Shown here: positions 1-64,000 of the stretch, piece by piece
Numbering within the stretch: position 1 is the first letter of the stretch
How the letters are laid out: each line of letters starts with the position of its first letter
NCBI GenBank assembly: GCA_035290625.1
Contig: DATDTY010000033.1
Coordinates: 20,482 to 84,481, forward strand
Length of the DNA stretch: 64,000 nt
Direction of reading: 5' to 3'
Source: Candidatus Nanoarchaeia archaeon
GTDB taxonomy: Archaea; Nanobdellota; Nanobdellia; Woesearchaeales; DATDTY01
The notes under the pieces: model-generated
Databases searched by the model: none
The model's input: only the letters and a program-made list of their open reading frames with translations
What the model was told of the DNA's origin: nothing
Program-made: the position numbers and the translations under genes

Positions 1-167
1 CAAGCATCAGGAAAATATTGGTCTTTCCCAAGCCCGTCGGCAGGACTATCAGCGTATTCCTGCGAGATGCAGAATCAAGGATGCTCTCCTGGTACAGCCT
101 GGGAGTAAAGTCCCGGATCACGCTTTGGAGGGAGCAGTGCGAGTTTAAATAGGTTGTTAGAACCAAA

Positions 168-323
168 GGCAGCGTTCAAAATCTCCCGGGTTGCCATCGG
201 CTCGCCTGAGCGTTCTAAGGAATAAAGCTGATATCCCCGAGGGGGCAAGTCCCCCTATCAGCTGTGCATCTGCCTGTAAAGAGGCTCGCAAGAATGGTGG
301 CAACCTTCATTTTGAACGCTGCC
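168..323. repeat. Diverged member of inverted-repeat element family 1 (156 bp). Perfect 15-bp terminal inverted repeats ggcagcgttcaaaat / attttgaacgctgcc. The inner second stem (ggttgccatc / ggtggcaacc) and the central ccccgaggggg hairpin are arranged as in the canonical copies.
   Basis: Inverted repeats, inner stems and a central gctgata-tccccgagggggcaagtccccc-tatcagc hairpin read directly. The architecture parallels the copies at 1636, 11286, 20934 and 50612 but uses different arm sequences. Flanked by tagaacca...tagaatca. Confidence 0.5.
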
Positions 324-328
324 TAGAA

Positions 329-661
329 TCAGATTTCTGTGCTTGACAAAATGCCTTTCTCATGGAGCCAGTAGGTTATCCAGGCTCCGGCAATAAAGAA
401 GACCACGATAAAATTCCGATTCGTGTACCAGCCTCCGATGATATAGCCGATCAGGAACCCAAGCAGGATGACAGACCAGGATACTTTAAATGTATCTTTC
501 TCCTGCCACCAGAGCCTTCCTCCTAATGCCCCAGCAATGAACACAATGATGTAGCTCACACCTTCTGTCGGAGCAGCAAGAGCGAGAACCAGACCGAGGA
601 CAAGGAAGAAGAATCCCACAATCTCCGGCCAATGATTGTGAAATTGCGCCTTTCTGTTCAT
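329..661 (-). CDS. Small integral membrane protein, about 110 aa with 3 predicted TM helices. Start taken at the internal Met MNRKAQF; the longer ORF overlaps the upstream gene out of frame.
   Basis: Hydrophobic helices in the translation. ATGA stop/start overlap with the upstream ORF at 658-661. Confidence 0.45.
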   Translation of the reverse strand: MNRKAQFHNHWPEIVGFFFLVLGLVLALAAPTEGVSYIIVFIAGALGGRLWWQEKDTFKVSWSVILLGFLIGYIIGGWYTNRNFIVVFFIAGAWITYWLHEKGILSSTEI

Positions 662-1407
662 ACCATCACCTTTGATTCCAAGAAGATGTAGTAGAGAAGC
701 CAGACGATTCCGCCAATCAGCAATGCCCAGAAGAACGAGAAGATACCTACGAAATAGATAAGGAGCCCGTATCCGACGATGCTGCCAACAGTAAAGGCGT
801 AGGTCAGGCGAGAATAATAGAAGAATCTGCTGCCATCCAGCGGAGGGATAGGCAGAAGGTTGCCGATACCATATGCCCAGCCGATGACAAACAGCTTTGA
901 TATCAACGCGCTCTGCCACCCGAACCAGATATCGAGCGTCTTAAAGAAGCTGACAAAAAGAATTGAAGCCAATGGCCCGGAGAAGGCAATTGTTCCGTAT
1001 GCTGTAATGTTTGTCCCAGGCCTGAACCACCCTAAGCGGTGCGCCGGAAGGAAGTGGAGAAAAACCCCTCCTGGTGCCAGGAGCCAGAACCTGCCTTTCG
1101 AGAGAAGCGCAATGATAAGCCCGATCCCAACCCCATACAGCCATAGTTTGTATTCCACCCTGAACCCCTGGTAGAATCCGTAGATCTTCTGGACTGAGAT
1201 GTGGACTAGAATGACTGCAGCAACAAGAACTAAGCTTTCTGTCATGTTCATGGCCCAATCAGTGATGTTGAAGGCCTCTCTCCTGTCATTGAATCCGATA
1301 ATGAATGCAGAAGCAATAATCGCTACCAACACCGCAATTGTCTCATTGTACTCAAAGCGGAAGTCTGTCTTCGTTTTGTAGATTACGTCTTGCACTTTCC
1401 AGGGCAT
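658..1407 (-). CDS. Polytopic membrane protein related to M50 / site-2 protease (NLLPIPPLDGSR motif). No HExxH found; the corresponding segment reads LVHISVQ.
   Basis: LLPIPPLDG motif characteristic of S2P/M50. Multiple TM segments. The zinc-binding HExxH is absent from the read translation. Confidence 0.5.
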   Translation of the reverse strand: MPWKVQDVIYKTKTDFRFEYNETIAVLVAIIASAFIIGFNDRREAFNITDWAMNMTESLVLVAAVILVHISVQKIYGFYQGFRVEYKLWLYGVGIGLIIALLSKGRFWLLAPGGVFLHFLPAHRLGWFRPGTNITAYGTIAFSGPLASILFVSFFKTLDIWFGWQSALISKLFVIGWAYGIGNLLPIPPLDGSRFFYYSRLTYAFTVGSIVGYGLLIYFVGIFSFFWALLIGGIVWLLYYIFLESKVMV

Positions 1408-1469
1408 GCAGCATTTCTAAGAAATTATGTATTTAAAGCTTTGGGCTCCTTAAGCTCTGTCCAGCTAAG

Positions 1470-1586
1470 GGTTGCCGCCCTTTCTGTGAGGTTTTGAACC
1501 AAGACATCAGCACCGACAAGGGAGTCGCCCCCATGGAGGAATGTCGGCTAGCAGCAGAAACAACGCAACCGAACTTGGCGGCAACC
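1470..1586. repeat. Structured repeat family 3, copy A (117 nt). Closed by the 10-bp stem GGUUGCCGCC ... GGCGGCAACC. Homologous to 46242..46359.
   Basis: Terminal 10-nt segments are exact reverse complements. Internal blocks (CUUUCUGUGAGG, AUCAGCAC, GAAACA) are shared with copy B. An outer 9-bp inverted repeat gctctgtcc/ggacagagc lies at 1453 and 1606. Confidence 0.45.
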
Positions 1587-1635
1587 CGATCCTCTATGAG
1601 ATTCAGGACAGAGCCTGTTGGCTTACCCTATGCTC

Positions 1636-1771
1636 GGCTCAGTAGAAAGTCAATCGGCATCGAGCTCGCTTGTGAGGGCATAGGCGATTGCTGACACCCC
1701 CGAGGGGGCATACCATCTGTCAGCAGTGCTGATGAAGCTCGCAAAAATGATGCCGGACTTTCTACTGAGCC
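1636..1771. mobile_element. MITE-like element family 1, copy 1 (136 bp). 16-bp perfect terminal inverted repeats GGCTCAGTAGAAAGTC / GACTTTCTACTGAGCC. 8-bp target-site duplication ctatgctc at 1628-1635 and 1773-1780.
   Basis: Inverted repeats and direct duplications read directly. Nested inner stems GGCATC/GATGCC and GCTGACA/TGTCAGC around a CCCCCGAGGGGG hairpin. The 3' end supplies the stop codon of the adjacent TraB-like gene. Confidence 0.75.
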
Positions 1772-2472
1772 TCTATGCTCACAGAATAGGATATATCAGA
1801 TTCACCTGGGCGATGCGATTTCAGCAGCAGGCTGATCCCTTCCTTATGCCCTGCTCCAACGACTGCAACAACTTTCTTATCCGGATGCTGGGCAAGGATT
1901 TTTTCGAGCTCTGATGCCATGTGCCGGTTCCTCTCTTCGATCAGCACCTTGTAGACATTCGGATACCTGTCCTTGACCTTAGTCATGAGTTTTTTGATAA
2001 GCTGCTCCTCAGGAACCTTCCTTATATCAAACTCGAACTCAGGCTTACGGATTACTGCCCTTCCTAACGCCTTTAGGATATCCAGCACAAACCGCCACTT
2101 TTCCTTCCAGCTTAATGTCTCAGAGAGCCTCTTCAATGTGATCTCGATATCCTGGTCTATCAATGCAATTGGAATGCCTTTCTTCCTTGCATGCATGATG
2201 GCTGTTCTCATCTCTTCTCCTGGGGATACTCCCACAAGGTCACCCAGCTTACGCTCTGCCCAGGCTCCTATCAAGGCAAAGAGATACCCTTTGATGCCTA
2301 TCCTCTTCCAGCTCGCTCTTTTTGCACTGGTTTTTTCAAACAGGCCACGAATGCGCTTTGCATCAATCTCAAGGCAGACAACCGCAGGGCTGTTGGCATC
2401 TATGGCTTCTGCCACTTCCCTTATGCTTTGGGCTGCAATATGGCTTGTTCCTATAAGGATGAGATGTTTCAT
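1762..2472 (-). CDS. TraB/PrgY (GumN) family protein
   Basis: N-terminal ILIGTSHIA ... VCLEID pattern typical of TraB-family proteins. The last 2 codons and the stop lie inside MITE copy 1. Confidence 0.6.
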   Translation of the reverse strand: MKHLILIGTSHIAAQSIREVAEAIDANSPAVVCLEIDAKRIRGLFEKTSAKRASWKRIGIKGYLFALIGAWAERKLGDLVGVSPGEEMRTAIMHARKKGIPIALIDQDIEITLKRLSETLSWKEKWRFVLDILKALGRAVIRKPEFEFDIRKVPEEQLIKKLMTKVKDRYPNVYKVLIEERNRHMASELEKILAQHPDKKVVAVVGAGHKEGISLLLKSHRPGESDISYSVSIEAQ

Positions 2473-2572
2473 TTTTTACTAGTGATTCCCAATGCTATAT
2501 AAGGTTGTCCACTTTACCACAGAAAATTATAAAAAGGATGAAGTTTTTATTCCAAAGTAAGAAAGGTGGTCC

Positions 2573-2858
2573 TATGCTAAAGCTGAAGAGAATATCAGAA
2601 ACATATGATATGAAGGTATTTACAGATACCGGAGAATATTTCGGAGATATTGAGGAGACAATGCTTACCCAGACAAAGGTATCCGGATGGCGCGTAAAAG
2701 CCACAAAAGGCTCCTACCTTGCCAAGGCCCTTGGATCTGCGAAAGGGGTTATTGTCCCCCACCAGCTTGTCAGGAGCATTGGGGATATTATGATTATCAG
2801 CAAGGCTGCTGTCCCTTCCTACAATCCTGAGGAAGAGGAAGGCGCTGCTCAGGCATGA
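2573..2858 (+). CDS. PRC-barrel domain protein (ORF-track span 2505..2858; start probably the internal Met MLKLKR)
   Basis: KVFTDTGEYFGDIEE ... GVIVPHQLVRSIGD pattern of archaeal PRC-barrel proteins. Confidence 0.5.
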
Positions 2859-3286
2859 ACCTCAGCAGCACTGCATTCTCTGATGGCGAAGCCATCCCCT
2901 CTCCCTTCACCTGCTCAGGCAGGGATATAGCACCGTCACTCTCCATCTCAGATGTTCCAGGACAAGCCAAGAGCCTCAGCCTGATCATGGATGATCCTGA
3001 CGCTCCTGTTGGAACCTTTGTCCATTGGGTCGTTTGGAATATACCTCCTGATGCGAAGGAACTTGGCCATGGGATAAACAAAGGTGTCCAAGGCATGACT
3101 GACTTCGGAAGGATAGGCTATGGAGGGCCTTGCCCGCCTTCAGGGAAGCATAGGTATTACTTCAAACTCTATGCACTTGACTGCATGCTCCAGCTGAGCG
3201 AACATGCAGGAAAAAGGGAACTTGAGCAGGCAATGAAGGGGCATATCCTGGCCCAGGCTCAGCTGATGGGCACGTATACACGTTAA
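2855..3286 (+). CDS. PEBP (YbhB/YbcL, Raf-kinase-inhibitor-like) family protein
   Basis: DPDAP ... HWVVWNIP ... GYGGPCPP ... HRYYFKLYALD motifs. Confidence 0.75.
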   Translation: MNLSSTAFSDGEAIPSPFTCSGRDIAPSLSISDVPGQAKSLSLIMDDPDAPVGTFVHWVVWNIPPDAKELGHGINKGVQGMTDFGRIGYGGPCPPSGKHRYYFKLYALDCMLQLSEHAGKRELEQAMKGHILAQAQLMGTYTR

Positions 3287-3321
3287 GTATTTAAAAAACG
3301 CAATTCTTCTTTCCTGTTTGC

Positions 3322-3392
3322 ACGGCTGTGATCTAATGGCATGATACCAGCTTCCCAAGCTGGTTATCCGGGTTCGAATCCCGGCAGCCGTA
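3322..3392 (+). tRNA. tRNA-Gly (anticodon CCC), 71 nt, no intron, CCA not encoded
   Basis: Manual fold. Acceptor ACGGCTG/CAGCCGT. Anticodon stem CCAGC/GCTGG with loop TTCCCAA. T arm CCGGG-TTCGAAT-CCCGG. Discriminator A. Confidence 0.8.
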
Positions 3393-3397
3393 TGAAC

Positions 3398-3754
3398 TCA
3401 GTGCTGGAAGAACCGATTATCCTCAAACTCTTCATCCTCAGAAAGGAGCTTTTCTGCAGCAGATTCCTCCTCAGAAACGTTTGCTGAGCCGCAATAGGGG
3501 CATTTGTTGATAGATTTTGAGCCGATGGTCTTTGCAAACATATAGCTGCAGGCATTGCACTTCATCTTGATTCTTGGTTGGCTTTTCTCCTGGCGTGCTT
3601 CCTCTGGCTCAGGACTTCGGATCCCCCTGCATGAGCTGCACACCAGTTCTCTTCCCCGTATATCGGCAGAACTCAACGTAACTTTTTTTCCGCACTTTAC
3701 ACACTTTACCATCGCCTCTTTGGCCATTTTAGCTTTGCACAGTCTTCCATACAT
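3398..3754 (-). CDS. Double zinc-ribbon protein (two CxxC...CxxC pairs)
   Basis: CVKCG ... CSSC and CNAC ... CPYCG motifs. Acidic C-terminal tail. Confidence 0.45.
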   Translation of the reverse strand: MYGRLCKAKMAKEAMVKCVKCGKKVTLSSADIRGRELVCSSCRGIRSPEPEEARQEKSQPRIKMKCNACSYMFAKTIGSKSINKCPYCGSANVSEEESAAEKLLSEDEEFEDNRFFQH

Positions 3755-3840
3755 TTAAATCTTTTGCTTTGGCAGAGTAACAACAGAACACCGTGAATGT
3801 ACTTCGGGCATTTCCCCTAGGCAAGGCACTCACTCGGCTG

Positions 3841-4344
3841 CTAGGGCATCTTCTTCTGCCTGAGCTTCTGGATATCTGCCTGGAGCCTGCTGATGGCACG
3901 TATATGGGGATCTATCGTCTCATTAGCCTTGATGCTGAGCTTGAGCAGCTCGACTTCCAGGATGAGCTGGATTTCCTTCTGATCAAGGCTGTTATGGATT
4001 GCCTGTATCTCAGCGACCTGATCTTCGCTCAATGCAGCAACAGCAAACCCTGTTGTGCGCGGATATCTGCTGAGCAAGTAGCTGTTTGTCAGGAACGCAG
4101 AAAGAAATATCAGGGCAATGATTGCTCCAATGATGACCACTGCCTTTTTGCTGCTGAGTGTGCTTTCCTCGAAGAGCGTGCCCTGTTCTGAGGCGTGCAT
4201 CACCTTGAGGTAGGAGGCGAAAGCGCCATCTACGTCATTCTTTGTATGGCCCTGGCCATAGAGGGCATTCCTGATTGAATGGCTTGTGAAGCCCCTCTTC
4301 TGGCACTGCGCAATATACTCGATTACTTTTGAATCTGCAGCCAT
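3841..4344 (-). CDS. Hypothetical membrane-anchored protein with one TM helix and a C-terminal coiled coil
   Basis: ORF with a central hydrophobic helix VVIIGAIIALIFLSAFL. The overlapping +-strand ORF 3793..4191 is treated as an antisense artefact. Confidence 0.4.
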   Translation of the reverse strand: MAADSKVIEYIAQCQKRGFTSHSIRNALYGQGHTKNDVDGAFASYLKVMHASEQGTLFEESTLSSKKAVVIIGAIIALIFLSAFLTNSYLLSRYPRTTGFAVAALSEDQVAEIQAIHNSLDQKEIQLILEVELLKLSIKANETIDPHIRAISRLQADIQKLRQKKMP

Positions 4345-4449
4345 GTTACCAGAAACATGACTGTTTTTGATTAATAAATGTTGCGGTTTTTGGGCTCGTT
4401 GGGTAGAATCCTCTATTCAAGCAACTATTGACTGCTCCTATCCCTTACC

Positions 4450-6228
4450 TTATTCCACCTTTTCCCTGACTATAACGCTTCTCGCTTTCCCAGCCAGAGC
4501 CTGCTCGAGAAGGTTCTTCCTTTCCGTGTAGCTGCTAATAACACTCTTCACTGGGTCAGTTTCCCTCTTCTTTGTTTCTTGTGTGACAATATGCATTGCC
4601 TCTCTTCTGTTAGAGCCTGGAATATACAGCTCTTCGGGAGCAATAGGCACAATCAAGACTTCTTTCACATGCCTGCATCCAGCCATATATTCAAGAGCTG
4701 AGTCTTCTATGAGATGCCCCACTGTTCCATCGGCATGTCCATCTGGTCCTGTCCCTTCCCTCGAAAAGAGTTTTCCACTTATCATCTCTTCGAGGCCCAC
4801 TACGGGAAACAGCTCATTTTCCTTTTGCGCTTCTTTCCACTTATCCATAGCAGCGCGATATACTGTTTTGCTGCTCAGTTCAAACCCTCTGTAGGGATCG
4901 TACTTGTAAATTCCATCAGTCCTCTTTATTAAAATGACTTTTTCAATTCCATAAAACTCAGCAAGCGCAATGGTGTGGGTGTCAGAGTCTTGGAGAGGGA
5001 TCTCGTCTCTTACAAGAATATAGTGAGGAGCCATTGCAATGAGGGGGGTCTTTTTGTTGCTGTTCGAGATAAAATAAAATGCCCCTGGACCGATAAGCGA
5101 AGACCTCTCAGGCGTAAATATTCCGTGAATCATTTTAAGATTTGTCATCAATACTTCCGCAATAAGTTCTGGATAGGAGGAGTTTACGTATCTTCTATTG
5201 ATAAATTCAGCCAGCCACGGATTCTCTTGCTTCAGCTTGGCTAAGTGCAGGGCTTTCCTCACAGTCTGTCTTTCCCTCTTTACCTTATCCTCTAATTCTG
5301 TAATTGGTGTGACACGCCCTGTCCATAGGGCCTCGCCCTCCTGATATCTTCTGGATAAATCTTCCTCTACATATCTTTCTACAGATTCTGCATACGTTTC
5401 TGCAGATATCTCCCATAATCTGAGGTCTTCTATCCCGCCTGTTTCTATCCCAGAAAGTATCTTTCTCAGAGCCGTTTTATGTTTGGTAAACATTTCGTCT
5501 AATTCATCTCCTACAAGATTGCCGCTAAGGAAACTGAGTTCCGGTGATTTGTTCCTCCACAACCCGTATTTCTTCTGGTAATCTTTTATCACCTCTCCGA
5601 GTTGCCCTGCTCCTACGGTGCAGATGATCCTATGCTCCTGCATTTTTTGCTTTTTGCTAAGTGGATTTGGAATTTGATTTTGAGCTAATTTGGAAATGAT
5701 GTGGCAGTACATTGCCAGTGAGGGGTCATACTCTCTCTGCCTGTCGTAATCCAATGCGCTTCCTCCGATTTTTATGATTTTCCCACGCTGAATCGGAGAC
5801 GGGACACGGAATAATTTTCCGGCCAGATCCTCAAATGCTTGGGCATTTTCAGAAATACCCTCCATACTGTATTTCACGCCTGTGTTCACTGCCTGAATCC
5901 GTAATTGTTCAGTGATGGCTTCTCCACCTTTACTTACCATAATCTGTGGCATAAACGGATCGGCCCTTCTTATTCTTGCAATATGGGACATATTCCCATT
6001 GAGCTGCTTGTTGTCATACACTACAGCTGCCCAATGAAGTGGTTGCTGTAGATCAGGTTCTCCTACGATTTTCTTTGCCTCTTCAACAGAATCCACCCTC
6101 TTAGTATCAAACGCATTCCATCTTGATCTCTGTTTCTGAGCCAGGATGTTGTTGATGCATTGTGTAAGGTCGTCTCCTTTCTCAACAACAAGAATTGGCA
6201 ATGCTTTTGAGAGATTTAGGCTGGCCAT
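4450..6228 (-). CDS. Large (592 aa) atypical amino-acid-kinase-fold protein. IKIGGSALDYD N-lobe motif and TDGIYKYDP C-lobe motif are separated by long insertions. About 150-aa N-terminal extension.
   Basis: KIGGSAL, TVGAGQ and KRTDGIYKYDPY motifs match the carbamate-kinase/UMP-kinase fold. The size and insertions are unlike characterised family members. Confidence 0.5.
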   Translation of the reverse strand: MASLNLSKALPILVVEKGDDLTQCINNILAQKQRSRWNAFDTKRVDSVEEAKKIVGEPDLQQPLHWAAVVYDNKQLNGNMSHIARIRRADPFMPQIMVSKGGEAITEQLRIQAVNTGVKYSMEGISENAQAFEDLAGKLFRVPSPIQRGKIIKIGGSALDYDRQREYDPSLAMYCHIISKLAQNQIPNPLSKKQKMQEHRIICTVGAGQLGEVIKDYQKKYGLWRNKSPELSFLSGNLVGDELDEMFTKHKTALRKILSGIETGGIEDLRLWEISAETYAESVERYVEEDLSRRYQEGEALWTGRVTPITELEDKVKRERQTVRKALHLAKLKQENPWLAEFINRRYVNSSYPELIAEVLMTNLKMIHGIFTPERSSLIGPGAFYFISNSNKKTPLIAMAPHYILVRDEIPLQDSDTHTIALAEFYGIEKVILIKRTDGIYKYDPYRGFELSSKTVYRAAMDKWKEAQKENELFPVVGLEEMISGKLFSREGTGPDGHADGTVGHLIEDSALEYMAGCRHVKEVLIVPIAPEELYIPGSNRREAMHIVTQETKKRETDPVKSVISSYTERKNLLEQALAGKARSVIVREKVE

Positions 6229-6562
6229 GCAGTCCAGGATATCAGCATTCCTTATAAATCTTTTTACTACTTATCAGTAAGATTAAAGAGAACAAAGAAG
6301 AAAAAAGAGGGCAAGGAGTGCCATTTCCTATAAAGATACTTTATACTTCTTGCTCAGCAGCGCTCCCTGCTCTTTTCTATGGATAACTTTTCTGTGCACT
6401 TCTATCCTATCTTTCTCTCCCCTCTGTCTTGTTTTTTTCATGGCTTATCACCTTCACCTTGGTTTTGATTCTTTTAGTATTATCCGGAACATATATATTC
6501 TTTTTGTATATTGAATATATTAAGAATATGTAGTAATATTTATCATATACTAAAACGATATA

Positions 6563-6570
6563 TTTATATA
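6563..6570 (+). promoter_or_regulatory. TATA-box-like element (tttatata) about 22 nt upstream of the 6588 start, inside a 360-bp AT-rich intergenic region
   Basis: Archaeal promoter consensus position. Short leader. Confidence 0.35.
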
Positions 6571-6587
6571 TTTCTCTTCTTTCCTGT

Positions 6588-7511
6588 ATGATTATGAAGA
6601 GGAAACTCGTGAAACAGGGCTTGAGTGCGCTCACCATCACTATCCCTTCTTCGTGGGTGCGAAAAAATAACCTTAAAGCAGGAGACGAGGTTGATGTGCT
6701 GGAGAGAGATACCTCTCTGACGATTTCGAAAGAAGGAAGGACAGAATTAAATGAAATCACTGTGGATCTTACTGGGCTTCTGCCGCGGCTTGCAGACCGC
6801 TTTATGGCACGCGCATACCAGAAGGGTTATGATCGTATTATCCTGAAATCAGAGGATCCTGATCTCCTTCAGGCAGTTAAGAACAAGGTTCCTGAACTCA
6901 TGGGGTATGAAATCATTAACAGCATGAAGAACCAAGTAGAGGTTCAAATCCTTTCAGCCCAGCTTGATTTGGATTTTGACACACTCTTGCGGCGGGCCCT
7001 CCTCATCCTCAAAGACATGCTCCAGACCTGCCATGATGCCTGGAAAGCGGGGGACAAAAAGTCTCTGGACGGGATTTTCTATCAGGACTATGATGTGAAT
7101 AAATTCATGTATTTCTGCCTTCGCCAGTTAAACACCAGCCAGAAACTTATGACATTTGGTCGCTCCATCCTTTATTATCTTATTGAAACCCTAGAAGACC
7201 TGGGTGATGAGCTCAAAGCACTTGGCAAGGTGTTGGCGCAATTACCCCCTCATAAGGCCGTTCTTGGCATATTGAACAAGCTTATTGAAATGTATCAGTT
7301 AAGCTATGAGTTCTTCTATACCCCCGACAGAAAAAAGGCAAAACAGGCATATATGCTCAGCAAAGAAATATCCGAGCTTATTGATGCCCAGCTTTCAAAC
7401 ACAAATCTTCTTATGGTTAAGGCGTTGATATCTCTGGAATTCTCGAACCGGATTATTTACCATTTAACCACTATGCGCCTGGATACTCTTAAGGGCCTAG
7501 GTGGCCAGTAA
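6588..7511 (+). CDS. Regulator with an N-terminal SpoVT/AbrB swapped-hairpin DNA-binding domain fused to a PhoU-like helical domain
   Basis: KRKLVKQGLSALTITIPSSWVRKNNLKAGDEV is an AbrB/MazE-type motif. The helical C-terminal region resembles archaeal PhoU homologs. Confidence 0.55.
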   Translation: MIMKRKLVKQGLSALTITIPSSWVRKNNLKAGDEVDVLERDTSLTISKEGRTELNEITVDLTGLLPRLADRFMARAYQKGYDRIILKSEDPDLLQAVKNKVPELMGYEIINSMKNQVEVQILSAQLDLDFDTLLRRALLILKDMLQTCHDAWKAGDKKSLDGIFYQDYDVNKFMYFCLRQLNTSQKLMTFGRSILYYLIETLEDLGDELKALGKVLAQLPPHKAVLGILNKLIEMYQLSYEFFYTPDRKKAKQAYMLSKEISELIDAQLSNTNLLMVKALISLEFSNRIIYHLTTMRLDTLKGLGGQ

Positions 7512-8276
7512 TCAGTCGTTCTCCACTCTTGGAGCAAGAATAAACGTAAGATTCAGCCTGTCGGTGACTGTGTAGGATACCTTGAGCGGATAGTCCTTGT
7601 TGAAGAGGATTTCCACCTCATCTGCAATCTTTGCCCCTCCCATCATCTTTTTGAGGTACTCTACGGAGTATTTTGCCTTGACCTTGTCTTCATTGTCAGC
7701 CTTGATGCGTGTTATCTCGTCAGCAGGGATCTCGATTGATACCTTGTTGAGGTCTCCCTCGGCAGTGATGTTGAGCTTTTTCTGGTCTCCTATCAGCGTA
7801 AGAGAGTCTGCAACAACATTGGCGTCTTCAATGGCATTATTCAGTATTTGGGAAGTTGTCATGACACTGATGGGGAATTGAAGCTCTGGAATCTTCTGCT
7901 TCCTCTCCTCAACCTCAATCAGCGGAAGATGGAACGTCCTTGATGTGCTTCCTTTCAGGTCTATCCTGAGCTTGTTGTCTGCAAGCTCAAGGCCTATCAT
8001 GTCGTTTGGGGAAACCCTCCGGAGAATCTGCTTGAGATTGCTGAGGTTTATTGCGAATTCAACATTTTTCGGGACATTGTACTCTGTAAACGCGCTTGAC
8101 ACCATCTTGAAGACGACCATAGCCACGTTTGCAGGATCCATTGCAATTAGGTTAAGGCCCTCTTTGGTTGCAGTGAATTTTGCTTCGTTCACAAGGTCTG
8201 ATATGACAGAAATGCTCTCCTTAAAGTATCGCGGCTCTGCTAAGATTGCTTTCATTGTACCCCCTGTTTGCAGCAA
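7512..8276 (-). CDS. pcn: DNA polymerase sliding clamp PCNA (alternative start at 8255, MKAIL)
   Basis: Length and sequence pattern match archaeal PCNA (FKMVSSAF ... LAPRVE). A TATA-like atttaaat sits at 8309-8316. Confidence 0.8.
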   Translation of the reverse strand: MLQTGGTMKAILAEPRYFKESISVISDLVNEAKFTATKEGLNLIAMDPANVAMVVFKMVSSAFTEYNVPKNVEFAINLSNLKQILRRVSPNDMIGLELADNKLRIDLKGSTSRTFHLPLIEVEERKQKIPELQFPISVMTTSQILNNAIEDANVVADSLTLIGDQKKLNITAEGDLNKVSIEIPADEITRIKADNEDKVKAKYSVEYLKKMMGGAKIADEVEILFNKDYPLKVSYTVTDRLNLTFILAPRVEND

Positions 8277-8309
8277 AGCTAGGGCACTATTTAAATCTTT
8301 TTACTTGGG

Positions 8310-9638
8310 TTACTTCAGCACCGCATGCTGGCCTTCAGCAAGGAGGTGGATATTCTTTTTCCAGCCCATCTCTTTACAGAGGCCTGCAAGGGACTTCCTC
8401 ATCTTTTCTTCCCCATGAGAAGGGATGATGTGCTCTGGCTTAAGCATCTCAAGAAGATCCTGAAGATCCTGCCTTGCCGCATGGCCTGACACATGGATGC
8501 CTTTAAAGATTCTGATGCGCCGGTGCTTCAGATCCCTTTCCAGATGTTCCCGGTTCTTCTCGTTTGTTGGCGTGGGGATGACATTACAAGAGAAAATCAC
8601 CTTATCCCGGTGGTCAAGCCGAAACTTGAAGACATCCCTTGCAATCTTTGCCAATGTTGCTTTTGGCTCGCCCTGATGGCCTGTGACTACGATCAGGTAT
8701 TTCTTCTTCCTAGGCTGCAGCTCATTGAGCCTCTTGCGGATATTATTACCATACTTGACAATCTCTATCTCCTTTGAGAAGTGGACAATCCCGACCTCTT
8801 CAGCAGCATTGACGTATTTTGCCAGCGATCTGCCTAAAAAGATAACCTTCCGGCCAAGCTTTTTCCCAAGCTCGATGATGGATTTGAGCCGTGCAATATG
8901 CGACGAGAATGTTGTCACGAGGATTGCCTGCACCTCTTTCTCGTCATCCAGGATGGCGTCCCTCAACATTTCCTTTGCCACAGACTCTGAGGGCATCTTG
9001 CGGTCATCATCAGCATAGGTTGACTCCACAACCAACGCATACACTCCCTTCTGGCCAAGCTGCCTTAGCCGCTTCAGATCAGGGGTTTTTCCAAGAGTCG
9101 GGCTCATATCGAACTTGAAATCGTTTGCATACACGATGATGCCGTGCTTTGTATGGAGCGCAACCATCGCTGTCTGCGGCGTGGAATGGGTTACTGTGAT
9201 AAACTCTGCGGTGATGTCTTTTGTTATCTTTATGGATGACCCCGTGTTCACGGTCTTTATCCGGTTCTTGAACGGTATTTTTTCATCCCTGATGATTGCG
9301 CGAAGCACTGCTGCTGTGAAGGGTGTGCAGATGATTGGGGCCTTATAGCGTCCTGCAAGAAAAGGGATGGCGCCGACATGGTCGAGATGAGCATGAGACG
9401 GTATGATTGCCCTTATTTTGTCCTTCCAATGCTCTATCACCGAAAGGTCAGGAATTGCCTTTACCTTGATAAGATCCTCAACTTCAAACTTCTTGATGTC
9501 CTCATCCTCTGTCAGCTGGATGTAACTCTCAAGATGAATCCCGATATCAAACACAATCACGTCATCGTCAATCTTTATCGCTGTGCAGTTTCTTCCGACA
9601 ACATCGTAACCGCCGACTGTTATAATCTCAACTGCCAT
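8310..9638 (-). CDS. rnj: Metallo-beta-lactamase / beta-CASP ribonuclease, archaeal RNase J-like (start at MAVEIITVGG)
   Basis: HAHLDHVGAIP (HxHxDH) motif. N-terminus matches archaeal RNase J (MAVEIIxVGG). About 440 aa. Confidence 0.7.
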   Translation of the reverse strand: MAVEIITVGGYDVVGRNCTAIKIDDDVIVFDIGIHLESYIQLTEDEDIKKFEVEDLIKVKAIPDLSVIEHWKDKIRAIIPSHAHLDHVGAIPFLAGRYKAPIICTPFTAAVLRAIIRDEKIPFKNRIKTVNTGSSIKITKDITAEFITVTHSTPQTAMVALHTKHGIIVYANDFKFDMSPTLGKTPDLKRLRQLGQKGVYALVVESTYADDDRKMPSESVAKEMLRDAILDDEKEVQAILVTTFSSHIARLKSIIELGKKLGRKVIFLGRSLAKYVNAAEEVGIVHFSKEIEIVKYGNNIRKRLNELQPRKKKYLIVVTGHQGEPKATLAKIARDVFKFRLDHRDKVIFSCNVIPTPTNEKNREHLERDLKHRRIRIFKGIHVSGHAARQDLQDLLEMLKPEHIIPSHGEEKMRKSLAGLCKEMGWKKNIHLLAEGQHAVLK

Positions 9639-9819
9639 AGGTTTCCTGCTTTTTGAGAAGTATAAAAACCTATTGTTCAAGCTCTTTTGGCAGAATAAAC
9701 TTTGTGCCTTCTTCACCTGTGTTCAGCAGTTCTACAGGGATCTCTTTACCACTTCGATTGCCCTTTCTACACCAGCGCAGTATCCTCTGGGGCTTGCAAG
9801 AATTATCTTTTGGACCATG

Positions 9820-10983
9820 TTAACAGATACCAGCCCTAGATTTCCTGATTATCTCCACTGCTTTGTCAATCTCTTGTCTTGAGATATCAAGGCTTGGGAA
9901 CAAAACTACTCTTCCATCGAATGCAGAAATGATCAATCTATCCTCCAAGCATCGCTGCTGAATTCCGGGATCCGGCTCATCGAAGCCAATGCACAGCCCC
10001 TTTCCTTCAGGCCTGAACTCTGACAGCCTTTTCATGAGATATGCTCCGCTTTCAGCAGCCTTCGCGACAAGGCCCTTCTGCTGAATATACTCGATGTTTG
10101 CAAGGCAAGCTTCTACAGAAAATGGGTGCCAGCCAAAGGTTGAATAATTGCTAAAATCAAAACGCATGGGCTCAGCGACTTCTGGTCTGGCTATTGTTGC
10201 ACCAATCGCGCCATAGCCTGAGCTCATTCCTTTTGCGATTGTGATGATGTCTGGCTCCAGACCGAAATGCTCGAAGCCGAACCATTTTCCTGTACGGCCG
10301 AATCCTGTTGCAACCTCATCGCAGATGAACAGGGTGTCTGTTTCGCTGCATGCTTCCATGATTCTGTTAAAGAACTCTTTTGGAGGCACTATGACTCCCA
10401 GATTACAGATGATTGGTTCTGAGATGAATGCAGAGATTTCTCTCTTCTTGATGAGTTTTACAGCCTCTTCTGTTGTTTTTTCCCAATCTTTTGCGTCGAT
10501 TTGGAGATAGTCTTCTGAGAACTTTCCAAAATGCAGCTCATGGGCCGGGATTTTGACAAGCGAGAGGCAGGCAATGGATTGGCCATGGTATGCACCTTTA
10601 AAGGCCAAAAACTTCCTCCTTTTATTGTATGCACGCGACATCTTTAATGCAATCTCAACTGCTTCTGTTCCTCCTGTTGCTCTAAAGCAGGCCGTCTGCC
10701 TGCCGATAAGCCTGCTGAGCTTTTTTGCGAGGTCTTCCCATCGCTCATAGATATAGGAAGGCGGAACGTACTCAGGCCCTTTAAATCTCTGAATGGCATT
10801 CCTGATCTGGCTTTTTCTCCAGCCTGCGTTGCCAACACACCACCCCATTGTGAAATCCAGGTATCTCTTTCCGTTTTTGTCAATGAGGTAACTTCCCTTA
10901 GAATCCGCAACCTCTATTGGGTAGGGAGGAGCATCCCTAAACAAGAATTCCCTTGTATCAGTTTTTTTGCGCATCAAGTCCAT
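9820..10983 (-). CDS. Class III PLP-dependent aminotransferase (start at MDLMRKK; the longer ORF would read through the tRNA-derived repeat)
   Basis: [14 protein letters not shown] and [11 protein letters not shown] motifs. Confidence 0.75.
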
Positions 10984-11007
10984 GTAGACAATTTTTAATA
11001 TTAAGAG

Positions 11008-11075
11008 TGCGGGGAGCAGGCAGCGCAACTCACTTCGTTCGTTGCTGGCCTGCTCTCCTCGTTCATTTCATTCAC
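11008..11075. repeat. tRNA minihelix-like element, 68 nt. Begins with a copy of the 13 3'-terminal nt of the adjacent tRNA (RC gcggggagcagg). Forms a hairpin with gcctgctctcc.
   Basis: Direct repeat of the tRNA 3' end 55 nt from the true tRNA end. About 90% identical to the units at 30357..30498, with compensatory differences. Confidence 0.55.
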
Positions 11076-11239
11076 TGCGGGGAGCAGGATTCGAACCTGC
11101 GTAGGCACTAAGCCAACAGATGGCCCGCCTGAGTAGTTCATCAGACCTGGGTGAGGACCTCAACACTCATGACTTGAGTATGGACGTTTTAGCGCCTGTC
11201 GCCAAACTCTGTCCCGTTTGGCCACTCCGGCATCCCCGC
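11076..11239 (-). tRNA. Intron-containing class II tRNA (Leu-like). Long variable arm UGGCUUAGUGCCUAC and discriminator A. 164 nt, implying an intron of about 80 nt. Anticodon unresolved.
   Basis: Acceptor GCGGGGA/UCCCCGC. D arm CCG-GAGUGGCCAAA-CGG. Anticodon stem ACAGA/UCUGU separated by 87 nt. T arm GCAGG-UUCGAAU-CCUGC. Near-identical scaffold to the tRNA-Leu at 30499..30582. Canonical 37/38 splicing would give the loop GUUUGGA. Confidence 0.6.
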
Positions 11240-11285
11240 ATTGTGCGGAGTAGAACGCCCCGTGTTTTAAATATGTTGCTTTTTG

Positions 11286-11525
11286 GGCTCAGTAGAAAGT
11301 CAGTCGGCAGTGGCTTGCAAGCGAGCAAGGCGAGCTTGCTCGCTAGCCACCGGCTCGCTTGTGCTTCCTTCACTGTTTGCTGACACCCCCGAAGGTGCTA
11401 AAAAGAGCCATGCTCTTTTGGCACATCAAAACGCCAGAGGGCGTTTTGATTGGGCCAACCCTCTGTCAGCGGTGCTATAAAAGTAAATAAGCTCGCAGAA
11501 AGGATGCCGGACTTTCTACTGAGCC
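11286..11525. mobile_element. MITE-like element family 1, copy 2 (240 bp; carries an extra internal palindromic insertion). Same 16-bp terminal inverted repeats. Flanked by tttttg.
   Basis: Terminal repeats identical to copy 1. The internal insert gcaagcgagcaaggcgagcttgctcgc is itself palindromic. Confidence 0.7.
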
Positions 11526-11560
11526 GTTTTTTGGAACTCTTCTTATCCAGAAATGCGGTC

Positions 11561-11941
11561 TTATGTCAAAATCCCAAGCTTGCTCTCAATCGCATTCAAC
11601 TCTTCTTCCAGGCGGTCTAACTCAGAAACCGGCTTTGGCCTTGGCATTTGAGGCCGCCTGGCTCTTGGCTGGTCATCGATCTTCTTCTTTAGCTCTGCCC
11701 TCTTTGTATCCACATTCTTTCTTATGTGATGAACTGGCAGCGCATCTTCGAGGCTCTTGCCAAGCTTGCTAATCTCTACCATCAAGTTTTTGAGGATGAA
11801 CACCTCTCTTATCTTCATCTCCTGCGTATACTGGAAAGCTTCGTAGCGCTGCAAAGCTGTGATAATCTCCTTAGAGCCCTGGAGCAGCGTCCTTCGTATC
11901 GCAATGGGATCCTCAATACTCACAAACATCGTATCTTCCAT
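11561..11941 (-). CDS. Hypothetical coiled-coil protein (126 aa)
   Basis: ORF. Third gene of a tandem set of small coiled-coil ORFs. Confidence 0.4.
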   Translation of the reverse strand: MEDTMFVSIEDPIAIRRTLLQGSKEIITALQRYEAFQYTQEMKIREVFILKNLMVEISKLGKSLEDALPVHHIRKNVDTKRAELKKKIDDQPRARRPQMPRPKPVSELDRLEEELNAIESKLGILT

Positions 11942-11943
11942 CG

Positions 11944-12171
11944 TTACATCTGCTCAGGCTCAAAGAGGCCGCTGTCTATGCCTTCAACCCTCCTTTCAAC
12001 ATCATTAACTGCATTGCTCCAGGCTGCCAGCTCCTGATCCTCCTTATCTTTAAGCTCGTTGATCTTTGCCAGAGTTTTCTTGGCCTGGCTGATCTTTGCC
12101 CTCAGGACCTCCATGATCTCAAGGACTTCTTTATATCTCTCAATCTTGATAAACACCGGCATACCCGTCAT
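11944..12171 (-). CDS. Hypothetical small coiled-coil protein (start at the internal Met MTGMPVF, giving a 4-nt overlap with the upstream gene)
   Basis: ORF. Heptad-like KTLAKINELKDKEDQEL. Confidence 0.35.
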   Translation of the reverse strand: MTGMPVFIKIERYKEVLEIMEVLRAKISQAKKTLAKINELKDKEDQELAAWSNAVNDVERRVEGIDSGLFEPEQM

Positions 12172-12815
12172 TGTTCCATCACCTTGTCGATTTTGTGCAG
12201 CCTCTTGTTGATATCCTCGAGCATGGAACGCCATTTCTGCGTTTCCTTATCCCTGACGAGCTTGATCTCATTCAGCCTTTTGGAGAGAGCCTCAACCTCT
12301 TCCACCTTCTCCTCAATACTCTGAATATTTCCTAACAAAGTCCTGTATTCATCGCTCCTGACAAATAATGGCCTTTGAGGCATTTTTCTCTCAAACTCCC
12401 TCTTCTTTGCCTCAATCTCTTTTTGTTCAATCTCAGGTTTCACGGGAGACATTTCCGGAAAATCTGGCTTTAATGGGTGCTTCACTATTGGCCTTTGCAA
12501 CTGGTCGAATCTTGGAGGCGCCATCGGCCGGTTCATTACCTGGATTTGTGGAAGGCTTGGCGGCTTTTCTGGATGAGGGGAAGGTCCCTGAATCGGAGCA
12601 GGTACAGGCTCTCTTGGCTGCTCCCTGTCTCTGATGCCCCCCATTGGCCTGAACTCTGTCCTGAATTCAGGAACGGAAATCGGCGGCATCCTCTGTTCAA
12701 ATGAGGGCATCCTTGGCTCTAAGAACGGAGGCGGTGGAGGTATGTCTCCTGCCTTTCTCTTCCTAAATACGTCTAATAAACCCATTGCACCAACCCCTGA
12801 TTTCCAAAGAATCAA
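12168..12815 (-). CDS. Hypothetical protein with a proline-rich N-terminal half and a C-terminal coiled coil (215 aa)
   Basis: ORF. PPPPPFLEPRMP ... PAPIQGPSPHPEKPP low-complexity region followed by a coiled-coil segment. Confidence 0.4.
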   Translation of the reverse strand: MILWKSGVGAMGLLDVFRKRKAGDIPPPPPFLEPRMPSFEQRMPPISVPEFRTEFRPMGGIRDREQPREPVPAPIQGPSPHPEKPPSLPQIQVMNRPMAPPRFDQLQRPIVKHPLKPDFPEMSPVKPEIEQKEIEAKKREFERKMPQRPLFVRSDEYRTLLGNIQSIEEKVEEVEALSKRLNEIKLVRDKETQKWRSMLEDINKRLHKIDKVMEQ

Positions 12816-12892
12816 TCTTATTAAATCTTTGTGGAGTATCCTGGAGGAGTGACAAGCGATAGGTTTTTAAGGAACGTGGCGTTTAGTCTTCC

Positions 12893-14371
12893 ATGACTGA
12901 GCTCCAGCACGGATGCGGCGTGTTTGGGATTTACGGGCATCCTGATGCTGCGGAATTAACCCGTTGGGGGCTTCATGCAGTCCAGCACCGGGGGCAAGAA
13001 AGCGCCGGAATCGTTTCTGCTTATGCTTCTGATGCCGGGCGCCGCCAGCCTAACCAAAAGCTCGGTATGGGTCTTGCATTTCAGGCTATCCAGGAAGCAG
13101 ACTTAGCCAACCTTTTAGGAGATTATGCAGTTGGCCATGTCCGCTATTCTACGGATGGAGGCTCTTGCTTAGCCAATGCCCAACCGATATTACAGCATAT
13201 TCGGGATGGCTGGGCTGCTTTGTGCCATAATGGAACTTTGTATAACGCGCATCTGGCCAAAGAACAACTTCCCCAGGCCCAATTTGAATATATCGGGGAT
13301 TCAGACTCAGAGGTTATCCTCCATAAGATCTCCCTTTCATCTCAACGTTCCTTGGAGGGCCGTATCCGGGATGGGTTTGCCGGATTGAAGGGATCAGCTT
13401 CTTTGGCCGGCATGCTGGATGGAAAACTGTGGGCTTTCCGGGACCCTTCAGGGAACAGGCCCCTGGTCCTTGGCAAATTTCCGGATAAAGGCTACCCCAC
13501 TGTCGTAGCATCTGAGACCGTTGCTTTTGATATTATCCAAGCTGAATATTCGAGAGAGGTTAATCCCGGCGAACTGGTTGTCATCGATGCAGAAGGGGTT
13601 CATAGCCATCAGCTTTTTCCTCCCTTTGCCCCTTTTTTCCCATGCATCTTTGAGCTTGTTTATTTCTCCCGCCCGGATTCTTTTGTTTTCCTAACCTCCC
13701 CAACCAAATACCGAAATGAGTGCGGCCATATTCTTGCAAGGAAAGACCCAGCAGATGCGGATGTTGTTGTTTCTGTTCCAGATTCCGGAACAGACGGGGC
13801 CATCGGCTATGCTGAAGAGTCCGGAATCCCTTATGAGCGTGGCATTATACGAAGCCATTATGTGGGGAGGGGATTTATTGAGCCCAGCCAATGCATGCGT
13901 GAATTTGCTGCCCGTTTAAAATATAATCCTAACCCTTCTATTATAAACAACCGCCGCGTCATTGTTGTTGATGACTCCCTTGTTCGCGGCACTACTATAA
14001 AGAAGATTGCGTCCATGCTATGGCGCGTCGGAGCTTCTGAGATTCATCTGCGAATCGCATCTCCTGTGTGGATTGACTCCTGTACTTACGGGATTGATGC
14101 CCCTGATCCGGAGAACCTCCTTGGTTATAAATATCGGAATCTTCCTTATCAGGAAATGAAAGAAAAGATTGCTGAACATCTGAAAATAACCTCTTTTGCT
14201 TGTTTGGAGCCTCTTGATTTGTTCCTTCCTGAGTCCCTTCCATCCCATATGCGATCCAACGGGGATTCCTTGGACACTCTTTGCGCCTGCACAAAATGCT
14301 TTACCGGTTATGCCGCTATCCATGAAGCATACGATAATCAATCCATTCTTCCGATACCACAAACCTTATAA
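12893..14371 (+). CDS. purF: Amidophosphoribosyltransferase (glutamine PRPP amidotransferase) with a short N-terminal propeptide before the catalytic Cys
   Basis: MTELQHGCGVFGIYG Ntn-type amidotransferase start. PRTase-domain motifs. C-terminal cysteines consistent with an Fe-S site. Confidence 0.85.
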   Translation: MTELQHGCGVFGIYGHPDAAELTRWGLHAVQHRGQESAGIVSAYASDAGRRQPNQKLGMGLAFQAIQEADLANLLGDYAVGHVRYSTDGGSCLANAQPILQHIRDGWAALCHNGTLYNAHLAKEQLPQAQFEYIGDSDSEVILHKISLSSQRSLEGRIRDGFAGLKGSASLAGMLDGKLWAFRDPSGNRPLVLGKFPDKGYPTVVASETVAFDIIQAEYSREVNPGELVVIDAEGVHSHQLFPPFAPFFPCIFELVYFSRPDSFVFLTSPTKYRNECGHILARKDPADADVVVSVPDSGTDGAIGYAEESGIPYERGIIRSHYVGRGFIEPSQCMREFAARLKYNPNPSIINNRRVIVVDDSLVRGTTIKKIASMLWRVGASEIHLRIASPVWIDSCTYGIDAPDPENLLGYKYRNLPYQEMKEKIAEHLKITSFACLEPLDLFLPESLPSHMRSNGDSLDTLCACTKCFTGYAAIHEAYDNQSILPIPQTL

Positions 14372-14398
14372 AACTCTGGGCGCTCCTTCTCTTTTTTA

Positions 14399-15487
14399 AT
14401 GAACGCGTCTTTGGTTCTTGAGGATGGGAGTGTCTACACCGGAGAGTCTTTTGGATTTGAGAAAAACGTTTCTGGCGAAGTCGTCTTTACCACAGGCATG
14501 GTGGGATATCCTGAGTCCATGACTGATCCTTCCTATGAAGGCCAGATTCTTGTATTCACCTATCCCCTGATCGGGAATTATGGCGTTCCTAACGGAGACC
14601 TTCAGGACAATATGCTTCGGCATTTTGAATCTGACATGATTCACACAAAAGCGATTGTTGTGGGAGATTATCCTCACAAGCATCACCATTGGGAGGCGTT
14701 CCATTCTTTAGGGGATTGGTTAAAGAAAGAGAAGATTCCAGGGATAAGCGGGATTGACACACGAGCGTTGACTAAGAAACTCAGGGAGCATGGAACTCTA
14801 CTTGGAAAGATTGTGTTTAATGATGATCTAGATCATCCTTTGGCTTTAGAGGATCCAAATAAAAAGAACCTTGTATCTGAGGTATCATGCAAAGACGTCA
14901 AGAGGTATGGATCAGGAGATATACACATAATCCTGCTTGATTGCGGCTGCAAAAACAACATCATCAGGAGTTTTGTCAGCAGAGGGGTTGAGGTTGCCCG
15001 CGTTCCTTATGACCATGATTTTTCTAATGAGAGATTTGACGGCTTGTTTATTTCGAATGGGCCAGGAGATCCCAGGATGTGCGTAACAACCATTGAACGC
15101 ATCAGGACTGCAATGGAAAGAAACATCCCTACATTCGGAATATGCCTCGGCAACCAGCTTCTTGCTCTGGCTGCAGGAGCTTCTACGTACAAACTCAAGT
15201 ATGGGCATCGCAGCCAGAACCAGCCTTGCCTGGAGGTTGGGACGAAGAGATGCTATATCACTTCACAGAACCACGGGTATGCTGTTGACGCAAAAACTCT
15301 CCCTCCGGAATGGGAAGAGTGGTTTGTCAATGCCAATGACGGCACGAATGAAGGCATCAGGCATAGAAGCAAGCCGTTTTTCTCTGTGCAATTTCATCCG
15401 GAAGCGATGCCTGGGCCAGTGGACACTGCCTGGCTTTTCGACAAGTTTATTGAGGGGGTTAAGAAGGCAAAGGCCGGAAGAATATGA
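14399..15487 (+). CDS. carA: Carbamoyl-phosphate synthase small (glutaminase) subunit
   Basis: LVLEDGSVYTGESFG N-terminus. GICLGNQ catalytic Cys. HPE triad. Confidence 0.9.
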   Translation: MNASLVLEDGSVYTGESFGFEKNVSGEVVFTTGMVGYPESMTDPSYEGQILVFTYPLIGNYGVPNGDLQDNMLRHFESDMIHTKAIVVGDYPHKHHHWEAFHSLGDWLKKEKIPGISGIDTRALTKKLREHGTLLGKIVFNDDLDHPLALEDPNKKNLVSEVSCKDVKRYGSGDIHIILLDCGCKNNIIRSFVSRGVEVARVPYDHDFSNERFDGLFISNGPGDPRMCVTTIERIRTAMERNIPTFGICLGNQLLALAAGASTYKLKYGHRSQNQPCLEVGTKRCYITSQNHGYAVDAKTLPPEWEEWFVNANDGTNEGIRHRSKPFFSVQFHPEAMPGPVDTAWLFDKFIEGVKKAKAGRI

Positions 15488-18400
15488 AGCCAAAAAAAGT
15501 CCTTCTGCTTGGAAGCGGCAGCCTGAAGATCGGAGAGGCTGGAGAATTTGATTACTCGGGATCACAGTGCATCAAGGCATTGAAGGAGGATGGGATTTTC
15601 GTTGTTTTAATCAACCCTAACATTGCGACCTATCAAACCTCTGAAGGTCTTGCTGATATTGTGTATTTCCTTCCTGTAACACCTTATTTTGTGGAGAAGA
15701 TCATTGAAAAGGAAAAGCCGGATTCTATCCTCCTGTCCTTCGGAGGCCAGACTGCGCTCAGCTGCGGGCTTAGCCTGGCAGCATCGGGTGTGCTGGAGAA
15801 GCACGGGCTTTGCGTCCTTGGAACTCCTGTTGAGGCGATTGAGCAGACCGAGGATCGTGAGAAGTTTGCAAAGCTGCTCGGCAGCATTGATGTGAAGACC
15901 CCAATGTCTTTTCCAGCCACGACAGTTGAAGACAGCCTGGCGGCAGCCGAAAAGATAGGATATCCTGTGATGATGCGGTCTGGTTTTTCTCTCGGAGGCC
16001 TTGGCTCAGGGAAAGCCAAGAATCCGGAGGAGCTTGCTGAGATGGCGCAGAAGGCGCTTGCCCAGGTCTCCCAAATCCTCATCGAAGAGTCTGTGCATGG
16101 GTGGAAGGAGATTGAATATGAGGTTGTCAGAGATGCATTTGACAATTGCATCACTGTCTGCAATATGGAGAATATGGATCCCATGGGAATCCACACCGGA
16201 GAGAGCATTGTTGTTGCGCCTTCGCAAACCCTGACAAATACCGAGTATCATTTCCTGAGGGAAATTTCCATCAAAGTAATCCGGGAGCTGAAGATTGTGG
16301 GAGAGTGCAATATCCAGTTTGCCCTTTCACCTGAATCACTGGACTACCGTGTGATTGAGGTCAATGCACGGCTGTCGCGCTCAAGCGCGCTTGCGTCAAA
16401 AGCGACAGGATACCCTCTGGCTTTTGTGGCTGCGAAGCTCGGCCTTGGGTATAGCCTTCCAGAAATCCCTAATTCGATCACACAGGTCACAAAGGCCTGT
16501 TTTGAACCCTCTCTCGATTATATTGTGGTGAAAATCCCCCGCTGGGACTTCCATAAGTTCCGGGAAGTCAGAAGGCAGATTGGCAGCGAAATGAAGTCTG
16601 TTGGAGAGGTGATGGCTATAGCCAGATCCTTTGAGGAGGCGCTGCAGAAAGCAGTCCGGATGCTGCATATCGGGATGAAGGGACTGAGCCAAAACGGCCT
16701 GGTGTTCTCTGACCTGGAGAGCGAGATTACCAATCCGACAGACATGAGGCTTTATGCAGTTGCAGAGGCGTTCAGGCAGGGATTTTCTGTTTCCAAGGTC
16801 CATTCGTTGAGCAGGATCGACCCCTGGTTCCTTCATAAGATACAGGGCATCGTTGAGTATGAGAAGAGGATCGTAGCAGAAGCGCTCACTGCTCCACTGC
16901 TCAGACGGGCAAAACAACTTGGATTTTCTGACAGCCAGATTGGGAATCTTAAGGGGATGCAGGAGCTTGAAGTCAGGAAGCTGAGGAAAGGGCTTGGGGT
17001 GATTCCCTTTGTCAAGCAGATTGACACCTTAGGGGCAGAATACCCAGCCAGAACCAACTATCTCTACCTTACCTACAATGGATCTGAGCATGACATCACT
17101 TTTGCATCCCCCGATGCTGCACCCTCTCACGCAGTTGTGGTTCTTGGATCAGGCACCTATTCCATCGGAAGTTCTGTGGAGTTCGACTGGTGCTGCGTGA
17201 ATGCAGTTTCCACAGCAAAAAAGCTCGGGTATGAGACAATCATGATCAATTATAATCCCGAGACAGTCTCCACTGACTATGACACCTGCGACAAGCTCTA
17301 TTTTGATGAGCTCAGCTTTGAGCGCGTCCTCGATATCTATGAGCTTGAGCAGCCTCACGGCCTTATTGTGTCAATGGGCGGGCAGGTGCCTAACAGCCTT
17401 GCATTGAAATGCATGAAGGCGCATGTATCTGTCCTCGGGACATCTCCTGAGATGATTGATATGGCTGAGGACAGGCATAAGTTTTCCAAGCTGCTGGATT
17501 CGCTCGGCATTGACCAGCCTGCGTGGAAAGAGCTTACTTCAGTGGAGGAAGCGCAGGCATTTGCCAAGAATGTTGGGTATCCTGTCCTGGTGCGGCCCAG
17601 CTATGTCCTGTCAGGAGCAGCCATGAGCCTTTCCTTTGATGACTCTTCTCTTGCAGAATATCTCCAGAGGGCGTCCTCTGTAACTCCTGAGCATCCTGTT
17701 GTCATCTCAAAGTTCATTGCCAATGCCAAGGAAATCGAATTTGATGCTGTCAGCCAGCATGGCGAAATCGTGGTGTACGCGATTACTGAGCATGTTGAGA
17801 ATGCGGGCGTGCATTCAGGCGACGCTACTATGGTTCTTCCGACGCAGAAAACGTACTCCGAAAGCCTGAGGCGGATCAAGCAGGCATCCCGATCAATAGC
17901 AAAAGCACTTGACATATCCGGACCGTTCAATATCCAGTTTCTGGCAAAGGGAAACCATCTGAAGGTCATCGAGTGCAACCTCCGGGCAAGCAGGAGCTTT
18001 CCTTTTGTATCTAAAGTCTTCAAAAAGAACTTCGCTGATATAGCCACTCGGGTGATTCTCGGTCAGCACGTGGCAGAGCATATTGCTGAACTTCCGTCGT
18101 ATGTTGGCGTAAAGGCTCCCCAATTCTCATTTTTCAGGCTCAAGGGAGCAGATCCCATCACTGGCGTGGAGATGGCGTCCACTGGAGAGGTTGCGTGCTT
18201 TGGGGAGGATGTTGAGGAGGCTTTCCTGAAGGCGATGATCTCAACAGGATTCAGGCTGCCCCGGAAATCGATCTTCGTTACTGTTGGAGGAGATGAGATG
18301 CGCTATGAGCTTCTGGATTCTGTGCTCACCTTCCATTACTTGGGGTTCGGCCTGTATGGCACTGAGCACACCTCACTTTTCTTTCAAAAGCATGGCATCC

Positions 18401-18669
18401 CGATGCAGAAGCTGTACAAAATTCACGAGCCTGAGGAGCCAAATATCCTAAGTGCAGTCAAGCAGGGGAAGATCGATCTGGTGATTTCGATACCAGACCC
18501 CCGAAAGCAGAGAGACAGCCAGGATAAGATATTCTCCCGGAGATTTGCTGTTGACTTCTCTGTTCCTTTGCTCAGCAACCTGCAGCTGGTGAAGCTTTTC
18601 TCCTCAGCGATTGCATCGAAGGGTATGGAGGATCTTGCCATCAAGCATTGGGGGGAGTATAGGATTTAA
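15484..18669 (+). CDS. carB: Carbamoyl-phosphate synthase large subunit (1061 aa)
   Basis: Duplicated ATP-grasp halves and an MGS-like C-terminal domain. Overlapping start with carA. Confidence 0.9.
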   Translation: MKPKKVLLLGSGSLKIGEAGEFDYSGSQCIKALKEDGIFVVLINPNIATYQTSEGLADIVYFLPVTPYFVEKIIEKEKPDSILLSFGGQTALSCGLSLAASGVLEKHGLCVLGTPVEAIEQTEDREKFAKLLGSIDVKTPMSFPATTVEDSLAAAEKIGYPVMMRSGFSLGGLGSGKAKNPEELAEMAQKALAQVSQILIEESVHGWKEIEYEVVRDAFDNCITVCNMENMDPMGIHTGESIVVAPSQTLTNTEYHFLREISIKVIRELKIVGECNIQFALSPESLDYRVIEVNARLSRSSALASKATGYPLAFVAAKLGLGYSLPEIPNSITQVTKACFEPSLDYIVVKIPRWDFHKFREVRRQIGSEMKSVGEVMAIARSFEEALQKAVRMLHIGMKGLSQNGLVFSDLESEITNPTDMRLYAVAEAFRQGFSVSKVHSLSRIDPWFLHKIQGIVEYEKRIVAEALTAPLLRRAKQLGFSDSQIGNLKGMQELEVRKLRKGLGVIPFVKQIDTLGAEYPARTNYLYLTYNGSEHDITFASPDAAPSHAVVVLGSGTYSIGSSVEFDWCCVNAVSTAKKLGYETIMINYNPETVSTDYDTCDKLYFDELSFERVLDIYELEQPHGLIVSMGGQVPNSLALKCMKAHVSVLGTSPEMIDMAEDRHKFSKLLDSLGIDQPAWKELTSVEEAQAFAKNVGYPVLVRPSYVLSGAAMSLSFDDSSLAEYLQRASSVTPEHPVVISKFIANAKEIEFDAVSQHGEIVVYAITEHVENAGVHSGDATMVLPTQKTYSESLRRIKQASRSIAKALDISGPFNIQFLAKGNHLKVIECNLRASRSFPFVSKVFKKNFADIATRVILGQHVAEHIAELPSYVGVKAPQFSFFRLKGADPITGVEMASTGEVACFGEDVEEAFLKAMISTGFRLPRKSIFVTVGGDEMRYELLDSVLTFHYLGFGLYGTEHTSLFFQKHGIPMQKLYKIHEPEEPNILSAVKQGKIDLVISIPDPRKQRDSQDKIFSRRFAVDFSVPLLSNLQLVKLFSSAIASKGMEDLAIKHWGEYRI

Positions 18670-18735
18670 CAGGATTTAACAGGATTAGCGGTATGTCTCA
18701 GTCATCTTTAAATAGTTTTTTAGACCCCCGTCCTC

Positions 18736-20907
18736 ATGAAAGTCCTTTTGTGGCTTTTTTTGGGGCAGCTTTGCCTTGTGATACTTCCAACTGCGTCTTC
18801 TTTGCGTTTTAATGAGATCATGTATGATCCTGCGGGCTCAGACTCAGGAAACGAGTGGATTGAGCTTTACAATGATGAGAATTCTTCCATTAACCTCTCT
18901 GATTGGACCTTTTTTGAGGGAGGAGTGCATCACCAGATCAACGCCTTCCAAGGCTCTTTTGTCCTTGAGCCGGGGGAGTTTGCCATCCTCGCTGATGATG
19001 CGGCTTCCTTTAACCAGAGCCATGGGTTTTTAGGAAGCATTTTGGATACAAGCTGGAGCTCTCTCAGCAATTCAGGCGAGAACCTCTCTCTGGAGGATCC
19101 ATCTCAGGCAGTTATTGCTGGCACTTTCTATGACTCCGGCTTTGGAGCAGCAGGCAATGGCAAGAGCCTGGAATATTATGATGGCTGGGTTGAGTCAGTT
19201 GTTTTTAATGGGACTCCGGGAGCAGCAAACTCTGTGCTTGCTTTTATCAACTTTACCTCTTATTTCAATGCAGTTACCATTACTGAAATCATGCCGGATC
19301 CTGATGGGGATGATAACGCCGCCAAGCCAGGAGGTGAATGGGTCGAGCTGTACAACCCAACCCCCTTCCTTCTTGAACTGGAGGGGTTTGTGCTTTATGA
19401 TTCAGATCCTTCCCATCTCCTCTATGTCACGGATATGAATACAGATGGGAACTCTTCCCTTGCGCCGTATTCGTACTTGGTCGTTTATCGGGATCTTGAT
19501 TCAGACTTCACACTCAACAATCTTGGATTTGAGCAGGTCCAGTTCGCGTTTCCCAATCTTACTGTTATTGACTCAGCCTCCTATAGCAGGACTGAGGGGA
19601 ACTTCTCCTGGAGCAAACTCGATTCCTGGGGGATCTCTGCGCCGACTCCCGGGAAGTCAAATTCGAATGTCTCTCTTGGCGACTGCGATTATTCTGTTGA
19701 TGTCAGCCTTGCAGCTCCGGCGTTCCTGAATGGCTCAGATGTCGAATTTTCCATTATTGTATCCAGGAGCTATGGTGATCCCTCAAATCTTACCTTGGAG
19801 CGATGGATTGAGGATTTATTCGGCCAGAGGATGCTTTCGTATGATGCCCTTAACTTCAGCATTGTCAATCGCAAGACCTCTACTCTCTCCCCTAATCTTG
19901 CTTCGGATGACTATAGAGTCTTTGCCAATATCACGTCAATCAGCTGCAATGATGCGTTGCCTGAAAACAACTTTGATTCTGAGCTGCTTGTAGTCAGAGA
20001 GGAGCCGCGTGTTAGCGCCAGTTCGCTCCGTATAGCTTCTGTGCTCGATCTTGGCTCTGACCAGAGGGCAAGATTCGGCCAGGTGATTAGGGCCAGGATC
20101 CAGTCTAATCGGGGAAATTCGAGCCAATCAACTGTGAAGGCCTGGGTTGGCAGAGGGGGCTTTCGGATAAGCAAGATCTCTACATTCTCCCTTCCAGAGT
20201 ACACAAGCCAGGATTTAACATTGCCAATCCAGATTGATGCGAATTGCGATGATGACACCAATGATGGCTCTTATTCTGTCTATGCAGAAGGATTTGGGCT
20301 GGAGCATTCTTTTCCTCTTGAGGTTCGGGGCATTACCGATGATCTCTGCCAGGAGGTTACTGTCCAAACAAAGCAGCAGCTTCCTGAACTGGAGATATCT
20401 TTTGATTCGTTTCCAGAAACCCTTACAGAGCCCGGAACATTTCCCATACCCCTTACAGTAAGGAATAATGATGATGAAGACCACGCTTTGGTCATTTGGA
20501 GCTATTTCTACAGAGGATCGAAGAGCTATTCTGGAGAGCGCCAGGCAAACCAGAAAGAGGTTCTTATCGATGCAGGCGACGAGAAGTCTATCGAGCTTGC
20601 AACTCCTTTTGAAGTCCAAGATCCCGGAGAGTACAGGCTTCGGGCAGTCTACCTCAAGGATGACTTCTCTACAGAAAACTCGCTGACGCGCATCATTACA
20701 TTCAAGCCGGAGATTAAGTCCAGCGCTACTACTGTGCCTGCTGCTGCTGTCCTTGCAGATATTCCTCCTCAACAGGCAAAGCCTTCTGTTGCTGCACGGC
20801 AGGAGATCGTCTATCTTTCTTCAACTGAGAAAGCCCGTGATGCTGCTGATCTGTTGCTGATTGGGGTTCTTACGCTGCTTGCCAGCGTACTGCTGTGGAG
20901 GCGGTGA
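18736..20907 (+). CDS. Secreted surface protein with two lamin-tail (LTD) domains, many N-glycosylation sequons and a C-terminal TM anchor
   Basis: Signal peptide. RFNEIMYDPAGSDSGNEWIELYN and ITEIMPDPDGDD ... EWVELYN LTD motifs. Numerous NxS/T sequons. C-terminal LLLIGVLTLLASVLLWRR. Confidence 0.6.
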   Translation: MKVLLWLFLGQLCLVILPTASSLRFNEIMYDPAGSDSGNEWIELYNDENSSINLSDWTFFEGGVHHQINAFQGSFVLEPGEFAILADDAASFNQSHGFLGSILDTSWSSLSNSGENLSLEDPSQAVIAGTFYDSGFGAAGNGKSLEYYDGWVESVVFNGTPGAANSVLAFINFTSYFNAVTITEIMPDPDGDDNAAKPGGEWVELYNPTPFLLELEGFVLYDSDPSHLLYVTDMNTDGNSSLAPYSYLVVYRDLDSDFTLNNLGFEQVQFAFPNLTVIDSASYSRTEGNFSWSKLDSWGISAPTPGKSNSNVSLGDCDYSVDVSLAAPAFLNGSDVEFSIIVSRSYGDPSNLTLERWIEDLFGQRMLSYDALNFSIVNRKTSTLSPNLASDDYRVFANITSISCNDALPENNFDSELLVVREEPRVSASSLRIASVLDLGSDQRARFGQVIRARIQSNRGNSSQSTVKAWVGRGGFRISKISTFSLPEYTSQDLTLPIQIDANCDDDTNDGSYSVYAEGFGLEHSFPLEVRGITDDLCQEVTVQTKQQLPELEISFDSFPETLTEPGTFPIPLTVRNNDDEDHALVIWSYFYRGSKSYSGERQANQKEVLIDAGDEKSIELATPFEVQDPGEYRLRAVYLKDDFSTENSLTRIITFKPEIKSSATTVPAAAVLADIPPQQAKPSVAARQEIVYLSSTEKARDAADLLLIGVLTLLASVLLWRR

Positions 20908-20933
20908 ACCCATTCCATGAATCCTGTGAATCA

Positions 20934-21078
20934 GGCTCTGTAGAAAGCCAATCGGCATCGGGCTCGCCTGTGGGGAGATAGGCGATTGCTGACACCCCCG
21001 AAGGGGTCTACCCCCTGTCAGCAGTGCTGATGAAGCTGAAGAAGCTCGCAAAAATGATGCCGGGCTTTCTACAGAGCC
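20934..21078. mobile_element. MITE-like element family 1, copy 3 (145 bp). Terminal repeats GGCTCTGTAGAAAGCC / GGCTTTCTACAGAGCC, with two compensatory base changes relative to the other copies. 7-bp flanking gtgaatc.
   Basis: A->T and T->C changes in the left arm are matched by T->A and A->G in the right arm. Internal 9-bp duplication gaagaagct. Confidence 0.7.
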
Positions 21079-21122
21079 CGTGAATCCTATAGTTTTATAA
21101 AATTCATGCCTCTTCTCTCTTT

Positions 21123-21980
21123 ATGGCCTATCTCTTTCGCTCTGTTGTTGGAAACGTCGTCTTTGATGAACACTTGAGCATCCTTGAGGGTTCTGCTGGA
21201 TCAGGCATTCAGGAGATTCCAGCACATCTCGTTCCAAAGGCGCTTAAGGCGCTCAAGGACCCCAGATTTTTCTCCTTGTTCAGGAAGGCGAACATTGAGC
21301 TGACGAAGGCAGACATCCGGACTGCTGTTACTGAAGACGTCCTGATCGTCCAGGCAGTCCATATGCTTGATGAACTCCATCGGGCGATGAATATGCTGAG
21401 CACCCAGTTCAGGGAATGGTATGGCTATTATAACCCTGAATTCTCATGGCAGCAGACAGACAACTCAAAATTTATTGACTGTGTTGCTTCCGGCGCTGCT
21501 CCAAAAGCCCTTGACAGCATGGGAGGCAATCTTTCCAAGAAAGATGCGGTTTTTCTGCAGGAGATGAGCATAAAGCTTGGCCAGCTCAACAGCCTGAAAG
21601 CTGATCTTGAGGAGTACCTTGACGGCCTGATGGGGCGAGTCTGCCCAAATGTGGCTGCAATCACCGGGTTTCTCATCGGAGCAAAGCTGCTCGAGAAGGC
21701 AGGATCTCTCCGCCGCCTCTCTGAACTTTCAAGCCAGACAGTCCAGGTATTGGGGGCAGAAAAGGCGTTGTTCAGGCATCTGCGGAATAAGAGGATGCTT
21801 CCGCCAAAATATGGCCTGCTCCATGAGCATCCCCTGATCATGAAAGCACCGAAGGCTGAGCACGGCAAGCGCGCCCGGTTTTTGGCAGACAAGATTGCGA
21901 TTGCATCGAAGGTCGATTATTTCAAGGGCCCTTTTATAGGAGACCGGATCACTAATGAACTGCATCAGAGGTTTCCATGA
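21123..21980 (+). CDS. nop5: C/D-box snoRNP protein Nop5 (Nop56/58 homolog), short form apparently lacking the coiled-coil domain
   Basis: NOP5 N-terminal domain. Nop domain AAITGFLIGAKLLEKAGSL ... GAEKALFRHL. Operon with fibrillarin. Confidence 0.8.
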   Translation: MAYLFRSVVGNVVFDEHLSILEGSAGSGIQEIPAHLVPKALKALKDPRFFSLFRKANIELTKADIRTAVTEDVLIVQAVHMLDELHRAMNMLSTQFREWYGYYNPEFSWQQTDNSKFIDCVASGAAPKALDSMGGNLSKKDAVFLQEMSIKLGQLNSLKADLEEYLDGLMGRVCPNVAAITGFLIGAKLLEKAGSLRRLSELSSQTVQVLGAEKALFRHLRNKRMLPPKYGLLHEHPLIMKAPKAEHGKRARFLADKIAIASKVDYFKGPFIGDRITNELHQRFP

Positions 21981-22633
21981 ACGAGACTTTTAAGGGCGTT
22001 TTTGCAAAAGGCAAGGACTTCTATACCAGGAATATTGTTCCTGGCACAAGCGTCTATGGAGAGGCCCTTGTCAAAGAGGGCAAGGCTGAGTTTCGGCAGT
22101 GGAATCCCAACAAATCCAAGCTGTGCGCCAGCCTCCATAAGAGGATATCGCAGATCGGAATCAAGCCCGGGATGGCAGTATTGTACTTAGGCAGCTCTAC
22201 AGGAACCACTGTCTCGCATGTTTCGGATATTGTTGACCCGGGGTTTGTGTTTGCGCTTGACAGCAGCCCGAGAGTGATGAGGGATCTTGTGCACCTCTGC
22301 GAACGCAGGAGCAATATCGCGCCTGTGCTTGCTGACGCTCGCCACCCTGAGCGCTATGCCCACCGCATATCCCGGGTTGATGCCCTCTACCAGGACGTCA
22401 GCCAGAAGAACCAGGTTGAAATCTTTAAAAAGAACGCAGATATGTTCCTGAAGCCCGGCGGGTTTGGGGTGCTGTGCATCAAGGCACGGAGCATTGATGT
22501 TACCAAATCTCCCAAAGCAATTTTTAGCCAGGTCCGCAAGGAATTAGAAATCTTTATAACCCTTGTTGATTACCGAGAGCTTGATCCCTTCCAGAAGGAT
22601 CATATCATCTTCGTTTGCAAGAAAAGTCCATAA
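21977..22633 (+). CDS. flpA: Fibrillarin-like rRNA/tRNA 2'-O-methyltransferase
   Basis: LYLGSSTGTTVSHVSDIV SAM-binding motif. Overlapping start with nop5. Confidence 0.9.
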   Translation: MNETFKGVFAKGKDFYTRNIVPGTSVYGEALVKEGKAEFRQWNPNKSKLCASLHKRISQIGIKPGMAVLYLGSSTGTTVSHVSDIVDPGFVFALDSSPRVMRDLVHLCERRSNIAPVLADARHPERYAHRISRVDALYQDVSQKNQVEIFKKNADMFLKPGGFGVLCIKARSIDVTKSPKAIFSQVRKELEIFITLVDYRELDPFQKDHIIFVCKKSP

Positions 22634-22666
22634 ACAAATCCATAAACCAACCAAACCAGAGGCACC

Positions 22667-22960
22667 ATGGGGCTGTTTTCATTCGGTAAATCTATCTTTG
22701 ACAAATACGGGATTGACGTGATTGAGAGGGTTACACAGATTCTTGAGCATGAGGACGAGATACTGAGGCTCAGGAGCCAGCTTTCCAGGCTTCGTGAAGA
22801 GGCGCAGGCAGCTGTTGAAAAACGGATTGAGGCAATCCAGGCTGACATGTCTAAAGCGGTCCAGGAGCTTTCGCTTACTCCAAAACAAGTGAGCGAGATC
22901 AAACGCTATCTTAGAAAACTCCAGGATGATTTTGAGAGGAGGGATTATGGGAAAAGGTGA
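22667..22960 (+). CDS. Hypothetical coiled-coil protein (97 aa)
   Basis: ORF only. Confidence 0.35.
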   Translation: MGLFSFGKSIFDKYGIDVIERVTQILEHEDEILRLRSQLSRLREEAQAAVEKRIEAIQADMSKAVQELSLTPKQVSEIKRYLRKLQDDFERRDYGKR

Positions 22961-23252
22961 TTATGAAGCAATCATGAGCATGGCAAAGCTCATTGCCAAG
23001 AGCCAAGAACAATCCCTTGCCCTTATGCGCGATGCCTTGGAGTATTACACTAAGGAACAAAAACTGTCCCAAGGGTTCAATGATGAACGCCGGGCAGCTG
23101 GAAATCTTGATCAGGCTGCAGGCTTTCGCAAACTGGAGCTTGGACGGAGCCAGCAGGACAGGAAAATCCTCTTAGCGAAGGCCAAGGCATTGCTCCAAAA
23201 CTCTGAGAAGCTCAATACCGACCAATTGAAGCTGCTTAACAAGCTTTTGTGA
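22947..23252 (+). CDS. Hypothetical helical protein (start at MGKGDYEAIM)
   Basis: ORF only. Confidence 0.3.
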   Translation: MGKGDYEAIMSMAKLIAKSQEQSLALMRDALEYYTKEQKLSQGFNDERRAAGNLDQAAGFRKLELGRSQQDRKILLAKAKALLQNSEKLNTDQLKLLNKLL

Positions 23253-23281
23253 CAATCTTTATATAGGCTTCTTGCTCTTTT

Positions 23282-24685
23282 TTGCGTATGGCCTTTATGC
23301 TTTATAATACCCTCTCTAGGAAGCGAGAGGCATTCAAGCCATTGAAGAAAAAGGTCGGATTGTACACCTGCGGCCCGACGATCTATGACTTCGCGCACAT
23401 CGGAAATTTCCGGGCGTATATCTGCAGCGATCTCCTTAAGCGTTATCTCATCTATTCAAAATACAAGGTTAAGCACGTCATGAACTTAACTGACGTTGAT
23501 GATAAGACGATTAAGGGCTCTGTTCAGGCAGGCATGCCTTTGAAACAGTTTACCCAGAACTTTGAAAAGGCTTTCTTTGAGGATTTGGAGACCCTGAATA
23601 TCGAAAAGGCAGATATCTTTCCAAAAGCTACTGAGCATATCCGGGAGATGGTGGCTCTTGTTAAGAAACTGCTGCAGAAGAAGATTGCATACCGGGGAGA
23701 GGACGGTTCTGTGTATTATGCCATCTCTGCATTTAAATCCTACGGAAGGCTGTCGCATACAAAGATTGCATCATTGAAAGCTGGGGCGCGAGTAAAGCAG
23801 GATCAGTATGATAAAGAGGAGGCGCAGGATTTTGCATTGTGGAAGGCGCATTCAACCGAGGACGGGGATGTTTTTTGGGAGACCTCACTCGGCAAGGGGC
23901 GGCCTGGATGGCATATTGAATGCTCTGCAATGTCAACCAAGTACCTGGGGCAGCCTTTTGATATCCATGCTGGCGGGATTGACCTTGTTTTTCCGCACCA
24001 TGAGAATGAGATTGCGCAAAGCGAAGGAGCTGTTGGGAAGAAACTTGCCAGATTTTGGTTTCATAACGAGCATCTCCTTGTTGATGGAAGGAAGATGTCA
24101 AAATCCCTTGAAAATTTCTTTACACTCAGGGACTTATTGAAGAAAGGCTATGATGCAAGGGCAATCCGATACCTTCTTTTGTCTGTCCATTACAGGCAAC
24201 AATTGAATTTTACTGAAGAAGGGCTGAAAGCTGCCGGAAATGCTGTTGAGCGATTGCAGACATTTGCTGACAAGCTTCAGACGTTTAATGCTTCGCATAC
24301 AAGGGATTCCAAACTAAAGAAGATTATTGAAAAAGCTGAGAAGGATTTTGCAAAAAGGATGGACGATGATCTGAATATCTCTGAGGCGTTGGCTGTTATC
24401 TTCGATTTTGTTAAAAAGATCAATAAGAAGATGGAAGCGGGGATTGATACTAAGGACGCTTCCGAGATTCTCGATTTTATGAAAAGGATTGACTCAGTCT
24501 TGGGCGTTCTGGAATTCGGAAGAGAAGAGATTCCAGCTGCTATACAGAAGCTTGCTTGCGAGAGGGAGAAGGCGAGGAAAGAGAAGGATTTCGCAAGGGC
24601 GGACAGGATCAGAAATGAGATACGAGAAAAAGGATATGCTATTGAAGATACGACTCGCGGAGCAGATCTACGAAAGAACTCTTAA
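23282..24685 (+). CDS. cysS: Cysteinyl-tRNA synthetase
   Basis: CGPTIYDFAHIGN (HIGH-motif variant HIGN) and KMSKSLEN. Zinc-binding Cys. Confidence 0.85.
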   Translation: MRMAFMLYNTLSRKREAFKPLKKKVGLYTCGPTIYDFAHIGNFRAYICSDLLKRYLIYSKYKVKHVMNLTDVDDKTIKGSVQAGMPLKQFTQNFEKAFFEDLETLNIEKADIFPKATEHIREMVALVKKLLQKKIAYRGEDGSVYYAISAFKSYGRLSHTKIASLKAGARVKQDQYDKEEAQDFALWKAHSTEDGDVFWETSLGKGRPGWHIECSAMSTKYLGQPFDIHAGGIDLVFPHHENEIAQSEGAVGKKLARFWFHNEHLLVDGRKMSKSLENFFTLRDLLKKGYDARAIRYLLLSVHYRQQLNFTEEGLKAAGNAVERLQTFADKLQTFNASHTRDSKLKKIIEKAEKDFAKRMDDDLNISEALAVIFDFVKKINKKMEAGIDTKDASEILDFMKRIDSVLGVLEFGREEIPAAIQKLACEREKARKEKDFARADRIRNEIREKGYAIEDTTRGADLRKNS

Positions 24686-25569
24686 ATCCTGTCTGAGCTT
24701 AATCTTGTTGTATCCATGTGCTCATATATATGAGGATCTGTATCCGGCTCTTGGTTATTCATAGGTTCCAGATTTGATATGTTCCTTGCATACTTGACTA
24801 ACTTCTCGGTTAACTCTTCCAGTTCAACTTCCGGTTGCCAGAAGTCGTCATTTACAAAATAAATTTCCGATTTCGTGTCGGGTATTCTTGTGCAGTTCAG
24901 AGAGTTTTTCTTCAATGCAACCTGTATTTTTGCAATAAGCCCCCCTCTTGGCTCATTGCTTATATTCGGGGTTACAAACCATTTCCCACCTTCTGCAAAA
25001 GTGACAAATCGTATATCCTCCCCTGGTTTTTGGTAGGGGCCGTCCCATTTGCTTGACCCTATTATCTCTGAAGCTACTTCTCCAAAGTTCAACGCTGTCT
25101 TGTACGCCTCATTTTCGCTTAAACAATACTCTCTGACCAGTTGATTCATAATAGCACCTATCCTTTTCGCTGTTTCACTTGTATATCCCTGCTCAACAAA
25201 TTCTTTTGCCCGCTCGAACCCGATTCCTAAACGCTGCAGCATTTCGCTAATCTTCACTGCAGTTCCGTACACGTCAGATTTCTTGCTGTGGTTCATCTCT
25301 ACAACTTCTATAGCTTGCTGTATCGCCCACCCATACGTGGTAGACAGCACCATGATCTGGTATACATCCTCGCCGCCTTTTTTTGTAATGAAACTCTTTA
25401 ATTGATTTTCCCCTGCCATGTCTAGCTTATGATTGAACGCCCTTGCTTCTTGAATTATGCTTGCCGTAGCTTCAACCGGTAGAACTCTTTCTGCATCCCT
25501 TCCCGCAACCTCTGCCCGAGCCTCCTTGTCTAAAACCGTCTCTTCTATTTGTCTTATTGATCTCCTCAT
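24682..25569 (-). CDS. Hypothetical protein (295 aa)
   Basis: ORF. Convergent 4-nt overlap with the cysS stop. Confidence 0.4.
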   Translation of the reverse strand: MRRSIRQIEETVLDKEARAEVAGRDAERVLPVEATASIIQEARAFNHKLDMAGENQLKSFITKKGGEDVYQIMVLSTTYGWAIQQAIEVVEMNHSKKSDVYGTAVKISEMLQRLGIGFERAKEFVEQGYTSETAKRIGAIMNQLVREYCLSENEAYKTALNFGEVASEIIGSSKWDGPYQKPGEDIRFVTFAEGGKWFVTPNISNEPRGGLIAKIQVALKKNSLNCTRIPDTKSEIYFVNDDFWQPEVELEELTEKLVKYARNISNLEPMNNQEPDTDPHIYEHMDTTRLSSDRI

Positions 25570-25578
25570 CGTAACCTC

Positions 25579-27966
25579 CTATATCTCCACTGAGATTTCG
25601 CCCTCGTTTATATCCTTTACGTTGTGCATCACTTTGAGGTCTTCCTTAATGCTTTCCAGAGATTTCGGAATGGTAAGCCTTGCGACCTCTGCTTTGAGGC
25701 TGACTCCTGCATCCTTCTTCGCTTTCCAAACCATGCTGTTCACTCTTGTGATGTCCTCTGTCTTGAGCTCGGTTTGGGTCTCCTTTGCTATTTCCGGAAA
25801 TGCTTCTTTATGGATGTCTTTTCCCTCAAGAACCTCATAGATTTTGGCAGTGACCATAGGGATCACAGGGGCCCAAAGCTTCAGGAGTATGCCCAGGCAG
25901 GTGTGAAGTGCGGACAAAGCTCCGTTCTGCTCCTCTCCGGAATAGCCGCCTTCCTGGTTATAGGCCCGGTTCTTCACCATCTCAAGATAATGGGATGCGA
26001 ATGTCTCCCAGAGAAAGTGTTTGATCTTTATTGAAGGGTTGTGGAAATCATAATCTTCATAGCTCTTTCTTGTTTCTTTTGCAAGCAGCTGAATCTCCTG
26101 CAGAATCCATCTGTCCACCTCTCTCAGATTTACCCTGCCTTCAGGCTTTGGGAACATCGAGATAAATCGCGCCACATTCCAAAGCTTTGTTACTGTCTTT
26201 CCTGCCCCTTCAATGCGGTCAAAGCTGCAGCGGAAGTCTGTCTGCTCAAGGTTTCCTTCAATCGTTGCCCACATCCTGAATGCCTCTGCGCCATACCTGT
26301 CAAGGACGTCTTTTGGGTCGATAACATTTCCCTTGCTCTTGCTCATCTTATATCCTTTCTCATCAACAATGTGGTAGTTGATCCACACCTCCTTGAAAAT
26401 ACAGGTTCCTGTCAAGAGGTAATCTTTCAGCAGGGTATAGTAGAGCCATGTCCGTACAATCTCCTTGCCCTGCGGCCTGAGCGAGCAGGGATGGTGTTCT
26501 GAAAAAAACTTCTGGTTCCGTCCGTATCCCAAGATGTAGAGGGGCGTTATCGAGGAATCAAACCAGGTATCAAACACCCGTGTTTCACCTACGAATTCTT
26601 TATTGCCGCATTGGGGGCATTCCTTTACTGGAGGCTTTTGCTTCCACGGCGTGTAGTATCTGCCTTTGGGAGGAACAAACGGCATGCTGCACTTTTTGCA
26701 ATACCACAAAGGAACTTCAGTTGCATAGAACCTTCTCCGGGAGATCGGCCAGTCAATCGAGACAGTGTTAATCCAGTCAATGAGGATCTGCCTGCTTTGG
26801 GGGCTGTAGAACTTGAGTTTTGCTGCAAGCTTCAGCATCTCTTTCTTATACGAAACCTGCTTCAGATACAGCTCAGACATCGCTATGAACTCTATAGGAT
26901 CTTTCGAACGCTCGCAGATAGGAGTTCTATGCTCCTGGGTTGGAACAGCTCTCACAAGCAGGCCTTCCTCCCTGAGTCTTTCCACTATTCTTTTCCTGGC
27001 CTCTTTTACAGGAATTCCGCTCAGGAATCCTGCATGCTCGTTCATCTTCCCGCTCCTGTCAATCGCAATCGTGGGTGTGAGCTGGTTGTCCCTGAAAAAT
27101 CTAATATCCGTGAGGTCGCCAAAGGAGCACATCATGACCAGGCCAGTTCCCTTTCCCATTTGCGCTGACGGGTCAGCTTTAATAGGAACCTCTTTGTCAT
27201 AGAATGGGGCAACTGCAGTCTTCCCTTCGAGTTTTTTGTACCCCTTGTCCTGGGGATTGAAGACTACCATGCCGACCGAGCAGATCAGCTCAGGCCGCGT
27301 TGTCCCGATGATGAGGTCTTCTCCTGTCTCTTTGCAACGGAACTTGATCTCATAGAAGTTTCCCGGAATGTTCTCATATATCACCTCTGCGTCTGCAAGC
27401 GTTGTCTGGCAGCCTGGGCAATAGTTATTGACGCGCTCAGCCTCATAGACTAGGCCCTTATTCCAGAGATCAATGAAAGTCTCCTGGGTCAGCTGGCGGT
27501 ACTCCGGAGAGTCTGTTTCATAGACCTCTCCGATTTCTGCTCCTTTCTTCCAGGAATTGAAACTTATGCCGCAGCGAAGGAAGGATTCAACAGAAGCAAG
27601 AGAGGCTTCTTCAAGGATTTTTTCACAGTACTGGATTGCCTTCTCACGGGAAAGGTCTGTTAGTTTTACCTTAAAGCGCTTCTCGGCAGCCATCTCGATC
27701 GGGAGGCCGTTTCTGTCAAGGCCAAGAGGAAAAAGGACGCTCGAGCCAGCCATCCTTTTGAAGCGGGCAAACATGTCCATCAGCACATAGGTAGTTACCT
27801 GGCCGATGTGGACCGGAGTGTTTACATAGGGAGGGGGTGTATCAATCGAGAAGACGTTTTTTCCTTTGGTTTCCTTAAACACATAAGCATTTTCCCTTTT
27901 CCATCGCTCATAGATCGGCTTCTCGAGTTCCTTGGACCAGGTTTTCTCTTTGAGCTTTGGCTCCAT
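25579..27966 (-). CDS. valS: Valyl-tRNA synthetase (795 aa)
   Basis: SIDTPPPYVNTPVHIGQ (ValRS-type N-terminus; the HIGH motif reads HIGQ). FPLGLDRNGLP. KMSKSKGN. TGLVMMC editing-domain signature. Confidence 0.75.
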   Translation of the reverse strand: MEPKLKEKTWSKELEKPIYERWKRENAYVFKETKGKNVFSIDTPPPYVNTPVHIGQVTTYVLMDMFARFKRMAGSSVLFPLGLDRNGLPIEMAAEKRFKVKLTDLSREKAIQYCEKILEEASLASVESFLRCGISFNSWKKGAEIGEVYETDSPEYRQLTQETFIDLWNKGLVYEAERVNNYCPGCQTTLADAEVIYENIPGNFYEIKFRCKETGEDLIIGTTRPELICSVGMVVFNPQDKGYKKLEGKTAVAPFYDKEVPIKADPSAQMGKGTGLVMMCSFGDLTDIRFFRDNQLTPTIAIDRSGKMNEHAGFLSGIPVKEARKRIVERLREEGLLVRAVPTQEHRTPICERSKDPIEFIAMSELYLKQVSYKKEMLKLAAKLKFYSPQSRQILIDWINTVSIDWPISRRRFYATEVPLWYCKKCSMPFVPPKGRYYTPWKQKPPVKECPQCGNKEFVGETRVFDTWFDSSITPLYILGYGRNQKFFSEHHPCSLRPQGKEIVRTWLYYTLLKDYLLTGTCIFKEVWINYHIVDEKGYKMSKSKGNVIDPKDVLDRYGAEAFRMWATIEGNLEQTDFRCSFDRIEGAGKTVTKLWNVARFISMFPKPEGRVNLREVDRWILQEIQLLAKETRKSYEDYDFHNPSIKIKHFLWETFASHYLEMVKNRAYNQEGGYSGEEQNGALSALHTCLGILLKLWAPVIPMVTAKIYEVLEGKDIHKEAFPEIAKETQTELKTEDITRVNSMVWKAKKDAGVSLKAEVARLTIPKSLESIKEDLKVMHNVKDINEGEISVEI

Positions 27967-28107
27967 TTAAGAGATTATTAGGGGGGATTTTTTAAATGTA
28001 TGGGCTTGTGAGATTGCAGAACCCGGATAGACGAATGAAGGAATACAGCGTACATACTAGTCTTATCTCTTCTAACCTCTCTGGATTTACATACTCCTCT
28101 ATCCCAC

Positions 28108-28938
28108 TCAATTCAACTTTGCCCCACAAAGCAGCAGGTAATCGGACAGTATTGCACCTATCATTGTCCCTTCATTTCCTTTTACTAAGCTCTGCGAATA
28201 TAGCCCCGCGATGTGTTTGCAAAAGAGCCTATCAAGATATTCTGCTGGGCTTAACTGGCTTAACCGCCTTTCGATTTCTCTCTTACTGGTACAACGGAAT
28301 TCAGCTGCCCTTGATAGAACCTCATTGGTGCGTAAAATGTCAAATAAACCATCTTCTAGAGTCTGGTGTCCCATGCCCCAGGCAATAGGAAGGTCATATC
28401 TGCCAAAGTCCTCTCCCACCCAGCACCAGTACTCCAGCCGAGTGCCATCCTTAAATCTATCTAACTCGGCTGATATCAGATTAAATGCCCTGTAAGATTC
28501 CGGATTTTGTTGCTGTTTCTGCGTAAATGAAACTATACACCTATTAAAAGATAAGGCTATTCTAGATAGAGGAGATTTGATTTCCTGTTTCCAACCATCT
28601 TCTGCGTAATAAGCGCCCTTTTCGCCCAGCTTCTCCACCAAATTGTTGCATCGCTTTATTTCGGTTTCCGTTATTGTATGCGTTTTTTTGTTGCTTACAT
28701 CGCCATCTCTACTAAAATCAAGAACGCTAATCAAATTAACTTCGTCATATCCCTCACGGTCTAATTGGATGTTGTTGTTTTCATGAGAATAATTAAACAC
28801 CAAGTCAGAGCATGGAACTCCAATCTCTCTCAACTTTGCGTGTGCATATTTTATCCAATGGGTGCTGTCCATACTTAGAAGCGAATCCCTTTTTGGATTT
28901 AAACCTATCCTCTGGACTGCGCCCCCATTAGTTCTCAA
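28108..28938 (-). CDS. Hypothetical protein in a low-GC patch. Possible PD-(D/E)xK nuclease fold (ISVLDFSRDGD ... ITETEIK).
   Basis: ORF. Local GC is lower than that of the flanking valS and rpoN. hhhD ... ExK pattern noted but weak. Confidence 0.35.
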   Translation of the reverse strand: MRTNGGAVQRIGLNPKRDSLLSMDSTHWIKYAHAKLREIGVPCSDLVFNYSHENNNIQLDREGYDEVNLISVLDFSRDGDVSNKKTHTITETEIKRCNNLVEKLGEKGAYYAEDGWKQEIKSPLSRIALSFNRCIVSFTQKQQQNPESYRAFNLISAELDRFKDGTRLEYWCWVGEDFGRYDLPIAWGMGHQTLEDGLFDILRTNEVLSRAAEFRCTSKREIERRLSQLSPAEYLDRLFCKHIAGLYSQSLVKGNEGTMIGAILSDYLLLCGAKLN

Positions 28939-28974
28939 ATAGTTAAGTTTTAGAATTGATGCGTGCCAAACCTC

Positions 28975-29172
28975 TTAAAACTTCTTAAACTGCCCCGTCA
29001 CATCAATCAGGTCAACGTGGCCGAGGAACATTGCACGGCAGCAGTAGCGCTCAAGCCCGAGGTCGTCGAGAATCTTCTTCCTGTTGTCTCCCTTATTGGT
29101 TCGCTCCCTAAACTCCTCATAGAGGTGAGCGATGGGTTTTCCGCAACTAAAGCATCGTATCGGGATTATCAT
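28975..29172 (-). CDS. rpoN: DNA-directed RNA polymerase subunit N (Rpb10 homolog), 65 aa. The ORF-track entry 28975..29349 over-extends the N-terminus.
   Basis: MIIPIRCFSCGKPI ... LGLERYCCRAMFLGHVDLID is a classic RpoN sequence. Confidence 0.85.
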   Translation of the reverse strand: MIIPIRCFSCGKPIAHLYEEFRERTNKGDNRKKILDDLGLERYCCRAMFLGHVDLIDVTGQFKKF

Positions 29173-29206
29173 TCTTCCACCTTTGCCATTCTCTTTCTTT
29201 TCATCT

Positions 29207-29602
29207 TTAACGATATGATTTCTGCCGCTTTGCCCTTGCCTGGCCATGCCTGTTTGGCTTTGACATCTCTCTTCTTCGGACATCTGCAACAAGCAAGTGC
29301 CTGTCGTAGTCGAGGAAGGTCTTCTCAAGCTTCTTGTCCACCTGGACAAGAATGCGGGCGATTGCGAGGCGGGATGCCTCTGCCTGCCCCATAAACCCCC
29401 CTCCTCTCACAGAAACCTCAATGTTCACTTTCTTTGCAGAATCGCCTGCAAGCATGAGCGGCTCCTGGATCTTCAGGCGAAGCATCTCGGGCTCTACAGA
29501 CTGAACCAGCCTCTTGTTGATCATCACCAGGCCCTTGCCTGGCCATGCGGTTGCCCGGGCAATCGCAGACTTCCGCTTTCCTGATGACTGTATGGTTTTC
29601 AT
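29207..29602 (-). CDS. rps9: 30S ribosomal protein S9 (uS9); start at MKTIQSSGKRK
   Basis: GKRKSAIARA ... GGGFMGQAEA ... PNRHGQARAKRQKSYR. Confidence 0.85.
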   Translation of the reverse strand: MKTIQSSGKRKSAIARATAWPGKGLVMINKRLVQSVEPEMLRLKIQEPLMLAGDSAKKVNIEVSVRGGGFMGQAEASRLAIARILVQVDKKLEKTFLDYDRHLLVADVRRREMSKPNRHGQARAKRQKSYR

Positions 29603-30009
29603 CGTTCCTTTAACCTGCTGCATACTTCCTGTATCGTGATATACTTCAAGCTTCCTGTTTTTGAGACGTGGGCTTCCTTGACAGATTCCGGCTTGCCCTT
29701 CAGTTCTGCCGGGATACCCTGGTAGCACGTAATCCTCTCCAAGACAGCCTTCCCCTTATCCTGCTTATACGGGAGCATGCCCCGGATCGTCTTCTTAAAG
29801 AGCATCTCAGGCCTTGTTTTGAGGAATGGGCCTTTCCTGCTGACTCCCATCTTCATCTTTCTGAAGTAGCGCGATAGGACGTCTTCCCTGCTTCCGGTAA
29901 TGACTGCTTTTTCGCAGTTTACAATCTCGATCTTTTCTCCCCTCTTTGCTTGATGTGCTGCAAATGCAGCAATCCTTCCAAGAACCCCATCTGTTGCGTC
30001 GATAATCAT
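29599..30009 (-). CDS. rpl13: 50S ribosomal protein L13 (uL13)
   Basis: MIIDATDGVLGRIA ... N-terminus typical of uL13. Confidence 0.85.
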   Translation of the reverse strand: MIIDATDGVLGRIAAFAAHQAKRGEKIEIVNCEKAVITGSREDVLSRYFRKMKMGVSRKGPFLKTRPEMLFKKTIRGMLPYKQDKGKAVLERITCYQGIPAELKGKPESVKEAHVSKTGSLKYITIQEVCSRLKER

Positions 30010-30013
30010 GGAA

Positions 30014-30361
30014 TCACCCTATAATCCGTATGCGCCTCCCTTTGATTGGCTCCTTCATCAAGGCCTGGATTGAGATGGCCTTCGCGTTTGCTTCGGATAT
30101 CTTTCTCAGCGCGCCTTCTGAGAACCTCCATGCAGCTATGGTCATCTTATGATTCAGCGGGCCTGTCCCAAGGACTTTTCCCGGAACAACGACCGTATCA
30201 TCCTCGGCAGTGTACTTATTTAGACGAGACAGATTCACGATCCTCCCCCTTCTCGTTGATTTGTCCAGGTCTTCGGCAATTCTTCTCCAGAGAGGGGCTT
30301 CCCTGCCCAGCTTCCTGAGTTCACTTATCAGGCTTTCGAGATTTGGGTTTGTTTTAGCCAT
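30014..30361 (-). CDS. rpl18e: 50S ribosomal protein L18e (eL18); start at MAKTNPNL
   Basis: Archaeal L18e pattern. Position in the conserved cluster. Confidence 0.75.
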   Translation of the reverse strand: MAKTNPNLESLISELRKLGREAPLWRRIAEDLDKSTRRGRIVNLSRLNKYTAEDDTVVVPGKVLGTGPLNHKMTIAAWRFSEGALRKISEANAKAISIQALMKEPIKGRRIRIIG

Positions 30362-30498
30362 GATGTATGCGGGAGACAGGCAGCGCAACTCACTTCGCTC
30401 GTTGCTGGTCTGTCTTCCTCGCTCATTTCATTCACTGCGGGAGACAGGCAGCGGAATTCGCTGCGCTCATTCCTGGTCTGTCTCCCTTGTCTTTTGAC
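30357..30498. repeat. Two tandem tRNA minihelix-like units (about 70 nt each). Each ends, in tRNA sense, with the 13-nt tRNA-Leu 3' end CCUGUCUCCCGCA. The first overlaps the L18e start codon.
   Basis: tgcgggagacagg occurs three times in direct orientation (30357, 30431, 30499). Units are about 90% identical to 11008..11075. Hairpin arms gggagacaggc / gtctgtcttcc. Confidence 0.55.
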
Positions 30499-30582
30499 TG
30501 CGGGAGACAGGATTCGAACCTGCGTAGGCACTAAGCCACATGGTCCTTAGCCATGCCCGTTTGACCGCTCCGGCACTCCCGC
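30499..30582 (-). tRNA. tRNA-Leu, class II, anticodon read as AAG (loop CUAAGGA), 84 nt, no intron
   Basis: Acceptor GCGGGAG/CUCCCGC. D arm CCG-GAGCGGUCAAA-CGG. Anticodon stem CAUGG/CCAUG. Variable arm UGGCUUAGUGCCUAC. T arm GCAGG-UUCGAAU-CCUGU. Discriminator A. Confidence 0.75.
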
Positions 30583-30593
30583 AAACCGGACTG

Positions 30594-31367
30594 TCACTTT
30601 TTTAGGAGATCTTTCACTTCCTCTGCATTTTTCTGTATGATGCCGAGCGCGGCGTCAACCATTTCCTGAATCGTCAGCTGCCCGAATGGCTCTATAATCA
30701 TCACAATCTCGTTCTTATCTTCTCCGAAAACGATGTGCTTGTCGCTGTAGCTCGGATTGCAGGCATGGCACATGACGAGTTTTTCTTTGTTGACCGTCGC
30801 AGAGCTCTCTTTGATGTCAAAAATATCAAGCGGGAAACTCTTTGCGTATTCTGCATCTATCTTTCCGTTGACCTCTACTGTGGGCCGATACCTGTAGGTC
30901 ACATGCCCGGGAGACCACTTCGCGTGGATTTTTCCAGAGCCGAGCGTTGCAGTTCCCTCAACCTCAATCTCCTGGCCCTTGAGAAGCTTCACGATCGGGG
31001 TGTTTGGGAAGACTGGCCTGATTTTTGGATCTTTGAATTTCATCTCGCTCGCCATCACTACGCTCGGGCCTTTTCCAGACAGCGCCATCTTGACCTCGCA
31101 TCTGGCGCACCCTTTGCCGCCGCATTTGCACTCTTCCCTCTTGTTGTAGGTCTTCAGGTCGGATTTCAGCACAACCAATCCCAGTCGGTGGGCAATCATC
31201 TCGTCGAACAGTATGGAGCTGTTTTTTCTGAATTCAACGTCTTCCACTGCAAGTGTCGGCACTTCCATCATAGTATACCTTCGAATCATATTTGCAACTG
31301 CTGGAGTGATCCCATGCAGCAGCAGGACTGCCTTATCTTTCTCGCTCTTGAATACTTTGGCATCCAT
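30594..31367 (-). CDS. rpoD: DNA-directed RNA polymerase subunit D (Rpb3 homolog); start at MDAKVFK
   Basis: Archaeal RpoD pattern including the Cys-rich insert CKCGGKGCARC. Confidence 0.8.
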   Translation of the reverse strand: MDAKVFKSEKDKAVLLLHGITPAVANMIRRYTMMEVPTLAVEDVEFRKNSSILFDEMIAHRLGLVVLKSDLKTYNKREECKCGGKGCARCEVKMALSGKGPSVVMASEMKFKDPKIRPVFPNTPIVKLLKGQEIEVEGTATLGSGKIHAKWSPGHVTYRYRPTVEVNGKIDAEYAKSFPLDIFDIKESSATVNKEKLVMCHACNPSYSDKHIVFGEDKNEIVMIIEPFGQLTIQEMVDAALGIIQKNAEEVKDLLKK

Positions 31368-31369
31368 GG

Positions 31370-31768
31370 TTACACCCGCCTTCCGCGTTTTCCTCCTTTC
31401 TTCCTGCACCCATCATGAGGGATTGGCGTGACATCTTCTATAACTCCTATCCTCAGCCCCATGCGTGACAATGCGCGAACCGCAGCCTGCGCACCCGGGC
31501 CTGGATTTGTAGGCCCATTGTGGCCTCCTGGCGCCCTGATCTTCACATGGATCCCCGTTATGCCCTTTTCAATTGCAGTCTCTGCAGCCTTCTTCGCAGC
31601 AATCATCGCTGCTGTTGGCGAGCTTTCCAGGCGGTCAGACTTCACAACCATACCTCCTGATGTTCGGGCAATGGTTTCTGTTCCAGTAATGTCCGTAATA
31701 TGGATAATCGTATTGTTATAGGAGGAATAAATGTGCACCACACCCCACCGCGTCTTTTCGTCCCTCAT
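31370..31768 (-). CDS. rps11: 30S ribosomal protein S11 (uS11)
   Basis: [18 protein letters not shown] ... pattern. Confidence 0.85.
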
Positions 31769-32319
31769 TTCTTCTCAACCTGGCTTTCAACAGCTTTCTT
31801 TTTTTCAGCAACTTGCCTTTCTGGGTGATCCTCTTTTGCCAGAGCTGAGTTCCCATAAAAGCCAATGTGCGGCTCCTCTTCTAATGGCACAAGATACGAA
31901 GGCGAGGTTACCCTCTTCCCATTCACCAACACGTGCCTGTGCACTATGAACTGGCGAGCCTGGTCAATTGTCCTTGCCAGACCTTTTCTGACAAGCAGGG
32001 TTTGGACCCTTCGTTCCATCACATCCTTCAATGACAATCCCAGAATATCATCAACCTGACCCCCTTTTTTCAGCAGCCCATACCGCTGCAACCGATTTAT
32101 CATAGCAGTCCTTTCCTTTACCTGCTGCTTTTTCTCTCCGGAAGAGACACGCTTTGCATTATGCTTGAACCTCTGCAGAAAGGCAGCCATCCTCCAGAGC
32201 TCTTTCTTGTTCTTGAGCCCATATTCCCTCTTGATTGCGTGTTCTTCCTCTATCCGCTCTGCCTGCCATGGCCTTAACGGCCTCTGGTACTTCTTGCGTG
32301 ATTTTTTTGTATCGCCCAT
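31765..32319 (-). CDS. rps4: 30S ribosomal protein S4 (uS4)
   Basis: [11 protein letters not shown] ... S4 domain [16 protein letters not shown]. Confidence 0.85.
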
Positions 32320-32793
32320 CTACTTCCCTTCCTTGGCTCCCTGCCGCCTCTTGACGCCCAGACCGGCCTTTCCTTTGTTCTTTCTGAAATTTGCTTTGGT
32401 GCGCTGGCCCCGTGTAGGAAGACCGTAGATATGACGGACACCCCTGTACGCCTTAATCTTTTTCAGGCGCTTGATGTCATTATCTTTTGCGAAGTCCAGC
32501 TCTGACAGGACGAGATGCCTATCTGCCCCTGTCTCATAATCTTTTCTTCTGTTAAAAAGCCAGCTTGGAAGCTTTACTGCTGCAGGATCCTTCACTGCAG
32601 CCTCCAGTTTTTTAACCTGCTCTTCAGTCAGGTCCACCCCCTTTGTTCGGTGGTCAATCTTCAGGCAGTTGCAGATTGCATTCGCAGCCATAAACCCTAT
32701 ACCTTTTATCTCCCTCAGGGCATAGACTACCTGTTTCTCACCGTCAAGATCGGTGTTGGCAATACGGATAATCTGCTGGAACTCTTTCTTCAT
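32320..32793 (-). CDS. rps13: 30S ribosomal protein S13 (uS13); start at MKKEFQQI
   Basis: IRIANTDLDGEK ... GVRHIYGLPTRGQRTK. Confidence 0.85.
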   Translation of the reverse strand: MKKEFQQIIRIANTDLDGEKQVVYALREIKGIGFMAANAICNCLKIDHRTKGVDLTEEQVKKLEAAVKDPAAVKLPSWLFNRRKDYETGADRHLVLSELDFAKDNDIKRLKKIKAYRGVRHIYGLPTRGQRTKANFRKNKGKAGLGVKRRQGAKEGK

Positions 32794-33190
32794 AGTATTG
32801 CCCAAGAAAACGTTGTCAGTTAGCCCTGACATCGCTCATTCGAACTCGGGCTTTACGAGTAGGAATAGGGAGCGATTTATAAAGGTTGTGGAGCGGATTT
32901 GATATTTTTGATTGGAGAATTAACCCAACGCTTTCCGCAAGCTTCGCAAAACCATCTTTGCTTATCACAAAGCAAGGTTTTTCTCACACTGTCTTTTCTT
33001 ATTCTGTTGCTATTGCAAACTGGACAGTTTGGTCGTTGTTCGTCTTGATTTTCCATCGTTATTACCTTAGCTCTTACTCATATAAGTATAACTTTAGAAA
33101 GGCTATTTTATATATAAATCTTGTCGTTTCTTACTTTACAAAGTATATTATTAAGACACTTTAAATATCAGTTATGATTAATAGGTTTTT

Positions 33191-33358
33191 ATGGGGGAAA
33201 TAAAGATAGTTGTTGACGGATACAAGTGTGAACGTTGTAAACATGAATGGATACCTCGTTCAAGAAAGAAACTTAATCCCATAATCTGTCCTTCTTGCAA
33301 AAGCCCATATTGGAATATTCCTAAGAAGCGGAAAACAAAAAAAGCATCTAAAGGTTGA
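33191..33358 (+). CDS. Small zinc-ribbon protein (55 aa; CERC ... x17 ... CPSC) immediately upstream of the RM gene. Not in the ORF track.
   Basis: ATG..TGA ORF read manually: MGEIKIVVDGYKCERCKHEWIPRSRKKLNPIICPSCKSPYWNIPKKRKTKKASKG. Confidence 0.45.
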   Translation: MGEIKIVVDGYKCERCKHEWIPRSRKKLNPIICPSCKSPYWNIPKKRKTKKASKG

Positions 33359-33361
33359 AAA

Positions 33362-36064
33362 ATGGTTTTAAGAAAATTAACTAAAGAACAGGCGAAAGAA
33401 GAAGTTAAGAAATTAGTAGACAAATATGTCAGGATAGTTGAATCCGGCTCTATTAAAAGATACAAAGAAGAGGATACAAAAGCGGAGTTTATCGAGCCGT
33501 TATTTGAAGCGTTAGGTTGGGATGTCAGAAATACAGAAAATGATGATGAGGTAGTAAGAGAAGAAAAAATCTCAAAGGGCAGAGTAGATTACTCTTTTAG
33601 GATTAATGGAATACCTAAATTTTTCTTGGAAGCAAAAGCACTAAAAGAGGATTTAGACAATATCAAATTCGTGGAACAGGCAGTAAATTATTCCTGGCAC
33701 AAAGGCTGTACCTGGGCAGTCCTTACCGATTTTGAAGCTATCAAGATTTTTAATGCTGAATGGAAAAGCGCAAACCCTTTACAGGCACAATTCGGGCAAA
33801 CCTTGCCTTGTCAATTATTCTTAGAAAAATTTGATACTTTGTGGCTTTTATCAAGAGAAAGCTTTGAGAAGAAACTTCTTGATATTGAAGCAGAAAAATG
33901 GGGTAAAAAAATAAAAAAAACAGCTGTTGATAAACAGCTTTTAAGTGATTTGACAAGATTCAGGGATTTGCTAAACAAGAATATTCTAAAAAATAATTCT
34001 TCAAAGAATATTTCTGGCGATGAATTAGACGAAGCCGTCCAGCGCATAATTGACAGATTAATCTTCATCAGAACTCTTGAAGATAAAGAATTAGAAGCCC
34101 CCATGTTGCAGTCAGTCATCAGGGAGGATTTAAACAAAAGAATCTACAAAAAATTAAACCTCATTTTCAGAAAAATCGATGACATTTACAACAGCAAACT
34201 ATTTACTCCTCACTTATGCGAAGATTTGGACGTAGATGATGAGGTTTTATCAAAGATAATTGGTGGATTGTTTGCTACAACCGATAATACTGTGCGTTAT
34301 GACTTTTCTGCTATTGACGCTGATGTTTTAGGCAACATTTACGAGCAATATTTAGGGCATATTCTAAAGAAAACTGATAAAAGAGCCAAATTAGCAGAGG
34401 GGAAAGCACACAGAAAAGAACAGGGAATATATTATACTCCCACTTATGTAGTAGACTACATTGTTAAAAATACAGTTGGTGAATTAGCTAAAGACAAAAA
34501 ATTTGATTTAAAGAATGTCAAGATTTTAGACCCTGCCTGCGGCTCTGGCTCATTCTTAATGAAAGCATTTGATTATCTTGTCACTCTTGACAAAAAGAAG
34601 AATGGGGAAGTCGACCAGACAAAGCTTGATTTAACTGGGGCTGGCGCTTCATACGGGAGGAAAGTGGAGATATTGAAAAATAATATTTTTGGCGTCGATT
34701 TAGACCCTAAGGCTGTAGAGATAGCTCAGTTGAACTTACTATTGAAAGCAGCAGAGAAAAAACACAGACTGCCAACACTACAAGAGAATATTAAGGTAGG
34801 AAATTCATTAATTGATGATTCTGCTATTGCAGGGAATAGGGCTTTCAAATGGGAAGAACAATTTAAGGATATTATAGCTGATGGTGGGTTTGATGTGGTG
34901 ATTGGGAATCCGCCTTATGTCGAAGCAAGGCAAATAGGACAAAAGTATGTTGATTTTTATAGGGGAAATTTTAAAACCGCCGGTAATAGAATTAATACAT
35001 TCTCTCTATTTATTGAAAAATCAATTAGTTTGTTAAGTGAACATGGCTTATTCGGGATGATAGTGCATAAAAATAGCATACGTTCAAATGATTACATAAA
35101 ATTAAGACAATTTGTTTTGGATAATTGTAAAATATTAAAGATACTTCCAATAGGCGCAGGTGTTTTTGAAGGAGTAACTGGAGAAATGGTTATTCTAATA
35201 TTTCAGAAAGATAGCAATATGAAAGAAAGATTGAAGAATATTGTTTTTCACGGTGGAAAAGATTCAATGTCAAACAAGACTTCTTACCAAAAATTATCTC
35301 AAAGAATCTTTTATGAAATTCCTGGTAATAGATTTAATGTTTATCTAAATGAAACGAAAATAAAAATATTAGAAAAAATAAAAAGCGAGAGTATTGAGCT
35401 TAAAGAAATTGCTTATACTAAACAAGGGATAATTGTTGGAGACGAAGAAAAATATGTCAAAAAAACGAAAGAATCTGAAAAATATAAACCTGTTTTGCGT
35501 GGTAGGAATATATCTAGATATAATATAACCTTTGGCAATGAATATTTATTTTACGTACCAGGTACAGCAGTACTAAAAAGAGGAAAAACACCAGACTTAT
35601 TTGAGAAACCAGAGAAAATTTTGACACAACATGTTTCCGGGAGAATTATAGCCGCTCTGGATTGTGATGAGTATTATGCTTTGCAAACAATTAATCTTAT
35701 TTTCTCAAAGGGTAAAATTTCAAATAAATATCTCTTGGCACTACTCAACAGCAAATTAATTAATTTTTATTACGATAGCTATTTTAATATGGGTTCTGAG
35801 TTTACTACGGCAGTTGCAACAGAAAATTTAGATTTATTACCTATAAAACAAATTCCGGAAAAACAACAGCCCATTATTAAACTAGCAGATAAAATGATTT
35901 CTCTTAACAAAAATCTTAATGGATTAAAAGACAAGCAAACCGACGAAAAAGCCCGTCTTGAGAAAGAAATCCAGAAACTAGATTCTGAAATTGACGAAGA
36001 AGTTTACAAATTGTACGGCATAACAGAAGAAGAAAAGAAGATAATTGAGGAGAGCTTGAAATGA
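33362..36064 (+). CDS. Type IIG (MmeI/Eco57I-like) single-chain restriction-modification enzyme. N-terminal PD-(D/E)xK nuclease, central gamma-class N6-adenine methyltransferase, C-terminal target-recognition region.
   Basis: GRVDYSF ... FFLEAKAL nuclease motif. DPACGSGSFLM (motif I). VIGNPPYV (motif IV). 900 aa. About 33% GC, against roughly 50% in flanking genes. Confidence 0.75.
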   Translation: MVLRKLTKEQAKEEVKKLVDKYVRIVESGSIKRYKEEDTKAEFIEPLFEALGWDVRNTENDDEVVREEKISKGRVDYSFRINGIPKFFLEAKALKEDLDNIKFVEQAVNYSWHKGCTWAVLTDFEAIKIFNAEWKSANPLQAQFGQTLPCQLFLEKFDTLWLLSRESFEKKLLDIEAEKWGKKIKKTAVDKQLLSDLTRFRDLLNKNILKNNSSKNISGDELDEAVQRIIDRLIFIRTLEDKELEAPMLQSVIREDLNKRIYKKLNLIFRKIDDIYNSKLFTPHLCEDLDVDDEVLSKIIGGLFATTDNTVRYDFSAIDADVLGNIYEQYLGHILKKTDKRAKLAEGKAHRKEQGIYYTPTYVVDYIVKNTVGELAKDKKFDLKNVKILDPACGSGSFLMKAFDYLVTLDKKKNGEVDQTKLDLTGAGASYGRKVEILKNNIFGVDLDPKAVEIAQLNLLLKAAEKKHRLPTLQENIKVGNSLIDDSAIAGNRAFKWEEQFKDIIADGGFDVVIGNPPYVEARQIGQKYVDFYRGNFKTAGNRINTFSLFIEKSISLLSEHGLFGMIVHKNSIRSNDYIKLRQFVLDNCKILKILPIGAGVFEGVTGEMVILIFQKDSNMKERLKNIVFHGGKDSMSNKTSYQKLSQRIFYEIPGNRFNVYLNETKIKILEKIKSESIELKEIAYTKQGIIVGDEEKYVKKTKESEKYKPVLRGRNISRYNITFGNEYLFYVPGTAVLKRGKTPDLFEKPEKILTQHVSGRIIAALDCDEYYALQTINLIFSKGKISNKYLLALLNSKLINFYYDSYFNMGSEFTTAVATENLDLLPIKQIPEKQQPIIKLADKMISLNKNLNGLKDKQTDEKARLEKEIQKLDSEIDEEVYKLYGITEEEKKIIEESLK

Positions 36065-36921
36065 CTGAAAAAGATAAAGCTCTCGTTGTCTTCCAAGACA
36101 GGAAAATAAGGAGAGTATGGCATCAAAACCTGTGGTTTTTTTCAGTAATTGATATTGTAGCTATTTTGACGGAACAAGAAGACCCGTATACTGCAAGAAA
36201 ATACTGGAATAAGCTGAGCCAACGGCTAAGAGAAGAGGGAAGCGAAGTGGTGACAAATTGTCACCGGTTGAAACTTCCGGCAGAAGATGGAAAGCTAAGA
36301 GAAACCGATTGCGCTAATACTGAAAGCATATTTAGGATTATCCAATCAATTCCATCAAGGAACGCAGAACCATTCAAAAGATGGCTTGCTAAAGTTGGGT
36401 ATGAGCGTGTGCAGGAAATAGAAAACCCTGAACTAGCGCAGGAGCGCATGAAAGAGCTTTATGAGCAGAAAGGATATTCAAAATCATGGATTGACAAACG
36501 GCTGAGAGGAGTAGCAGTAAGACAAGATCTCACTGATGAATGGAAGAAGAGAGGAATTGAAAGCCAAGACGATTTTTCAATACTCACTGCGGAAATATCA
36601 AAAGCCACTTTCGGCATGACTCCAAGTGAATACAAAAAATTCAAAGGGCTTACAAAGGAAAACCTAAGAGACCATATGAGGGATTTAGAACTCATATTTA
36701 CCATGCTAGGAGAAGCATCAACTGCGGAGATTGAACGCATAAAAGACCCTGTTAAGTTCGCTGAGCACAAAAAAGCATCTAAGGAAGGTGGGAATGTAGC
36801 GAAAAAAGCAAGACTCGAGCTAGAAAAAAAGACGAAAAGCCCGGTTGCGAGCAGAGAAAATTACCTTGAAGAGCCTGAAAAAGAAAAGCGAAAAAGGCTA
36901 CCTGAACCTGAAAAGGATTGA
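36061..36921 (+). CDS. Bro-N-like N-terminal domain plus DinD-like (DNA-damage-inducible protein D family) C-terminal domain; paralog 1
   Basis: ALVVFQDRKIRRVWHQNLWFFSVIDIVAIL (Bro-N / KilA-N-like). KGLTKENLRDHMRDLELIFTMLGE resembles E. coli DinD KGLKKNQKILDHMGSTEL. ATGA overlap with the RM stop. Confidence 0.5.
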   Translation: MTEKDKALVVFQDRKIRRVWHQNLWFFSVIDIVAILTEQEDPYTARKYWNKLSQRLREEGSEVVTNCHRLKLPAEDGKLRETDCANTESIFRIIQSIPSRNAEPFKRWLAKVGYERVQEIENPELAQERMKELYEQKGYSKSWIDKRLRGVAVRQDLTDEWKKRGIESQDDFSILTAEISKATFGMTPSEYKKFKGLTKENLRDHMRDLELIFTMLGEASTAEIERIKDPVKFAEHKKASKEGGNVAKKARLELEKKTKSPVASRENYLEEPEKEKRKRLPEPEKD

Positions 36922-36931
36922 TGATAAGATA

Positions 36932-37003
36932 GGTGAGAAAGTCCACAAGCTCTACGGCATAACTGATGAAGAAAAGAAGCTTATTGAGGATTCATTAAAA
37001 TGA
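36932..37003 (+). pseudogene. Relic 3' fragment (24 codons, GEKVHKLYGITDEEKKLIEDSLK*) of a second RM gene. About 75% nt identity to 35992..36063. Preceded by in-frame stops.
   Basis: Direct comparison: gtccacaagctctacggcataactgatgaagaaaagaagcttattgaggattcattaaaatga versus gtttacaaattgtacggcataacagaagaagaaaagaagataattgaggagagcttgaaatga. The same ATGA stop/start overlap with the downstream gene is present. Confidence 0.6.
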
Positions 37004-37245
37004 CTCAAAAAACACTTGACGGAAAAGACGTTGAAGAGCCAAGTATTTGGTCAGATGGCTCTTTTGCTGAAACTCTTGGTCCGTCAGATATGAAAGTAAA
37101 GATGCGTACTTTTCATATGAAACACGATGAGGAAATGGATTTCAACTGCTCAAATTGCAAGGTTAAAATTTCAGCTCATAACAAGGACTGGCACAATGGA
37201 ATGTGTGATAAGTGTTTCAATAAGGAGTTTTTCCCAGAGGATTAA
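37000..37245 (+). CDS. Small Cys-rich (zinc-ribbon-like) protein, 81 aa
   Basis: CSNCKV ... CDKC motif. Confidence 0.4.
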   Translation: MTQKTLDGKDVEEPSIWSDGSFAETLGPSDMKVKMRTFHMKHDEEMDFNCSNCKVKISAHNKDWHNGMCDKCFNKEFFPED

Positions 37246-37247
37246 AA

Positions 37248-38099
37248 ATGGACAAAGACAAGGCTCTCGTAGCATTTCAGGATAAGAAAATCAGGAGGAT
37301 TTGGTACAATCAGGAATGGTTTTACTCGGTTATTGGCATCGTTGAAGTTCTTACAGACAGCCCAACTCCTAGGCAGTATTGGGGAAAAGTCAAAGACAGA
37401 GAATTCATAGCTCTTGAACTGTCCCCAATTTGGGTACAGTTGAAATTGGCAGCAGAAGATGGCAAATTGCGGTTTACGGACTGTGTTAACACCAAAAATG
37501 CCTTTAGGCTAATTCAATCCATTCCTTCAAAGAAAGCAGAGCCTTTCAAACAATGGCTTGCGCAATTGGCTCAAGAGCGCATTGAGGAGATAGAAAATCC
37601 TGAATTAGCCCAAGATAGGGTGAAAGAATACTATGAACTCAAAGGTTATCCGAAGGATTGGATAGACAAGCGTCTGAGAGGCATTGCCATACGGCAGGAA
37701 TTGACTGATGAATGGAAAGATCGAGGCGTCACAGAAGAAACAAATTTTGCAATCCTCACAAACGAGATAAGCAAAGCAACTTTTGGAAAGACTGTTCAGG
37801 AATACAAGGAACTCAAAGGCCTTAAGAAAAAGAATCAAAACCTCAGAGACCACATGACAGATTGGGAACTCATATTCAATATGCTGGGAGAAAAGGCCAC
37901 AACCGACATCACAAGGACAAGAGACGCACAAGGATTTGAGGAAAATAAGCAAGCTGCGAGAAGAGGAGGCCAAATAGCCCATAATGCGAGAAAAGAACTG
38001 GAACAAGAAACAGGCAAATCCGTGATCTCAAAAGATAATTTTCTAAGCCTTACTGAACAGAAAAAGCTCGAAAACAAGAAGAAAAACGACAAGAAATAG
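37248..38099 (+). CDS. Bro-N-like plus DinD-like protein; paralog 2
   Basis: ALVAFQDKKIRRIWYNQEWFYSVIGIVEVL. KGLKKKNQNLRDHMTDWELIFNMLGE. Roughly 55% identical to paralog 1 over the aligned regions I compared by eye. Confidence 0.5.
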   Translation: MDKDKALVAFQDKKIRRIWYNQEWFYSVIGIVEVLTDSPTPRQYWGKVKDREFIALELSPIWVQLKLAAEDGKLRFTDCVNTKNAFRLIQSIPSKKAEPFKQWLAQLAQERIEEIENPELAQDRVKEYYELKGYPKDWIDKRLRGIAIRQELTDEWKDRGVTEETNFAILTNEISKATFGKTVQEYKELKGLKKKNQNLRDHMTDWELIFNMLGEKATTDITRTRDAQGFEENKQAARRGGQIAHNARKELEQETGKSVISKDNFLSLTEQKKLENKKKNDKK

Positions 38100-38197
38100 T
38101 ATTTATAAAGAAAACCGCCGATTTTTTAACATCCGCTACTTCACATCTACAGGTTGAACAATAGATTTTTCCCACAATCTTTATAAATACTTAACAA

Positions 38198-38593
38198 TTG
38201 TTAACCTTTATGAAACAACGCCTCCTGATGCCGGAAGATATTGAAGTGTTTTACATTATTCCAACCCTAAAAAAGCAGCTCGCAGTCTGCTGGAAATCGC
38301 AGGGAAAGAGCCAGGCAGAGATTGCAAGGCTCCTTGGGCTGAAAAGCGCAGCAGTCTCGCAGTACATCAACAACAAGAGAGGGAACCAGATCGTCTTTGA
38401 AGAAGGCCTGCTGGAGGAGATCCGTAAATCCTCAGCCCTGATCAAGGACAGAATCACCCTATTTCGGGAGATGCAGAGACTCCTCAATACAATCCGCACC
38501 TCAAAATATCTCTGCCAGATCCACAGGCAGTTCTCTGACATACCGGAGCACTGCAATCCAAAAGACGCAGGATGTGCACTTTACCTCAGGTAA
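38198..38593 (+). CDS. HTH transcriptional regulator with a C-terminal Cys/His cluster (CQIHRQ ... HCNPKDAGC), upstream of the suf operon. Possible metal- or Fe-S-sensing regulator.
   Basis: SQAEIARLLGLKSAAVSQYINNKRG is an HTH motif. Position and overlap with sufB. Confidence 0.45.
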   Translation: MLTFMKQRLLMPEDIEVFYIIPTLKKQLAVCWKSQGKSQAEIARLLGLKSAAVSQYINNKRGNQIVFEEGLLEEIRKSSALIKDRITLFREMQRLLNTIRTSKYLCQIHRQFSDIPEHCNPKDAGCALYLR

Positions 38594-40017
38594 CCATGGA
38601 AGCAACTATCCCTCCGGAGCCGATGCAGACATTTGCCATAGATCGATCCCTGTATGACAATGCGAATGAAGGCACGACAGAGTTCCAGGCAGAGCCTGGG
38701 CTTTCGGAATCGGTTGTCCGGAAGATATCGAAGGAAAAAAATGAGCCGGAATGGATGCTCAAGCTGCGGTTGCAGGCTTTAAAGTCCTTCAATGCCACTC
38801 CTATCCCGGCCTGGGGGCCTGATCTCAGCAAACTTGACCTGAGCAAGATCATCTACTATGTTAAGCCTGGAGCCAAAAAGAATTCAAGGTCATGGGAAGA
38901 GGTTCCTGAGAAGATTAGGAGAACATTTGAGAAGATCGGAATTCCAGAGGCTGAGCGCAGGGCGCTTTCGGGAGCAGGAGCGCAATATGATTCAGAGATC
39001 ATCTATCACAACCTCAAGAAGGAGTGGGAGGAGAAGGGCGTTATTTTCGAGAATATGGATGTTGCTGTGCATACACACCCTGACCTTGTGAGGAAGTACT
39101 TCATGAAATGCATCCCTCCGGATGACCATAAGTTCATTATGCTCCATGCAGCGGTATGGAGCGGAGGCACATTCATCTATGTTCCCCCTCATGTCAAGGT
39201 AGATGTTCCGCTCCAGGCGTATTTCCGGATGAATGCAGAGGCCGGCGGGCAGTTTGAGCATACGCTGATCATCGCTGATACCGGGGCTGAGGTCCATTAT
39301 ATCGAGGGCTGCAGTGCACCTCAATTTGATGCGAAAGCACTTCATGCAGGCTGCGTTGAGCTCTTTGTGATGGAAGGGGCCAGAATCAGGTATTCCAGCG
39401 TTGAGAATTGGAGCAAGAATACCTATAACCTCAATACCAAACGCGCGATTGTTGAGAGCAACGGCATTGTTGAATGGATCAATGGGAATTTAGGATCGGG
39501 GTGTACGATGCTCTATCCCTGTTCTATCCTGAAGGGCGATGGAGCGGCCTCAGACTCCCTTGGCATAGCGTTTGCAGGCCCGGGGCAGAACCAGGATACC
39601 GGGTCGAAGGTGATTCATCTCGGAAGGAACACCCATTCCACCATTAGGGCAAAATCAATCTCCAAAGGCGGCGGCATTTCAAGCTACAGGGGATATCTGA
39701 GGGTTGCAAAGACAGCCGAGAATTCAAAGTCCAGTGTTGTGTGTGATGCTCTGCTGATTGACAAGGAATCAACTTCAAATACCTACCCTTTCATGAAAAT
39801 TGATACCAACAAGGTAGACATCGCCCATGAGGCAACTGTTGGGAAGATTGGAGAGGACGAGATCTTCTACCTCATGAGCAGAGGGTTGTCTGAAGAGCAG
39901 GCAATGCAGATGATAGTTTCCGGATTTATCGAGCCAATTGTCAAGCAGCTGCCTCTTGAATACGCAGTTGAGCTGAACAAGCTGATTGCATTGGAGATGG
40001 AAGGGTCTGTAGGGTAG
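38572..40017 (+). CDS. sufB: Fe-S cluster assembly protein SufB
   Basis: Length and conserved SufB core (GGTFIYVPP, HYIEGCSAPQ). Confidence 0.85.
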   Translation: MCTLPQVTMEATIPPEPMQTFAIDRSLYDNANEGTTEFQAEPGLSESVVRKISKEKNEPEWMLKLRLQALKSFNATPIPAWGPDLSKLDLSKIIYYVKPGAKKNSRSWEEVPEKIRRTFEKIGIPEAERRALSGAGAQYDSEIIYHNLKKEWEEKGVIFENMDVAVHTHPDLVRKYFMKCIPPDDHKFIMLHAAVWSGGTFIYVPPHVKVDVPLQAYFRMNAEAGGQFEHTLIIADTGAEVHYIEGCSAPQFDAKALHAGCVELFVMEGARIRYSSVENWSKNTYNLNTKRAIVESNGIVEWINGNLGSGCTMLYPCSILKGDGAASDSLGIAFAGPGQNQDTGSKVIHLGRNTHSTIRAKSISKGGGISSYRGYLRVAKTAENSKSSVVCDALLIDKESTSNTYPFMKIDTNKVDIAHEATVGKIGEDEIFYLMSRGLSEEQAMQMIVSGFIEPIVKQLPLEYAVELNKLIALEMEGSVG

Positions 40018-41184
40018 ATGGGGGTCTTGGCTGGCATGAAAGATATAGTGAGAAACATCGCAAAAAATGAACCTGAATGGCTTGTTGCAAAGAGGCTCCA
40101 GGCTCTTGAACTCTATCAAAAGCAGGAGATGCCTCGCTTCGTCTACGGCATCGGGATTTTTGCTTCTGCGATTGATTTCTCCTCAGCCCTCAGCAGTATC
40201 CACCCTGCTCCCGATGACGAGATCATGCATGATCCTTCCATCAAGGTCCTGTCTCTTGCTGAGGCTTCACGAACGTATCCTGAGGCCAAGGGCATGCTTG
40301 CAGATCCAACAACTGGCAAGTTCGCAAGCCTTCACCAGGCATTCTTCAATAACTCTTTGGTCATTATTGCTCCAAAACATGTATGCGGGACGGTCAAGAT
40401 ACACACCATCTTACGCCAGACCCGGGTTGATAATATCCTTGTCATTGCTGAAGAAGGGAGCACACTTGTTATCACGATGACAGAAACTGCGGACTCGATT
40501 CAAGGGAAGATGTTCCAGTCGCAGCAAGTCCAGATTTTGGCAAAAGAAAAATCAACAGTCACCTTTATCTCAAGCCAGGACCACAACGAGGAGACCTATC
40601 ATTTCTCCAACCGATACGCATCTCTTGGCAAAGATGCAGCCCTGACCTGGGTTGACCTTACCCTTGGATCACGCTTTTCCCAAGTGAATACCACAACGAC
40701 TCTCGATGCAGAGGGCGCTTCCTGCAAGAACTGGGGGGCTTGCTTTGGCTCCAATATGCAGCAATTTGATATTCATGCTTCGGCAATCCATAACGCTTCG
40801 CATTCTTCCTCAGACATGCTCCTCAAGGCGGTACTGGACAAGCAAGCAAAGACAATCTATCGGGGCCTGATCAGGATTCCTCTTGGCTCTTCTGGCTGCA
40901 ACGGTTATCAGAAAGATGATACCTTGCTCCTCTCGGACAAGGCAGAAGCGGACACTCTACCCGACCTTGAGATCAGCAACAATGAAGTGAGATGCTCTCA
41001 TGGAGCAACAATCAGCAATCTCAACCCTGAGCAGCTTTTCTACATGACCAGCAGAGGCATGGATGAGGCAGCAGCAAAACAGATGCTGATCGAGGGCTTT
41101 CTTGAGCCCATCATCTCCAAGCTTAAGGATGAGCGAATGGAGAATCAGCTGAGGCAGGCAATTATCCAGAAGATGGCAACATAA
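40018..41184 (+). CDS. sufD: Fe-S cluster assembly protein SufD
   Basis: SufBD-fold paralog directly downstream of sufB. Confidence 0.75.
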   Translation: MGVLAGMKDIVRNIAKNEPEWLVAKRLQALELYQKQEMPRFVYGIGIFASAIDFSSALSSIHPAPDDEIMHDPSIKVLSLAEASRTYPEAKGMLADPTTGKFASLHQAFFNNSLVIIAPKHVCGTVKIHTILRQTRVDNILVIAEEGSTLVITMTETADSIQGKMFQSQQVQILAKEKSTVTFISSQDHNEETYHFSNRYASLGKDAALTWVDLTLGSRFSQVNTTTTLDAEGASCKNWGACFGSNMQQFDIHASAIHNASHSSSDMLLKAVLDKQAKTIYRGLIRIPLGSSGCNGYQKDDTLLLSDKAEADTLPDLEISNNEVRCSHGATISNLNPEQLFYMTSRGMDEAAAKQMLIEGFLEPIISKLKDERMENQLRQAIIQKMAT

Positions 41185-41215
41185 CCCCAAAACATACTCA
41201 AAACATACATCAACT

Positions 41216-42439
41216 ATGGAAGCATTCAATGCAGAAAAAATAAGGAAGGATTTCCCGCTTCTTCGCAAGGGAATTGTCTATTTAGACAATGCCGCAACCA
41301 CACAAAAGCCCCTTCAGGTGATCAATGCGATCAGCGAGTACTATACCGAGTATAATGCGAACATCCACAGGGGCGTCTATGCAATCAGCGTGAGGAGCAC
41401 TACAGCTTACGAAGAAGCACATCAAAAAGCTGCAAACTTCATCAATGCTTCTATCGAGGAGGTTATCTTCACACCGGGAACAACCGGATCCTTAAACATG
41501 CTTGCATATACTCTAGTTCCGACCCTGAAGCCTGGGGATGAGATCGTTTTGACAGAGATGGAGCACCACAGCAATCTTGTCCCTTGGCAGCAGCTTGCAA
41601 AAGAAAGAGGGCTTGCTGTCAGATTTATCCCTCTTGCAAAGGATATGACCCTTGACATGGCCAAGGCAGAGAAGCTCATCACCGATAAAACAAGGATTGT
41701 TTCTGTGACGCATATGTCCAATGCTCTTGGAACCATTACGCCTATTCAGGAAATTGCAGAGCTCTGCCGCCGGCATGGCGCATTGCTTGTTGTAGACGGA
41801 GCCCAGAGCATCCCTCACATGAAGATTGATGTGAAAGCACTCAACTGCGATTTTTTTGCTTTTTCAGCCCATAAGCTCTTTGGGCCAACAGGCCTTGGCG
41901 TGCTCTATGGAAAGAAAGAGCATCTCAAGAACATGAAGCCGTTCCTGTATGGAGGGGATATGATCCGGGAAGTGAGATTTGAGGATTCCACATGGAATGA
42001 TCTGCCCTGGAAGTTTGAGGCCGGAACTCCGGATATTTCCGGAGCAATCGGGTTTGCTGCTAGCCTGGACTACATCTCCAGAATAGGGATGGAGCACATT
42101 CATTCCTATGAAAGCGAACTGCTGGACTACTGCCTTACTGAGCTTCGGAAGATTGAGGGAATCACCCTCTATGGCCCAGGATCTTATGGCCCAGGATCTG
42201 GAAAGCAGGGCCCCATTATCTCCTTCAACCTTGACGGCATTCATGCCCATGATGTTGCGACAATCCTTGATCGGGAACATATTGCAATCCGGGGCGGCCA
42301 CCACTGCGCGATGCCACTGATGAAAAAGCTTGGAATTTCCGGAACTTCCAGGATAAGCCTTGCGTTCTACAACACCAAGGAAGACATCGATAGGGCAGTT
42401 CGTGCATTGCGAAGAGCGAGAGAGGTCTTTTCCCGATGA
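41216..42439 (+). CDS. sufS: Cysteine desulfurase, SufS type (class V aminotransferase)
   Basis: HRGVYAIS ... SAHKLFGPTGLGVLYGK ... RGGHHCA motifs. Confidence 0.85.
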   Translation: MEAFNAEKIRKDFPLLRKGIVYLDNAATTQKPLQVINAISEYYTEYNANIHRGVYAISVRSTTAYEEAHQKAANFINASIEEVIFTPGTTGSLNMLAYTLVPTLKPGDEIVLTEMEHHSNLVPWQQLAKERGLAVRFIPLAKDMTLDMAKAEKLITDKTRIVSVTHMSNALGTITPIQEIAELCRRHGALLVVDGAQSIPHMKIDVKALNCDFFAFSAHKLFGPTGLGVLYGKKEHLKNMKPFLYGGDMIREVRFEDSTWNDLPWKFEAGTPDISGAIGFAASLDYISRIGMEHIHSYESELLDYCLTELRKIEGITLYGPGSYGPGSGKQGPIISFNLDGIHAHDVATILDREHIAIRGGHHCAMPLMKKLGISGTSRISLAFYNTKEDIDRAVRALRRAREVFSR

Positions 42440-42858
42440 ACCGCCAGCTTGAAGATACTCGAGAAGACGAAATTAAGCAAGAAGACGAGATCTACCGGGA
42501 GAACATCCTTGATCACTACCGGAATCCCCATAACAGCAGGATCTTGAAGGATCCGGACATCAGCCGCATTGAATTCAATCCCTTATGCGGAGACCAGATC
42601 CACTTATTCCTGAAGATCCAAAACGGCTCTATCCGTGATGCAGCGTTCCAGGGTATTGGCTGTGCGATAAGCCAGGCATCAGCGTCGATGCTTACTGACA
42701 GAGTCAAGGGCATGCCTTTGGACCAGGCAAAACGCATGGGAAGGGAGGATATTGTGAGTATGCTGGCGATACCCATCAGCGCTGTCAGGATGAAGTGCGC
42801 ATCGCTCTCGTTAAAGGCGCTTCACAACGGGATTGAGGAATGGGAGAACAAGAAATAG
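42436..42858 (+). CDS. sufU: SufU / NifU-like Fe-S scaffold or sulfur-transfer protein
   Basis: NPLCGDQIHLFLKI ... GIGCAISQAS motifs. Confidence 0.75.
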   Translation: MNRQLEDTREDEIKQEDEIYRENILDHYRNPHNSRILKDPDISRIEFNPLCGDQIHLFLKIQNGSIRDAAFQGIGCAISQASASMLTDRVKGMPLDQAKRMGREDIVSMLAIPISAVRMKCASLSLKALHNGIEEWENKK

Positions 42859-42932
42859 AAGATTAAGAAATTGGATAATAAACAACGGGAGAATAACCAT
42901 GGAGCTTGAAATTAAACAACGGGAGAATCATC

Positions 42933-43652
42933 ATGGAACTTGAAATCAAAGACCTTTATGTAAGCATCGGCGGGAAGGATATTGTGAAGGGGCTCAGCCT
43001 CACCCTCGCTCAAGGAGAGGTCATTGCACTCATGGGTCCGAATGGGTCTGGAAAGTCAACTCTTGCTTCAGCGATTATGGGAGACCCCCACTGCGATGTG
43101 CAGTCAGGAAAGATACTCGTGAACGGAGAAGATATCACTGGCCTCTCTCCAGATAAACGCGCACAGAAAGGGATTTTCCTCAGCTTCCAGTACCCAAAAG
43201 AGATCACTGGGGTGACGCTTGCCAACTTCCTCAGGACAAGCTACAACTCGCTGCGAGAGAACCCTCTCGGAGTGATGGACTTTCAGAAACTGCTCAAGGA
43301 AAAGATGCACGATCTCCAGATGGACTCACAGTTTACGAAGAGGTATCTCAATGAAGGATTCTCAGGAGGAGAGAAGAAGAGGACTGAGATCCTGCAGATG
43401 ATGGTGCTTGAGCCTACGTTCGCTATTCTGGACGAGACTGACTCTGGATTAGATGTTGACGCACTGCGAATTGTCGCCCATGGGATTAATGCCATGAAGG
43501 GGCCTAAGCGAGGCATCCTGATCATCACTCATTACCACAGAATCCTTGATTACATCTCTCCAGACAAGGTCTTCATTATGAAGGACGGGAAGATTGTGAA
43601 GTCCGGGGGGCATGACCTGGCCATTGAGGTCGAAAAGAAGGGGTATCAATGA
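42933..43652 (+). CDS. sufC: Fe-S cluster assembly ATPase SufC (ABC-type). Start at ATG 42933; the track's TTG start at 42906 lies inside a duplicated leader.
   Basis: Walker A GPNGSGKST. ABC signature LSGGEKKR. Walker B ILDETDSGLD. Confidence 0.85.
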   Translation: MELEIKDLYVSIGGKDIVKGLSLTLAQGEVIALMGPNGSGKSTLASAIMGDPHCDVQSGKILVNGEDITGLSPDKRAQKGIFLSFQYPKEITGVTLANFLRTSYNSLRENPLGVMDFQKLLKEKMHDLQMDSQFTKRYLNEGFSGGEKKRTEILQMMVLEPTFAILDETDSGLDVDALRIVAHGINAMKGPKRGILIITHYHRILDYISPDKVFIMKDGKIVKSGGHDLAIEVEKKGYQ

Positions 43653-44074
43653 TGGGATTTATAGGAGTTTTTGGCAAGAGCAAAAGCGACAAGGAACCCG
43701 CTCTTTCAGAGCCCGCTCTTTCAGCAAAGGGGCATGAGAAGGAGCAGCCATACGCAGGCCTGGCGGTTAAAGATCAGGAAACGTTGCAGAAGGACGCCAG
43801 GAATCTGGAGATCATTGAACAGATAAAACAGGTTGTTGATCCAGAAATCAATATGGACATCTGGACCCTGGGTCTGATTTATGATATCCAGCAGACTGGG
43901 GATATCGTGAAGATAATTCTCACCCTGACAAGCCCGATGTGCCCGTTTGGCCCCCAGATCATGGAAGAGCTGAAATCAAGGATAGAAAAGCTTGGGAAAA
44001 AACCTGAACTGGAGCTTGTCTTCTCACCTGCATGGAAACCTTCTGAAGATCTGCGGGAACTGCTGGGGGTGTAA
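43649..44074 (+). CDS. sufT: DUF59 / SufT-like (MIP18 family) Fe-S assembly protein
   Basis: VVDPEINMDIWTLGLIYDI ... LTLTSPMCPFG. Confidence 0.65.
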   Translation: MMGFIGVFGKSKSDKEPALSEPALSAKGHEKEQPYAGLAVKDQETLQKDARNLEIIEQIKQVVDPEINMDIWTLGLIYDIQQTGDIVKIILTLTSPMCPFGPQIMEELKSRIEKLGKKPELELVFSPAWKPSEDLRELLGV

Positions 44075-44179
44075 AGTGCTCTGAGTTGGTTGCCCCAAAA
44101 ACAGCCGCAATCTTTCAACTGCCGTGCTCACCAAACTCCAACAACAAACCTTATAAACTTAAACTTCTTCAAGGATGTC

Positions 44180-44596
44180 ATGCCGTTGTATGCTATAACG
44201 CAGGTCTTGGCTCTGATAGGGTTTGCTATAAGCCTTTATTTCATTATGGTTTATAGGGGCATACTCAGCCAGAACACACGAATGCTTCCAAAAGACATCT
44301 GTTCTCCGCACACCTGCGGGAATATCATTGCTACGCAATACTCCTATTTGTTTGGCGTCCCAAATTTTGTGTGGGGGCTGCTTTTCTATACATCGATCTT
44401 TCTGGCAGGATTTTTTCAGTTTGAGCATCCCTATCTTTTGCTCATTATGCTGGCGACATGGGTGTCAGTTGCCTATGCGGCATACCTGCTCCATGCAATG
44501 GTGTATAGAATCCATATCATCTGCAAACTCTGCGTAGCAACCCATATCATAAACCTGCTCATTGCAATCCTCTACACGAGCCTTGCTTTAACTTAG
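44180..44596 (+). CDS. VKOR-family (vitamin K epoxide reductase-like) membrane thiol-disulfide oxidoreductase; start at MPLYAITQ
   Basis: 4 TM helices. Loop cysteine pair CSPHTC and CKLC (CxxC) in the last TM. Confidence 0.5.
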   Translation: MPLYAITQVLALIGFAISLYFIMVYRGILSQNTRMLPKDICSPHTCGNIIATQYSYLFGVPNFVWGLLFYTSIFLAGFFQFEHPYLLLIMLATWVSVAYAAYLLHAMVYRIHIICKLCVATHIINLLIAILYTSLALT

Positions 44597-44998
44597 GACT
44601 TTCCTCATCATCTTTACCCTGGACTGCACTTTCTTGAGAAGCTGGGTCTTTGAGTAGGCTTTCTTAATATCCCGGGCAAGGGTCTTATCTTCAATGACCT
44701 CCTGGATCCATTTTGCGAAGTCGTTCTTCTTTCTATTGACGTGGTAGATGAACGTGTGGTTGCTCATGATCTTTAGCTCTCTGACCAGCTCGCTCAAATT
44801 CTTGATGATTGGTCCTTCCATGATCCAGAAGCTTTTTTCAGGACTTACGTTCCGAAGGTATTTCCGCGCAGTATCCCTTGTTACCTTTGGCTTCTTTCGC
44901 CTCGTAGCCTTTGCTGCGCTCTTTCCTTGCTCTTTTTTGACCTTATGGCCTGTTTTAGAATGAGACCTGAGATTTCCTCTTTTACCTCTTTTTGGCAT
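44588..44998 (-). CDS. Hypothetical protein with a highly basic N-terminal tail; start at MPKRGKRG
   Basis: ORF. K/R-rich N-terminus. Confidence 0.35.
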   Translation of the reverse strand: MPKRGKRGNLRSHSKTGHKVKKEQGKSAAKATRRKKPKVTRDTARKYLRNVSPEKSFWIMEGPIIKNLSELVRELKIMSNHTFIYHVNRKKNDFAKWIQEVIEDKTLARDIKKAYSKTQLLKKVQSRVKMMRKVLS

Positions 44999-45089
44999 TT
45001 CCACCCCTCCAATCAGCATTCCAGAGAACACTTCCTTTTAAATCTTTTGGTACAAACTTACTACTACTCTAGAAAAGTGAGATAGGCAG

Positions 45090-45163
45090 AGTGGCCATCG
45101 GGATTTGAACCCGAGCCGAGAGATCCACAGTCTCTAATGCTGCCAGACTACACCATGGCCACC
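45090..45163 (-). tRNA. tRNA-His (anticodon GUG) with genome-encoded G-1; discriminator U
   Basis: Acceptor GUGGCCA/UGGCCAC preceded by G. Anticodon stem AGAGA/UCUCU with loop CUGUGGA. T arm UCGGG-UUCAAAU-CCCGA. Confidence 0.8.
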
Positions 45164-45207
45164 ACTTTACGAAGAAACTGCTTCAGAGTTTATAAGTTTT
45201 TGTAGCC

Positions 45208-45660
45208 TTACTTGGAGACAAAGCCCCGAACATAAGCGAGGTATTCCTTCGCTTTCTCATAATACTGGGTGACCACGTCAATGTTAATCTCAACTGGCTT
45301 CCCATCAACCTTGGCCAGCATCGCAACATGCCGTCGGTATTCCCGCGTCTTTGTGTATTCAACCAACATGAGCTTCCTCAGGTCGCTGTAAAGGGAGATA
45401 AACTCTATCAGCTTGCTGTCCTTGCTATACAGCTTGCGTATCAGCTCTGCCCGGGTCCCTGGATTTGAAGGGATCTCATCGATCTTCTTCCTGCTTTTTG
45501 CGTATTTGAGGAGGGATTCTATCAGAAAGTCAAAGCAGGCGATACATCTCTCTATTCCGTGGCGGATCATGTCAACTGTCCGCGTATACTTGAGGCTCAC
45601 AAAAATCAGGTGATCCACACGCTTTAGCTCTTCTGCTGCTTCGTCTAACGCTTCCTGCAT
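45208..45660 (-). CDS. Hypothetical protein (150 aa)
   Basis: ORF only. Confidence 0.35.
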   Translation of the reverse strand: MQEALDEAAEELKRVDHLIFVSLKYTRTVDMIRHGIERCIACFDFLIESLLKYAKSRKKIDEIPSNPGTRAELIRKLYSKDSKLIEFISLYSDLRKLMLVEYTKTREYRRHVAMLAKVDGKPVEINIDVVTQYYEKAKEYLAYVRGFVSK

Positions 45661-45670
45661 TCTAGAATAC

Positions 45671-45997
45671 TCAACTCCTTAAGCTCAGGATCGCCTCTGC
45701 GAGATCTCCGGATGATTCTTTCAAAGCTCTCTCGGCCTCTGCTTTCGTTACTTTTGCCTGTTCCATAACTGTCTCTATATCCTCTTCTGAAACCTCAGAA
45801 TCCCGTTCCACCGCATGGCCAACCACTTGGTAGGTCTCCTGGCCGCCAATATCTATCTTTGAAACACTCGGGTTCTGAATAACGATCTCTTTCTCGGGAG
45901 TCCGGATGATTACTTCCCGGGCCTCTATCTCAGTCTGCTGGAGGCCCATCCTCTTCATCATCATCTTTACCTGCCTGCTGTTGATTCCGGGGATCAT
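45671..45997 (-). CDS. nac: Nascent polypeptide-associated complex alpha subunit (NAC domain plus C-terminal UBA-like region)
   Basis: MMKRMGLQ ... EIVIQNPSVSKI ... C-terminal AEAERALKESSGDLAEAI. Confidence 0.75.
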   Translation of the reverse strand: MIPGINSRQVKMMMKRMGLQQTEIEAREVIIRTPEKEIVIQNPSVSKIDIGGQETYQVVGHAVERDSEVSEEDIETVMEQAKVTKAEAERALKESSGDLAEAILSLRS

Positions 45998-46000
45998 CAG

Positions 46001-46177
46001 CTCACCCAATTCCAAGAAGCGCGTTTCCCTGAATGTGCAGGGAGATTATTATAAGGATGATAATCACTGCAATAATGATAATGTGGCCGGGCTTAAGCGT
46101 GATCTTTGATTTATACTCATCGAAATACCTTGTCAAGCCACCCATGCCTGAGGGAAGATGGATCCTGTCCTGCGCCA
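46001..46177 (-). CDS. secG: Preprotein translocase Sec61 beta subunit (archaeal SecG/Sbh homolog), 58 aa. Missed by the ORF track, which lists an out-of-frame ORF 46117..46371 instead.
   Basis: Manual translation MAQDRIHLPSGMGGLTRYFDEYKSKITLKPGHIIIIAVIIILIIISLHIQGNALLGIG carries the GL(T/I)RYF motif followed by a single TM helix. Confidence 0.7.
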
Positions 46178-46241
46178 TACCCCTTATAAGTCTGTGTTTG
46201 TTTAAATAGTTTTGCTATCGTTTTGACCTGGCCCGATTGGA

Positions 46242-46359
46242 GGTTGCCGCCTCTTTCGCGAGGCACAATAACTCCTATCAGCACAAGCGGAGGGGGTCGT
46301 CCCATACGGGGCGGTGCCGCTCTTCGCTGGAAACAGCAAGAGCCGAGCTGGCGGCAACC
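46242..46359. repeat. Structured repeat family 3, copy B (118 nt). Same GGUUGCCGCC ... GGCGGCAACC closing stem as copy A. Contains a GAAA tetraloop hairpin CUGGAAACAG. Flanked by an 18-bp direct repeat ctatcgttttgacctggc (46215-46232 and 46388-46405).
   Basis: Terminal complementarity and flanking duplication read directly. Shares the AUCAGCAC and GAAACA blocks with copy A. Confidence 0.45.
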
Positions 46360-46915
46360 CGAACCATGCAAGATTTGGGGTAGTGCCCTATCGTTTTGAC
46401 CTGGCTGGTTCTGAAGAAGTCCTTATAATCTCATCCGGAAATCCGTACTCGAACGGAAATCCGTACTCGAAGTATACCTTACTAGAAGTATAGAATTATG
46501 GGCAGAAATAAGCCGCCTTTTGTGGGGCCCTCCCCTTTTGGAAAGGTTCATCGAAGGCCCTGCCAGCATTTGACTTAGCGTTCTGTGAACTTGCACAAGC
46601 CGGGGCTCGCCTTTCATCCATTCACAGGAAAATCCATTGGATTTTCCTGTCCCGGAAAATCTCTGATTTTCTCGGGCCTCAAAATCGTCTGCAGGTTATC
46701 TCAGTTTTGTCGCCAAAACCTTCTCATGCGTCTTCCTCTTTGAGGGGGGTCTTGTTTCTGCGCGGTTGCCATCCCTTTCGAGATGTGCCTCTCGGCACCG
46801 GCTGCTCCATCCTAAATAAGGGAATTTAACCCTTATCTTCGGACTTCAGTGGGCGGACTTTCCTCAGTTTCCCGAAAGCCAGCTTTCTGCCCGCTTTCTG
46901 AAAAGCTCCGCTCAT

Positions 46916-48046
46916 TTATAAACCTTTATCCTCCATTTTCTGCTCTTTTCTGAACAGCAGGATCCTAAACTCTTTTTTCCCCTGCCAGATAGATCTCCTC
47001 TCTTTGATGATGAACTGGCGCTTTTTTGCGGCCTCTTCAACCTTCTCCGGCTTGGGGGTCAGCAGTGCGATAACTCCCTCTTTTCTTAAGATGTATTCTG
47101 CAGCGTAAAAGAATTCATTGAGCAGCTTTTCTCCTCCCTTGTCATCCAAACCTTCCGGCAGCCTTGTGATAATCTTGTCTACGCTTTCTTTCTCAAAGCG
47201 CGTATCCAGCCATTCTGTCTCAATCTTTGAGAAGCGAATTGCTGAGCAGCCTGCAATCTTTGCGTTCTTCTCAGCAGCACGAACATTCCTCATCTCGGGG
47301 TCGGCGGCGGTGATGCCGAGTTGCGGCTTCTTGTACTCTCTATCGATATTCTCAAACCATTTTAGGATTCTTGGCTGGCTTGTTAGCTTTTGCTTCTCGA
47401 AAAAACGAACAGGCCGCTCTCTTGCGAGGCATGCCTCAATGGCGATTTCTCCGCTTCTGCAAAATGGATCAAGGATGGTTTCGTCCTTTTTTATCTCTGC
47501 TATCCTGCAGAGGGCAAATGCTGTTGTGCCGGTAATGCCTTGAGGGTGTGTGAAAATCCTGTAGGTGCGTTTTCCCAGATCCAGCTTTGTTATGTCCCTG
47601 CTTATGCTGATACCCTTGTTGGTGGCTGAAACGAGGATGGTCTGCTCTGGGTTCTCAAGATCCACTTCCAGGATATTCCTGCTTTTGGCCTTGATGCATT
47701 CCCCACAACCAGCCTCTATCTCTTTAGCAGTATGCTCAGGATCCTCTCTGGTTAGCGATTCCACCTTAAAGCTTCCCTTGAGCCAGCCCCACCTGCATTT
47801 GTTGATCATGCCTCTGGCTTGGTCCAGGATATCGTCGCTCTTTTCTTCCCTAATCAGAAGTTCTCCAATCCGGTGAATACTCTGGGCGCAGTACGCGACC
47901 TTCCACACGGCATCTTCGGAGGCGTCAAACACCACCTCTTTCTCATTGATTGTTGCGTGCGCAGAGATTAATTCGCTGATCTCTTTCTCTGCAGCCTCTT
48001 CAGCTCCCCTTTGGGTATAGGCAACCGCCTTCAGAACCTTCCTCAT
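46916..48046 (-). CDS. THUMP-domain RNA methyltransferase (Trm14 / tRNA m2G6-like)
   Basis: N-terminal THUMP-like region. [15 protein letters not shown] (motif I). Class I MTase fold. Confidence 0.65.
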
Positions 48047-50487
48047 TCTGCCTTGACAAGAGCAGCGGAAACCACTTTGTCGCCCTCCTCCAGCTTCATG
48101 ATCCTGACGCCCTGGGTGTTCCTCCCGATTACTCCTACTCCTGAAATCGGTATGCGGATGATCGATCCTTGCTGCGAGACCACCATCACTTCTTCTTTAT
48201 CGGATACGCATTTGATGGCTACAACTGCGCCGTTCCTCTCATTTGAAACGATGTCTATAACCCCCGAACCCCCCCGGGAAATGAGCCGATACTCAGAGAC
48301 AGGCGTCCTCTTTCCGTATCCCTTCTCTGTTATCGTGAGCAGAAACTTGTCGGGGTCTGCCTTGACCATACCAATAACACGATCTTTTGCCTTCAACCTT
48401 ATGCCTCTGACCCCTTTTCCTGACCTTCCGACAGTCCTAATATCCTCCTCATGAAACCGCACTGCTTTGCCTGCTGCAGTTGCCAGGATCAGCTCAGATT
48501 CCTGATCCGTAAGCTGAACGTTCTCGAGCTCATCCTCACTTTCAAGTGTGATTCCGATGATGCCTCCCTGGCGCGGCCTGCTGTACTCTTCAAGCCTCGT
48601 CTTTTTTATGATGCCCTTCATTGTTGCCATGACCAGGCAATGCCTGTCGTCGAATTCCTTCACAGGGATGCATGCCGAGAGCCGTTCTCCTTCCTGCAGC
48701 TTCAAGAGGTTCGTTATGGCTTTTCCCCGCGCTTGCCTCCCCTCTTCAGGTATTTCCCATACTTTCAGCCAATGCACCCTCCCTTTATTTGTAAAGAACA
48801 GGAGATAGCTCCTGCTTGAGCCTACAAAGAGATCTTCAATGAAGTCCTCTTCTCGTGCTGTCGCAGCTATGACTCCCTTACCCCCCCGCTTTTGCTGCCT
48901 GTACGCCTCCAACCCCAACCTTTTGATATAGCCTGCGTGAGTAATCGTGATCACATTCTCTTTATCCTCGATGAGGTCCTCTTCGTCAACATCCTTCGCT
49001 TCCTCGATAATCTGCGTCCGTCTTGCGTCGCCATACTTTTCCTGGATGTCCCTCAGCTCTTCCTTTATGATTTCGAGGATTCTCTGCTCGCTTGCCAAGA
49101 TATCTTTCAGATTCTTAATCAGGGTCGTCACCTCTTCCTGCTCCTGCACGACCTTGCCGCTCTCTAGGCTTGTGAGGCGAGACAGGCGCATGTCAAGAAT
49201 TGCCTGGGCCTGCTTTTCAGAAAGCACAAATCTTTCCATAAGGGTTGCTCTTGCATGATCGGCGTCTTCAGACTTCCTTATTGCCTCAACTACATCATCG
49301 ATGTTCTGCAGGGCAATGATCAGGCCTGCGAGGATATGGCTTCGCTCTTCGGCTTGCCTGAGATCATACTCTGTGCGCTTCCGCACAATCTCTCTCCGGT
49401 GCGCCGCATACTGCTGCATCATCTCTTTGAGGTTCAGGATTTTCGGCTGGTTGCCGACAAGCGCGAGCATAATCACCCCAAATGCAACCTGCAGCCTGCT
49501 CCTTGCATAAAGCTGATTCAGCAGGATTTCCGGATCTACCCCCGCCTTCAGCTGAAGAACAATGCGGATACCCTCCCGATCGGATTCGTCGCGTATATCC
49601 GAGATTCCCTGGACTCGTTTGTCTTTTACGAGCTCAGCAATCTCCTCAACGAGCTGGGATTTGTTTACCATGTACGGTATCTCCTTTATGACTATTGCGT
49701 CCCTGTTCTTGGCTTGCCCGATCTCGGCCTTTGCACGGATGACAATCTTGCCTTTTCCGGTCTGGAACGTCTGATGGATGCCTCGCCTGCCACGAATCAA
49801 TCCCGCTGTTGGAAAGTCCGGCCCTTTTACGAATTGCATCAGCCCTTCAATGCTAATCTCCGGGTTGTCAATGAGCGCAATCACGCCCTGGCAGATCTCC
49901 CTGAGATTGTGGGGGGGAATGTTTGTTGCCATCCCAACAGCAATTCCGCTGCTTCCGTTGATGAGCAGGTTTGGGAGCTTTGCAGGAAGCACTGCAGGCT
50001 CAGTCATGGAATCGTCAAAATTTGGGACAAACTCAACCGTCTCCTTTTCGATGTCTGCCAGCATCTCTTCTGCAATGCGGTTCAGCCTGGCTTCTGTATA
50101 GCGCATCGCAGCAGGGCGGTCTCCATCAACTGATCCAAAATTTCCCTGGCCATCAATGAGCGGATAGCGCAATGAAAAGGTCTGGACCATCCGGACCATG
50201 GCATCATACACCGCAGTATCGCCATGCGGATGGTATTTACCCAATGTTTCCCCGACAATCCTCGCAGACTTCTTATAGGGCCTGTTATGGAGCATCCCCA
50301 TACTGTGCATTGCAACGAGAATCCTGCGGTGCACGGGCTTTAATCCGTCACGGGCATCTGGCAGCGCCCTTCCCACAATCACTGACATAGAATATGCGAG
50401 GTAGGACTTTTTCATCTCCTCTTCAATCAATGTGCTTACGATTCGCTGCTTGGTTGATGCGGATTTTTCTTCAGATTTTTCTTCCAT
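48043..50487 (-). CDS. gyrA: DNA gyrase subunit A
   Basis: [18 protein letters not shown] ... [16 protein letters not shown] ... [11 protein letters not shown] with catalytic Tyr in AAMRYTE. C-terminal beta-pinwheel repeats. Confidence 0.9.
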
Positions 50488-50611
50488 TGTCCTGAGAATT
50501 CTCCCTGAATTTCAGTATCAAAGAATGGACAGCCGTATATAAGCCTTTTGGTGGAAAATTGCCTTTATAGGCCGTATATCAAAGAAATTTACGTATTGAG
50601 TTGCGTATTGA

Positions 50612-50753
50612 GGGCTCAGTAGAAAGTCAATTGGCATCAGACTCGCTTGCGCTCGTATTCGTGTATGCTGCCCCCCGAAGTTGGCAACTCTGTCAGCAGT
50701 GGTTATGACTGCAAAGAAGCTCGCAAAAATGATGCCGGACTTTCTACTGAGCC
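50612..50753. mobile_element. MITE-like element family 1, copy 4 (142 bp). 16-bp terminal repeats identical to copy 1. Perfect 8-bp target-site duplication gtattgag (50604-50611 and 50754-50761).
   Basis: Terminal repeats and abutting direct duplications read directly. Lies upstream of gyrA. Confidence 0.8.
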
Positions 50754-50895
50754 GTATTGAGGCTGCTATGCGGCGGGTCCCGGATCAAGGCGCTGCGGCA
50801 ATCAAAGATCTTCCCGCAATACACACATGCCTTCTTTTTTGGCGCAACTCTTGGCTCGTAGAGCATGGAATTGCTGCATTTCGGGCATCTTACCT

Positions 50896-51813
50896 TCATT
50901 TGCCTTCTCCCCGTGCTGCTTCAAGAATATCTTCTGGCTCCTCGTCTGTCTGCTTTTTGACCTCTTTCCCCTTTCCAACAAGATTCGCCGCACCATCCTC
51001 TTCATCCTCGGCTTCAGCATCCTCTTTGCCTGGCTGCTCACCACCTCCAAGCATGTCCTCCACTTTCTTATCGACCTCGTTGCTATCCTCTGCCAGACCT
51101 GGCGTTGCGGCCTCAGAATCTTCGTATACTTCCAATCCGCCCAAAGCCTTCTCTGAAAAAATCTCAACTTTCTGGTCCGCTTTCTGATCCGGAGGCGTTG
51201 CATCCACAACCTCAACCTTAGGCTGTTCGGGCTGTTCCTGTTTCAGCCTCTGGCTGTGCTCTTTCTTGATATCTTCAATCTCTTTTTCCTTGATCTCAAT
51301 AAGCCTTGCAAGAGACTCCTGGCTCTTGAATGCCTCCTGCATGTTCTTTTCAGGAATATCAAAGTATTCGTAAAACTTCTCTGAAAGCCTAATCAGTTTT
51401 GTCCTGCCGAGCTTCTGCCTGCCGATATATCCGAGCTTCTCCAGTTCATCAAGATGGTTATAGGCCTTGTTCGTCCGCAGACCGATTACCTCTGATTGCT
51501 TTACCGGAGCGCGCCAGGCAATCACTGCTAATGTCTCAATTACCGATTTTGGAAGCTCAGTCTCAACACCGAGCTTTCTGGCAATATCGAGAAACTTGTC
51601 TTTTACGGTAAGCTTCCAGAATCTCCCCTCCTGGAAAAAGGCGAGCGAGGATTCTTTTTTCCTATACTCTTCCTGAAGCTCCTTCAGCAACGCTTCTGCT
51701 TCTTCCGGGCTGAGTTTGCAGATCTTTGCTATCTGTTCAAGCCCCATCCTTTTGCCTGCAGTGAAGAGCGCAGCTTCCAACTCTTTCTTCAGGTCCTCTT
51801 TCCTGTCGCTCAT
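50896..51813 (-). CDS. scpB: Segregation and condensation protein B (ScpB) with an acidic C-terminal tail
   Basis: LEAALFTAGKRMGLEQIAKI ... VIETLAVIAWRAPVKQSEVIGLR ... tandem winged-helix pattern. Confidence 0.7.
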   Translation of the reverse strand: MSDRKEDLKKELEAALFTAGKRMGLEQIAKICKLSPEEAEALLKELQEEYRKKESSLAFFQEGRFWKLTVKDKFLDIARKLGVETELPKSVIETLAVIAWRAPVKQSEVIGLRTNKAYNHLDELEKLGYIGRQKLGRTKLIRLSEKFYEYFDIPEKNMQEAFKSQESLARLIEIKEKEIEDIKKEHSQRLKQEQPEQPKVEVVDATPPDQKADQKVEIFSEKALGGLEVYEDSEAATPGLAEDSNEVDKKVEDMLGGGEQPGKEDAEAEDEEDGAANLVGKGKEVKKQTDEEPEDILEAARGEGK

Positions 51814-52448
51814 ACCCCTGCCTCTTTCCTGATTTGCTCTACTTGCATATGATCCTTCTTTATTCTGATTTTGTCTCCTGTACTCTCGAAAAAGCCGGTC
51901 TTGACGAGCTTGGCTACGAAGGGGCTGAGCTGATTTTCCGGAATTCCCACTATCTTTGATATCTCCGCCAGTGAGCGCTCTTTTCCCCCAACTGCTATGA
52001 TAAGGAGGTTCCTCAGCATCGCAAGCCCATTCTCCCTCACCAGGCGGTTTTCAGCGCTGAGGTTTTTCAGCACCATATCCATCTGGTGGATCCTCTCAAG
52101 GAGGCTTGCCATAATCTCATTGTAATCCCGTATCTTAAATGAAAGATTTTCCGGCCTGAGCACATCCAATGATGCAGGCATATAATCAAAGCAGAAATGC
52201 GTAAGCGCTGCCTTGTCAGAGAAAAGAATTTCGAGCTCGGCAAACGTGCTCCATAGCTGCTCCTGCTGCACTGGCTTGAACAGATCTCCCTTGAATACCT
52301 TCATTTTCGGGTCGTCCTTGATCTGCTTGATAACCTGCTTCATGGTATCTATGATATGTTCCTTCGGCTTTCCGACAATCTGGAGGGTAGCCCTGGCAAG
52401 GATGCAGCCTTTTTCGAGCTGCTCGTTGAGAATCTGTTTGTTCTCCAT
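51810..52448 (-). CDS. Hypothetical protein with a C-terminal winged helix, in an operon with scpB. Possible kleisin-like ScpA partner (weak).
   Basis: 4-nt overlap with scpB. C-terminal wHTH-like SLAEISKIVGIPENQLSPFVAKLVKTGFF. No canonical ScpA N-terminal motif seen. Confidence 0.35.
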   Translation of the reverse strand: MENKQILNEQLEKGCILARATLQIVGKPKEHIIDTMKQVIKQIKDDPKMKVFKGDLFKPVQQEQLWSTFAELEILFSDKAALTHFCFDYMPASLDVLRPENLSFKIRDYNEIMASLLERIHQMDMVLKNLSAENRLVRENGLAMLRNLLIIAVGGKERSLAEISKIVGIPENQLSPFVAKLVKTGFFESTGDKIRIKKDHMQVEQIRKEAGV

Positions 52449-52496
52449 GACCTTTTGGTATACCCTTGCTTATAAAAATCTTTCCAGCCAATGGTG

Positions 52497-52896
52497 GCAT
52501 TGAAAAGTCATGCAATGCCCTTTGTGAGCCTTCTATTCAAAGTACAGAACAGCGACAAAGGGGTTGCTCCATACGGAAAATGTCGATTCCCATGAGAGTA
52601 TGCGCAAGGCGAAGTCGGCATTGCCGAACGAAGTGAGCAACTTTTCAATGCGACCCAGCCAACGGCTCTACTGAAACCCCCGGCAGTGCCCATTTGCGAG
52701 GCTTCTCCATGACTAACGGCGCATCGACAAGAAGGCTGTCTCATCCGGAGAATGTCGATTTAAATCCAAGGCATTCCGAGCCGAGCCTGGCACTGCCTGC
52801 GAAGCGTTTCAGCAGAGCCCAGCCCAGAGCGCTATTGAAAAGCCATGCAACGCCAACTTGCGAGGCTTAAGAGCAACCGCTTCCCTCGAGCAACGA
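52497..52896. repeat. Repeat family 2: about 2.3 degenerate tandem copies of a roughly 170-bp unit bounded by cattgaaaagt ... acttttcaatg
   Basis: Unit 1 (52497..52655) has a 12-bp terminal inverted repeat gcattgaaaagt/acttttcaatgc. Shared blocks ttgcgaggcttct, aatgtcgatt, ggcattgcc recur in units 2 and 3. Confidence 0.55.
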
Positions 52897-52923
52897 ATTA
52901 CTCAACCCAGCATCACACAGAAA

Positions 52924-53250
52924 TTATCTCTTTTTCTTTCTTCGTATCTTTCTTTGCCTGCGTTTTGGCTTTCTCCGAGCCTCAGCCAATGCGCGTTTCC
53001 AAACAGCTTTCGCAGCCGGAACAGCACGCGATGCCATCTGTCTTGCTTTTTTCCGAAGAACACGCTTTGCAAGCTTGCCTTCTTTCCTTGCGACACTCTT
53101 TACAATGCTTATTGCTCTCCTTTCCTTTTTGCCGATTCCTGTGAAGCGCAATGTTTGCCCTATCCCTTTAGCCACCTTGTGCTTTGCTGCTGCGGCAAGC
53201 CGCCTGCCAAATCTGATTCCCCTTCGAATATGCTTGAGCACGGCATTCAC
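52924..53250 (-). CDS. Hypothetical highly basic (Lys/Arg-rich) protein, 108 aa
   Basis: ORF. Extreme basic composition. Could be a nucleic-acid-binding protein or spurious. Confidence 0.3.
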   Translation of the reverse strand: MNAVLKHIRRGIRFGRRLAAAAKHKVAKGIGQTLRFTGIGKKERRAISIVKSVARKEGKLAKRVLRKKARQMASRAVPAAKAVWKRALAEARRKPKRRQRKIRRKKKR

Positions 53251-53288
53251 CTCTTTTTTACTCTTTTTTGGAATTATCTTTTATAAAC

Positions 53289-54944
53289 CTATCGATTTTC
53301 CCTCAAGATTGATGTGATCAGCATGAAGCCGAGTATTCCCGCGGCTGAAAAGCTCACGAAGGAAATTGCAGAAATTCCTGCAATCTGCACCTGATCAAAG
53401 CTGAAGGTCAGCGCCCCTGTAATCAGGAACCCCGTTATCAGCAGTCCATAGCTCACCCGGTTGCTCGAGCGATCAATCTCCACAGTCAGTGTTCTGAGGT
53501 CCTTGTCAATTGTCTGGAGCCTTACATCAGCTTCTCTGAAGTTTCTTACGAATTCACTTGCCCGCTCTGGAATATTCACAATGAATTCCCTGAAGTTGTA
53601 GGCCTGCCGGCGGATGTTCTTTATGATTGCCTGCGGGCTTGTTCTCCTCTCAATTGCCTTTTTGACATAGGGCCTTGCCTCTTTCACAAGGTTGAACTTT
53701 TTGTCCAGGGTGAGGGCGACTCCTTCGAGCGTAATAATGGCTTTGCCCAGGAGCACAAAATCCTTTGGCAGCCGGACATTGTCCTTTCTTGTAAGATCGA
53801 CCAGCTTGTGGAATACTTCCCCTAATCTTATCTTGGACAATTCTGTGTTATAGTATTCGCCCAATGAATCAAAAAGATCCTGTTTCACAACCTCTTTGTC
53901 AATGGACCCTTCCATCATATTCAGGTCCATAATCGCATCAGCGATTCCATCCAGGTCTCCCTCAATCACGTTAATGAACAGCCAGGACATTTTTTCACGC
54001 ATTTTTGGATGCATGACTCCAACGATCCCAAAATCCAGAAACGCAATCCTGCAGCTGTCGATGACAAATATATTGCCAGGATGCGGGTCTCCATGGAAGA
54101 ATCCATACTCAAATATCTGCCTGAAAACGGCATTGACCAGGTTCCGCAGAACCTTCTTGCGGATATCCGGGTCAGCCCTCTTTATGAGTGCGCTGAGGCG
54201 CGTGCCTTCGATGCGCTCCATCATGATGACGTCTGCCGTCGTTCCGCTCCAATAGACCCGGGGGATTTTTACATTCGGATCGTGCAGGAAATTGGTGTAG
54301 AACCTCTGGATGTTGTGCGCCTCTCTGGCATAGTCCAGCTCTTCTTCAGTGTACCGCTCAAATTCTTTGACTATCCCGGCCATCTCTATAGTCCCAACCG
54401 GATAATGCTTGTCGATAAGCTCGGCAAAGTGGAACATGATATCGATATCGGTACGGAACGTCTTTTCGATTCCGGGTCTCTTTACCTTTACCACCACCTT
54501 CTCGCCTGTCTTCAATGTAGCCTCGTGCACCTGGCCGATGGATGCTGCTGCAACAGGCTCCTGCGAAATGCTCCTGAAGACCTGCGAAAGCGGCTTTTTG
54601 TACTCTCTCTCAATAATCTCCTGCACCTTTTTGAACGGGAACGGCCGGACATTGTCCTGAAGATTCCTGAACTCGTCGCAGAACTCCTTTGGGATCAAAT
54701 CCTGGCGAATGCTGAGCAGCTGGCCAAGCTTGATGAATGCCCCCCCGAGGTCTTCGAACACCATTCGAATCCGCTCTGGTTGCGTGTCTTTTTCTATGAA
54801 TCTCTCAGCCTGGAACCTCCGGGATGCAGGAAGGTACTCCTTTAACCGCAGCCTTTCAAGAAGGTAGCCGAATTCATGCTTAAAGAGGACATTAAGAATC
54901 TCTTCAAACCGAGCCAAATCCCTGATATCCTGCGTTACACCCAT
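53289..54944 (-). CDS. ABC1 / UbiB (aarF domain) family atypical protein kinase
   Basis: AAASIGQVHEATL ... KVKRPGI ... HGDPHPGNIFV motifs. C-terminal TM helices. Confidence 0.8.
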   Translation of the reverse strand: MGVTQDIRDLARFEEILNVLFKHEFGYLLERLRLKEYLPASRRFQAERFIEKDTQPERIRMVFEDLGGAFIKLGQLLSIRQDLIPKEFCDEFRNLQDNVRPFPFKKVQEIIEREYKKPLSQVFRSISQEPVAAASIGQVHEATLKTGEKVVVKVKRPGIEKTFRTDIDIMFHFAELIDKHYPVGTIEMAGIVKEFERYTEEELDYAREAHNIQRFYTNFLHDPNVKIPRVYWSGTTADVIMMERIEGTRLSALIKRADPDIRKKVLRNLVNAVFRQIFEYGFFHGDPHPGNIFVIDSCRIAFLDFGIVGVMHPKMREKMSWLFINVIEGDLDGIADAIMDLNMMEGSIDKEVVKQDLFDSLGEYYNTELSKIRLGEVFHKLVDLTRKDNVRLPKDFVLLGKAIITLEGVALTLDKKFNLVKEARPYVKKAIERRTSPQAIIKNIRRQAYNFREFIVNIPERASEFVRNFREADVRLQTIDKDLRTLTVEIDRSSNRVSYGLLITGFLITGALTFSFDQVQIAGISAISFVSFSAAGILGFMLITSILRENR

Positions 54945-55170
54945 GATGTTTTTGCAGGGGAAGATTGTTTATAAAGATTGTTATTACCCTTTCGGTTCCC
55001 TCACTGACACTTTTCTGCGAGCTGTTGGGACAAAAGAAACCCCCTAATCCAAAAATTCTTATTGAAAATTCGCCGGGTGGAAAACCCAGCCCTTCAGGGC
55101 GAATTTTCAATCCCGAAAACCGCACGATCAAAAACCCCGACCTTTAGGCCGGGGATTAGTGCGGTTTTCG

Positions 55171-55884
55171 TTATTCTATCACGGTTCCTTTGAACGGCGC
55201 GCCTTTGAGGTAATCCTTCAGGTTTTCAAGATCCGTTCCATTCATGATCACTACCCGGATATTTGCTGCCTGGGCCTCCTTGCATGCTTCGGGATCAAAG
55301 GGCAGGTTCATGCCAGCAACCCATTTATCCCCAACAATCTTCCTCATCTGATCCCAGCTCAGGCGTTCAAGCTTTTTTGCATCGTGGTATCTCTTGGGGT
55401 CTTTGTCATATACATACTCTATGTCAGAGAGATTCACTACTGCGCCAGCCCCAAGATTCTTTGCAAGCAGCACTGCATCCTTATCTGTGCTTGATCCTGG
55501 AAGCCAACCTCCTGCTATGATGATCTTTCTGTCGGTGTCGATAGGCTTTGTTGGATTGTAGATGACCCTTTCATACGCCTTATCCCCGAAGATTGCCCTG
55601 AGCATCTCTGCATTCAGCCAGGTCGAGACAATCCCCACCCAGTCGAGATCAACCTGTTTAGCTTTTGCAACCCTTTTTGTTGCATTGATGTAGTCCCTGC
55701 AGGTTTTGCCGCCGCCGCAGACGATTGCAACTTTGGATTCCTGGCTAAGCTCCAGAACAAGATTTCCGAAACCTCTCAGGAAGGCAACATTCACTCTCTC
55801 GGGAACAATGATAGACCCTCCAAGCGAAAACACCATCACTCTTTTCTCATTCCCATTCTCTGCCATGTTACTTCCCCATACCAA
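55171..55884 (-). CDS. pyrH: Uridylate (UMP) kinase, archaeal type
   Basis: SLGGSIIVPE ... VCGGGKTCRDYI ... GSSTDKDAVLLA ... VYDKDPKRY ... GTVIE parallels archaeal UMPK. Confidence 0.7.
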   Translation of the reverse strand: MVWGSNMAENGNEKRVMVFSLGGSIIVPERVNVAFLRGFGNLVLELSQESKVAIVCGGGKTCRDYINATKRVAKAKQVDLDWVGIVSTWLNAEMLRAIFGDKAYERVIYNPTKPIDTDRKIIIAGGWLPGSSTDKDAVLLAKNLGAGAVVNLSDIEYVYDKDPKRYHDAKKLERLSWDQMRKIVGDKWVAGMNLPFDPEACKEAQAANIRVVIMNGTDLENLKDYLKGAPFKGTVIE

Positions 55885-56218
55885 TCAGTGCAACTCCAAC
55901 CACAATCAAGCCCACTCCAATCCATTTTCTCCGGTTCATCGATTCATTTAAATATTTAATGGAGAAGAGCTCAACCCACACATAGGTTGTCGCAACAAGC
56001 GGATACAACACTGAAAGCTCGCCGTATTTCAGGCTCGCAATAAATACGACGGTCGTGAGGACGTAGATCGTTCCCCCCATAAGCAAGGGGATATTCGCCA
56101 CCTGGTCAGCGATCCTGAAATTAAACTTTGCTGATCCTTTCTTGATCAGCAGCGCAGCCAGGGCTCCGAAGACTGATGCAACCAGCACCGCAATGACTGA
56201 CCCGATTGACGTTGTCAT
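55868..56218 (-). CDS. EamA-like 4-TM half-transporter (DMT superfamily), paralog 1
   Basis: Four hydrophobic helices. Tandem paralog pair suggests a heterodimeric small transporter. Confidence 0.5.
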   Translation of the reverse strand: MTTSIGSVIAVLVASVFGALAALLIKKGSAKFNFRIADQVANIPLLMGGTIYVLTTVVFIASLKYGELSVLYPLVATTYVWVELFSIKYLNESMNRRKWIGVGLIVVGVALIGMGK

Positions 56219-56568
56219 GCTCTCCCAAGGCTTATAAGCGTAATCCCGGCGATGATGGAAGCCACTCCTCCTATCTTGAAGATGCCCAGGGTCTCGTTAA
56301 AAAAAACGACCGAGAACAGGCTCACCCAAACAAATCCTGTTGCAATAATAGGGTATATCACGCTGAGCTCCCCCCTCTGAAGGCTGAGCAGCAGCAGCAG
56401 GGATGCAAGGAGATACACTGCAAGCCCGGATATAAGAGTTCCATTGCCAATGGTCCCTGCGACGGAAAATCCGAATTTCTCAGACGCCATCTTGAATAAT
56501 ATCTGGCCCGTAGAGGTGAGGGCTGTAGCCAGCACAATCAACACGATAGCAATTGGTTCTGTCTTCAT
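56215..56568 (-). CDS. EamA-like 4-TM half-transporter (DMT superfamily), paralog 2
   Basis: Paralog of the preceding gene. 4-nt overlap. Confidence 0.5.
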   Translation of the reverse strand: MKTEPIAIVLIVLATALTSTGQILFKMASEKFGFSVAGTIGNGTLISGLAVYLLASLLLLLSLQRGELSVIYPIIATGFVWVSLFSVVFFNETLGIFKIGGVASIIAGITLISLGRA

Positions 56569-56605
56569 CCTTTGTGCTCTTTTTTAACTCCTTAATCCGT
56601 TCCTC

Positions 56606-58330
56606 TCACTCCCTGAGAAGAATCTCCAACACCTTAGCATACGCTGGCCGGGAGATAAAGACACCGATGCTTACCCCGATAATCGTGGTGATCGCAAATC
56701 CCCTCAGGAGGCCGGCGCCAGCGAACATCAATGGGACCATGGCAACGACCACTGTAAAGTACGCTCCCATAATGATGAAGAACGCGTTCTTGAGGCGGCG
56801 CTTCCAGTCGTAGATCTCCTGGGATTCCCCAAGCAATATCTCATCTGCTATCATGATAAGCTGATCGACTCCGGTTCCCACAGAGACGATAATCCCGGCT
56901 ATTGAAGCCAAATCGATATTCCAGCCAATCAAGGCAGCGACTCCCAGCATAATCACGACCTCAACAATGATATTCACCGCCATCGGAATCAGGAGCGACA
57001 TCCTCCGGTATCTTGCATAGATGACTGCGCTCACTGCCAGCAGGGCGGCAATTCCCATCCAGAGGGTGCTCTTCAGGAACTCTTCACCAAGCAAGGGGCT
57101 GATAGTATCGGCTTTTACAACATTCAGCTTTACAGGAAGGCTTCCTGTGATGAGGAGCGTCTGGAGCTTCTTCATGCCCTGCAGAGCATTCGTCGTTGCT
57201 TCCTGCTTGGATGCTCCGCCAGCAGAGCCGCTGATCTGGATGTCTGTCACTTCCCTTCCCTTAAGGTCTGCAGCGATGCTCAATGAGTCAACCTGGCTGT
57301 TGTCAAGGAAGAGAAGCAATTCTTCGCTCAGGTATCTCTGGCTTCCTTCAGTCACAATGCTGAGTTTTTCTGTAGCCTGGGCCTGCTTCTTTGCAGCATC
57401 AGGGCTCAGGGTTATCGAGAACCGATAGCTGCACGCCCACAGGCCGCTTTCTGTAATCCCGCAGCCCCTGGCTGGGTCTATGCCTGCGCATTCTGCGCTC
57501 CTGCATACATACGTAATGTCCTCTCCTCCTTTGAAGACGGTCTCATTGCTGATCTTTGCCTCAAATTTCCCCTGCTTTCCAATAAGATCCCTTACCTCCT
57601 CTTCGTTTGCTCCGGGGATTTCCACTATTGCAAGCAGATTTCCATCAAGATCGCTTGCTGAGCGGAGCACCACGTCACTCAGCCCGAAAACATTGAGGCG
57701 CTGCTCCATTGTTGCGATGACATCAAGCATATACGCTTCGCTCACGGCCTCTTCAGGCTGGAGTATGACGCGAACGCCTCCCTGAAGATCAAGGCCTTTC
57801 CTAATGTTCGTGACCGGCGCATCAAATATCCTCAATCCAATATCTTCTGCGCCAAGGACCTCCCGTTTTATCTTTGGAACTCTGATCACTCTTTTGATGG
57901 TCCTATTAATCTCCTGCACTGTTCCGTCTATTGTCTCATTTACTGCGATGCTCTCTTCAATCACCCGATCCTCGCTTTCGTTCAGCTCTGTGGTGTTCAC
58001 CTTTTCCTTGACCCTGAGCTTGTACAGCTTTTTGCCTGTCTTGATGTTAAGGGTCTGGTTTGGCTCTAATCCACTGATGAGGCTATAGTACTCAGCTTCC
58101 GATCTTATGGGATTATTGTCTATTGACACAATCCGCTCCCTTCCCATCGGCCAGATACTGCTGGGTGGGTTTTCGATACCAGCAATTGCGGCTGAGCTGT
58201 TCGGGGTTACGCTTCGTATGGCAACGCCCTGGCTGAAGGGATTCGGAGATATAGCTACGATCGCGAGGATCAAAACAATCCCCATGATAATAACGCGTAT
58301 ATTCTGGAAGATCTGCTTTATCTTTCCCAT
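56606..58330 (-). CDS. secD: Protein-export membrane protein SecD
   Basis: N-terminal TM, large extracytoplasmic domain, C-terminal 5-TM bundle. Follows secF. Confidence 0.75.
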   Translation of the reverse strand: MGKIKQIFQNIRVIIMGIVLILAIVAISPNPFSQGVAIRSVTPNSSAAIAGIENPPSSIWPMGRERIVSIDNNPIRSEAEYYSLISGLEPNQTLNIKTGKKLYKLRVKEKVNTTELNESEDRVIEESIAVNETIDGTVQEINRTIKRVIRVPKIKREVLGAEDIGLRIFDAPVTNIRKGLDLQGGVRVILQPEEAVSEAYMLDVIATMEQRLNVFGLSDVVLRSASDLDGNLLAIVEIPGANEEEVRDLIGKQGKFEAKISNETVFKGGEDITYVCRSAECAGIDPARGCGITESGLWACSYRFSITLSPDAAKKQAQATEKLSIVTEGSQRYLSEELLLFLDNSQVDSLSIAADLKGREVTDIQISGSAGGASKQEATTNALQGMKKLQTLLITGSLPVKLNVVKADTISPLLGEEFLKSTLWMGIAALLAVSAVIYARYRRMSLLIPMAVNIIVEVVIMLGVAALIGWNIDLASIAGIIVSVGTGVDQLIMIADEILLGESQEIYDWKRRLKNAFFIIMGAYFTVVVAMVPLMFAGAGLLRGFAITTIIGVSIGVFISRPAYAKVLEILLRE

Positions 58331-59235
58331 TAGGCCCTCTTTTTCATATACATGCTGATGATTGCCGCATTTTGCAGCCAGGTGGCAATAAAATCGACAA
58401 CAAGACCAATGATGATAATCACCATGATCTGGCGAATGACCTCAGATTGCGAGAAGGCAAGGCCTGCAATGGCGGCAGCCAGTGTTGTGAGGCTGAGCGT
58501 CGAGCCGGTCTTCATAGCTCCCAGTATCCTGTCCATGACGCTTCCCTGCTGCCTCCGCATGACGCGCGTTGTAAGGAGAATATCTGTGTCTACGCTGTAT
58601 CCTATGAGCATGAGAAATGCCGCAATTCCGGCTGTTCCGATCTTCATGCCGAGGATGTTGGTTATTGACATGGTGATGACAATGTCGGAAAACGCCGCGA
58701 GAATAACAGCAAGGCTGGGAACAAATGTTCTGAAATAGATGGCAACCACAATGGACATGAGGACAAAGGCGATGAGCATCGCCTTGAGGGCCTGCTTAAA
58801 GAATGCAGAACCTAACGAACTTCCGATGATTTCAACAGAGAATGCATCCCTGTTCATATTCAGATTCCGTTCTATCGCGGCGAGCAGGAGTTCCAGATTC
58901 CCCTCCTTTTCCGGGTCCACAGAGCTCTCGATGATATATCCAAGCTGCGCTCCTGCAGCAGAGAGCCTCCGCACTGAAACCTCATAGGCAATGGCTCTGC
59001 TGATTGAATCTTGAATCTCGTCAATGCTAAATTCCTGATTTGTGGGAACAGTGACTGTAAACCCACCGCGCAAGGAAACCCCCCTGTGCAGAATCTCTCC
59101 GGTCTGGCTGAACTGGAGCCCTATCTGGATCAATGCAATAAGAAGAAGGATGTTCGGGATGAGCCACAGGATATGGAGCTTTTCCTCGTATACTCTCCTC
59201 AGCTTCTGCAGCATCCCTTTCTGCCCTTCTGCCAT
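58330..59235 (-). CDS. secF: Protein-export membrane protein SecF
   Basis: About 300 aa, N-terminal TM plus C-terminal TM bundle. Start/stop overlap with secD. Confidence 0.75.
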   Translation of the reverse strand: MAEGQKGMLQKLRRVYEEKLHILWLIPNILLLIALIQIGLQFSQTGEILHRGVSLRGGFTVTVPTNQEFSIDEIQDSISRAIAYEVSVRRLSAAGAQLGYIIESSVDPEKEGNLELLLAAIERNLNMNRDAFSVEIIGSSLGSAFFKQALKAMLIAFVLMSIVVAIYFRTFVPSLAVILAAFSDIVITMSITNILGMKIGTAGIAAFLMLIGYSVDTDILLTTRVMRRQQGSVMDRILGAMKTGSTLSLTTLAAAIAGLAFSQSEVIRQIMVIIIIGLVVDFIATWLQNAAIISMYMKKRA

Positions 59236-59278
59236 GCAAGAGTCAAGAAAAAAGGTGTGTTTAAAAAGTTATTGGGCT

Positions 59279-59441
59279 GGTGCCATTGAAAAGTTGCTAG
59301 CTTCGCTCGGCAGCGCCAAGTTCGCCATGCGCAGATGCTAAGGAAAAACGACATTCTCCGAAGGCGCCAACCCTCTTGTCGTTGCACAGTCTTTTGTTCC
59401 AATGGCTCACAGGAGGGCGCTGCATAACTTTTCAATGGCGC
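59279..59441. repeat. Repeat family 2, single inverted copy (163 bp) with terminal inverted repeats around ccattgaaaagtt / aacttttcaatgg. Flanked by a 7-bp direct repeat ttgggct (59272-59278 and 59442-59448).
   Basis: The reverse complement aligns along the whole length with unit 1 at 52497..52655 (shared cattgaaaagt, tgtgagcc, ggagaatgtcg, tgcgca, agcaacttttcaatg). Confidence 0.55.
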
Positions 59442-59456
59442 TTGGGCTTGGAAATG

Positions 59457-61154
59457 CTATCCTGGCTTATACTTTGCTGCAGCCTCTACAAAGCCCACAA
59501 ATAATGGATGGGGGCTCAGAGGCTTTGATGACAGCTCAGGATGGAACTGGACTCCTATGTGGAAGGTATTTTTTGGGAGTTCGAGAATCTGCATAATAGG
59601 GTATTTGGGGGATTTTCCTGAGAATACCATCCCATGCTTTTCCAGAGTCTTGATGTATTCGGGATTGCATTCATAGCGATGGCGAAAGCGCTCCCTTGCA
59701 GTATCCTTTTTGTAAATCCTGTATGCCTGAGTCCCTTTTTTGATGCTGACATCCTGGCCACCCAAGCGCATGTTGCCTCCTAAGCCTTCGATCTTCTTTT
59801 GTTCAGGCAGGACATCAATGACTGGATCTTTGCATTTTGGGTCAATCTCTGTGGAATTGGCATCCAGCTTGCATACATTCCTGGCGAACTCGACCACTGC
59901 CATCTGGAAGCCGTAGCAGAGCCCGAGATAGGGAAGATTGTGCTCTCTGGCGTATTGTATGCATGCGATCTTCCCTTCTGTGCCCCTTTTCCCAAACCCT
60001 CCCGGCACAATGATGCCGGAAACCCCTTTGAGGGAGCCTGGAATGTCTTTAATGCCGGATGATTCGACCCATTTCACAATCGGCTTGATCCTGAGCTTTG
60101 ACCCGCAATGCTCCAATGCCTTGAGGATGCTTAGGTAAGAGTCCTGCACAGTTGTATATTTGCCGATAATCCCAATGGTGACCTCTTTCTTTGCACCGGC
60201 AAGACCCTCTGCTATCTCTCTCCAGTTTTCAGATGTCAGCTCCTTGTCCCCATTTGTTCGCGGTTTGAGGCCAAGTATTTTGAATATCTCTTTGTGCAGA
60301 CCTTTTGTCTCAAGATCAATAGGAACTTGGTAGATATTGCTTACGTTTGGGACGCTGAAAACATGGGACACAGGAACGTTGGCGTAGATCGATATCTTTT
60401 CCCTGATCTTCTCTGTCACCTCATTCCTTGCCCTGCAGAGGATGATATGGGGCTGGATTCCAAGGGAAAGCAAAATCCTCAAGCCAAGCTGGGCAGGCTT
60501 TGATTTCTGTTCCTGAAGGGAGCTCGGATCTATGATATAGGTCACGTTTACGAAGCAGACATTCTCCCTGCCTTCCTCATAGGAAAGCTCCCGCATTGCC
60601 TCCAGAAAGTAGGAGTTCTCCAAATCTCCTGCGGTTCCTCCGACTTCTACAAGGACCACATCAGCGCTTGTTCTCACTGCCAATGTCCTTACAAAGTTCT
60701 TAATCTCTCCGGTAACATGGGGGATAAACTGGACGTCCCTGCCAAGGTAATCCCCTTTTCGCTCCTTGTCAATGATCGTCTTGAAAATCTTGCCGGCAGT
60801 GAGGTAATTATCCTTGCTCAGGTTCTGGTTGAGGAAGCGCTCATAGGTTCCTAAGTCCAGGTCGCATTCTGTTCCGTCATCCAGGACAAAGACCTCTCCA
60901 TGGCGAAAGGGATTGAGCGTGCCTGCATCGTAATTGAGGTAGCCGTCAAATTTAATCGGAGCAACTGCAAGGCCATGGCATTTCAGGAGATTGCCAATCG
61001 AAGAGCTCAGGGTTCCTTTTCCTACGCCAGACATGACTGAGCCTGTTATGATGACATACTTTGCCTTTCCTGCCTTGTAGCCTTTTGGAAAAGGAGTGTA
61101 AAACTCATGCTCATCTGATCTTTCTGCAAGGCTGTCAAGGATATCGCTGCTCAT
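59457..61154 (-). CDS. pyrG: CTP synthase with an approximately 40-aa N-terminal extension
   Basis: ITGSVMSGVGKGTLSSSIGNLLK synthase-domain N-terminus. C-terminal glutamine amidotransferase GLCYGFQ ... HPE. Confidence 0.9.
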   Translation of the reverse strand: MSSDILDSLAERSDEHEFYTPFPKGYKAGKAKYVIITGSVMSGVGKGTLSSSIGNLLKCHGLAVAPIKFDGYLNYDAGTLNPFRHGEVFVLDDGTECDLDLGTYERFLNQNLSKDNYLTAGKIFKTIIDKERKGDYLGRDVQFIPHVTGEIKNFVRTLAVRTSADVVLVEVGGTAGDLENSYFLEAMRELSYEEGRENVCFVNVTYIIDPSSLQEQKSKPAQLGLRILLSLGIQPHIILCRARNEVTEKIREKISIYANVPVSHVFSVPNVSNIYQVPIDLETKGLHKEIFKILGLKPRTNGDKELTSENWREIAEGLAGAKKEVTIGIIGKYTTVQDSYLSILKALEHCGSKLRIKPIVKWVESSGIKDIPGSLKGVSGIIVPGGFGKRGTEGKIACIQYAREHNLPYLGLCYGFQMAVVEFARNVCKLDANSTEIDPKCKDPVIDVLPEQKKIEGLGGNMRLGGQDVSIKKGTQAYRIYKKDTARERFRHRYECNPEYIKTLEKHGMVFSGKSPKYPIMQILELPKNTFHIGVQFHPELSSKPLSPHPLFVGFVEAAAKYKPG

Positions 61155-61421
61155 GTGAACTCCCTGCTTACTGGTTTGTTAAATACTTTGCTGTTCTGCA
61201 ATAGCTTTATTGGAGTATCCTTAGACTTCTTAGACTTCGATTGAGATGGGTATGAAAGGATTTCAGAACCTGGATGTCTTGGCGAGTGCATTTCTAAAGG
61301 GGTTTTATATAGTTTATAAAGGTAACGAAAAACGTCTTTGAGTCCCGAAAGTGTGGCATTACCACGAAAACGGGGGCTGCTGCATTGGTGGGACGCACGT
61401 AAGGGTGCCGCATGAGGCACT

Positions 61422-62687
61422 TTAGGTTGGTAAGGTCTGTTGAGAATCTTCTTTAAGCAATAACCACTTTATCTTAGGGTCAGCTTTCCAAAATTTATCT
61501 TTTCCATTCTTTCTTCTTAAAAATACGCAACCTGAATTTTCCAAGTCCTTAATATAATTCGAAATATTAGAGCGAGGAATCTTTAGTTTATCAGATAATG
61601 CTTTATTGGTTATCTCTTTGTGCTTTATAATTTCACCTAAAACTTCTCGTTCTCTTGGAGTTAATCTATTAAGGTATCTTTTTTCTAAGACTTCATTCAA
61701 AACTCTTGCTAACTTATTTTTATCCAGCTTAACCGGACTTTCCGTCGTAGCATGAAATACAGCTGTTGATAAACTATTTAATATATCCCTAATATTCCCA
61801 TCCATTAATTCATAAAGAATTTTCAAACAATGTTCATTATAGGGGTAAATCAAATTGAGTTTTTCTGAAATGCGTAAACCTTCAAATCTTTTTCTTATTA
61901 CCTCAATAACCTCATTATAAATCAATGTTTCAATATGAAACGGGGTATCTGACAGTATTGACGAGAATCTTGGGACACTCTGAAGTATGGAAAAAGCAGT
62001 GAGATTTCCGATAAAAATAAAATGAACCCCTTTTGTTTGGAAATAATCCCTTAATGTGCCAAATAAACTTCTGATTTTCTTTTCAGACATTAATTCCAAA
62101 TTATTGTAGTGGATGATAACCTCTTTTTTTGTATTATTGTTTATCTCCTCTATTAACTCAGCAAAAAAACTTTGCAGACTGACAGAGGGCAATACATCGG
62201 GTGATTTTTTCTGCGATGCATAATTCCCGCCAAAACCAGCGACCGAAATTCCTGCACTAATACTTGTCTTGCCAATTTCGAATAGACTTTCTAATCTATC
62301 ATATGTATCCTTACTCACAGGTTTTTCTTTAAGAAGTTTTAAAGTCGAATAAATGGCGGATAATGTATTTAAAACAAATTCATCGGGCGTCCATTTATCT
62401 TGCGTTGTTATCTCTTTAAAATGCGTGAAAAATCCCTTTTGAACAGCAGAACTCCTTACCACATTCACAAATGATGTCTTTCCAATTCCGATATCTCCAT
62501 AAACAAAGACCCTTGACCCACCTTTTGAACCAATTATCCGACTTAACCTTTTTATGAATTCTCCTCTCCCAACAAAGGAATCAATAGGTATTGCGCCACC
62601 CATAACCATAATGGGAGAAATGGAGAAAGGATTTTCTTTAACCCCATATAACTCCCAAATGTCTTGTATATCATTATTCTCCTGCAT
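61422..62687 (-). CDS. P-loop ATPase (archaeal-ATPase/STAND-like) with a C-terminal winged helix-turn-helix, in an AT-rich patch
   Basis: Walker A VYGDIGIGKTSFV. C-terminal TPREREVLGEIIKHKEITNKALSDKLKIPRSNISNYIKDLENSG wHTH. Local GC is low. Confidence 0.55.
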   Translation of the reverse strand: MQENNDIQDIWELYGVKENPFSISPIMVMGGAIPIDSFVGRGEFIKRLSRIIGSKGGSRVFVYGDIGIGKTSFVNVVRSSAVQKGFFTHFKEITTQDKWTPDEFVLNTLSAIYSTLKLLKEKPVSKDTYDRLESLFEIGKTSISAGISVAGFGGNYASQKKSPDVLPSVSLQSFFAELIEEINNNTKKEVIIHYNNLELMSEKKIRSLFGTLRDYFQTKGVHFIFIGNLTAFSILQSVPRFSSILSDTPFHIETLIYNEVIEVIRKRFEGLRISEKLNLIYPYNEHCLKILYELMDGNIRDILNSLSTAVFHATTESPVKLDKNKLARVLNEVLEKRYLNRLTPREREVLGEIIKHKEITNKALSDKLKIPRSNISNYIKDLENSGCVFLRRKNGKDKFWKADPKIKWLLLKEDSQQTLPT

Positions 62688-62914
62688 ACGAGTTAGTTAT
62701 AACTTTATATTTATAAATCTTTCTATAATTATGATAATTCATATATCAACCGAAAGATGTATATAGTTATAGATATTTCAATAACTATCGCATTATAACT
62801 ATGCGGAGATGTTCAAACGAACCCGACGGAGGGAGCAAAAAGGGGGGAGTTCCGTAGATTAGACCGTCCCCGTTTCAATAACCTTTTTAACTCTTGGAAG
62901 GCTCTGTTTTTACT

Positions 62915-64000
62915 ATGCTGCCAAAGCCTTCAAAACATCCTCTGTTCAACTGCGGGAAGCTGGACTGCCCTGTGTGCATGAAGGCGTATTCTGTCATACA
63001 ACTGAAGAAGCGGTTCAGCAAAGAGCATTATTCCACGCAAGGGGTTGCGCCTTTCATCGGAAGGTTTGGGTATCCGGCTGTGCAGGCAGGCGTGTTTGCG
63101 CCTCCTGAGAGTTTTGATGAAAGCTGGAAGCTGGATGCTCCGAGGCAGTGGGCTGCTGACAGCCTGGCTTTAGGGAAGATTGTTGAGTATCGAAGCTCTC
63201 TTATGAATTCCAGGAGCGCTGTCCACGTCAGGGAGACGGGCGCCCGAGCAAGGTCTATCATGGATCTGCAGGAGATCTCTATGGCCAGCAAGCCTGTTGA
63301 TGTGGAGATCGAGCTGAAGAAGAGGCCTTTCTTTCGAATCAATACTGATTCGTATATCGCCCCTTCAGGTCCAGTGGCGCAGCTGAAGGAGATGGATATA
63401 ACTTCCAACCCTAAGATTCCGGTTCATATTGAGAAGGTATACAACGATATTGACCTGAAGGCTGCTGATGCTTTAGGGTATCTGCAAAAGCACGGCTATG
63501 ATGAGACTTACCTTATGAGGGTGTTTTCTACTGGAGTTATGGGCATGAAGAAGGATAGGAAGATGGTGCCTACCCGATGGTCTATTACAGCAACAGACAG
63601 CACTCTTGGCAATCATATTGTCAAGCAGATCAAGGATTGTCCTGTTGGGGGCTACCAGGCGTATTTTGGGGGGTATCTGGGGAATTATTTCTTGGTGTTG
63701 GTGTTTCCTGATGTGTGGCAGTATGAGCTGTTTGAGATGCTTGCGGGGTCTTCTCACTATACTACTGACTTTGAGCCTTATGATGGAAGGAAGAGCTATG
63801 TTGAGGAAACTGCTGGCGGATTCTATGCTTCGCGTTTGGCTGTGCTGGAGAAGCTGAAGGATATGAAGAGGCAGGGAAGCTGCCTTGTTTTAAGATTTAT
63901 CACAGGAGACTACCTTGTCCCTTTAGGGGTATGGGTTGTGAGGGAGGCGGTCCGGAAGACGATGATGGGGGGGCCGCTCACGTTTTCAAGCAAGGAGCTT
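62915..64000 (+). CDS. Conserved hypothetical protein, 3'-truncated by the window edge (over 361 aa). N-terminal CGKLDCPVC cysteine cluster.
   Basis: Uninterrupted reading frame from ATG 62915 to the window end (not listed in the ORF track because no stop is reached). The antisense ORFs 63028..63408 and 63473..63757 lie inside it. Confidence 0.5.
   Translation, partial: MLPKPSKHPLFNCGKLDCPVCMKAYSVIQLKKRFSKEHYSTQGVAPFIGRFGYPAVQAGVFAPPESFDESWKLDAPRQWAADSLALGKIVEYRSSLMNSRSAVHVRETGARARSIMDLQEISMASKPVDVEIELKKRPFFRINTDSYIAPSGPVAQLKEMDITSNPKIPVHIEKVYNDIDLKAADALGYLQKHGYDETYLMRVFSTGVMGMKKDRKMVPTRWSITATDSTLGNHIVKQIKDCPVGGYQAYFGGYLGNYFLVLVFPDVWQYELFEMLAGSSHYTTDFEPYDGRKSYVEETAGGFYASRLAVLEKLKDMKRQGSCLVLRFITGDYLVPLGVWVVREAVRKTMMGGPLTFSSKEL

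Follow-up and report, generated by a model that had tools for sequence, protein, structure and literature searches.

A probable MITE family with a folded core, a promoter-edge insertion bias and IS903-like partners in DPANN-type archaea

A hairpin-closed element of about 118 nt recurs in the 64,000-nucleotide stretch of a woesearchaeal genome analysed here (the window), and the question it raises is whether it represents a small structured RNA or a mobile element. The original prediction described two copies, copy A at 1470-1586 (117 nt) and copy B at 46242-46359 (118 nt). Both positions are correct, the terminal 10-mers of the two copies are identical and exactly complementary (GGTTGCCGCC/GGCGGCAACC), and the internal blocks reported as common to them are real. 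The same holds for the perfect 18-bp direct repeat CTATCGTTTTGACCTGGC flanking copy B (46215-46232 and 46388-46405), the 9-bp inverted repeat enclosing copy A (GCTCTGTCC, 1454-1462, and GGACAGAGC, 1606-1614) and the inner stem GGTTGCCATC/GGTGGCAACC of a further element at 168-323. With at most one mismatch, the two strands together contain the stem 10-mer 12 times where shuffles predict 2.4, and none of 100 shuffles reached 12; the four exact matches are the stems of copies A and B. We consider it highly probable that these copies belong to a MITE family of DPANN-type archaea, moved in trans by an IS5-family (IS903-like) insertion sequence (IS), with a bias towards promoter edges and a folded core.

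Copies in the window and in related genomes

The count of two copies proved too low. A covariance model built from relatives (R1) recovers 10 full copies in the window, on both strands, in addition to which there is one truncated copy. The suspected kinship with a second set of repeats, "family 1", was well founded but understated, as family 1 is the same family on the opposite strand; its elements score 55, 50, 37, 25 and 24 bits with the covariance model on the minus strand. What had been taken for a stand-alone, two-copy small RNA is most probably the conserved core of a MITE that recurs about once every 6.4 kb. The copies and associated features are listed below (TIR, terminal inverted repeat; P, helix of the core; scores are those of the covariance model).

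167..323, minus strand: MITE copy ("family 1"); core 179-310; 55.4 bits; TIR AGGCAGCGTTCAAAAT, identical to that of the autonomous IS of locus L070; target duplication 158-166/324-332, 7/9 matching
1430..1437: TATA box TATTTAAA, promoter of the divergent leaderless gene 658-1407 (minus strand)
1454..1615, plus strand: MITE copy A; core 1466-1595; 79.3 bits; P1 1470-1479/1577-1586; P3 1513-1518/1542-1547; tandem G·A 1488-1489/1571-1572; right TIR GATTCAGGACAGAGCC intact (1600-1615), left TIR decayed (GCTCTGTCC, 1454-1462); target duplication degenerate, none clear; start ~16-19 nt from the centre of the TATA box at 1430..1437
1636..1771, minus strand: MITE copy, convergent with copy A; TIR GGCTCAGTAGAAAGTC; 37.4 bits; target duplication 1627-1635/1772-1780, 8/9 matching; overlaps the stop codon of the TraB-family gene 1762-2472
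11286..11525, minus strand: MITE copy of 240 bp with an internal insertion; TIR GGCTCAGTAGAAAGTC; 34.8 bits; TATA box 11266-11273 ~17-18 nt off its end
20934..21078, minus strand: MITE copy; TIR GGCTCTGTAGAAAGCC; 50 bits; target duplication 20925-20933/21079-21087, 7/9 matching; abuts the promoter (TATA 21093-21102) of the Nop5-like gene 21123-21980
46201..46208: TATA box TTTAAATA of a divergent leaderless gene on the minus strand (ATG 46178-46176)
46215..46232: left 18-bp direct repeat of copy B; its first 9 nt, CTATCGTTT, are the canonical target position beside BRE/TATA
46233..46387, plus strand: MITE copy B; core 46237-46369; P1 46242-46251/46350-46359; 66 bits
46388..46405: right 18-bp direct repeat of copy B
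50613..50753, minus strand: MITE copy; TIR GGCTCAGTAGAAAGTC; 9-bp duplication CTCAATACG; 24.4 bits
52493..52655, plus strand: MITE copy C; TIR GGTGGCATTGAAAAGT; closing stem GCAATGCC/GGCATTGC; 77.8 bits; optional P5 tandem-GA hairpin present; closest copy to the promoter (TATA 52470-52477) of gene 51810-52448
52664..52819, plus strand: MITE copy D, in tandem with C, with which it has the target CCAGCC in common; closing stem GGCAGTGCC/GGCACTGCC; 77.7 bits
52829..52900 (end approximate), plus strand: truncated copy F, keeping just the left TIR, the 5' strand of P1 and the UGCGAGG motif
59280..59441, minus strand: MITE copy E, between pyrG and secF; closing stem GCAGCGCC/GGCGCTGC; 74.9 bits; duplication AGCCCAA abuts the secF promoter (TATA 59260-59267)

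The elements make up ~2.8% of the window, in which a repeat scan yielded no additional terminal-repeat copies and no transposase gene was recognised among ~20 ORFs scanned against protein families. In near-identical strain contigs aligned to the window (99.6-100% identity) copy B is always present and no empty site was seen; contigs encoding the neighbouring protein, compared by gene spacing, agree with the window around copies C, D and F. Copies at loci L073, L077, L093 and L074 are very similar to copy C, because they have long stretches of exact 31-mers in common with it.

Run on the window together with 27 genome loci, model R1 identified 37 copies; 80 metagenome and viral loci gave 104, with the viral locus contributing none. 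MAGs of Woesearchaeota/Nanoarchaeota and metagenomes of the groundwater type contain over 100 copies, in a sample that is biased to intact cores because detection relied on the core model. The genome matches came from Woesearchaeota/Nanoarchaeota-type MAGs in 25 of 27 cases. Two matches in Actinomycetota genomes (L010, L020) had no R1 match and are attributed to chance, as is a single pattern match in a viral contig that the model did not confirm. The density reaches five copies in 13.5 kb at one locus (L089), and some DPANN genomes have a copy every 3-6 kb. The P1 strand of copies A and B, GGTTGCCGCC, is one of the two commonest variants of this helix in the family. In one census (PMC11602168), a woesearchaeal genome ranks with the archaeal genomes of highest MITE density; its elements are left uncharacterised there.

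Terminal repeats, target duplications and partner insertion sequences

Each copy spans ~145-240 bp and consists of TIRs of 13-17 bp of the IS903 type (GGCTTTGTTGAA...) around a core of ~130 nt, the whole being flanked by a 9-bp target duplication. The unit of ~118 nt originally described is thus real, but merely the core of this longer one. Of the 107 unique copies, most have TIRs, forming an outer stem, that are complementary at 11-12 of 12 positions. Each site has its own flanking 9-mer, and many copies have it perfectly duplicated (for example TATGGATAG, GAATTAGTC, TAAAGAGTA and CCTTCAACA): at automatically chosen boundaries, 21 of the 107 unique copies have a perfect 9/9 duplication, compared with none of the displaced control sites, and 48 of 107 have at least 8/9 matching once boundaries are allowed to move by as much as 5 nt. 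The copies themselves encode nothing; on inspection, reading frames on the sense strand soon break off. One subfamily begins with 12 nt, GGCTTTGTTGAA, that are those of the inverted repeat of IS903B, for which a 9-bp direct repeat and the inverted-repeat sequence are given in PMC10569121; the MITE TIR GGCTTTGTTGAAAATG was compared with the IS903B repeat GGCTTTGTTGAATAAATC.

The repeats that attracted attention to copies A and B fit into this architecture. The 18-bp repeat of copy B is an atypical case, composed of the canonical 9-bp target (CTATCGTTT) and the following 9 nt; both TIRs of this copy are non-canonical and complementary at just 6 of 12 positions. The outer 9-bp inverted repeat of copy A is what remains of the transposon TIR, and matches the repeat GGGCTCTGTCCTGAATC of an autonomous IS at locus L081. 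Of the two routes of insertion proposed at the outset, transposition stands and site-specific recombination does not, because the flanking repeats are 9 bp long and different at every copy, whereas the att core of an integrase would be constant.

Candidate sources of the transposase are IS elements of ~900 bp of the IS5 family, with inverted repeats of the MITE type and 9-bp duplications. The IS at locus L070 (positions 9-910, TIR GGCAGCGTTCAAAAT) encodes a transposase with a DDE_Tnp_1 domain (PF01609, E 6e-21) that matches the NCBIfam model NF033579, "IS5 family transposase", with 145.6 bits, above the cut-off of 140; this IS adjoins a MITE of identical TIR, and this TIR is also that of window copy 167-323. 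The L081 IS carries the TIR of copy A (GGGCTCTGTCCTGAAT), and its transposase scores 123 bits with NF033579, under the cut-off. NF033579 is likewise the best model for the IS903B transposase (356 bits). Three further IS elements (L121, L124 and L125; ~899-908 bp) have TIRs matching at 14 of 14 positions (GGGTGCGTTCAAAATC, GGCTGCGTTGAAAATC) that are closely similar to those of the MITEs, duplications matching at 9 of 9, and ends of the type GGG/GGC. Homologous transposases numbered 619 at E<=1e-20, one of them titled "MAG: transposase [Nanoarchaeota archaeon]". The IS903 group as defined in ISfinder has 9-bp duplications, ends that start with GGC and a length of ~0.9-1.1 kb. The partners and their matching ends are observed; on this sequence evidence, an IS5/IS903-type transposase is the most likely agent of movement, and the MITE copies would be mobilised in trans by the ~900-bp IS5-family (IS903-like) insertion sequences.

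Two other identities were weighed against this assignment. If the copies were a family of stand-alone structured RNA genes (riboswitch-, ribozyme- or guide-like), with the flanking repeats incidental, the strong covariation and conserved unpaired nucleotides would be accounted for, as would copy B, which combines a very stable fold (-62.6 kcal/mol, z -6.2) with decayed terminal repeats. As a sole explanation this is contradicted by the duplications and the IS partners: dozens of copies have TIRs and site-specific 9-bp duplications, autonomous IS elements have matching ends, and the copies lack a constant downstream gene, a constant orientation and a match to any Rfam family. We therefore regard it as very improbable. 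Rfam searches at the gathering threshold returned three tRNAs and nothing else from the window; at E<=10, the region 100-1850 had no match, and 46100-46700 matched just the neighbouring RNase P RNA and, by chance, a miRNA model (E 7.6), neither of which overlaps copy B. The exclusion of a single-copy housekeeping RNA in the original prediction agrees with the lack of an Rfam match at E<=10 across the copy A and B regions. A SINE-like retroelement, or an element integrated by a site-specific recombinase, could explain the long 18-bp direct repeat of copy B. The duplication length is constant at 9 bp, however, A-rich or simple-repeat tails are absent, the repeat sequence is specific to each site with no common att core, and the partners are DDE transposases instead of reverse transcriptases or integrases, which leaves this origin exceedingly improbable; no integrase was seen near the copies.

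Several more specific candidates were discarded. On inspection, CUGAUGU/CUGAUAG is not a hammerhead core, and neither a C/D box arrangement nor an ACA box of a guide RNA is present. A K-turn is rejected, there being no 3-nt bulge beside the tandem G·A. The 11-30 kb region is not an integrated element bounded by tRNA-Leu repeats, as its genes are housekeeping genes.

Position relative to promoters

The insertions are strongly biased to one position, with the 9-bp target lying against the upstream BRE/TATA edge, in either orientation. A TATA hexamer is centred 17-22 nt from an end in 31 of 48 well-bounded copies (17 left, 14 right), where the background hexamer density of 0.0017 per nt predicts about one of 48. 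The distances are very narrowly distributed and peak at 18-20 nt. Empty sites reconstructed for 32 copies have TWTWWAAA at -14 to -7 and TT at -4/-3, followed by the 9-bp target, and are devoid of signal on the other side. Copy B conforms to this pattern: its 9-bp target begins 6 nt past the TATA box at 46201..46208, immediately after a BRE-like TT. The nearby TATA boxes are promoters of the neighbouring genes and lie outside the target duplication. In about one third of the well-bounded copies no strict TATA hexamer stands at this distance; many such copies adjoin another element or have weaker TATA-like boxes. In the autonomous IS elements L121, L124 and L125, a TATA hexamer is centred 16-18 nt off one end.

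How this bias arises may be viewed in two ways. We take it to reflect active targeting, for example of DNA that is bent or bound by TBP/TFB. In a wider form of this proposal, which we put forward tentatively, an archaeal IS5/IS903-type transposase and its dependent MITEs would read promoter architecture and make a 9-bp staggered cut at the upstream BRE/TATA edge, perhaps by way of TBP/TFB-bound or TBP-bent DNA, and the core would act beside promoters as an insulator, a terminator, a regulatory RNA or a protein platform instead of being junk. Alternatively, the position could result from purifying selection alone, if compact genomes tolerate insertions just in the few bases upstream of BRE. Coding density is indeed high, and some sites are forced: at copy E, 6 nt separate the pyrG stop codon from the target, and copy 167-323 directly adjoins the stop codon of the gene upstream. 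Against selection of this kind speaks the very narrow distance distribution with its peak at 18-20 nt, and on their far side the insertions are bordered by a median of ~59 nt, and by up to >300 nt, of spare non-coding DNA. Moreover, the same 9-mer has been hit repeatedly (copies C, D and F; L001; L035), and recent copies with perfect duplications have the same spacing, as do autonomous IS copies. Selection as the only cause is in our estimation unlikely.

The folded core and its counterparts

The core of ~130 nt is predicted to form a rod with helices P1-P4. P1, the 10-bp stem, is followed by a 5-nt pyrimidine bulge, P2 with an invariant tandem G·A (GYGAG/CGARC), a variable helix, P3 (CGACA/UGUCG) and an apex with a G-run/C-run/G-run motif. 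In the alignment, 88.2% of cells are paired compared with 36-46% in slid controls, and the covariation score is 0.533 as against 0.186 in shuffles, with double changes at 23 of 28 pairs. Of 108 copies, 107-108 retain the tandem GA, which has covarying Watson-Crick pairs on either side (33-199: UA 53, CG 45). The P4 pair 81-157 alternates between U·G and C-G (UG 42, CG 27). An optional second tandem-GA hairpin occurs in 36 of 100 copies compared with 3.6% of shuffles. G·U shows no excess over A·C in P1-P3 (33 vs 56, 10 vs 8 and 6 vs 7). At the apex, columns 71/82/157 (78 vs 18) and 72/83/156 display a triple covariation between G/C/G and A/T/A. Copies with decayed duplications keep their cores (88.8% paired vs 91.0%), a comparison of ages that is confounded because copies are found through the core. 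The core does not descend from the IS and is probably kept by selection on a folded single strand.

Three structural proposals were set aside. Descent of the core from two long IS ends joined together (a "long TIR" origin) is at odds with IS interiors, whose only sequence in common with the MITE is the terminal repeat of 15-16 nt. In most copies the J1/2 pyrimidines could pair with the AAGGGGG run as a pseudoknot, but mostly by U·G and without covariation. An antiparallel hairpin between G-run 1 and the C-run is contradicted by A72 occurring with C84 in 12 copies and A74 with C82 in 15.

What the core does can be framed in terms of RNA or of folded DNA, and we regard each of these possibilities as speculative. 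As a structured non-coding RNA or a transcript segment, the core could stabilise, terminate or insulate transcripts beside promoters, or bind a protein through its tandem G·A. The very strong covariation in P1-P3 is consistent with such a role, as are features specific to the sense strand, namely the invariant tandem G·A in a YGAR context, the U·G/C-G alternation in P4 and the optional second tandem-GA hairpin. Five window copies are in sense orientation just 3' of a gene on the same strand, and a TATA box lies ~25 nt upstream of several copies. On the other hand, P1-P3 lack the G·U excess typical of RNA, the elements are randomly oriented towards the neighbouring promoter (17 vs 14), and this promoter fires away from the element. 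A run of five T tends to terminate archaeal transcription, and the T5 run in J1/2 of many copies would tend to end transcripts before the fold is complete; the absence of an Rfam match also speaks against an RNA. A role as RNA is compatible with the element being a MITE, since it concerns the purpose of the core.

As folded DNA, the core might extrude as a hairpin or cruciform and so join the terminal repeats of the ~160-bp element for the transposase, with selection acting on DNA pairing; this too is conceivable rather than probable. In P1-P3, wobble pairs are as rare as A·C mismatches, which is what a need for pairing in both strands, or in DNA, would predict. Sheared tandem G·A in DNA is known to obey a YGAR rule, with which the motif in the core agrees, and 16 of 100 linkers contain GCGAAGC, a very stable DNA mini-hairpin. 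The triple covariation, in which the first purine run is parallel to the C-run, fits purine-motif G·G-C/A·A-T triples, although it may stem from few ancestral events instead of many independent ones; a gyrase is encoded in the window. Against folded DNA stand the autonomous IS copies, which do without the core, and the conserved asymmetric loops, which it leaves unaccounted for. Furthermore, we know of no need for single-stranded or cruciform substrates in DDE transposition of the IS5/IS903 type.

Among known systems, the archaeal elements resemble the IS903 group of the IS5 family in having TIRs that start with GGC, a 9-bp duplication and an IS of ~0.9 kb with a single DDE_Tnp_1 transposase. 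They differ from IS903B in their DPANN-type archaeal host and in the partner transposase, which is 27% identical over 137 aa, and from IS903 in being tied to the upstream BRE/TATA edge, a preference that to our knowledge has not been described for IS903. Unlike in IS5-derived MITEs, the interior is an unrelated, conserved and covarying 130-nt module and not a deletion derivative of IS ends. ERIC, the Correia elements of Neisseria, bcr1 of Bacillus and pneumococcal BOX/RUP are non-coding imperfect palindromes of ~100-200 bp with many intergenic copies, whose structure potential is conserved beyond the apparent needs of transposition. The archaeal MITEs are likewise short, multicopy, intergenic and structured; they are distinguished by another transposase family and duplication length, the archaeal host, the fixed position with respect to promoters and the motif set of tandem G·A plus G-run/C-run/G-run apex, and have no sequence similarity to these elements. 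In integron attC sites, which are imperfect palindromes, structure is conserved far above sequence and unpaired features are strand-specific, as in the MITE core. A tyrosine recombinase acts on attC sites in the form of folded single strands, and these sites have no target duplications, whereas the MITEs have terminal repeats, 9-bp duplications and DDE transposases.

The insertion position has its counterparts among retroelements. Yeast Ty3 integrates at Pol III start sites via TFIIIB, and Ty1, Tf1 and Dictyostelium TRE are also guided by promoters or initiation complexes; archaeal TBP/TFB are homologues of TBP/Brf1. Like these elements, the MITEs insert in both orientations and at a constant short spacing from a promoter element bound by TBP, and an interaction with TBP/TFB may be hypothesised. 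Ty3, Ty1, Tf1 and TRE are LTR or non-LTR retroelements with integrases or endonucleases, while the archaeal system is a DDE IS/MITE pair, and insertion lies upstream of BRE and not, as in Ty3, at the start site.

Identification of the repeats as MITEs accounts for conspicuous structured sequences that could otherwise be mistaken for novel RNA genes, and provides a tractable IS/MITE pair for uncultured archaea with defined ends, duplication and transposase. Since the core is highly conserved and covarying and yet unrelated to the parent IS, the question of why some MITEs keep structure becomes testable. Active targeting, if true, would be the first promoter-architecture-guided DNA transposition in archaea, as far as we know, and would make the insertions a natural promoter marker in unculturable genomes. 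If these elements do read promoters, they would represent a prokaryotic DDE-transposon analogue of Ty3/TFIIIB targeting.

Extent of the repeat family

The original prediction described the elements at 1470-1586 (copy A, 117 nt) and 46242-46359 (copy B, 118 nt) as a small RNA in two copies, with a hint of mobility. Lengths and positions hold, as do the identical closing stems (GGTTGCCGCC...GGCGGCAACC in both), and the feature is real and non-random. The closing 10-mer occurs 12 times in the window with at most one mismatch (2.4 expected); the four exact matches are all stems of copies A and B. An Rfam scan returned no family for either copy. The two-copy reading had to be abandoned because the window contains ten copies and a truncated eleventh with MITE hallmarks, whereas the hint of mobility was borne out by outer inverted repeats and site-specific 9-bp duplications. 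The family is a MITE of the IS5/IS903 type, a known kind.

A repeat scan found the centre of copy A (CACCGACAAGGGAG...GGAATGTCGG) again at 52550, 52722 and 59345, in elements with the same internal motifs and different closing stems (GCAATGCC/GGCATTGC, GGCAGTGCC/GGCACTGCC and GCAGCGCC/GGCGCTGC). Searching species-representative genomes with a pattern made from the internal motifs of these window elements yielded 27 loci, 25 of them in MAGs of Woesearchaeota/Nanoarchaeota type, which often hold several loci each. From 29 sequences we derived a structure (P1, the 10-bp closing stem; P2, which contains a tandem G·A; P3; P4) together with a covariance model, which found ten copies when run unfiltered on the window.

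Window copies found by the covariance model, and the adjoining truncated copy
1470-1586, plus strand, copy A
46242-46359, plus strand, copy B
Within the tandem cluster 52493-52900, plus strand, copies C and D
59280-59441, minus strand, copy E
179-310, minus strand, 'family 1' element
1643-1763, minus strand, 'family 1' element
11352-11499, minus strand, 'family 1' element
20941-21069, minus strand, 'family 1' element
50620-50745, minus strand, 'family 1' element
Directly after copy D, truncated eleventh copy (copy F)

All five elements previously set apart as 'family 1' match this one model, so that the kinship proposed between the two families is closer than claimed: they are one family. The 10-mers common to copies A and B are one of its two commonest P1 variants. 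The same pattern retrieved 79 metagenome loci, the window not among them, in which the model gives 104 copies at densities of up to five per 13.5 kb; several of these loci have long runs of exact 31-mers in common with copy C.

Terminal repeats and autonomous partners

Almost all copies have outer inverted repeats of 13-17 bp at their ends and, immediately next to these, 9-bp direct repeats that have a different sequence at each site. At the automatic boundary, a perfect 9/9 duplication was present in 21 of 107 unique copies and in none of the displaced controls; allowing a boundary shift of a few bases, 48/107 had a duplication of at least 8/9. The terminal repeats differ by subfamily (GGCTCAGTAGAAAATG, GGTTGGTGCGAAATTG, GGCTTCCCTGAAAATG, GGCAGCGTTCAAAATG and GGCTTTGTTGAAAATG), and the last equals the inverted repeat of IS903B over 12 nt; IS903B duplications are 9-bp (PMC10569121). 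Variants of ~205 nt (metagenome loci L040 2046-2260, L058, L033, L080 and L061) have one hairpin more, CAAAAATGC-GAAG-CATTTTTG, and the P1 3' strand occurs in them a second time after the core. One subfamily (L049, L038, L073:10097, L086:261, L060) is nested in a further inverted repeat, GTTAAGTAAAGTTTCC ... GGAAGTTAAC..CTTTACTTAAC, and may represent a larger composite element.

With the IS903B transposase as query, phmmer singled out one ORF, in L070, among all ORFs of the loci. It belongs to an autonomous IS of ~900 bp (9-910) with terminal repeats GGCAGCGTTCAAAATC / ...TTTTTGAACGCTGCC; the MITE directly beside this IS and the window copy at 167-323 end in the same repeat. The transposase gives a DDE_Tnp_1 match at E 6e-21 and scores above the cut-off of the NCBIfam IS5-family model NF033579, the best-matching model for the IS903B transposase as well. 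A second IS, in L081, shares the terminal repeat of copy A (GGGCTCTGTCCTGAATC). Homologous transposases numbered 619 at E<=1e-20, mostly on ~1-kb contigs; three IS copies on longer contigs measure 900-908 bp, with terminal repeats of 14/14 and duplications of 9/9. In the L070 and L081 ISs, the transposase reading frame (84-977 and 834-1775, respectively) is still open at the right terminal repeat and continues beyond it, the stop codon coming from flanking DNA. The IS interiors have only the terminal 15-16 nt in common with the MITE, which rules out the core as a remnant of IS ends.

The structured core and neighbouring features

Among 108 aligned copies, pairing holds in 88% of cells, compared with 36-46% for slid partners, and in 23 of 28 pairs both partners vary. 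At pair 33-199, for instance, 53 copies have U-A and 45 have C-G; at pair 62-169, G-C occurs 41 times, C-G 38 times and U-A 19 times. The tandem G·A (GYGAG/CGARC) is retained in 107-108/108 copies, and a second tandem-GA mini-hairpin (CGAGC-loop-GCGAG) occupies the 3' linker in 36/100 copies (3.6% of shuffles). In the apex motif, AAGGGGG-AYG-UCCC-UUAC-GGGGAA, the first purine run is parallel to the C-run, and columns 71/82/157 covary three ways (G/C/G in 78 copies, A/T/A in 18). The pattern agrees with G·G-C / A·A-T triples, but it may reflect few evolutionary events.

The core may act as an RNA, as a folded DNA or, as a candidate role, as a protein-binding platform. Unlike in typical functional RNAs, G·U is not in excess over A·C in P1-P3, which is compatible with a constraint at the DNA level or on both strands. 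By contrast, strand specificity is seen in the tandem G·A and in the U·G pairs of P4.

An intron-containing, Leu-like tRNA with a long variable arm lies at ~11075-11240 (minus strand), found only by ARAGORN with introns allowed; its label, Gln(ttg), is doubtful. The 80-nt intron contains CUGAUGA, and the 3' half is 91% identical to tRNA-Leu 30498-30583. Both Leu-type genes are followed closely by repeat units of 52-68 nt (11008-11059, 30368-30419, 30436-30487), each of which ends in the tRNA's own 3' acceptor strand and forms, by eye, a putative hairpin whose apical CGARC-GAA-GUGAG is the mini-hairpin of the MITE linker. Elsewhere, in adjacent genes at 33-38 kb, two segment pairs of 71-74% identity (35981-36072 / 36920-37011 and 36659-36747 / 37837-37925, spaced 939 and 1178 nt) indicate tandemly duplicated gene modules.

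Copies A and B and the position at promoters

Copy B has a very stable predicted fold (-62.6 kcal/mol, z = -6.2); that of copy A is weaker (z = -1.8). The perfect 18-bp direct repeat reported around copy B (46215-46232 / 46388-46405) was confirmed and extends the canonical 9-mer by the nine bases that follow; despite it, the ends are non-canonical. Also confirmed was the 9-bp inverted repeat enclosing copy A (1454-1462 / 1606-1614). Copy A is an older copy without a clear duplication, its right end intact and its left end decayed. It adjoins the promoter of gene 658-1407 at its edge and is convergent with the copy at 1636-1771; copy B stands at canonical distance from the TATA box (46201-46208) of a divergent gene.

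About 95 nt from copy B lies an archaeal RNase P RNA (46500-46892, minus strand) that covers the whole Rfam model at 77.8 bits (E 8e-22), below the gathering score of 84, and was therefore missed by the default scan; with 393 nt to the 288 of the model, the RNA is divergent and contains insertions. One strain contig (ENA ERZ5996431, locus L111) is 99.8% identical to 44971-49015 and then diverges completely. The break, at ~44971, and the tRNA-His gene (45089-45162) are about 120 nt apart, in a region that is strain-variable.

A TATA hexamer is centred 17-22 nt (peak 18-20) outside one end in 31/48 well-bounded copies (left 17, right 14), whereas the window-wide hexamer density predicts about one of 48. 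In 32 reconstructed empty sites, the TATA box at -14 to -7 and TT at -4/-3, an A-rich BRE on the gene's strand, precede the 9-bp target; the start codon lies ~23-25 nt beyond the TATA box, the gene being mostly leaderless, and the opposite side of the target has no conserved signal. Transcription from such a promoter thus runs away from the element, and the upstream edge of the BRE borders directly on the target.

Selection in compact genomes could also produce this position. Against selection alone, the far side still holds further non-coding DNA (median ~59 nt), autonomous IS copies keep the same TATA spacing, and insertions pile up repeatedly at one promoter edge (C-D-F at 52493-52900, L001 2832-3187, L035), with one 9-bp target shared or used again. 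Within the window stack, C, nearest the promoter, has long exact stretches in common with copies from other metagenome contigs, and F, the most distant one, is truncated; this suggests the order of arrival. We infer that the element actively chooses the promoter edge as its target. Two traits are unusual for a MITE of a known kind: the structured cargo is strongly conserved, and the position relative to archaeal promoters is fixed.

Follow-up and report, generated by a model that had tools for sequence, protein, structure and literature searches.

MITEs with a conserved rod-like fold in a Nanoarchaeia genome share their terminal inverted repeats with a DDE_Tnp_1 insertion sequence

Introduction

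The structured MITEs of bacteria (Correia/NEMIS, ERIC, RUP and BOX) are short, intergenic and multi-copy; they form long hairpins, carry terminal inverted repeats (TIRs) and often lie near promoters or gene ends. The repeats described here, from an uncultured groundwater Candidatus Nanoarchaeia (Woesearchaeota) MAG, are likewise short, intergenic, multi-copy hairpin elements with TIRs near promoters or gene ends, but they have no sequence relationship to these families and differ in falling into sub-families whose TIRs are exchangeable and whose hairpin modules are optional.

On the transposase side, the system to compare is IS903 (IS5 family, IS903 group), whose target duplication is 9 bp. 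The same length was measured here. The ends of our elements read GGCTC[A/T]GTAGAAAGTC and those of IS903 GGCTTTGTTGAATAAATC (annotated Klebsiella plasmid record), with identity at 10 of the first 12 positions. The likely partner insertion sequence, about 0.9-1.06 kb long with a single DDE_Tnp_1 ORF, is also IS903-like in its layout. Its transposase, however, is 21% identical to that of IS903 over 160 residues (BLASTP, E 8e-5, a single comparison) and scores below the NCBIfam IS5 cut-off, and the host is a DPANN archaeon. The elements also differ from MITEs derived from IS5-family elements, in that their interior is unrelated to the interior of the insertion sequence.

In a prokaryote-wide MITE census, a Woesearchaea genome is among the MITE-densest archaeal genomes, with 105 per Mb (PMC11602168). 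The roughly 10 elements in our window, the whole 64-kb stretch of DNA analysed, are of the same order, but the census gives counts and does not describe the present family, its architecture or the transposase it pairs with. A full-text literature search found no paper with the TIR sequences. The element type is ordinary; the MITE family itself seems undescribed.

MITEs are common and understood in outline, so our analysis leaves the picture of mobile DNA unchanged; it documents a MITE superfamily that appears to be undescribed, together with a likely insertion-sequence partner, in the Woesearchaeota/Nanoarchaeia. The genomes of this group are tiny, and repeats make up a few percent of their sequence and break assemblies. 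The TIR motif, together with a 9-bp duplication, gives annotators of DPANN MAGs practical markers. The family is also a clean case of a MITE interior whose architecture is conserved above that of the transposase-binding ends, which makes the purpose of the fold testable. We conclude that the repeats are, with high probability, non-autonomous MITEs mobilised in trans by a DDE transposase of the IS4/IS5 superfamily, and that the rod is a property of the element itself.

Results and Discussion

A TIR-bounded family and its relatives in the window

When the window, whose proteins are recorded as Candidatus Nanoarchaeia archaeon, was searched for GGCTCAGTAGAAAGTC with up to three mismatches, eight matches were found, forming four inverted pairs (1636/1771, 11286/11525, 20934/21078 and 50613/50753). 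Shuffled sequence gave 0.61 +/- 0.82 matches, and none of 100 shuffles reached eight, implying that the TIR-bounded repeat family proposed in the first-pass annotation is real. All four main-family copies have perfect 16-bp TIRs:

1636..1771, + strand: copy 1, main-family MITE, 136 bp; TIRs at 1636-1651 and 1756-1771
1627-1635 and 1772-1780: duplication flanking copy 1, 9 bp, 8/9 identical
11286..11525, + strand: copy 2, main-family MITE, 240 bp; 46 bp upstream of the intron-containing tRNA-Gln
20934..21078, + strand: copy 3, main-family MITE, 145 bp; 44 bp upstream of the Nop-domain gene
50613..50753, + strand: copy 4, main-family MITE, 141 bp; between scpB and gyrA

These elements of 136-240 bp have no ORF inside. 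Copy 2 consists of the 145-bp scaffold plus a hairpin module, A (11310-11351), and a double-hairpin module, B (11394-11451). The positions of the neighbouring genes confirm the contexts first reported, namely an intron-containing tRNA (tRNA-Gln with an 80-nt intron, c[11075,11240]), nop5 (the Nop-domain gene, 21123-21980) and gyrA (48043-50487). Also as first reported, two substitutions in copy 3 are matched between the arms, both of which carry the TIR variant GGCTCTGTAGAAAGCC.

The window also holds at least six more elements, related or degenerate, with different terminal sequences and the three-helix rod retained:

168..323, + strand: diverged sub-family member, 156 bp; nhmmer E 8e-24; 63.9 bits in a separate search; duplication decayed, 7/9
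1453..1615, - strand: degenerate relative adjoining copy 1; 37.6 bits, E 3e-7
46230..46365, - strand: weak degenerate relative; 21.1 bits, E 0.0045; stem 2 TGCCGCC / GGCGGCA
52493..52660, + strand: second MITE family member, TIR GGTGGCATTGAAAAGT; abuts element 52667-52819
52667..52819, - strand: sub-family member, TIR GGCTCTGCTGAAAC / GTTTCAGTAGAGCC; 37.2 bits, E 4e-7; same three-helix architecture
59275..59447, - strand: second copy of the GGTGSCATTGAAAAGT family; 18.1 bits, E 0.026; 73% identical to 52493-52660

The element at 168-323 had been described as a diverged copy that keeps the architecture. Indeed, its 15-bp TIRs, GGCAGCGTTCAAAAT and ATTTTGAACGCTGCC, are complementary at 15/15 positions, and its interior is homologous to that of the main family. 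The element at 1453-1615 has outer arms GCTCTGTCC / GGACAGAGC, a stem 2 of GGGTTGCCGCC / GGCGGCAACCC and a central hairpin of CCGACA / TGTCGG; no target-site duplication is recognisable in its flanks. A 17-bp direct repeat, CCAGGTCAAAACGATAG, flanks the element at 46230-46365. The second MITE family, represented at 52493-52660 and flanked there by a 9-bp duplication matching at 8/9 positions (ccagccaaT / ccagccaaC), is probably related to the main one. The TIRs of all sub-families have the pattern GGC...GAAA.TC in common, and where a duplication is recognisable its length is about 9 bp; the suggestion that sub-families with different TIRs exist was thus well founded.

Dispersed copies and target-site duplications

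Further copies exist elsewhere. A metagenome scan, based on an exact match with the right end of the element, gave 18 matches in 17 loci, corresponding to 15 distinct copies. These lie at unrelated loci of other contigs, with homology between loci limited to the repeats, and a protein-level comparison of the metagenome contigs with the window found no synteny apart from the repeats. Copy 4 occurs in each of the nine strain-level contigs compared, at 99.8-100% identity, and the next-closest GyrA is only 62% identical. No empty insertion site or insertion polymorphism was seen at the copy 4 site among these nine near-identical strain contigs and the GyrA relatives, because only near-identical strains of the organism were available for comparison.

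A TIR scan of species-representative genomes, in which about half of the matches listed are chance matches in bacteria, exposed both an insertion sequence and sister MITEs among those matches. On Woesearchaeota/Nanoarchaeia MAG contigs, the matches listed include at least about 25 unrelated MITEs of 87-264 bp with the same TIR, most of them flanked by perfect 9-bp duplications.

The target-site duplications had been given as 7-8 bp long; at the re-inspected sites the length is 9 bp. Copy 1 is flanked by CCTATGCTC / TCTATGCTC (8/9) and copy 3 by TGTGAATCA / CGTGAATCC (7/9), while the duplication of copy 2 matches at 8/9 once a 1-nt slip in a T run is allowed, and that of the element at 168-323 at 7/9 after a 1-nt shift. 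At copy 4 the duplication is CGTATTGAG (cgtattgag), 9/9, when the final C of the right repeat is assigned to the target, and otherwise the perfect 8-bp gtattgag. Perfect 9-bp duplications occur at five main-family sites, namely four metagenome sites (L131/L140, L132, L133 and L135:5118-5301) and window copy 4 with its 1-nt boundary ambiguity. Matches of 7-8/9 are found at five more main-family sites, with 8/9 at copy 1, L128 and L129; 6 of the 15 distinct metagenome copies have no recognisable duplication. The duplications vary in sequence and are fixed in length at 9 bp, which is characteristic of MITEs.

An autonomous insertion sequence with the same termini

In agreement with the first-pass annotation, no homologue of the partner transposase family was found within the 64-kb window, and neither the window nor the 17 MITE-carrying metagenome loci yielded a transposase, so mobilisation would be in trans. 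A transposase gene between matching terminal repeats does, however, exist in a different sample (ERZ25069191), outside the window genome. There, an 896-bp autonomous insertion sequence (L147:1424-2319) has GGCTCAGTAGAAAGTC at both ends, identical to the window TIR at 16/16 positions. Its flanks carry a perfect 9-bp duplication, GATAAAAAG, and it encodes a single 271-aa ORF (P0244) for which a PF01609 DDE_Tnp_1 domain is recorded. Sister insertion sequences are present in L017, L077 and L148; the ORFs of the first two match PF01609 (Pfam) with E 3e-17 and 5e-13.

The best NCBIfam match of these transposases, NF033579 transpos_IS5_2, scores 127.8 and 94.6 bits, below the cut-off of 140, and the annotated proteins closest to them are haloarchaeal transposases of the IS5 family, about 30% identical. 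Judged from these matches, the partner transposase appears to be of the IS5 type, yet its placement in the IS5 family is not clean. The transposase family counts at least 270 relatives; most lie on contigs of about 1 kb, and some are named Woesearchaeota or Nanoarchaeota transposases. Assignments to IS6 and ISL3, made from the TIR and an 8-bp duplication, were rejected, since the elements of about 900 bp carry a DDE_Tnp_1 gene and have 9-bp duplications. A scan of viral contigs for the left end of the insertion sequence found nothing.

By blastn, the interior of the window MITE is absent from the loci listed in the genome scan, and the TIR alone is common to insertion sequence and MITE; therefore the MITEs are not simple deletion derivatives. 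Dispersed copies, clean duplications and the L147 insertion sequence nonetheless support the core of the original reading, that these are non-autonomous TIR elements moved in trans. A DDE transposase would bind and cut at the 16-bp TIRs of each copy; its putative source is an insertion sequence of about 0.9 kb, of the IS4/IS5 superfamily and with IS903-like ends starting GGCT.TGT.GAA. We infer from the identical TIR that a transposase of the L147 type may be the one that mobilises the main family. Cuts staggered by 9 bp at integration would generate the 9-bp duplication, and sub-families with other termini (GGC...GAAA.TC) presumably rely on different but related transposases.

The rod-like fold and its possible causes

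Every copy folds into a rod (z-scores of -5.4 to -8.1 relative to dinucleotide shuffles). The rod consists of the TIR stem, a second stem of 7-11 bp and a central G+C-rich hairpin, and the internal stems recognised at the outset (GGCATC/GATGCC and GCTGACA/TGTCAGC) were recovered together with a CCCC-GAR-GGGG tip. Across sub-families, the share of paired cells is 93.9%, compared with 78.5% in shuffles and 35-41% when the partners are slid, and 27 of 36 base pairs have changed on both sides, compared with 12.2 in shuffles; on no measure did any of 500 shuffles reach the observed value. These counts are inflated on two grounds: a covariance model fitted the alignment to the structure, and the sub-families share descent. 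As had been suggested, the rod architecture is thus conserved, being kept by paired changes across sub-families, and between sub-families the TIRs are less conserved than the interior.

The arms themselves behave less uniformly. By our own count, the window TIR arms have no mismatches in 64 pairs, compared with about 5 in 36 in the duplications. In the metagenome copies L129, L131/L140, L132 and L135:5118-5301, however, the arms differ at variable positions 6, 14 and 15, so compensation between arms is no general feature of the main family. In the TIR, stem 2 and the outer central stem, G-T mismatches are about as rare as A-C mismatches. Many T-G cells (11/23 at one pair) occur only in the tip helix (CCCC/GGGG), where pairing is ambiguous. 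The two strands of copy 1 have similar folding energies (-72.7 and -66.3 kcal/mol), and between co-directional gene pairs two copies are sense and three antisense. With Rfam 15, the whole window gave tRNAs only at gathering thresholds, and region 100-1850 gave no match at E up to 1.

What maintains the fold can be considered in several ways. The rod might be a functional RNA when transcribed, either a structured sRNA or a cis signal (stabiliser, terminator or processing site), selected by host or element, with transposition merely its means of spread. The strength of the conserved rods (z-scores of -5 to -8), covariation of the second stem and central hairpin across sub-families, the better conservation of the interior than of the TIRs, the unmismatched window arms, the frequent T-G pairs of the tip and the position of copies near the promoters of tRNA-Gln, nop5 and gyrA are all compatible with such a role. 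We nevertheless consider it improbable. The first-pass annotation had raised an RNA-level function, but there is no orientation bias relative to flanking genes, G-T mismatches do not clearly outnumber A-C ones outside the tip helix and Rfam yields no family, which leaves no sign of an RNA gene; moreover, the strands of copy 1 fold about equally well, and arm complementarity is not maintained in several copies on other contigs. It is more likely that the fold is a DNA-level property of the element. At that level, matched arms and paired changes might be a mutational by-product of replication and owe nothing to selection. Intrastrand template switching or hairpin-directed mismatch correction would perfect imperfect palindromes by copying a change in one arm into the other. 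In bacteria, template switching is well established as a mutational mechanism that corrects quasipalindromes, and it would explain why changes in single copies (copy 3 and L142) are matched in both arms, why the arms at 168-323 are complementary at 15/15 positions despite a decayed duplication, and why every optional insert module is itself a hairpin. It leaves unexplained the recurrence of the three-helix layout in sub-families that differ at most stem positions, and uncorrected arm mismatches stand beside perfect duplications at L131/L140, L132 and L135:5118-5301. We therefore regard it as a real but minority possibility, the most credible of the alternatives.

A hairpin-rich rod whose structure is conserved while its sequence varies also recalls REP/REPIN-like or IS200/IS605-type elements, which a tyrosine HUH transposase (RAYT/TnpA), and not a DDE enzyme, mobilises as single-stranded hairpins. 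Elements moved by HUH enzymes are not known to carry TIRs or target duplications, and palindromic elements of this type insert beside a fixed short motif. Here, sequence-variable 9-bp duplications flank main-family copies, the L132 sub-family copy and a second-family copy, and contradict this explanation, and the long TIRs are identical to those of a DDE_Tnp_1 insertion sequence; we give it almost no credence. Within the preferred account of MITEs mobilised by a DDE transposase, the rod-like interior is probably retained as an aid to propagation, or its arms are matched through hairpin-templated repair; it would not be retained through each copy being a host RNA gene. A more specific version, which we put forward only tentatively and think unlikely, is that the three-helix rod is a functional scaffold, kept for transposability or usefulness, whose TIRs are swapped to suit whichever IS5-type transposase is available. 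The scaffold could act by presenting paired ends in a cruciform or in a folded single strand, or by yielding a structured RNA with an effect on the transposase or on neighbouring genes. If true, this would amount to a modular MITE design, a scaffold plus exchangeable ends, in very small DPANN genomes.

Motifs and reading frames at the elements

A C/D-box sRNA, considered on account of UGAUGA and CUGA motifs, was rejected by eye, as the box spacing is unfit and there is no Rfam match. A shared insertion site at the ends of 236-aa ORFs in the window and in L127 was also rejected, since these proteins show no relationship to each other; a TAG in one frame of the TIR accounts for the coincidence. 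The stop codon of the TraB-family ORF at 1762-2472 (- strand) comes from the right TIR of copy 1.

A family of inverted-repeat elements with 9-bp target-site duplications

A search of the window for the 16-mer GGCTCAGTAGAAAGTC, allowing up to three mismatches, gave eight matches that form four inverted pairs (1636/1771, 11286/11525, 20934/21078 and 50613/50753). Dinucleotide-preserving shuffles of the window give a chance expectation of 0.61 matches, and eight were reached in 0 of 100. The element sequences in the first-pass annotation are confirmed, and the four copies and the diverged copy can be aligned end to end. Its claim of matched substitutions in copy 3 also holds, GGCTCTGTAGAAAGCC being present in both arms, as does that of a diverged copy, which has perfect 15-bp arms of different sequence (GGCAGCGTTCAAAAT) around a homologous interior. 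A long rod is predicted for every element (z-scores -5.4 to -8.1 against shuffles), and the opposite strand is predicted to fold nearly as well.

The search for copies beyond the window was made by scanning a metagenome collection for exact matches to the conserved right end, GATGCCGGRCTTTCTACWGAGCC; 18 matches at 17 loci represent 15 distinct copies. Compared at both the DNA and the protein level, these contigs have nothing in common with the window beyond repeats. The main MITE family is therefore inserted at numerous unrelated loci in one or more other genomes.

The target-site duplications had been put at 7-8 bp. Matches at the metagenome sites, together with a re-reading of the window flanks, lead us instead to a length of 9 bp.

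Target-site duplications flanking main-family copies and the diverged copy
Copy 1, 1636-1771: CCTATGCTC left, TCTATGCTC right; 8/9
Copy 2, 11286-11525: 8/9, allowing a slip in a T run
Copy 3, 20934-21078: TGTGAATCA left, CGTGAATCC right; 7/9
Copy 4, 50613-50753: CGTATTGAG; 9/9 with the terminal C taken as target
Diverged copy, 168-323: 7/9, allowing a 1-nt shift
Metagenome loci L131/L140 (one site), L132, L133 and L135:5118-5301: perfect 9 bp, directly abutting the element
Metagenome loci L128 and L129: 8/9
Metagenome locus L138: 7/9

The flanks of the six other metagenome copies, of the 15 distinct ones, contain no recognisable 9-bp duplication. For copy 4, the perfect 8-mer reported earlier is there if the terminal C is excluded. 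The copy 4 target is already doubled before the element (cgtattgag-ttg-cgtattgag, window 50592-50612), which could reflect either a previous insertion at that spot whose excision left a footprint or a tandem repeat that was there beforehand.

Modular anatomy of the main family

Elements are built on a unit of 145 bp, and two optional modules, seen in all four combinations, give lengths of 145, 184, 202 and 240 bp.

Optional modules
Module A: 39-42-bp hairpin, inserted after CGGCA; 11310-11351 in copy 2
Module B: 57 bp of paired A-run/hairpin/T-run units, inserted in the central hairpin loop; 11394-11451 in copy 2

On other contigs module B is found in some copies and missing from others. Its units in copy 2, which has both modules, are AAAAAGAGC..GCTCTTTT and CAAAACGCC..GGCGTTTTG, and by sequence they look like bidirectional terminators. 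The terminal inverted repeat (TIR), the second stem CGGCATC/GATGCCG and the central hairpin GCTGACA...TGTCAGC with its CCCC/GGGG tip are near-invariant, and two internal stretches are variable. Compensation between the TIR arms is not systematic in the main family: the arms match in copy 3 and at locus L142, and positions 6, 14 and 15 are unmatched at L129, L131/L140, L132 and L135:5118-5301.

A probable partner insertion sequence with identical ends

As first annotated, the 64 kb encode no transposase, at least none of the partner family described here; nor do the 17 metagenome loci carrying the MITE. We scanned 596 Gb of species-representative genomes with GGCTCWGTAGAAAGYC, a short pattern for which we estimate about 1000 chance matches. 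Among the matches listed, about half are chance occurrences in bacteria, and the others are strongly concentrated in MAG contigs of Woesearchaeota, Nanoarchaeota and "Methanosarcinales". In these archaeal contigs many different sequences begin with the same 16-mer, often at the end of a contig. At least about 25 of the matches listed are sister MITEs of 87-264 bp, most with perfect 9-bp duplications.

Two other matches listed are elements of about 900 bp (L017:245-1144 and L077:142-1036), each with one ORF of 272-281 aa, recognised by Pfam as DDE_Tnp_1 (E 3e-17 and 5e-13, respectively). In NCBIfam both score highest against an IS5-family model, but at 127.8 and 94.6 bits they fall short of its cut-off of 140. 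A protein search found at least 270 relatives of the L077 transposase. Contigs of about 1 kb carry most of them, which is what collapsed multi-copy ISs would give, and several bear the name of a Woesearchaeota or Nanoarchaeota transposase.

The search for a transposase with matching terminal repeats led to an 896-bp IS on a 40-kb contig from another sample (L147:1424-2319). It encodes P0244, a 271-aa transposase and one of the relatives found in the protein search. Each end of the IS reads exactly GGCTCAGTAGAAAGTC, matching the window TIR at 16/16 positions, and a perfect 9-bp duplication, GATAAAAAG, brackets the element. A sister IS in a Woesearchaeota genome (L148) also has a perfect 9-bp duplication. 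Mobilisation of main-family MITEs in trans by the DDE transposase of an IS5-type IS with identical TIR, giving 9-bp duplications, is the proposed mechanism and a well-supported one. The TIR is all that IS and MITE have in common, so simple deletion within the IS does not account for the MITEs.

The right TIR contains the end of the transposase ORF. Both variants of TIR position 6 circulate because A gives TGA, ending the ORF ...TFY-stop, and T lets it read through to ...TFYRA. Between the left TIR and a GGAGG/GAGGT Shine-Dalgarno-like motif immediately before the start codon, the partner IS has a G+C-rich hairpin (L147:1440-1500, L148:1448-1500, and left ends in L107, L030 and L017), which could mask translation from read-through transcripts.

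IS903 makes 9-bp duplications, and the ends of an annotated copy, GGCTTTGTTGAATAAATC, agree with the elements here at 10 of the first twelve bases. The IS903 transposase and P0244 share only 21% identity over 160 residues, and we did not assign the partner to the IS903 group. Among annotated plasmid-borne relatives of the partner transposase, the closest, about 30% identical, are IS5-family transposases of haloarchaea. By these comparisons the partner is an archaeal and distant member of the IS4/IS5 superfamily whose ends resemble those of IS903.

A rod-like scaffold kept across sub-families

Ten 145-bp copies, with the three-helix structure specified by hand, were used to build a covariance model and a profile search, which recovered further relatives.

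Recovered relatives
1453-1615, minus strand
46230-46365, minus strand, degenerate
52667-52819, minus strand
59275-59447, minus strand; grouped with 52493-52660 (plus strand), 73% identical
L132:5488-5686, metagenome; TIR GGCTTCCCTGAAAAT, duplication 8/9
L136:1152-1316, L127:6520-6683 and L128:4067-4184, metagenome

The ends differ in sequence between sub-families, with the pattern GGC...GAAA.TC common to all. The second stem (CGGCATC, TGCCGCC, CAGCGCC, GAGCGCC, CAACGCC, CAGTGCC) and the central hairpin (GCTGACA, GCTGATA, GCCGACA, AGCGACA, AACGACA) likewise vary in sequence while keeping their complementarity. We counted pairs in 24 distinct elements, using only paired columns with fixed linkers between them. 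Standard pairs fill 93.9% of cells, against 78.5% after shuffling and 35-41% with partners slid, and 27 of 36 pairs have changed on both sides, against 12.2 and 6-9, in an alignment that the covariance model fitted to the structure and among elements that share descent. On no pairing measure was the observed value reached in 500 shuffles. The rod-like scaffold is retained even though the ends change from one sub-family to another.

What maintains the rod? In any transposon bounded by TIRs the arms are expected to be complementary, since a single transposase has to bind the two ends; this leaves the covariation of the two internal helices unexplained. One reading that remains is selection on the element, only rod-keeping lineages continuing to multiply; a 145-bp duplex is stiff, for example, and a folded form may help to bring the ends together. 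Another is mutational bias, in which hairpin-templated correction of imperfect palindromes copies changes from arm to arm. By our own count, the four window copies have mismatches in 0 of 64 arm pairs against about 5 of 36 duplication positions, a small hint of post-insertion maintenance; copies on other contigs do not show the same contrast. The present data fit selection and correction alike. A third, less likely reading is an RNA function of the fold; against it, there is no Rfam match, orientation to neighbouring genes is mixed (2 sense and 3 antisense in co-directional contexts), both strands fold comparably, and G-T is not clearly above A-C among mismatches in the TIR, second stem and outer central stem.

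At window 52493-52660 and 52667-52819, and at L131:4137-4481, L140:1946-2322 and L138:5377-5697, MITEs that belong to different sub-families adjoin one another. The spacer is only one member's 9-bp duplication, which suggests that insertion is preferred beside an existing element. The degenerate relative (within 46216-46403) has a 17-bp direct repeat, CCAGGTCAAAACGATAG, on its two sides in place of a 9-bp duplication; in the strain-level contig L005 about 57 nt of it (46230-46288) are exchanged for 41 nt.

A census of prokaryotic MITEs (PMC11602168) counts 105 per Mb in a Woesearchaea genome, which it lists among the archaeal genomes of highest MITE density; about ten elements in our 64 kb are in agreement with this. 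Literature searches found no paper containing these TIR sequences and none combining Woesearchaeota, transposase and inverted repeats. The family is real and apparently individually undescribed; the kind of element is ordinary, and the one feature of moderate interest is the scaffold kept despite differing ends.

Host and genomic context

In NCBI, the window's GyrA, carbamoyl-phosphate synthase and a DNA methylase are listed under a Candidatus Nanoarchaeia archaeon MAG. An identical GyrA is present on groundwater metagenome contigs, and the next-nearest sequences, many labelled Woesearchaeota, are only 62% identical. The host is therefore a DPANN archaeon without a close sequenced relative.

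All window copies are intergenic, and the neighbours named in the first-pass annotation are in place. Copy 2 is upstream of the tRNA-Gln(ttg) gene (46 bp away, 80-nt intron), copy 3 is upstream of a Nop-domain gene (nop5; 44 bp away), and copy 4 sits between scpB and gyrA. Such promoter proximity is expected in so compact a genome, where promoters and terminators take up almost all of the non-coding DNA. Copy 1 overlaps the final three codons of a TraB-family ORF and provides its stop codon; without the element and one duplication, the ORF, now ...VSIEAQ-stop, would end ...VSIG-stop. The TIR has TAG in one frame, and two unrelated 236-aa ORFs running into an element end 10 nt inside it (window 1762-1771 and L127:5850-5859).

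Relative to window 50486-50530, 35 bp between copy 4 and the start of gyrA are missing from the strain-level contig L146, where the gyrA call is shorter by 24 codons. Repeats of about 70 bp (78-90% identical) lie at and just past the 3' ends of tRNA-Gln and tRNA-Leu (11012-11115 and 30368-30538, in tandem at 30368-30511) and might be integration-site remnants. Finally, a 450-bp repeat of 69% identity (36267-36714 and 37439-37892) lies inside two neighbouring ORFs that look like tandem paralogues (36061-36921 and 37248-38099).

Follow-up and report, generated by a model that had tools for sequence, protein, structure and literature searches.

The minus-strand gene followed up here, in a window of 64 kb (the whole stretch of DNA that was analysed), encodes a 592-aa protein that joins a predicted pseudo-receiver to a domain of the amino-acid-kinase (AAK) fold. 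Together with a divergently oriented gene for an AbrB-PhoU protein, it makes up a conserved two-gene module. We give roughly even odds (a probability of about 0.5) to the reading, based on sequence comparison and structural modelling, that the protein is an active phosphotransferase or ATPase, controlled by its pseudo-receiver and coupled to AbrB-PhoU. An identical protein is in the databases as HLD42886.1, a “hypothetical protein” of Candidatus Nanoarchaeia archaeon (P0001 in our homologue set). The reading frame is an uninterrupted 592-codon ORF, as the first-pass annotation had it, and its alignment with homologues starts at residue 1. The features discussed below are collected in Table 1.

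Table 1. Positions of the kinase gene, its domains, and the adjoining partner gene in the window
Feature	Position	Strand	Remarks
Whole gene	4450..6228	-	592-aa predicted pseudo-receiver + AAK-fold protein; from ORF list and translation
Predicted N-terminal pseudo-receiver, CheY-like (beta-alpha)5	5803..6207	-	aa 8-142
AAK N-lobe, first part	5563..5787	-	aa 148-222; from Pfam AA_kinase alignment, invariant columns, and alignments with P. furiosus UMPK and MosB
Lineage-specific helical insertion, ~126 aa	5185..5562	-	aa 223-348
AAK domain, remainder	4453..5184	-	aa 349-592
Divergent intergenic region, 359 bp	6229..6587	.	read from sequence; inverted repeats
AbrB(SpoVT)-type DNA-binding domain + PhoU-like six-helix bundle, 307 aa	6588..7511	+	divergent from kinase gene

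An amino-acid-kinase fold outside the named families

The C-terminal ~445 aa are an AAK-fold domain of the branch that holds UMP kinase (UMPK), isopentenyl phosphate kinase (IPK), MfnE, and the molybdenum storage protein (MoSto). The fold had been proposed from motifs whose resemblance might have been fortuitous. It is not, as Pfam AA_kinase (PF00696) matches the protein at 29.1 bits (E 1e-6; cut-off 24.9), with its best stretch at aa 151-224 (profile positions 4-57), and matches 29 of the 30 homologues (best E 1.5e-13). The AF2 model (pLDDT 82.4, pTM 0.79) has the alpha3-beta8-alpha4 sandwich of the fold along with a receiver-like N-domain, and the closest known structure is the beta subunit of MoSto. 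All of the motifs quoted in the first-pass annotation were located in the translation: IIKIGGSALDYD at aa 151-162 and CTVGAGQ at aa 203-209 in the N-lobe, and KRTDGIYKYDPYRG at aa 435-448 in the C-lobe. They provide the Lys-x-Gly-Gly motif, the Gly-rich beta2-alphaB loop, and the C-lobe nucleotide motif of AAK proteins, with K153-I-G-G-S, G206-A-G208, and K435-R-T-D-G-I-Y441-K-Y-D444-P invariant in the family. The first part of the N-lobe comprises beta1 (K153-I-G-G-S157, with D160) and the Gly-rich loop G206-A-G208-Q, followed by D/E212 and an invariant K215. The remainder of the domain contains N363, a loop shared by the family and MoSto (A400-P-H-Y...D408.IPLQ-D414-S-D416-T-H418), the nucleotide motif K435-R-T-D438-G-I-Y441..D444-P445, a further loop (S489-R-E-G-T...D500), the helix G504-H-L-I-E508-D-S-A-L, and a C-terminal beta-meander with a long helix.

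Identification with a known enzyme family would have settled the matter differently, but the 592-aa protein reached no characterised AAK family at threshold with the Pfam and NCBIfam models. A search of the PDB with the single sequence gave no matches, whereas profiles did find relatives; for an AAK-only profile, the best sequence-profile match was P. furiosus UMPK (E 3e-5), and MosB, the MoSto beta subunit, was found at E 5e-5. Matches to NCBIfam were weak and exclusively to IPPK_Arch, pyrH_arch, and MfnE. MfnE (NF040622) scored 19 bits (E 9e-4), below its equivalog cut-off of 300 bits. The pyrH_arch model (TIGR02076, cut-off 158 bits) weakly matched 11 of the 30 homologues (best E 7.8e-5) and did not match the 592-aa protein at E<=1. 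IPPK_Arch (NF040647, cut-off 120 bits) matched 13 of 30 below its cut-off (best E 4.7e-5) and did not match the window protein. The suggestion of a “divergent isopentenyl/other phosphate kinase” stands loosely, as membership in the UMPK/IPK/MfnE/MoSto branch, and is improbable for IPK itself, given scores far below the cut-off and, by pattern, an Asp or Glu at the position of the acceptor Arg or His.

These weak matches could also be taken to mean that the gene encodes a housekeeping isozyme that has diverged and gained extra domains, namely a second UMP/NMP kinase or this archaeon's isopentenyl phosphate kinase. Some family members carry the JGI pipeline labels “uridylate kinase” or “isopentenyl phosphate kinase”, and nucleotide-metabolism genes lie in several family neighbourhoods. 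However, a canonical archaeal UMP kinase is encoded elsewhere in the window (55171-55884, minus strand), where the first-pass annotation had placed it in arguing that the 592-aa protein is not pyrH; it scores 187.9 bits with TIGR02076, and both points are borne out. The named-family scores are, in addition, far under their cut-offs (19 against 300 bits for MfnE; best E values of 5e-5 to 8e-5 for IPK and pyrH), the Arg that binds the UMP phosphate is an Asp or Glu, and in one locus (L019) the kinase-family gene is split. The family is also rare and patchy, with 154 clusters among 1.84 billion representatives and five loci in a pattern search of 185,579 species genomes. We regard a housekeeping isozyme as improbable. 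Archaeal UMP kinases (P. furiosus 2bri/2ji5, S. solfataricus 2j4j, A. fulgidus 2ij9) have their ATP-site residues in common with the 592-aa protein, which differs from them in its extra loop, C-terminal beta-meander, receiver-like domain, and insertion. IPK and MfnE are archaeal phosphomonoester kinases of the same fold.

A predicted pseudo-receiver at the N-terminus

The N-terminal ~150 residues had been described as a novel domain of unidentified type. This description has to be replaced: the first ~140 aa match receivers by fold and align by profile to CheY over the full length, and the receiver-like domain is present in the whole family. Receivers and pseudo-receivers such as CheY, KdpE, and ArlR share this fold, while the family N-domain is without D13 (Pro/Lys), T87 (Gly), and K109. 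Because these three residues are missing, the D57 position is variable, and Pfam Response_reg (PF00072) does not match the N-domain of the 592-aa protein, alignment and modelling identify it as a receiver fold without the phosphorylation machinery, that is, a predicted pseudo-receiver (for the concept, see PMC12632262). At the positions of CheY D12, D13, D57, T87, and K109, the window protein has E, K, D72, G, and no residue. Counting for each column the members in which it aligns, the D12 equivalent is Asp or Glu in 44/48, the D13 equivalent is Pro in 27/46, and the T87 equivalent is Gly in 36/67. The D57 equivalent is Asp in 18 members, Glu in 13, and another residue in 26, and K109 has no equivalent column in the family.

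Distant relatives also have REC-like N-domains (hhalign against CheY: probability 97%, E 1e-10), and the fusion of receiver and AAK domain is therefore ancestral in the clade. A census of archaeal two-component systems does not list an AAK output domain (PMC5847659), and no description of a receiver-AAK fusion was found in our literature searches.

The receiver connection raises the question of whether the AAK domain could act as a phosphodonor, making an acyl phosphate in the manner of carbamate and acetylglutamate kinases or phosphorylating an Asp carboxylate, and so feeding stand-alone receivers where histidine kinases are few. Carboxylates are classical acceptors of AAK enzymes, two-component systems are few in DPANN genomes (PMC5847659), and the D57 equivalent is kept as Asp in 34 of 47 distant relatives. 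In L004 and L005, the gene directly upstream of the kinase even encodes a genuine stand-alone receiver that has D57 and K109. However, these are just 2 of ~29 loci, and no stand-alone receiver gene was found in the 64-kb window. The fused domain's own D57 position varies, and the nearest relatives (UMPK, IPK, MfnE, and MoSto) use phosphate or oxyanion acceptors rather than carboxylates. On balance, a phosphodonor role appears very improbable.

A conserved ATP site and a divergent putative acceptor pocket

As read from the alignments, the residues for ATP binding and phosphoryl transfer are kept: K153 (KxGGS), G206-x-G208, K435, T437-D438-G439, Y441, and D444-P445. Residues K153, G155/G156, S157, G206, G208, K435, G439, Y441, D444, and P445 are invariant in the 30 homologues and largely also in the divergent paralogues. 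The conservation of the catalytic Lys, Asp, and Gly-rich loops, which the first-pass annotation had marked for checking, is borne out in the 30 homologues; in the divergent paralogues, D438 of the TDG motif varies (N/E/S). The invariant ATP-site residues align with UMPK positions that touch the ADP/UDP phosphates, adenine, and ribose; in ttUMPK, the contact residues are Lys9, Ser11, Gly51, Lys157/Asn158, Tyr164, and Asp167 (PMC12404492). Around the putative acceptor pocket, about 25 further polar positions specific to the family show no or almost no variation.

The analogy with the closest enzymes breaks exactly at the acceptor site because their acceptor-binding Arg is Asp/Glu212 here. In UMP kinases, an Arg that follows the Gly-loop binds the acceptor phosphate (R62 in E. 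coli, R55 in T. thermophilus; PMC12404492). Our HMM alignment sets GGGKLAR of P. furiosus UMPK opposite GAGQxG-D/E212, so that the Arg corresponds to Asp or Glu. The MosB loop, GAGTRAR, aligns to GAGQxGD/E, and its Arg pair is likewise absent from the family. The Gly-loop motif of IPK is GGGSFGH, with a catalytic His; the position of this His falls on D/E/N212 by pattern only, as the IPK matches in the PDB span profile positions 145-178. The acceptor is not UMP, and its binding mode is probably unlike that of the anionic acceptors of UMPK or MoSto-beta.

Could the protein instead be a nucleotide sensor? The first-pass annotation had offered a “non-catalytic regulatory homolog” as an alternative. 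In our version of it, the AAK domain would sense ATP, ADP, or another nucleotide and modulate AbrB-PhoU through the pseudo-receiver, with no phosphoryl transfer. Conservation at the ATP site is also compatible with such a protein. The loss of the acceptor-site Arg or His of related enzymes, the fusion to a signalling-type domain, the tight linkage to a regulator gene, and the variability of D438 in paralogues would all fit. The alternative is nonetheless disfavoured by which residues are invariant: K153 and the Gly loops are catalytic rather than merely binding residues, and the ~25 further polar residues of the pocket form a pattern typical of an enzyme active site. We consider a purely sensory role unlikely, if worth keeping in mind.

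Resemblance to the molybdenum storage protein

Of the structures compared, the MoSto subunits are the most similar to the 592-aa protein, and the best match is MosB of Azotobacter vinelandii (PDB 2ogx_B, 6yt3_B). Beyond the AAK fold, the two share the GAG Gly-loop, the extended P-x-Y...IP..x-T/S-D loop that UMPK does not have, the nucleotide motif [KD]-x-[TE]-DG-[IL]-Y..[DN]-P, and the L-[IL]-E...L helix; some family genomes have paralogue pairs as well. Brunle and colleagues, in PNAS in 2019, reportedly described MoSto beta as a “molybdate kinase”. MoSto loads Mo in an ATP-dependent manner and is related to UMPK (PMC6448029).

By extension, the family might be a MoSto-beta-like, oxyanion-activating ATPase that phosphorylates molybdate, tungstate, or phosphate, with the unstable anhydride driving storage, handling, or sensing and the PhoU-type partner acting as sensor or regulator. 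MosB shares with the family both the GAG loop and the extended loop (P-[PH]-Y ... IP..x-[ST]-D). Paralogues that lie side by side in L009, L015, and L017, and the fused double-AAK proteins P0116 and P0117, recall the MosA/MosB pair, and the partner gene has a PhoU fold. Set against this, the MosB Arg residues after the Gly-loop, which presumably touch the oxyanion or ATP, are not conserved; because Q/x/D-E stand in place of the Arg residues of GAGTRAR, the family has an acidic pocket instead of one that binds anions. In MoSto, two kinds of ~270-aa subunit, neither of which has a receiver domain, build an (alpha-beta)3 cage. Family proteins have 450-590 aa, are as a rule the product of one gene, and occur in DPANN archaea outside any nitrogenase context. 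In the 64-kb window, the family HMM finds one gene only and no second paralogue, so the two-subunit arrangement is missing and the one protein is 592 aa long with an extra domain. The annotated part of the window showed neither Mo/W nor phosphate-transport genes, and archaeal PhoU-family proteins, which are putative transcription factors with many paralogues, are not necessarily phosphate-specific (PMC6316755). Oxyanion activation by this protein therefore seems doubtful to us.

A lineage-specific insertion in the N-lobe

The first-pass annotation had counted about 250 inserted residues between the N- and C-lobe motifs. Most of these are ordinary AAK core. From the Gly-loop to KRTDG, the spacing is 229 residues here, against a median of 110 in 29 insertion-free homologues and ~97 in the window's pyrH, so that the true insertion is ~120 aa rather than ~250. 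In the AAK N-lobe, it extends the loop that connects helices alphaB and alphaC. Of 30 homologues, 28 lack it; P0006 carries a shorter one at the same site. The inserted residues are 35% charged and were modelled by AF2 as low-confidence helices (pLDDT 41-73). We take the helical insertion to be a lineage-specific elaboration of a loop on the surface. BLAST of the insertion against other family members found no similarity. An intein, mobile-element, or foreign origin was ruled out, as the insertion keeps the reading frame, matches the whole gene in GC content (0.434 compared with 0.441), resembles nothing else in the data set, and is modelled as helical.

The AbrB-PhoU partner and the distribution of the module

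The checks of phylogenetic distribution and gene neighbourhood that had been proposed earlier returned a rare family, found mostly in Woesearchaeota/Nanoarchaeia, and one recurrent partner. Among the 26 loci that were informative, 19 have AbrB-PhoU next to the kinase gene. When the ORFs of 30 non-redundant loci were clustered all-versus-all, it was the sole recurrent neighbour, and the remaining clusters consisted of antisense shadow ORFs. The partner matches Pfam MazE_antitoxin/AbrB at 34.9 bits and PhoU (PF01895) marginally, at 23.9 bits against a cut-off of 23.5. An AF2 model based on database homologues has a pLDDT of 86, and in a Foldseek search of the PDB its best 14 matches are all PhoU proteins (TMt 0.54-0.69). 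Homologues are named “phosphate uptake regulator PhoU” or “AbrB/MazE/SpoVT family” at NCBI. Despite the “MazE_antitoxin” label, a known defence system was ruled out by PADLOC, which found nothing relevant in the kinase, AbrB-PhoU, or two downstream ORFs.

TATA-like boxes lie ~22-28 nt upstream of each start, TTATAAAT at 6252-6259 for the kinase and TTTATAT at 6563-6569 for AbrB-PhoU, and are candidate promoter elements as far as the sequence can tell. A search of the intergenic region for operator motifs found only AT-rich imperfect palindromes, including one at 6493-6563. Since AbrB-PhoU is more widespread than the kinase (186 compared with 30 clusters at 90% identity) and occurs in L018 without it, some of the adjacency might be due to a conserved chromosomal landmark and not to function.

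A proposed mechanism and its implications

If the protein is the active enzyme that we favour, the AAK domain would bind Mg-ATP and either transfer the gamma-phosphate to a small acceptor or hydrolyse it via an unstable intermediate. The acceptor would sit in a family-specific, acidic and His-rich pocket formed by D160, D/E212, K215, N363, H402, D408, D414-S-D416-T-H418, R490, D500, H505, and E508. The pseudo-receiver would serve as a regulatory module, or as one for oligomerisation or partner binding, and not as a phospho-acceptor. AbrB-PhoU may set expression of the kinase from the shared 359-bp promoter region or may respond to the kinase product.

A broader proposal is that this is the first recognised class of receiver-linked AAK enzymes. 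The ancestor would have been response-regulator-like with an AAK output, as suggested by the D57 equivalent that 34 of 47 distant members keep. The receiver would have degenerated in Woesearchaeota, and the acceptor, either inorganic or a small organic molecule, would be activated in the manner of the “molybdate kinase” step proposed for MoSto-beta, within a hitherto undescribed DPANN signalling or homeostasis module that includes AbrB-PhoU. We offer it as speculation that is unlikely to hold as a whole.

The family is of value as a clearly bounded orphan that is accessible to experiment, and it settles no long-standing question alone. Should the protein prove to be an active enzyme, it would represent a new architecture (receiver-like domain plus AAK), probably with a new substrate specificity, in a well-studied fold. 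It would also be the closest known non-storage relative of MoSto and would bear on how a UMP-kinase-like enzyme became an ATP-driven oxyanion pump. For the DPANN archaea, with their very few classical two-component systems, the module offers a concrete way into the function of the AbrB-PhoU regulators, which are highly conserved but uncharacterised.

Family range and the insertion

The ORF list and translation give a 592-codon ORF on the minus strand, and the three peptide motifs cited in the first-pass annotation are all present in its product (aa 151–162, 203–209, and 435–448). Membership in the amino-acid-kinase (AAK) fold is borne out by a match to Pfam AA_kinase (PF00696; E 1e-6, 29.1 bits) that exceeds the gathering score of 24.9 bits. 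The identical database entry HLD42886.1, from a Candidatus Nanoarchaeia MAG, is annotated as 'hypothetical protein', and nearby PCNA, RNase J, Nop5, and fibrillarin genes confirm an archaeal genome. The original finding is real, but it was in part misdescribed.

The family is rare. Only 29 other clusters, at 36–53% identity, turned up in a search of 5.8 billion proteins. An HMM run exhaustively against 1.84 billion cluster representatives matched 154 of them at E<=1e-3, of which 67 reached E<=1e-30. Where a source is named, it is assigned to Woesearchaeota, Nanoarchaeia, or Nanoarchaeota. Members span 397–592 aa, typically 450–480 aa, and the alignment shows an N-terminal region of ~140 aa common to the entire family. 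One full-length member, P0016, lies on a 478-kb metagenomic contig (locus L001) that also has a sigma-70 gene (564 aa, regions 1.1–4) at a distance of 1.3 kb; the host therefore looks bacterial, which suggests inter-domain transfer.

About 250 inserted residues had been proposed within the kinase core. The spacing from the Gly-loop to KRTDG is 229 residues in the window protein, against a median of 110 in 29 homologues; for the pyrH encoded in the window it is about 97. Because the additional residues form one block (aa 223–348) and the rest is an ordinary AAK core, the insertion is a lineage-specific ~120 aa. The block is missing in 28/30 homologues, has no detectable similarity to other family members, matches the remainder of the gene in GC content, and was modelled by AF2 as low-confidence helices. 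Other lineages carry large insertions of their own at different sites: P0014 and both L017 proteins have ~100 aa inside the receiver-like domain, and P0019, P0022, and L017_548 have insertions in the alphaA-beta2 loop, while that of P0006 is at the window protein's site. Such varied sites suggest tolerant surface loops.

Coordinates of features in the window and in related loci (L0xx)
Feature	Locus	Position	Strand
Kinase gene, 592 codons	window	4450-6228	-
AbrB-PhoU partner (359 bp from kinase start; NCBI start at second ATG, 6594)	window	6588-7511	+
167-aa protein, no family match	window	3841-4344	-
118-aa zinc-ribbon protein, weak HypA-like match	window	3398-3754	-
PEBP (PF01161) and PRC-barrel genes	window	2505-3286	+
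PEBP and PRC-barrel genes	L017	6710-7168	
PEBP and PRC-barrel genes	L005	3411-3671	
purF-like amidophosphoribosyltransferase, carA, carB	window	12893-18669	+
Lamin Tail Domain protein	window	18736-20907	+
UMP kinase (pyrH)	window	55171-55884	-
P0016, family member	L001	8001-9446	
Sigma-70	L001	10722-12416	
P0014, family member	L004	8001-9779	
Stand-alone receiver	L004	7551-7934	+
Stand-alone receiver	L005	7569-7952	+
Tandem kinase paralogues	L017	207-1841; 1953-3599	
Split family gene	L019	2136-2777; 2767-3525	-
REC-AAK paralogue pair	L009	1936-3609; 4587-5903	
REC-AAK paralogue pair	L015	5001-6449; 6483-8114	

The N-terminal domain

The N-terminal domain, previously described as of unknown type, is a CheY-like pseudo-receiver. 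An alignment of the family profile to CheY spans residues 3–126 (15.8 bits; PDB E about 0.01; hhalign probability 92.9%, E 3.7e-7), and receiver domains match this part of the AF2 model (scores 10–11.8; Foldseek TMt 0.65–0.70). Among members whose column aligns, the CheY D12 position is Asp/Glu in 44/48, D13 is Pro in 27/46, D57 is Asp in 18, Glu in 13, and another residue in 26, and T87 is Gly in 36/67; a column equivalent to K109 is absent. For the window protein, the corresponding five entries read E, K, D72, G, and none, and Pfam Response_reg gives no match. The published definition of a pseudo-receiver (PMC12632262) fits this domain. REC-like N-domains also occur in more distant relatives from the exhaustive search (47 sequences; hhalign against CheY, probability 97%, E 1e-10), where the D57-equivalent Asp is retained in 34/47 and one sequence has a weak Response_reg match. 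This points to an old receiver–AAK fusion whose receiver would have degenerated in the window's subfamily. A further relative, P0086, has TPR repeats in place of the receiver-like domain. An archaeal two-component census does not mention AAK outputs (PMC5847659), and our literature search found no paper describing such a fusion.

The kinase domain and its active site

The AF2 model, built on a 30-sequence alignment (mean pLDDT 82.4, pTM 0.79), is structurally closest to the beta subunit of molybdenum storage protein (MoSto; 2ogx_B and 6yt3_B, scores 19.0–19.6 over 235–239 residues at 21–23% identity), followed by archaeal UMP kinases (16.2–16.9; Foldseek TMt 0.71–0.74), MfnE (15.8), and aspartokinase, G5K, NAGK, carbamate kinase, IPK, and FomA (11.6–14.8). 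An AAK-only profile matched P. furiosus UMPK (E 3e-5) and MosB, the MoSto beta subunit (E 5e-5), in the PDB, and the NCBIfam matches (IPPK_Arch, pyrH_arch, MfnE) were weak and far under cut-offs. The domain consequently belongs to the UMPK/IPK/MfnE/MoSto branch, yet to none of those families.

Invariant residues include K153, G155/G156, S157, D160, G206, G208, and K215 in the N-lobe; N363, D414-S-D416-T417, K435, T437-D438-G439, Y441, and D444-P445; and R490, G492, D500, H505, E508, and S510 toward the C-terminus. Most are retained in divergent paralogues. In T. thermophilus UMP kinase, Lys9, Ser11, Gly51, Lys157/Asn158, Tyr164, and Asp167 contact the phosphates of ADP and UDP, the adenine, and the ribose (PMC12404492). 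Because HMM alignments place K153/S157, the Gly-loop, K435, Y441, and D444 on or beside these positions, ATP binding and phosphoryl transfer are probably retained, and the protein may act as a Mg-ATP-dependent phosphotransferase or ATPase; a non-catalytic nucleotide sensor is a rival reading.

The acceptor cannot be deduced from relatives, since Q-x-G-D/E212 occupies the positions aligned to the acceptor-phosphate Arg of UMPK and to the Arg pair in the 'GAGTRAR' loop of MosB, and Asp, Glu, and His abound in the putative pocket. The same Arg to Asp/Glu change disfavors a divergent housekeeping UMPK or IPK, as do the sub-threshold scores for named families, the patchy distribution, and the separate UMP kinase in the window, correctly recognized at first pass and confirmed as a genuine archaeal pyrH by TIGR02076 (187.9 bits; cut-off 158). 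Another rival, an oxyanion-activating ATPase resembling MoSto beta, is attractive given the top structural match, paralogue pairs in some loci, a PhoU-type partner, and an extended loop (A-P-H-Y...IPLQ-D-S-D in the family, P-P-Y...IPPY-R-T-D in MosB) that UMPK lacks. Its weaknesses are that the basic residues of the Gly-loop are lost and that Mo/W context is absent.

A conserved regulator partner

Across loci gathered by exact-protein look-ups and genome and metagenome scans, the sole recurrent neighbor is an AbrB(SpoVT)-PhoU protein of about 307 aa, adjoining the kinase gene, usually divergently, in 19/26 independent loci with sufficient context; it is not adjacent to P0016 in L001. Its identity is supported by Pfam AbrB/MazE and marginal PhoU matches, an AF2 model (pLDDT 86) whose top 14 Foldseek matches are PhoU proteins, and the NCBI names of its homologues. 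A middle alpha/beta domain (aa 56–121) separates the two parts. The partner shows much stronger conservation than the kinase (56–69% identity across Woesearchaeota versus 36–53%; mean column identity 60–71%) and is more widespread (186 clusters). In a reverse check from three partner homologues, the kinase adjoined two (L017, L019) and not the third (L018). L017 has two tandem kinases. The L019 gene is split into overlapping ORFs (213 + 252 aa), neither with a Pfam match in precomputed annotation, which reflects a frameshift, pseudogene, or assembly error. L009 and L015 hold a second, divergent REC-AAK paralogue. Paralogues beside AbrB-PhoU are either tandem or flank the partner, and P0116 and P0117 are fused double-AAK proteins.

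In the window, TATA-like boxes read from the sequence 22–28 nt upstream of both start codons in the intergenic region suggest leaderless, divergent transcripts. In L004 and L005, genes for stand-alone 127-aa receivers with intact D57 and K109 equivalents (Response_reg 41.5 bits in L005, above threshold) lie directly upstream of the kinase gene and co-oriented with it; none was found in the window. A role as phosphodonor for receivers seems doubtful.

The two small same-strand genes downstream of the kinase are not conserved neighbors in the other loci compared. PEBP and PRC-barrel genes recur a few kb from the module in some related loci, which is probably residual synteny and not a sign of functional linkage. 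Elsewhere, this archaeal genome encodes a 723-aa Lamin Tail Domain protein (PF00932, 88 bits), and the consecutive purF-like, carA, and carB genes would give this DPANN-type genome the capacity to make nucleotide precursors de novo.

The pseudo-receiver may serve in regulation or partner binding, and AbrB-PhoU may control the kinase or respond to it. The family is neither a new fold nor a new principle; it is an orphan family, restricted to DPANN, that joins a receiver-like domain to an AAK domain in an architecture not reported before and is paired with a conserved regulator.
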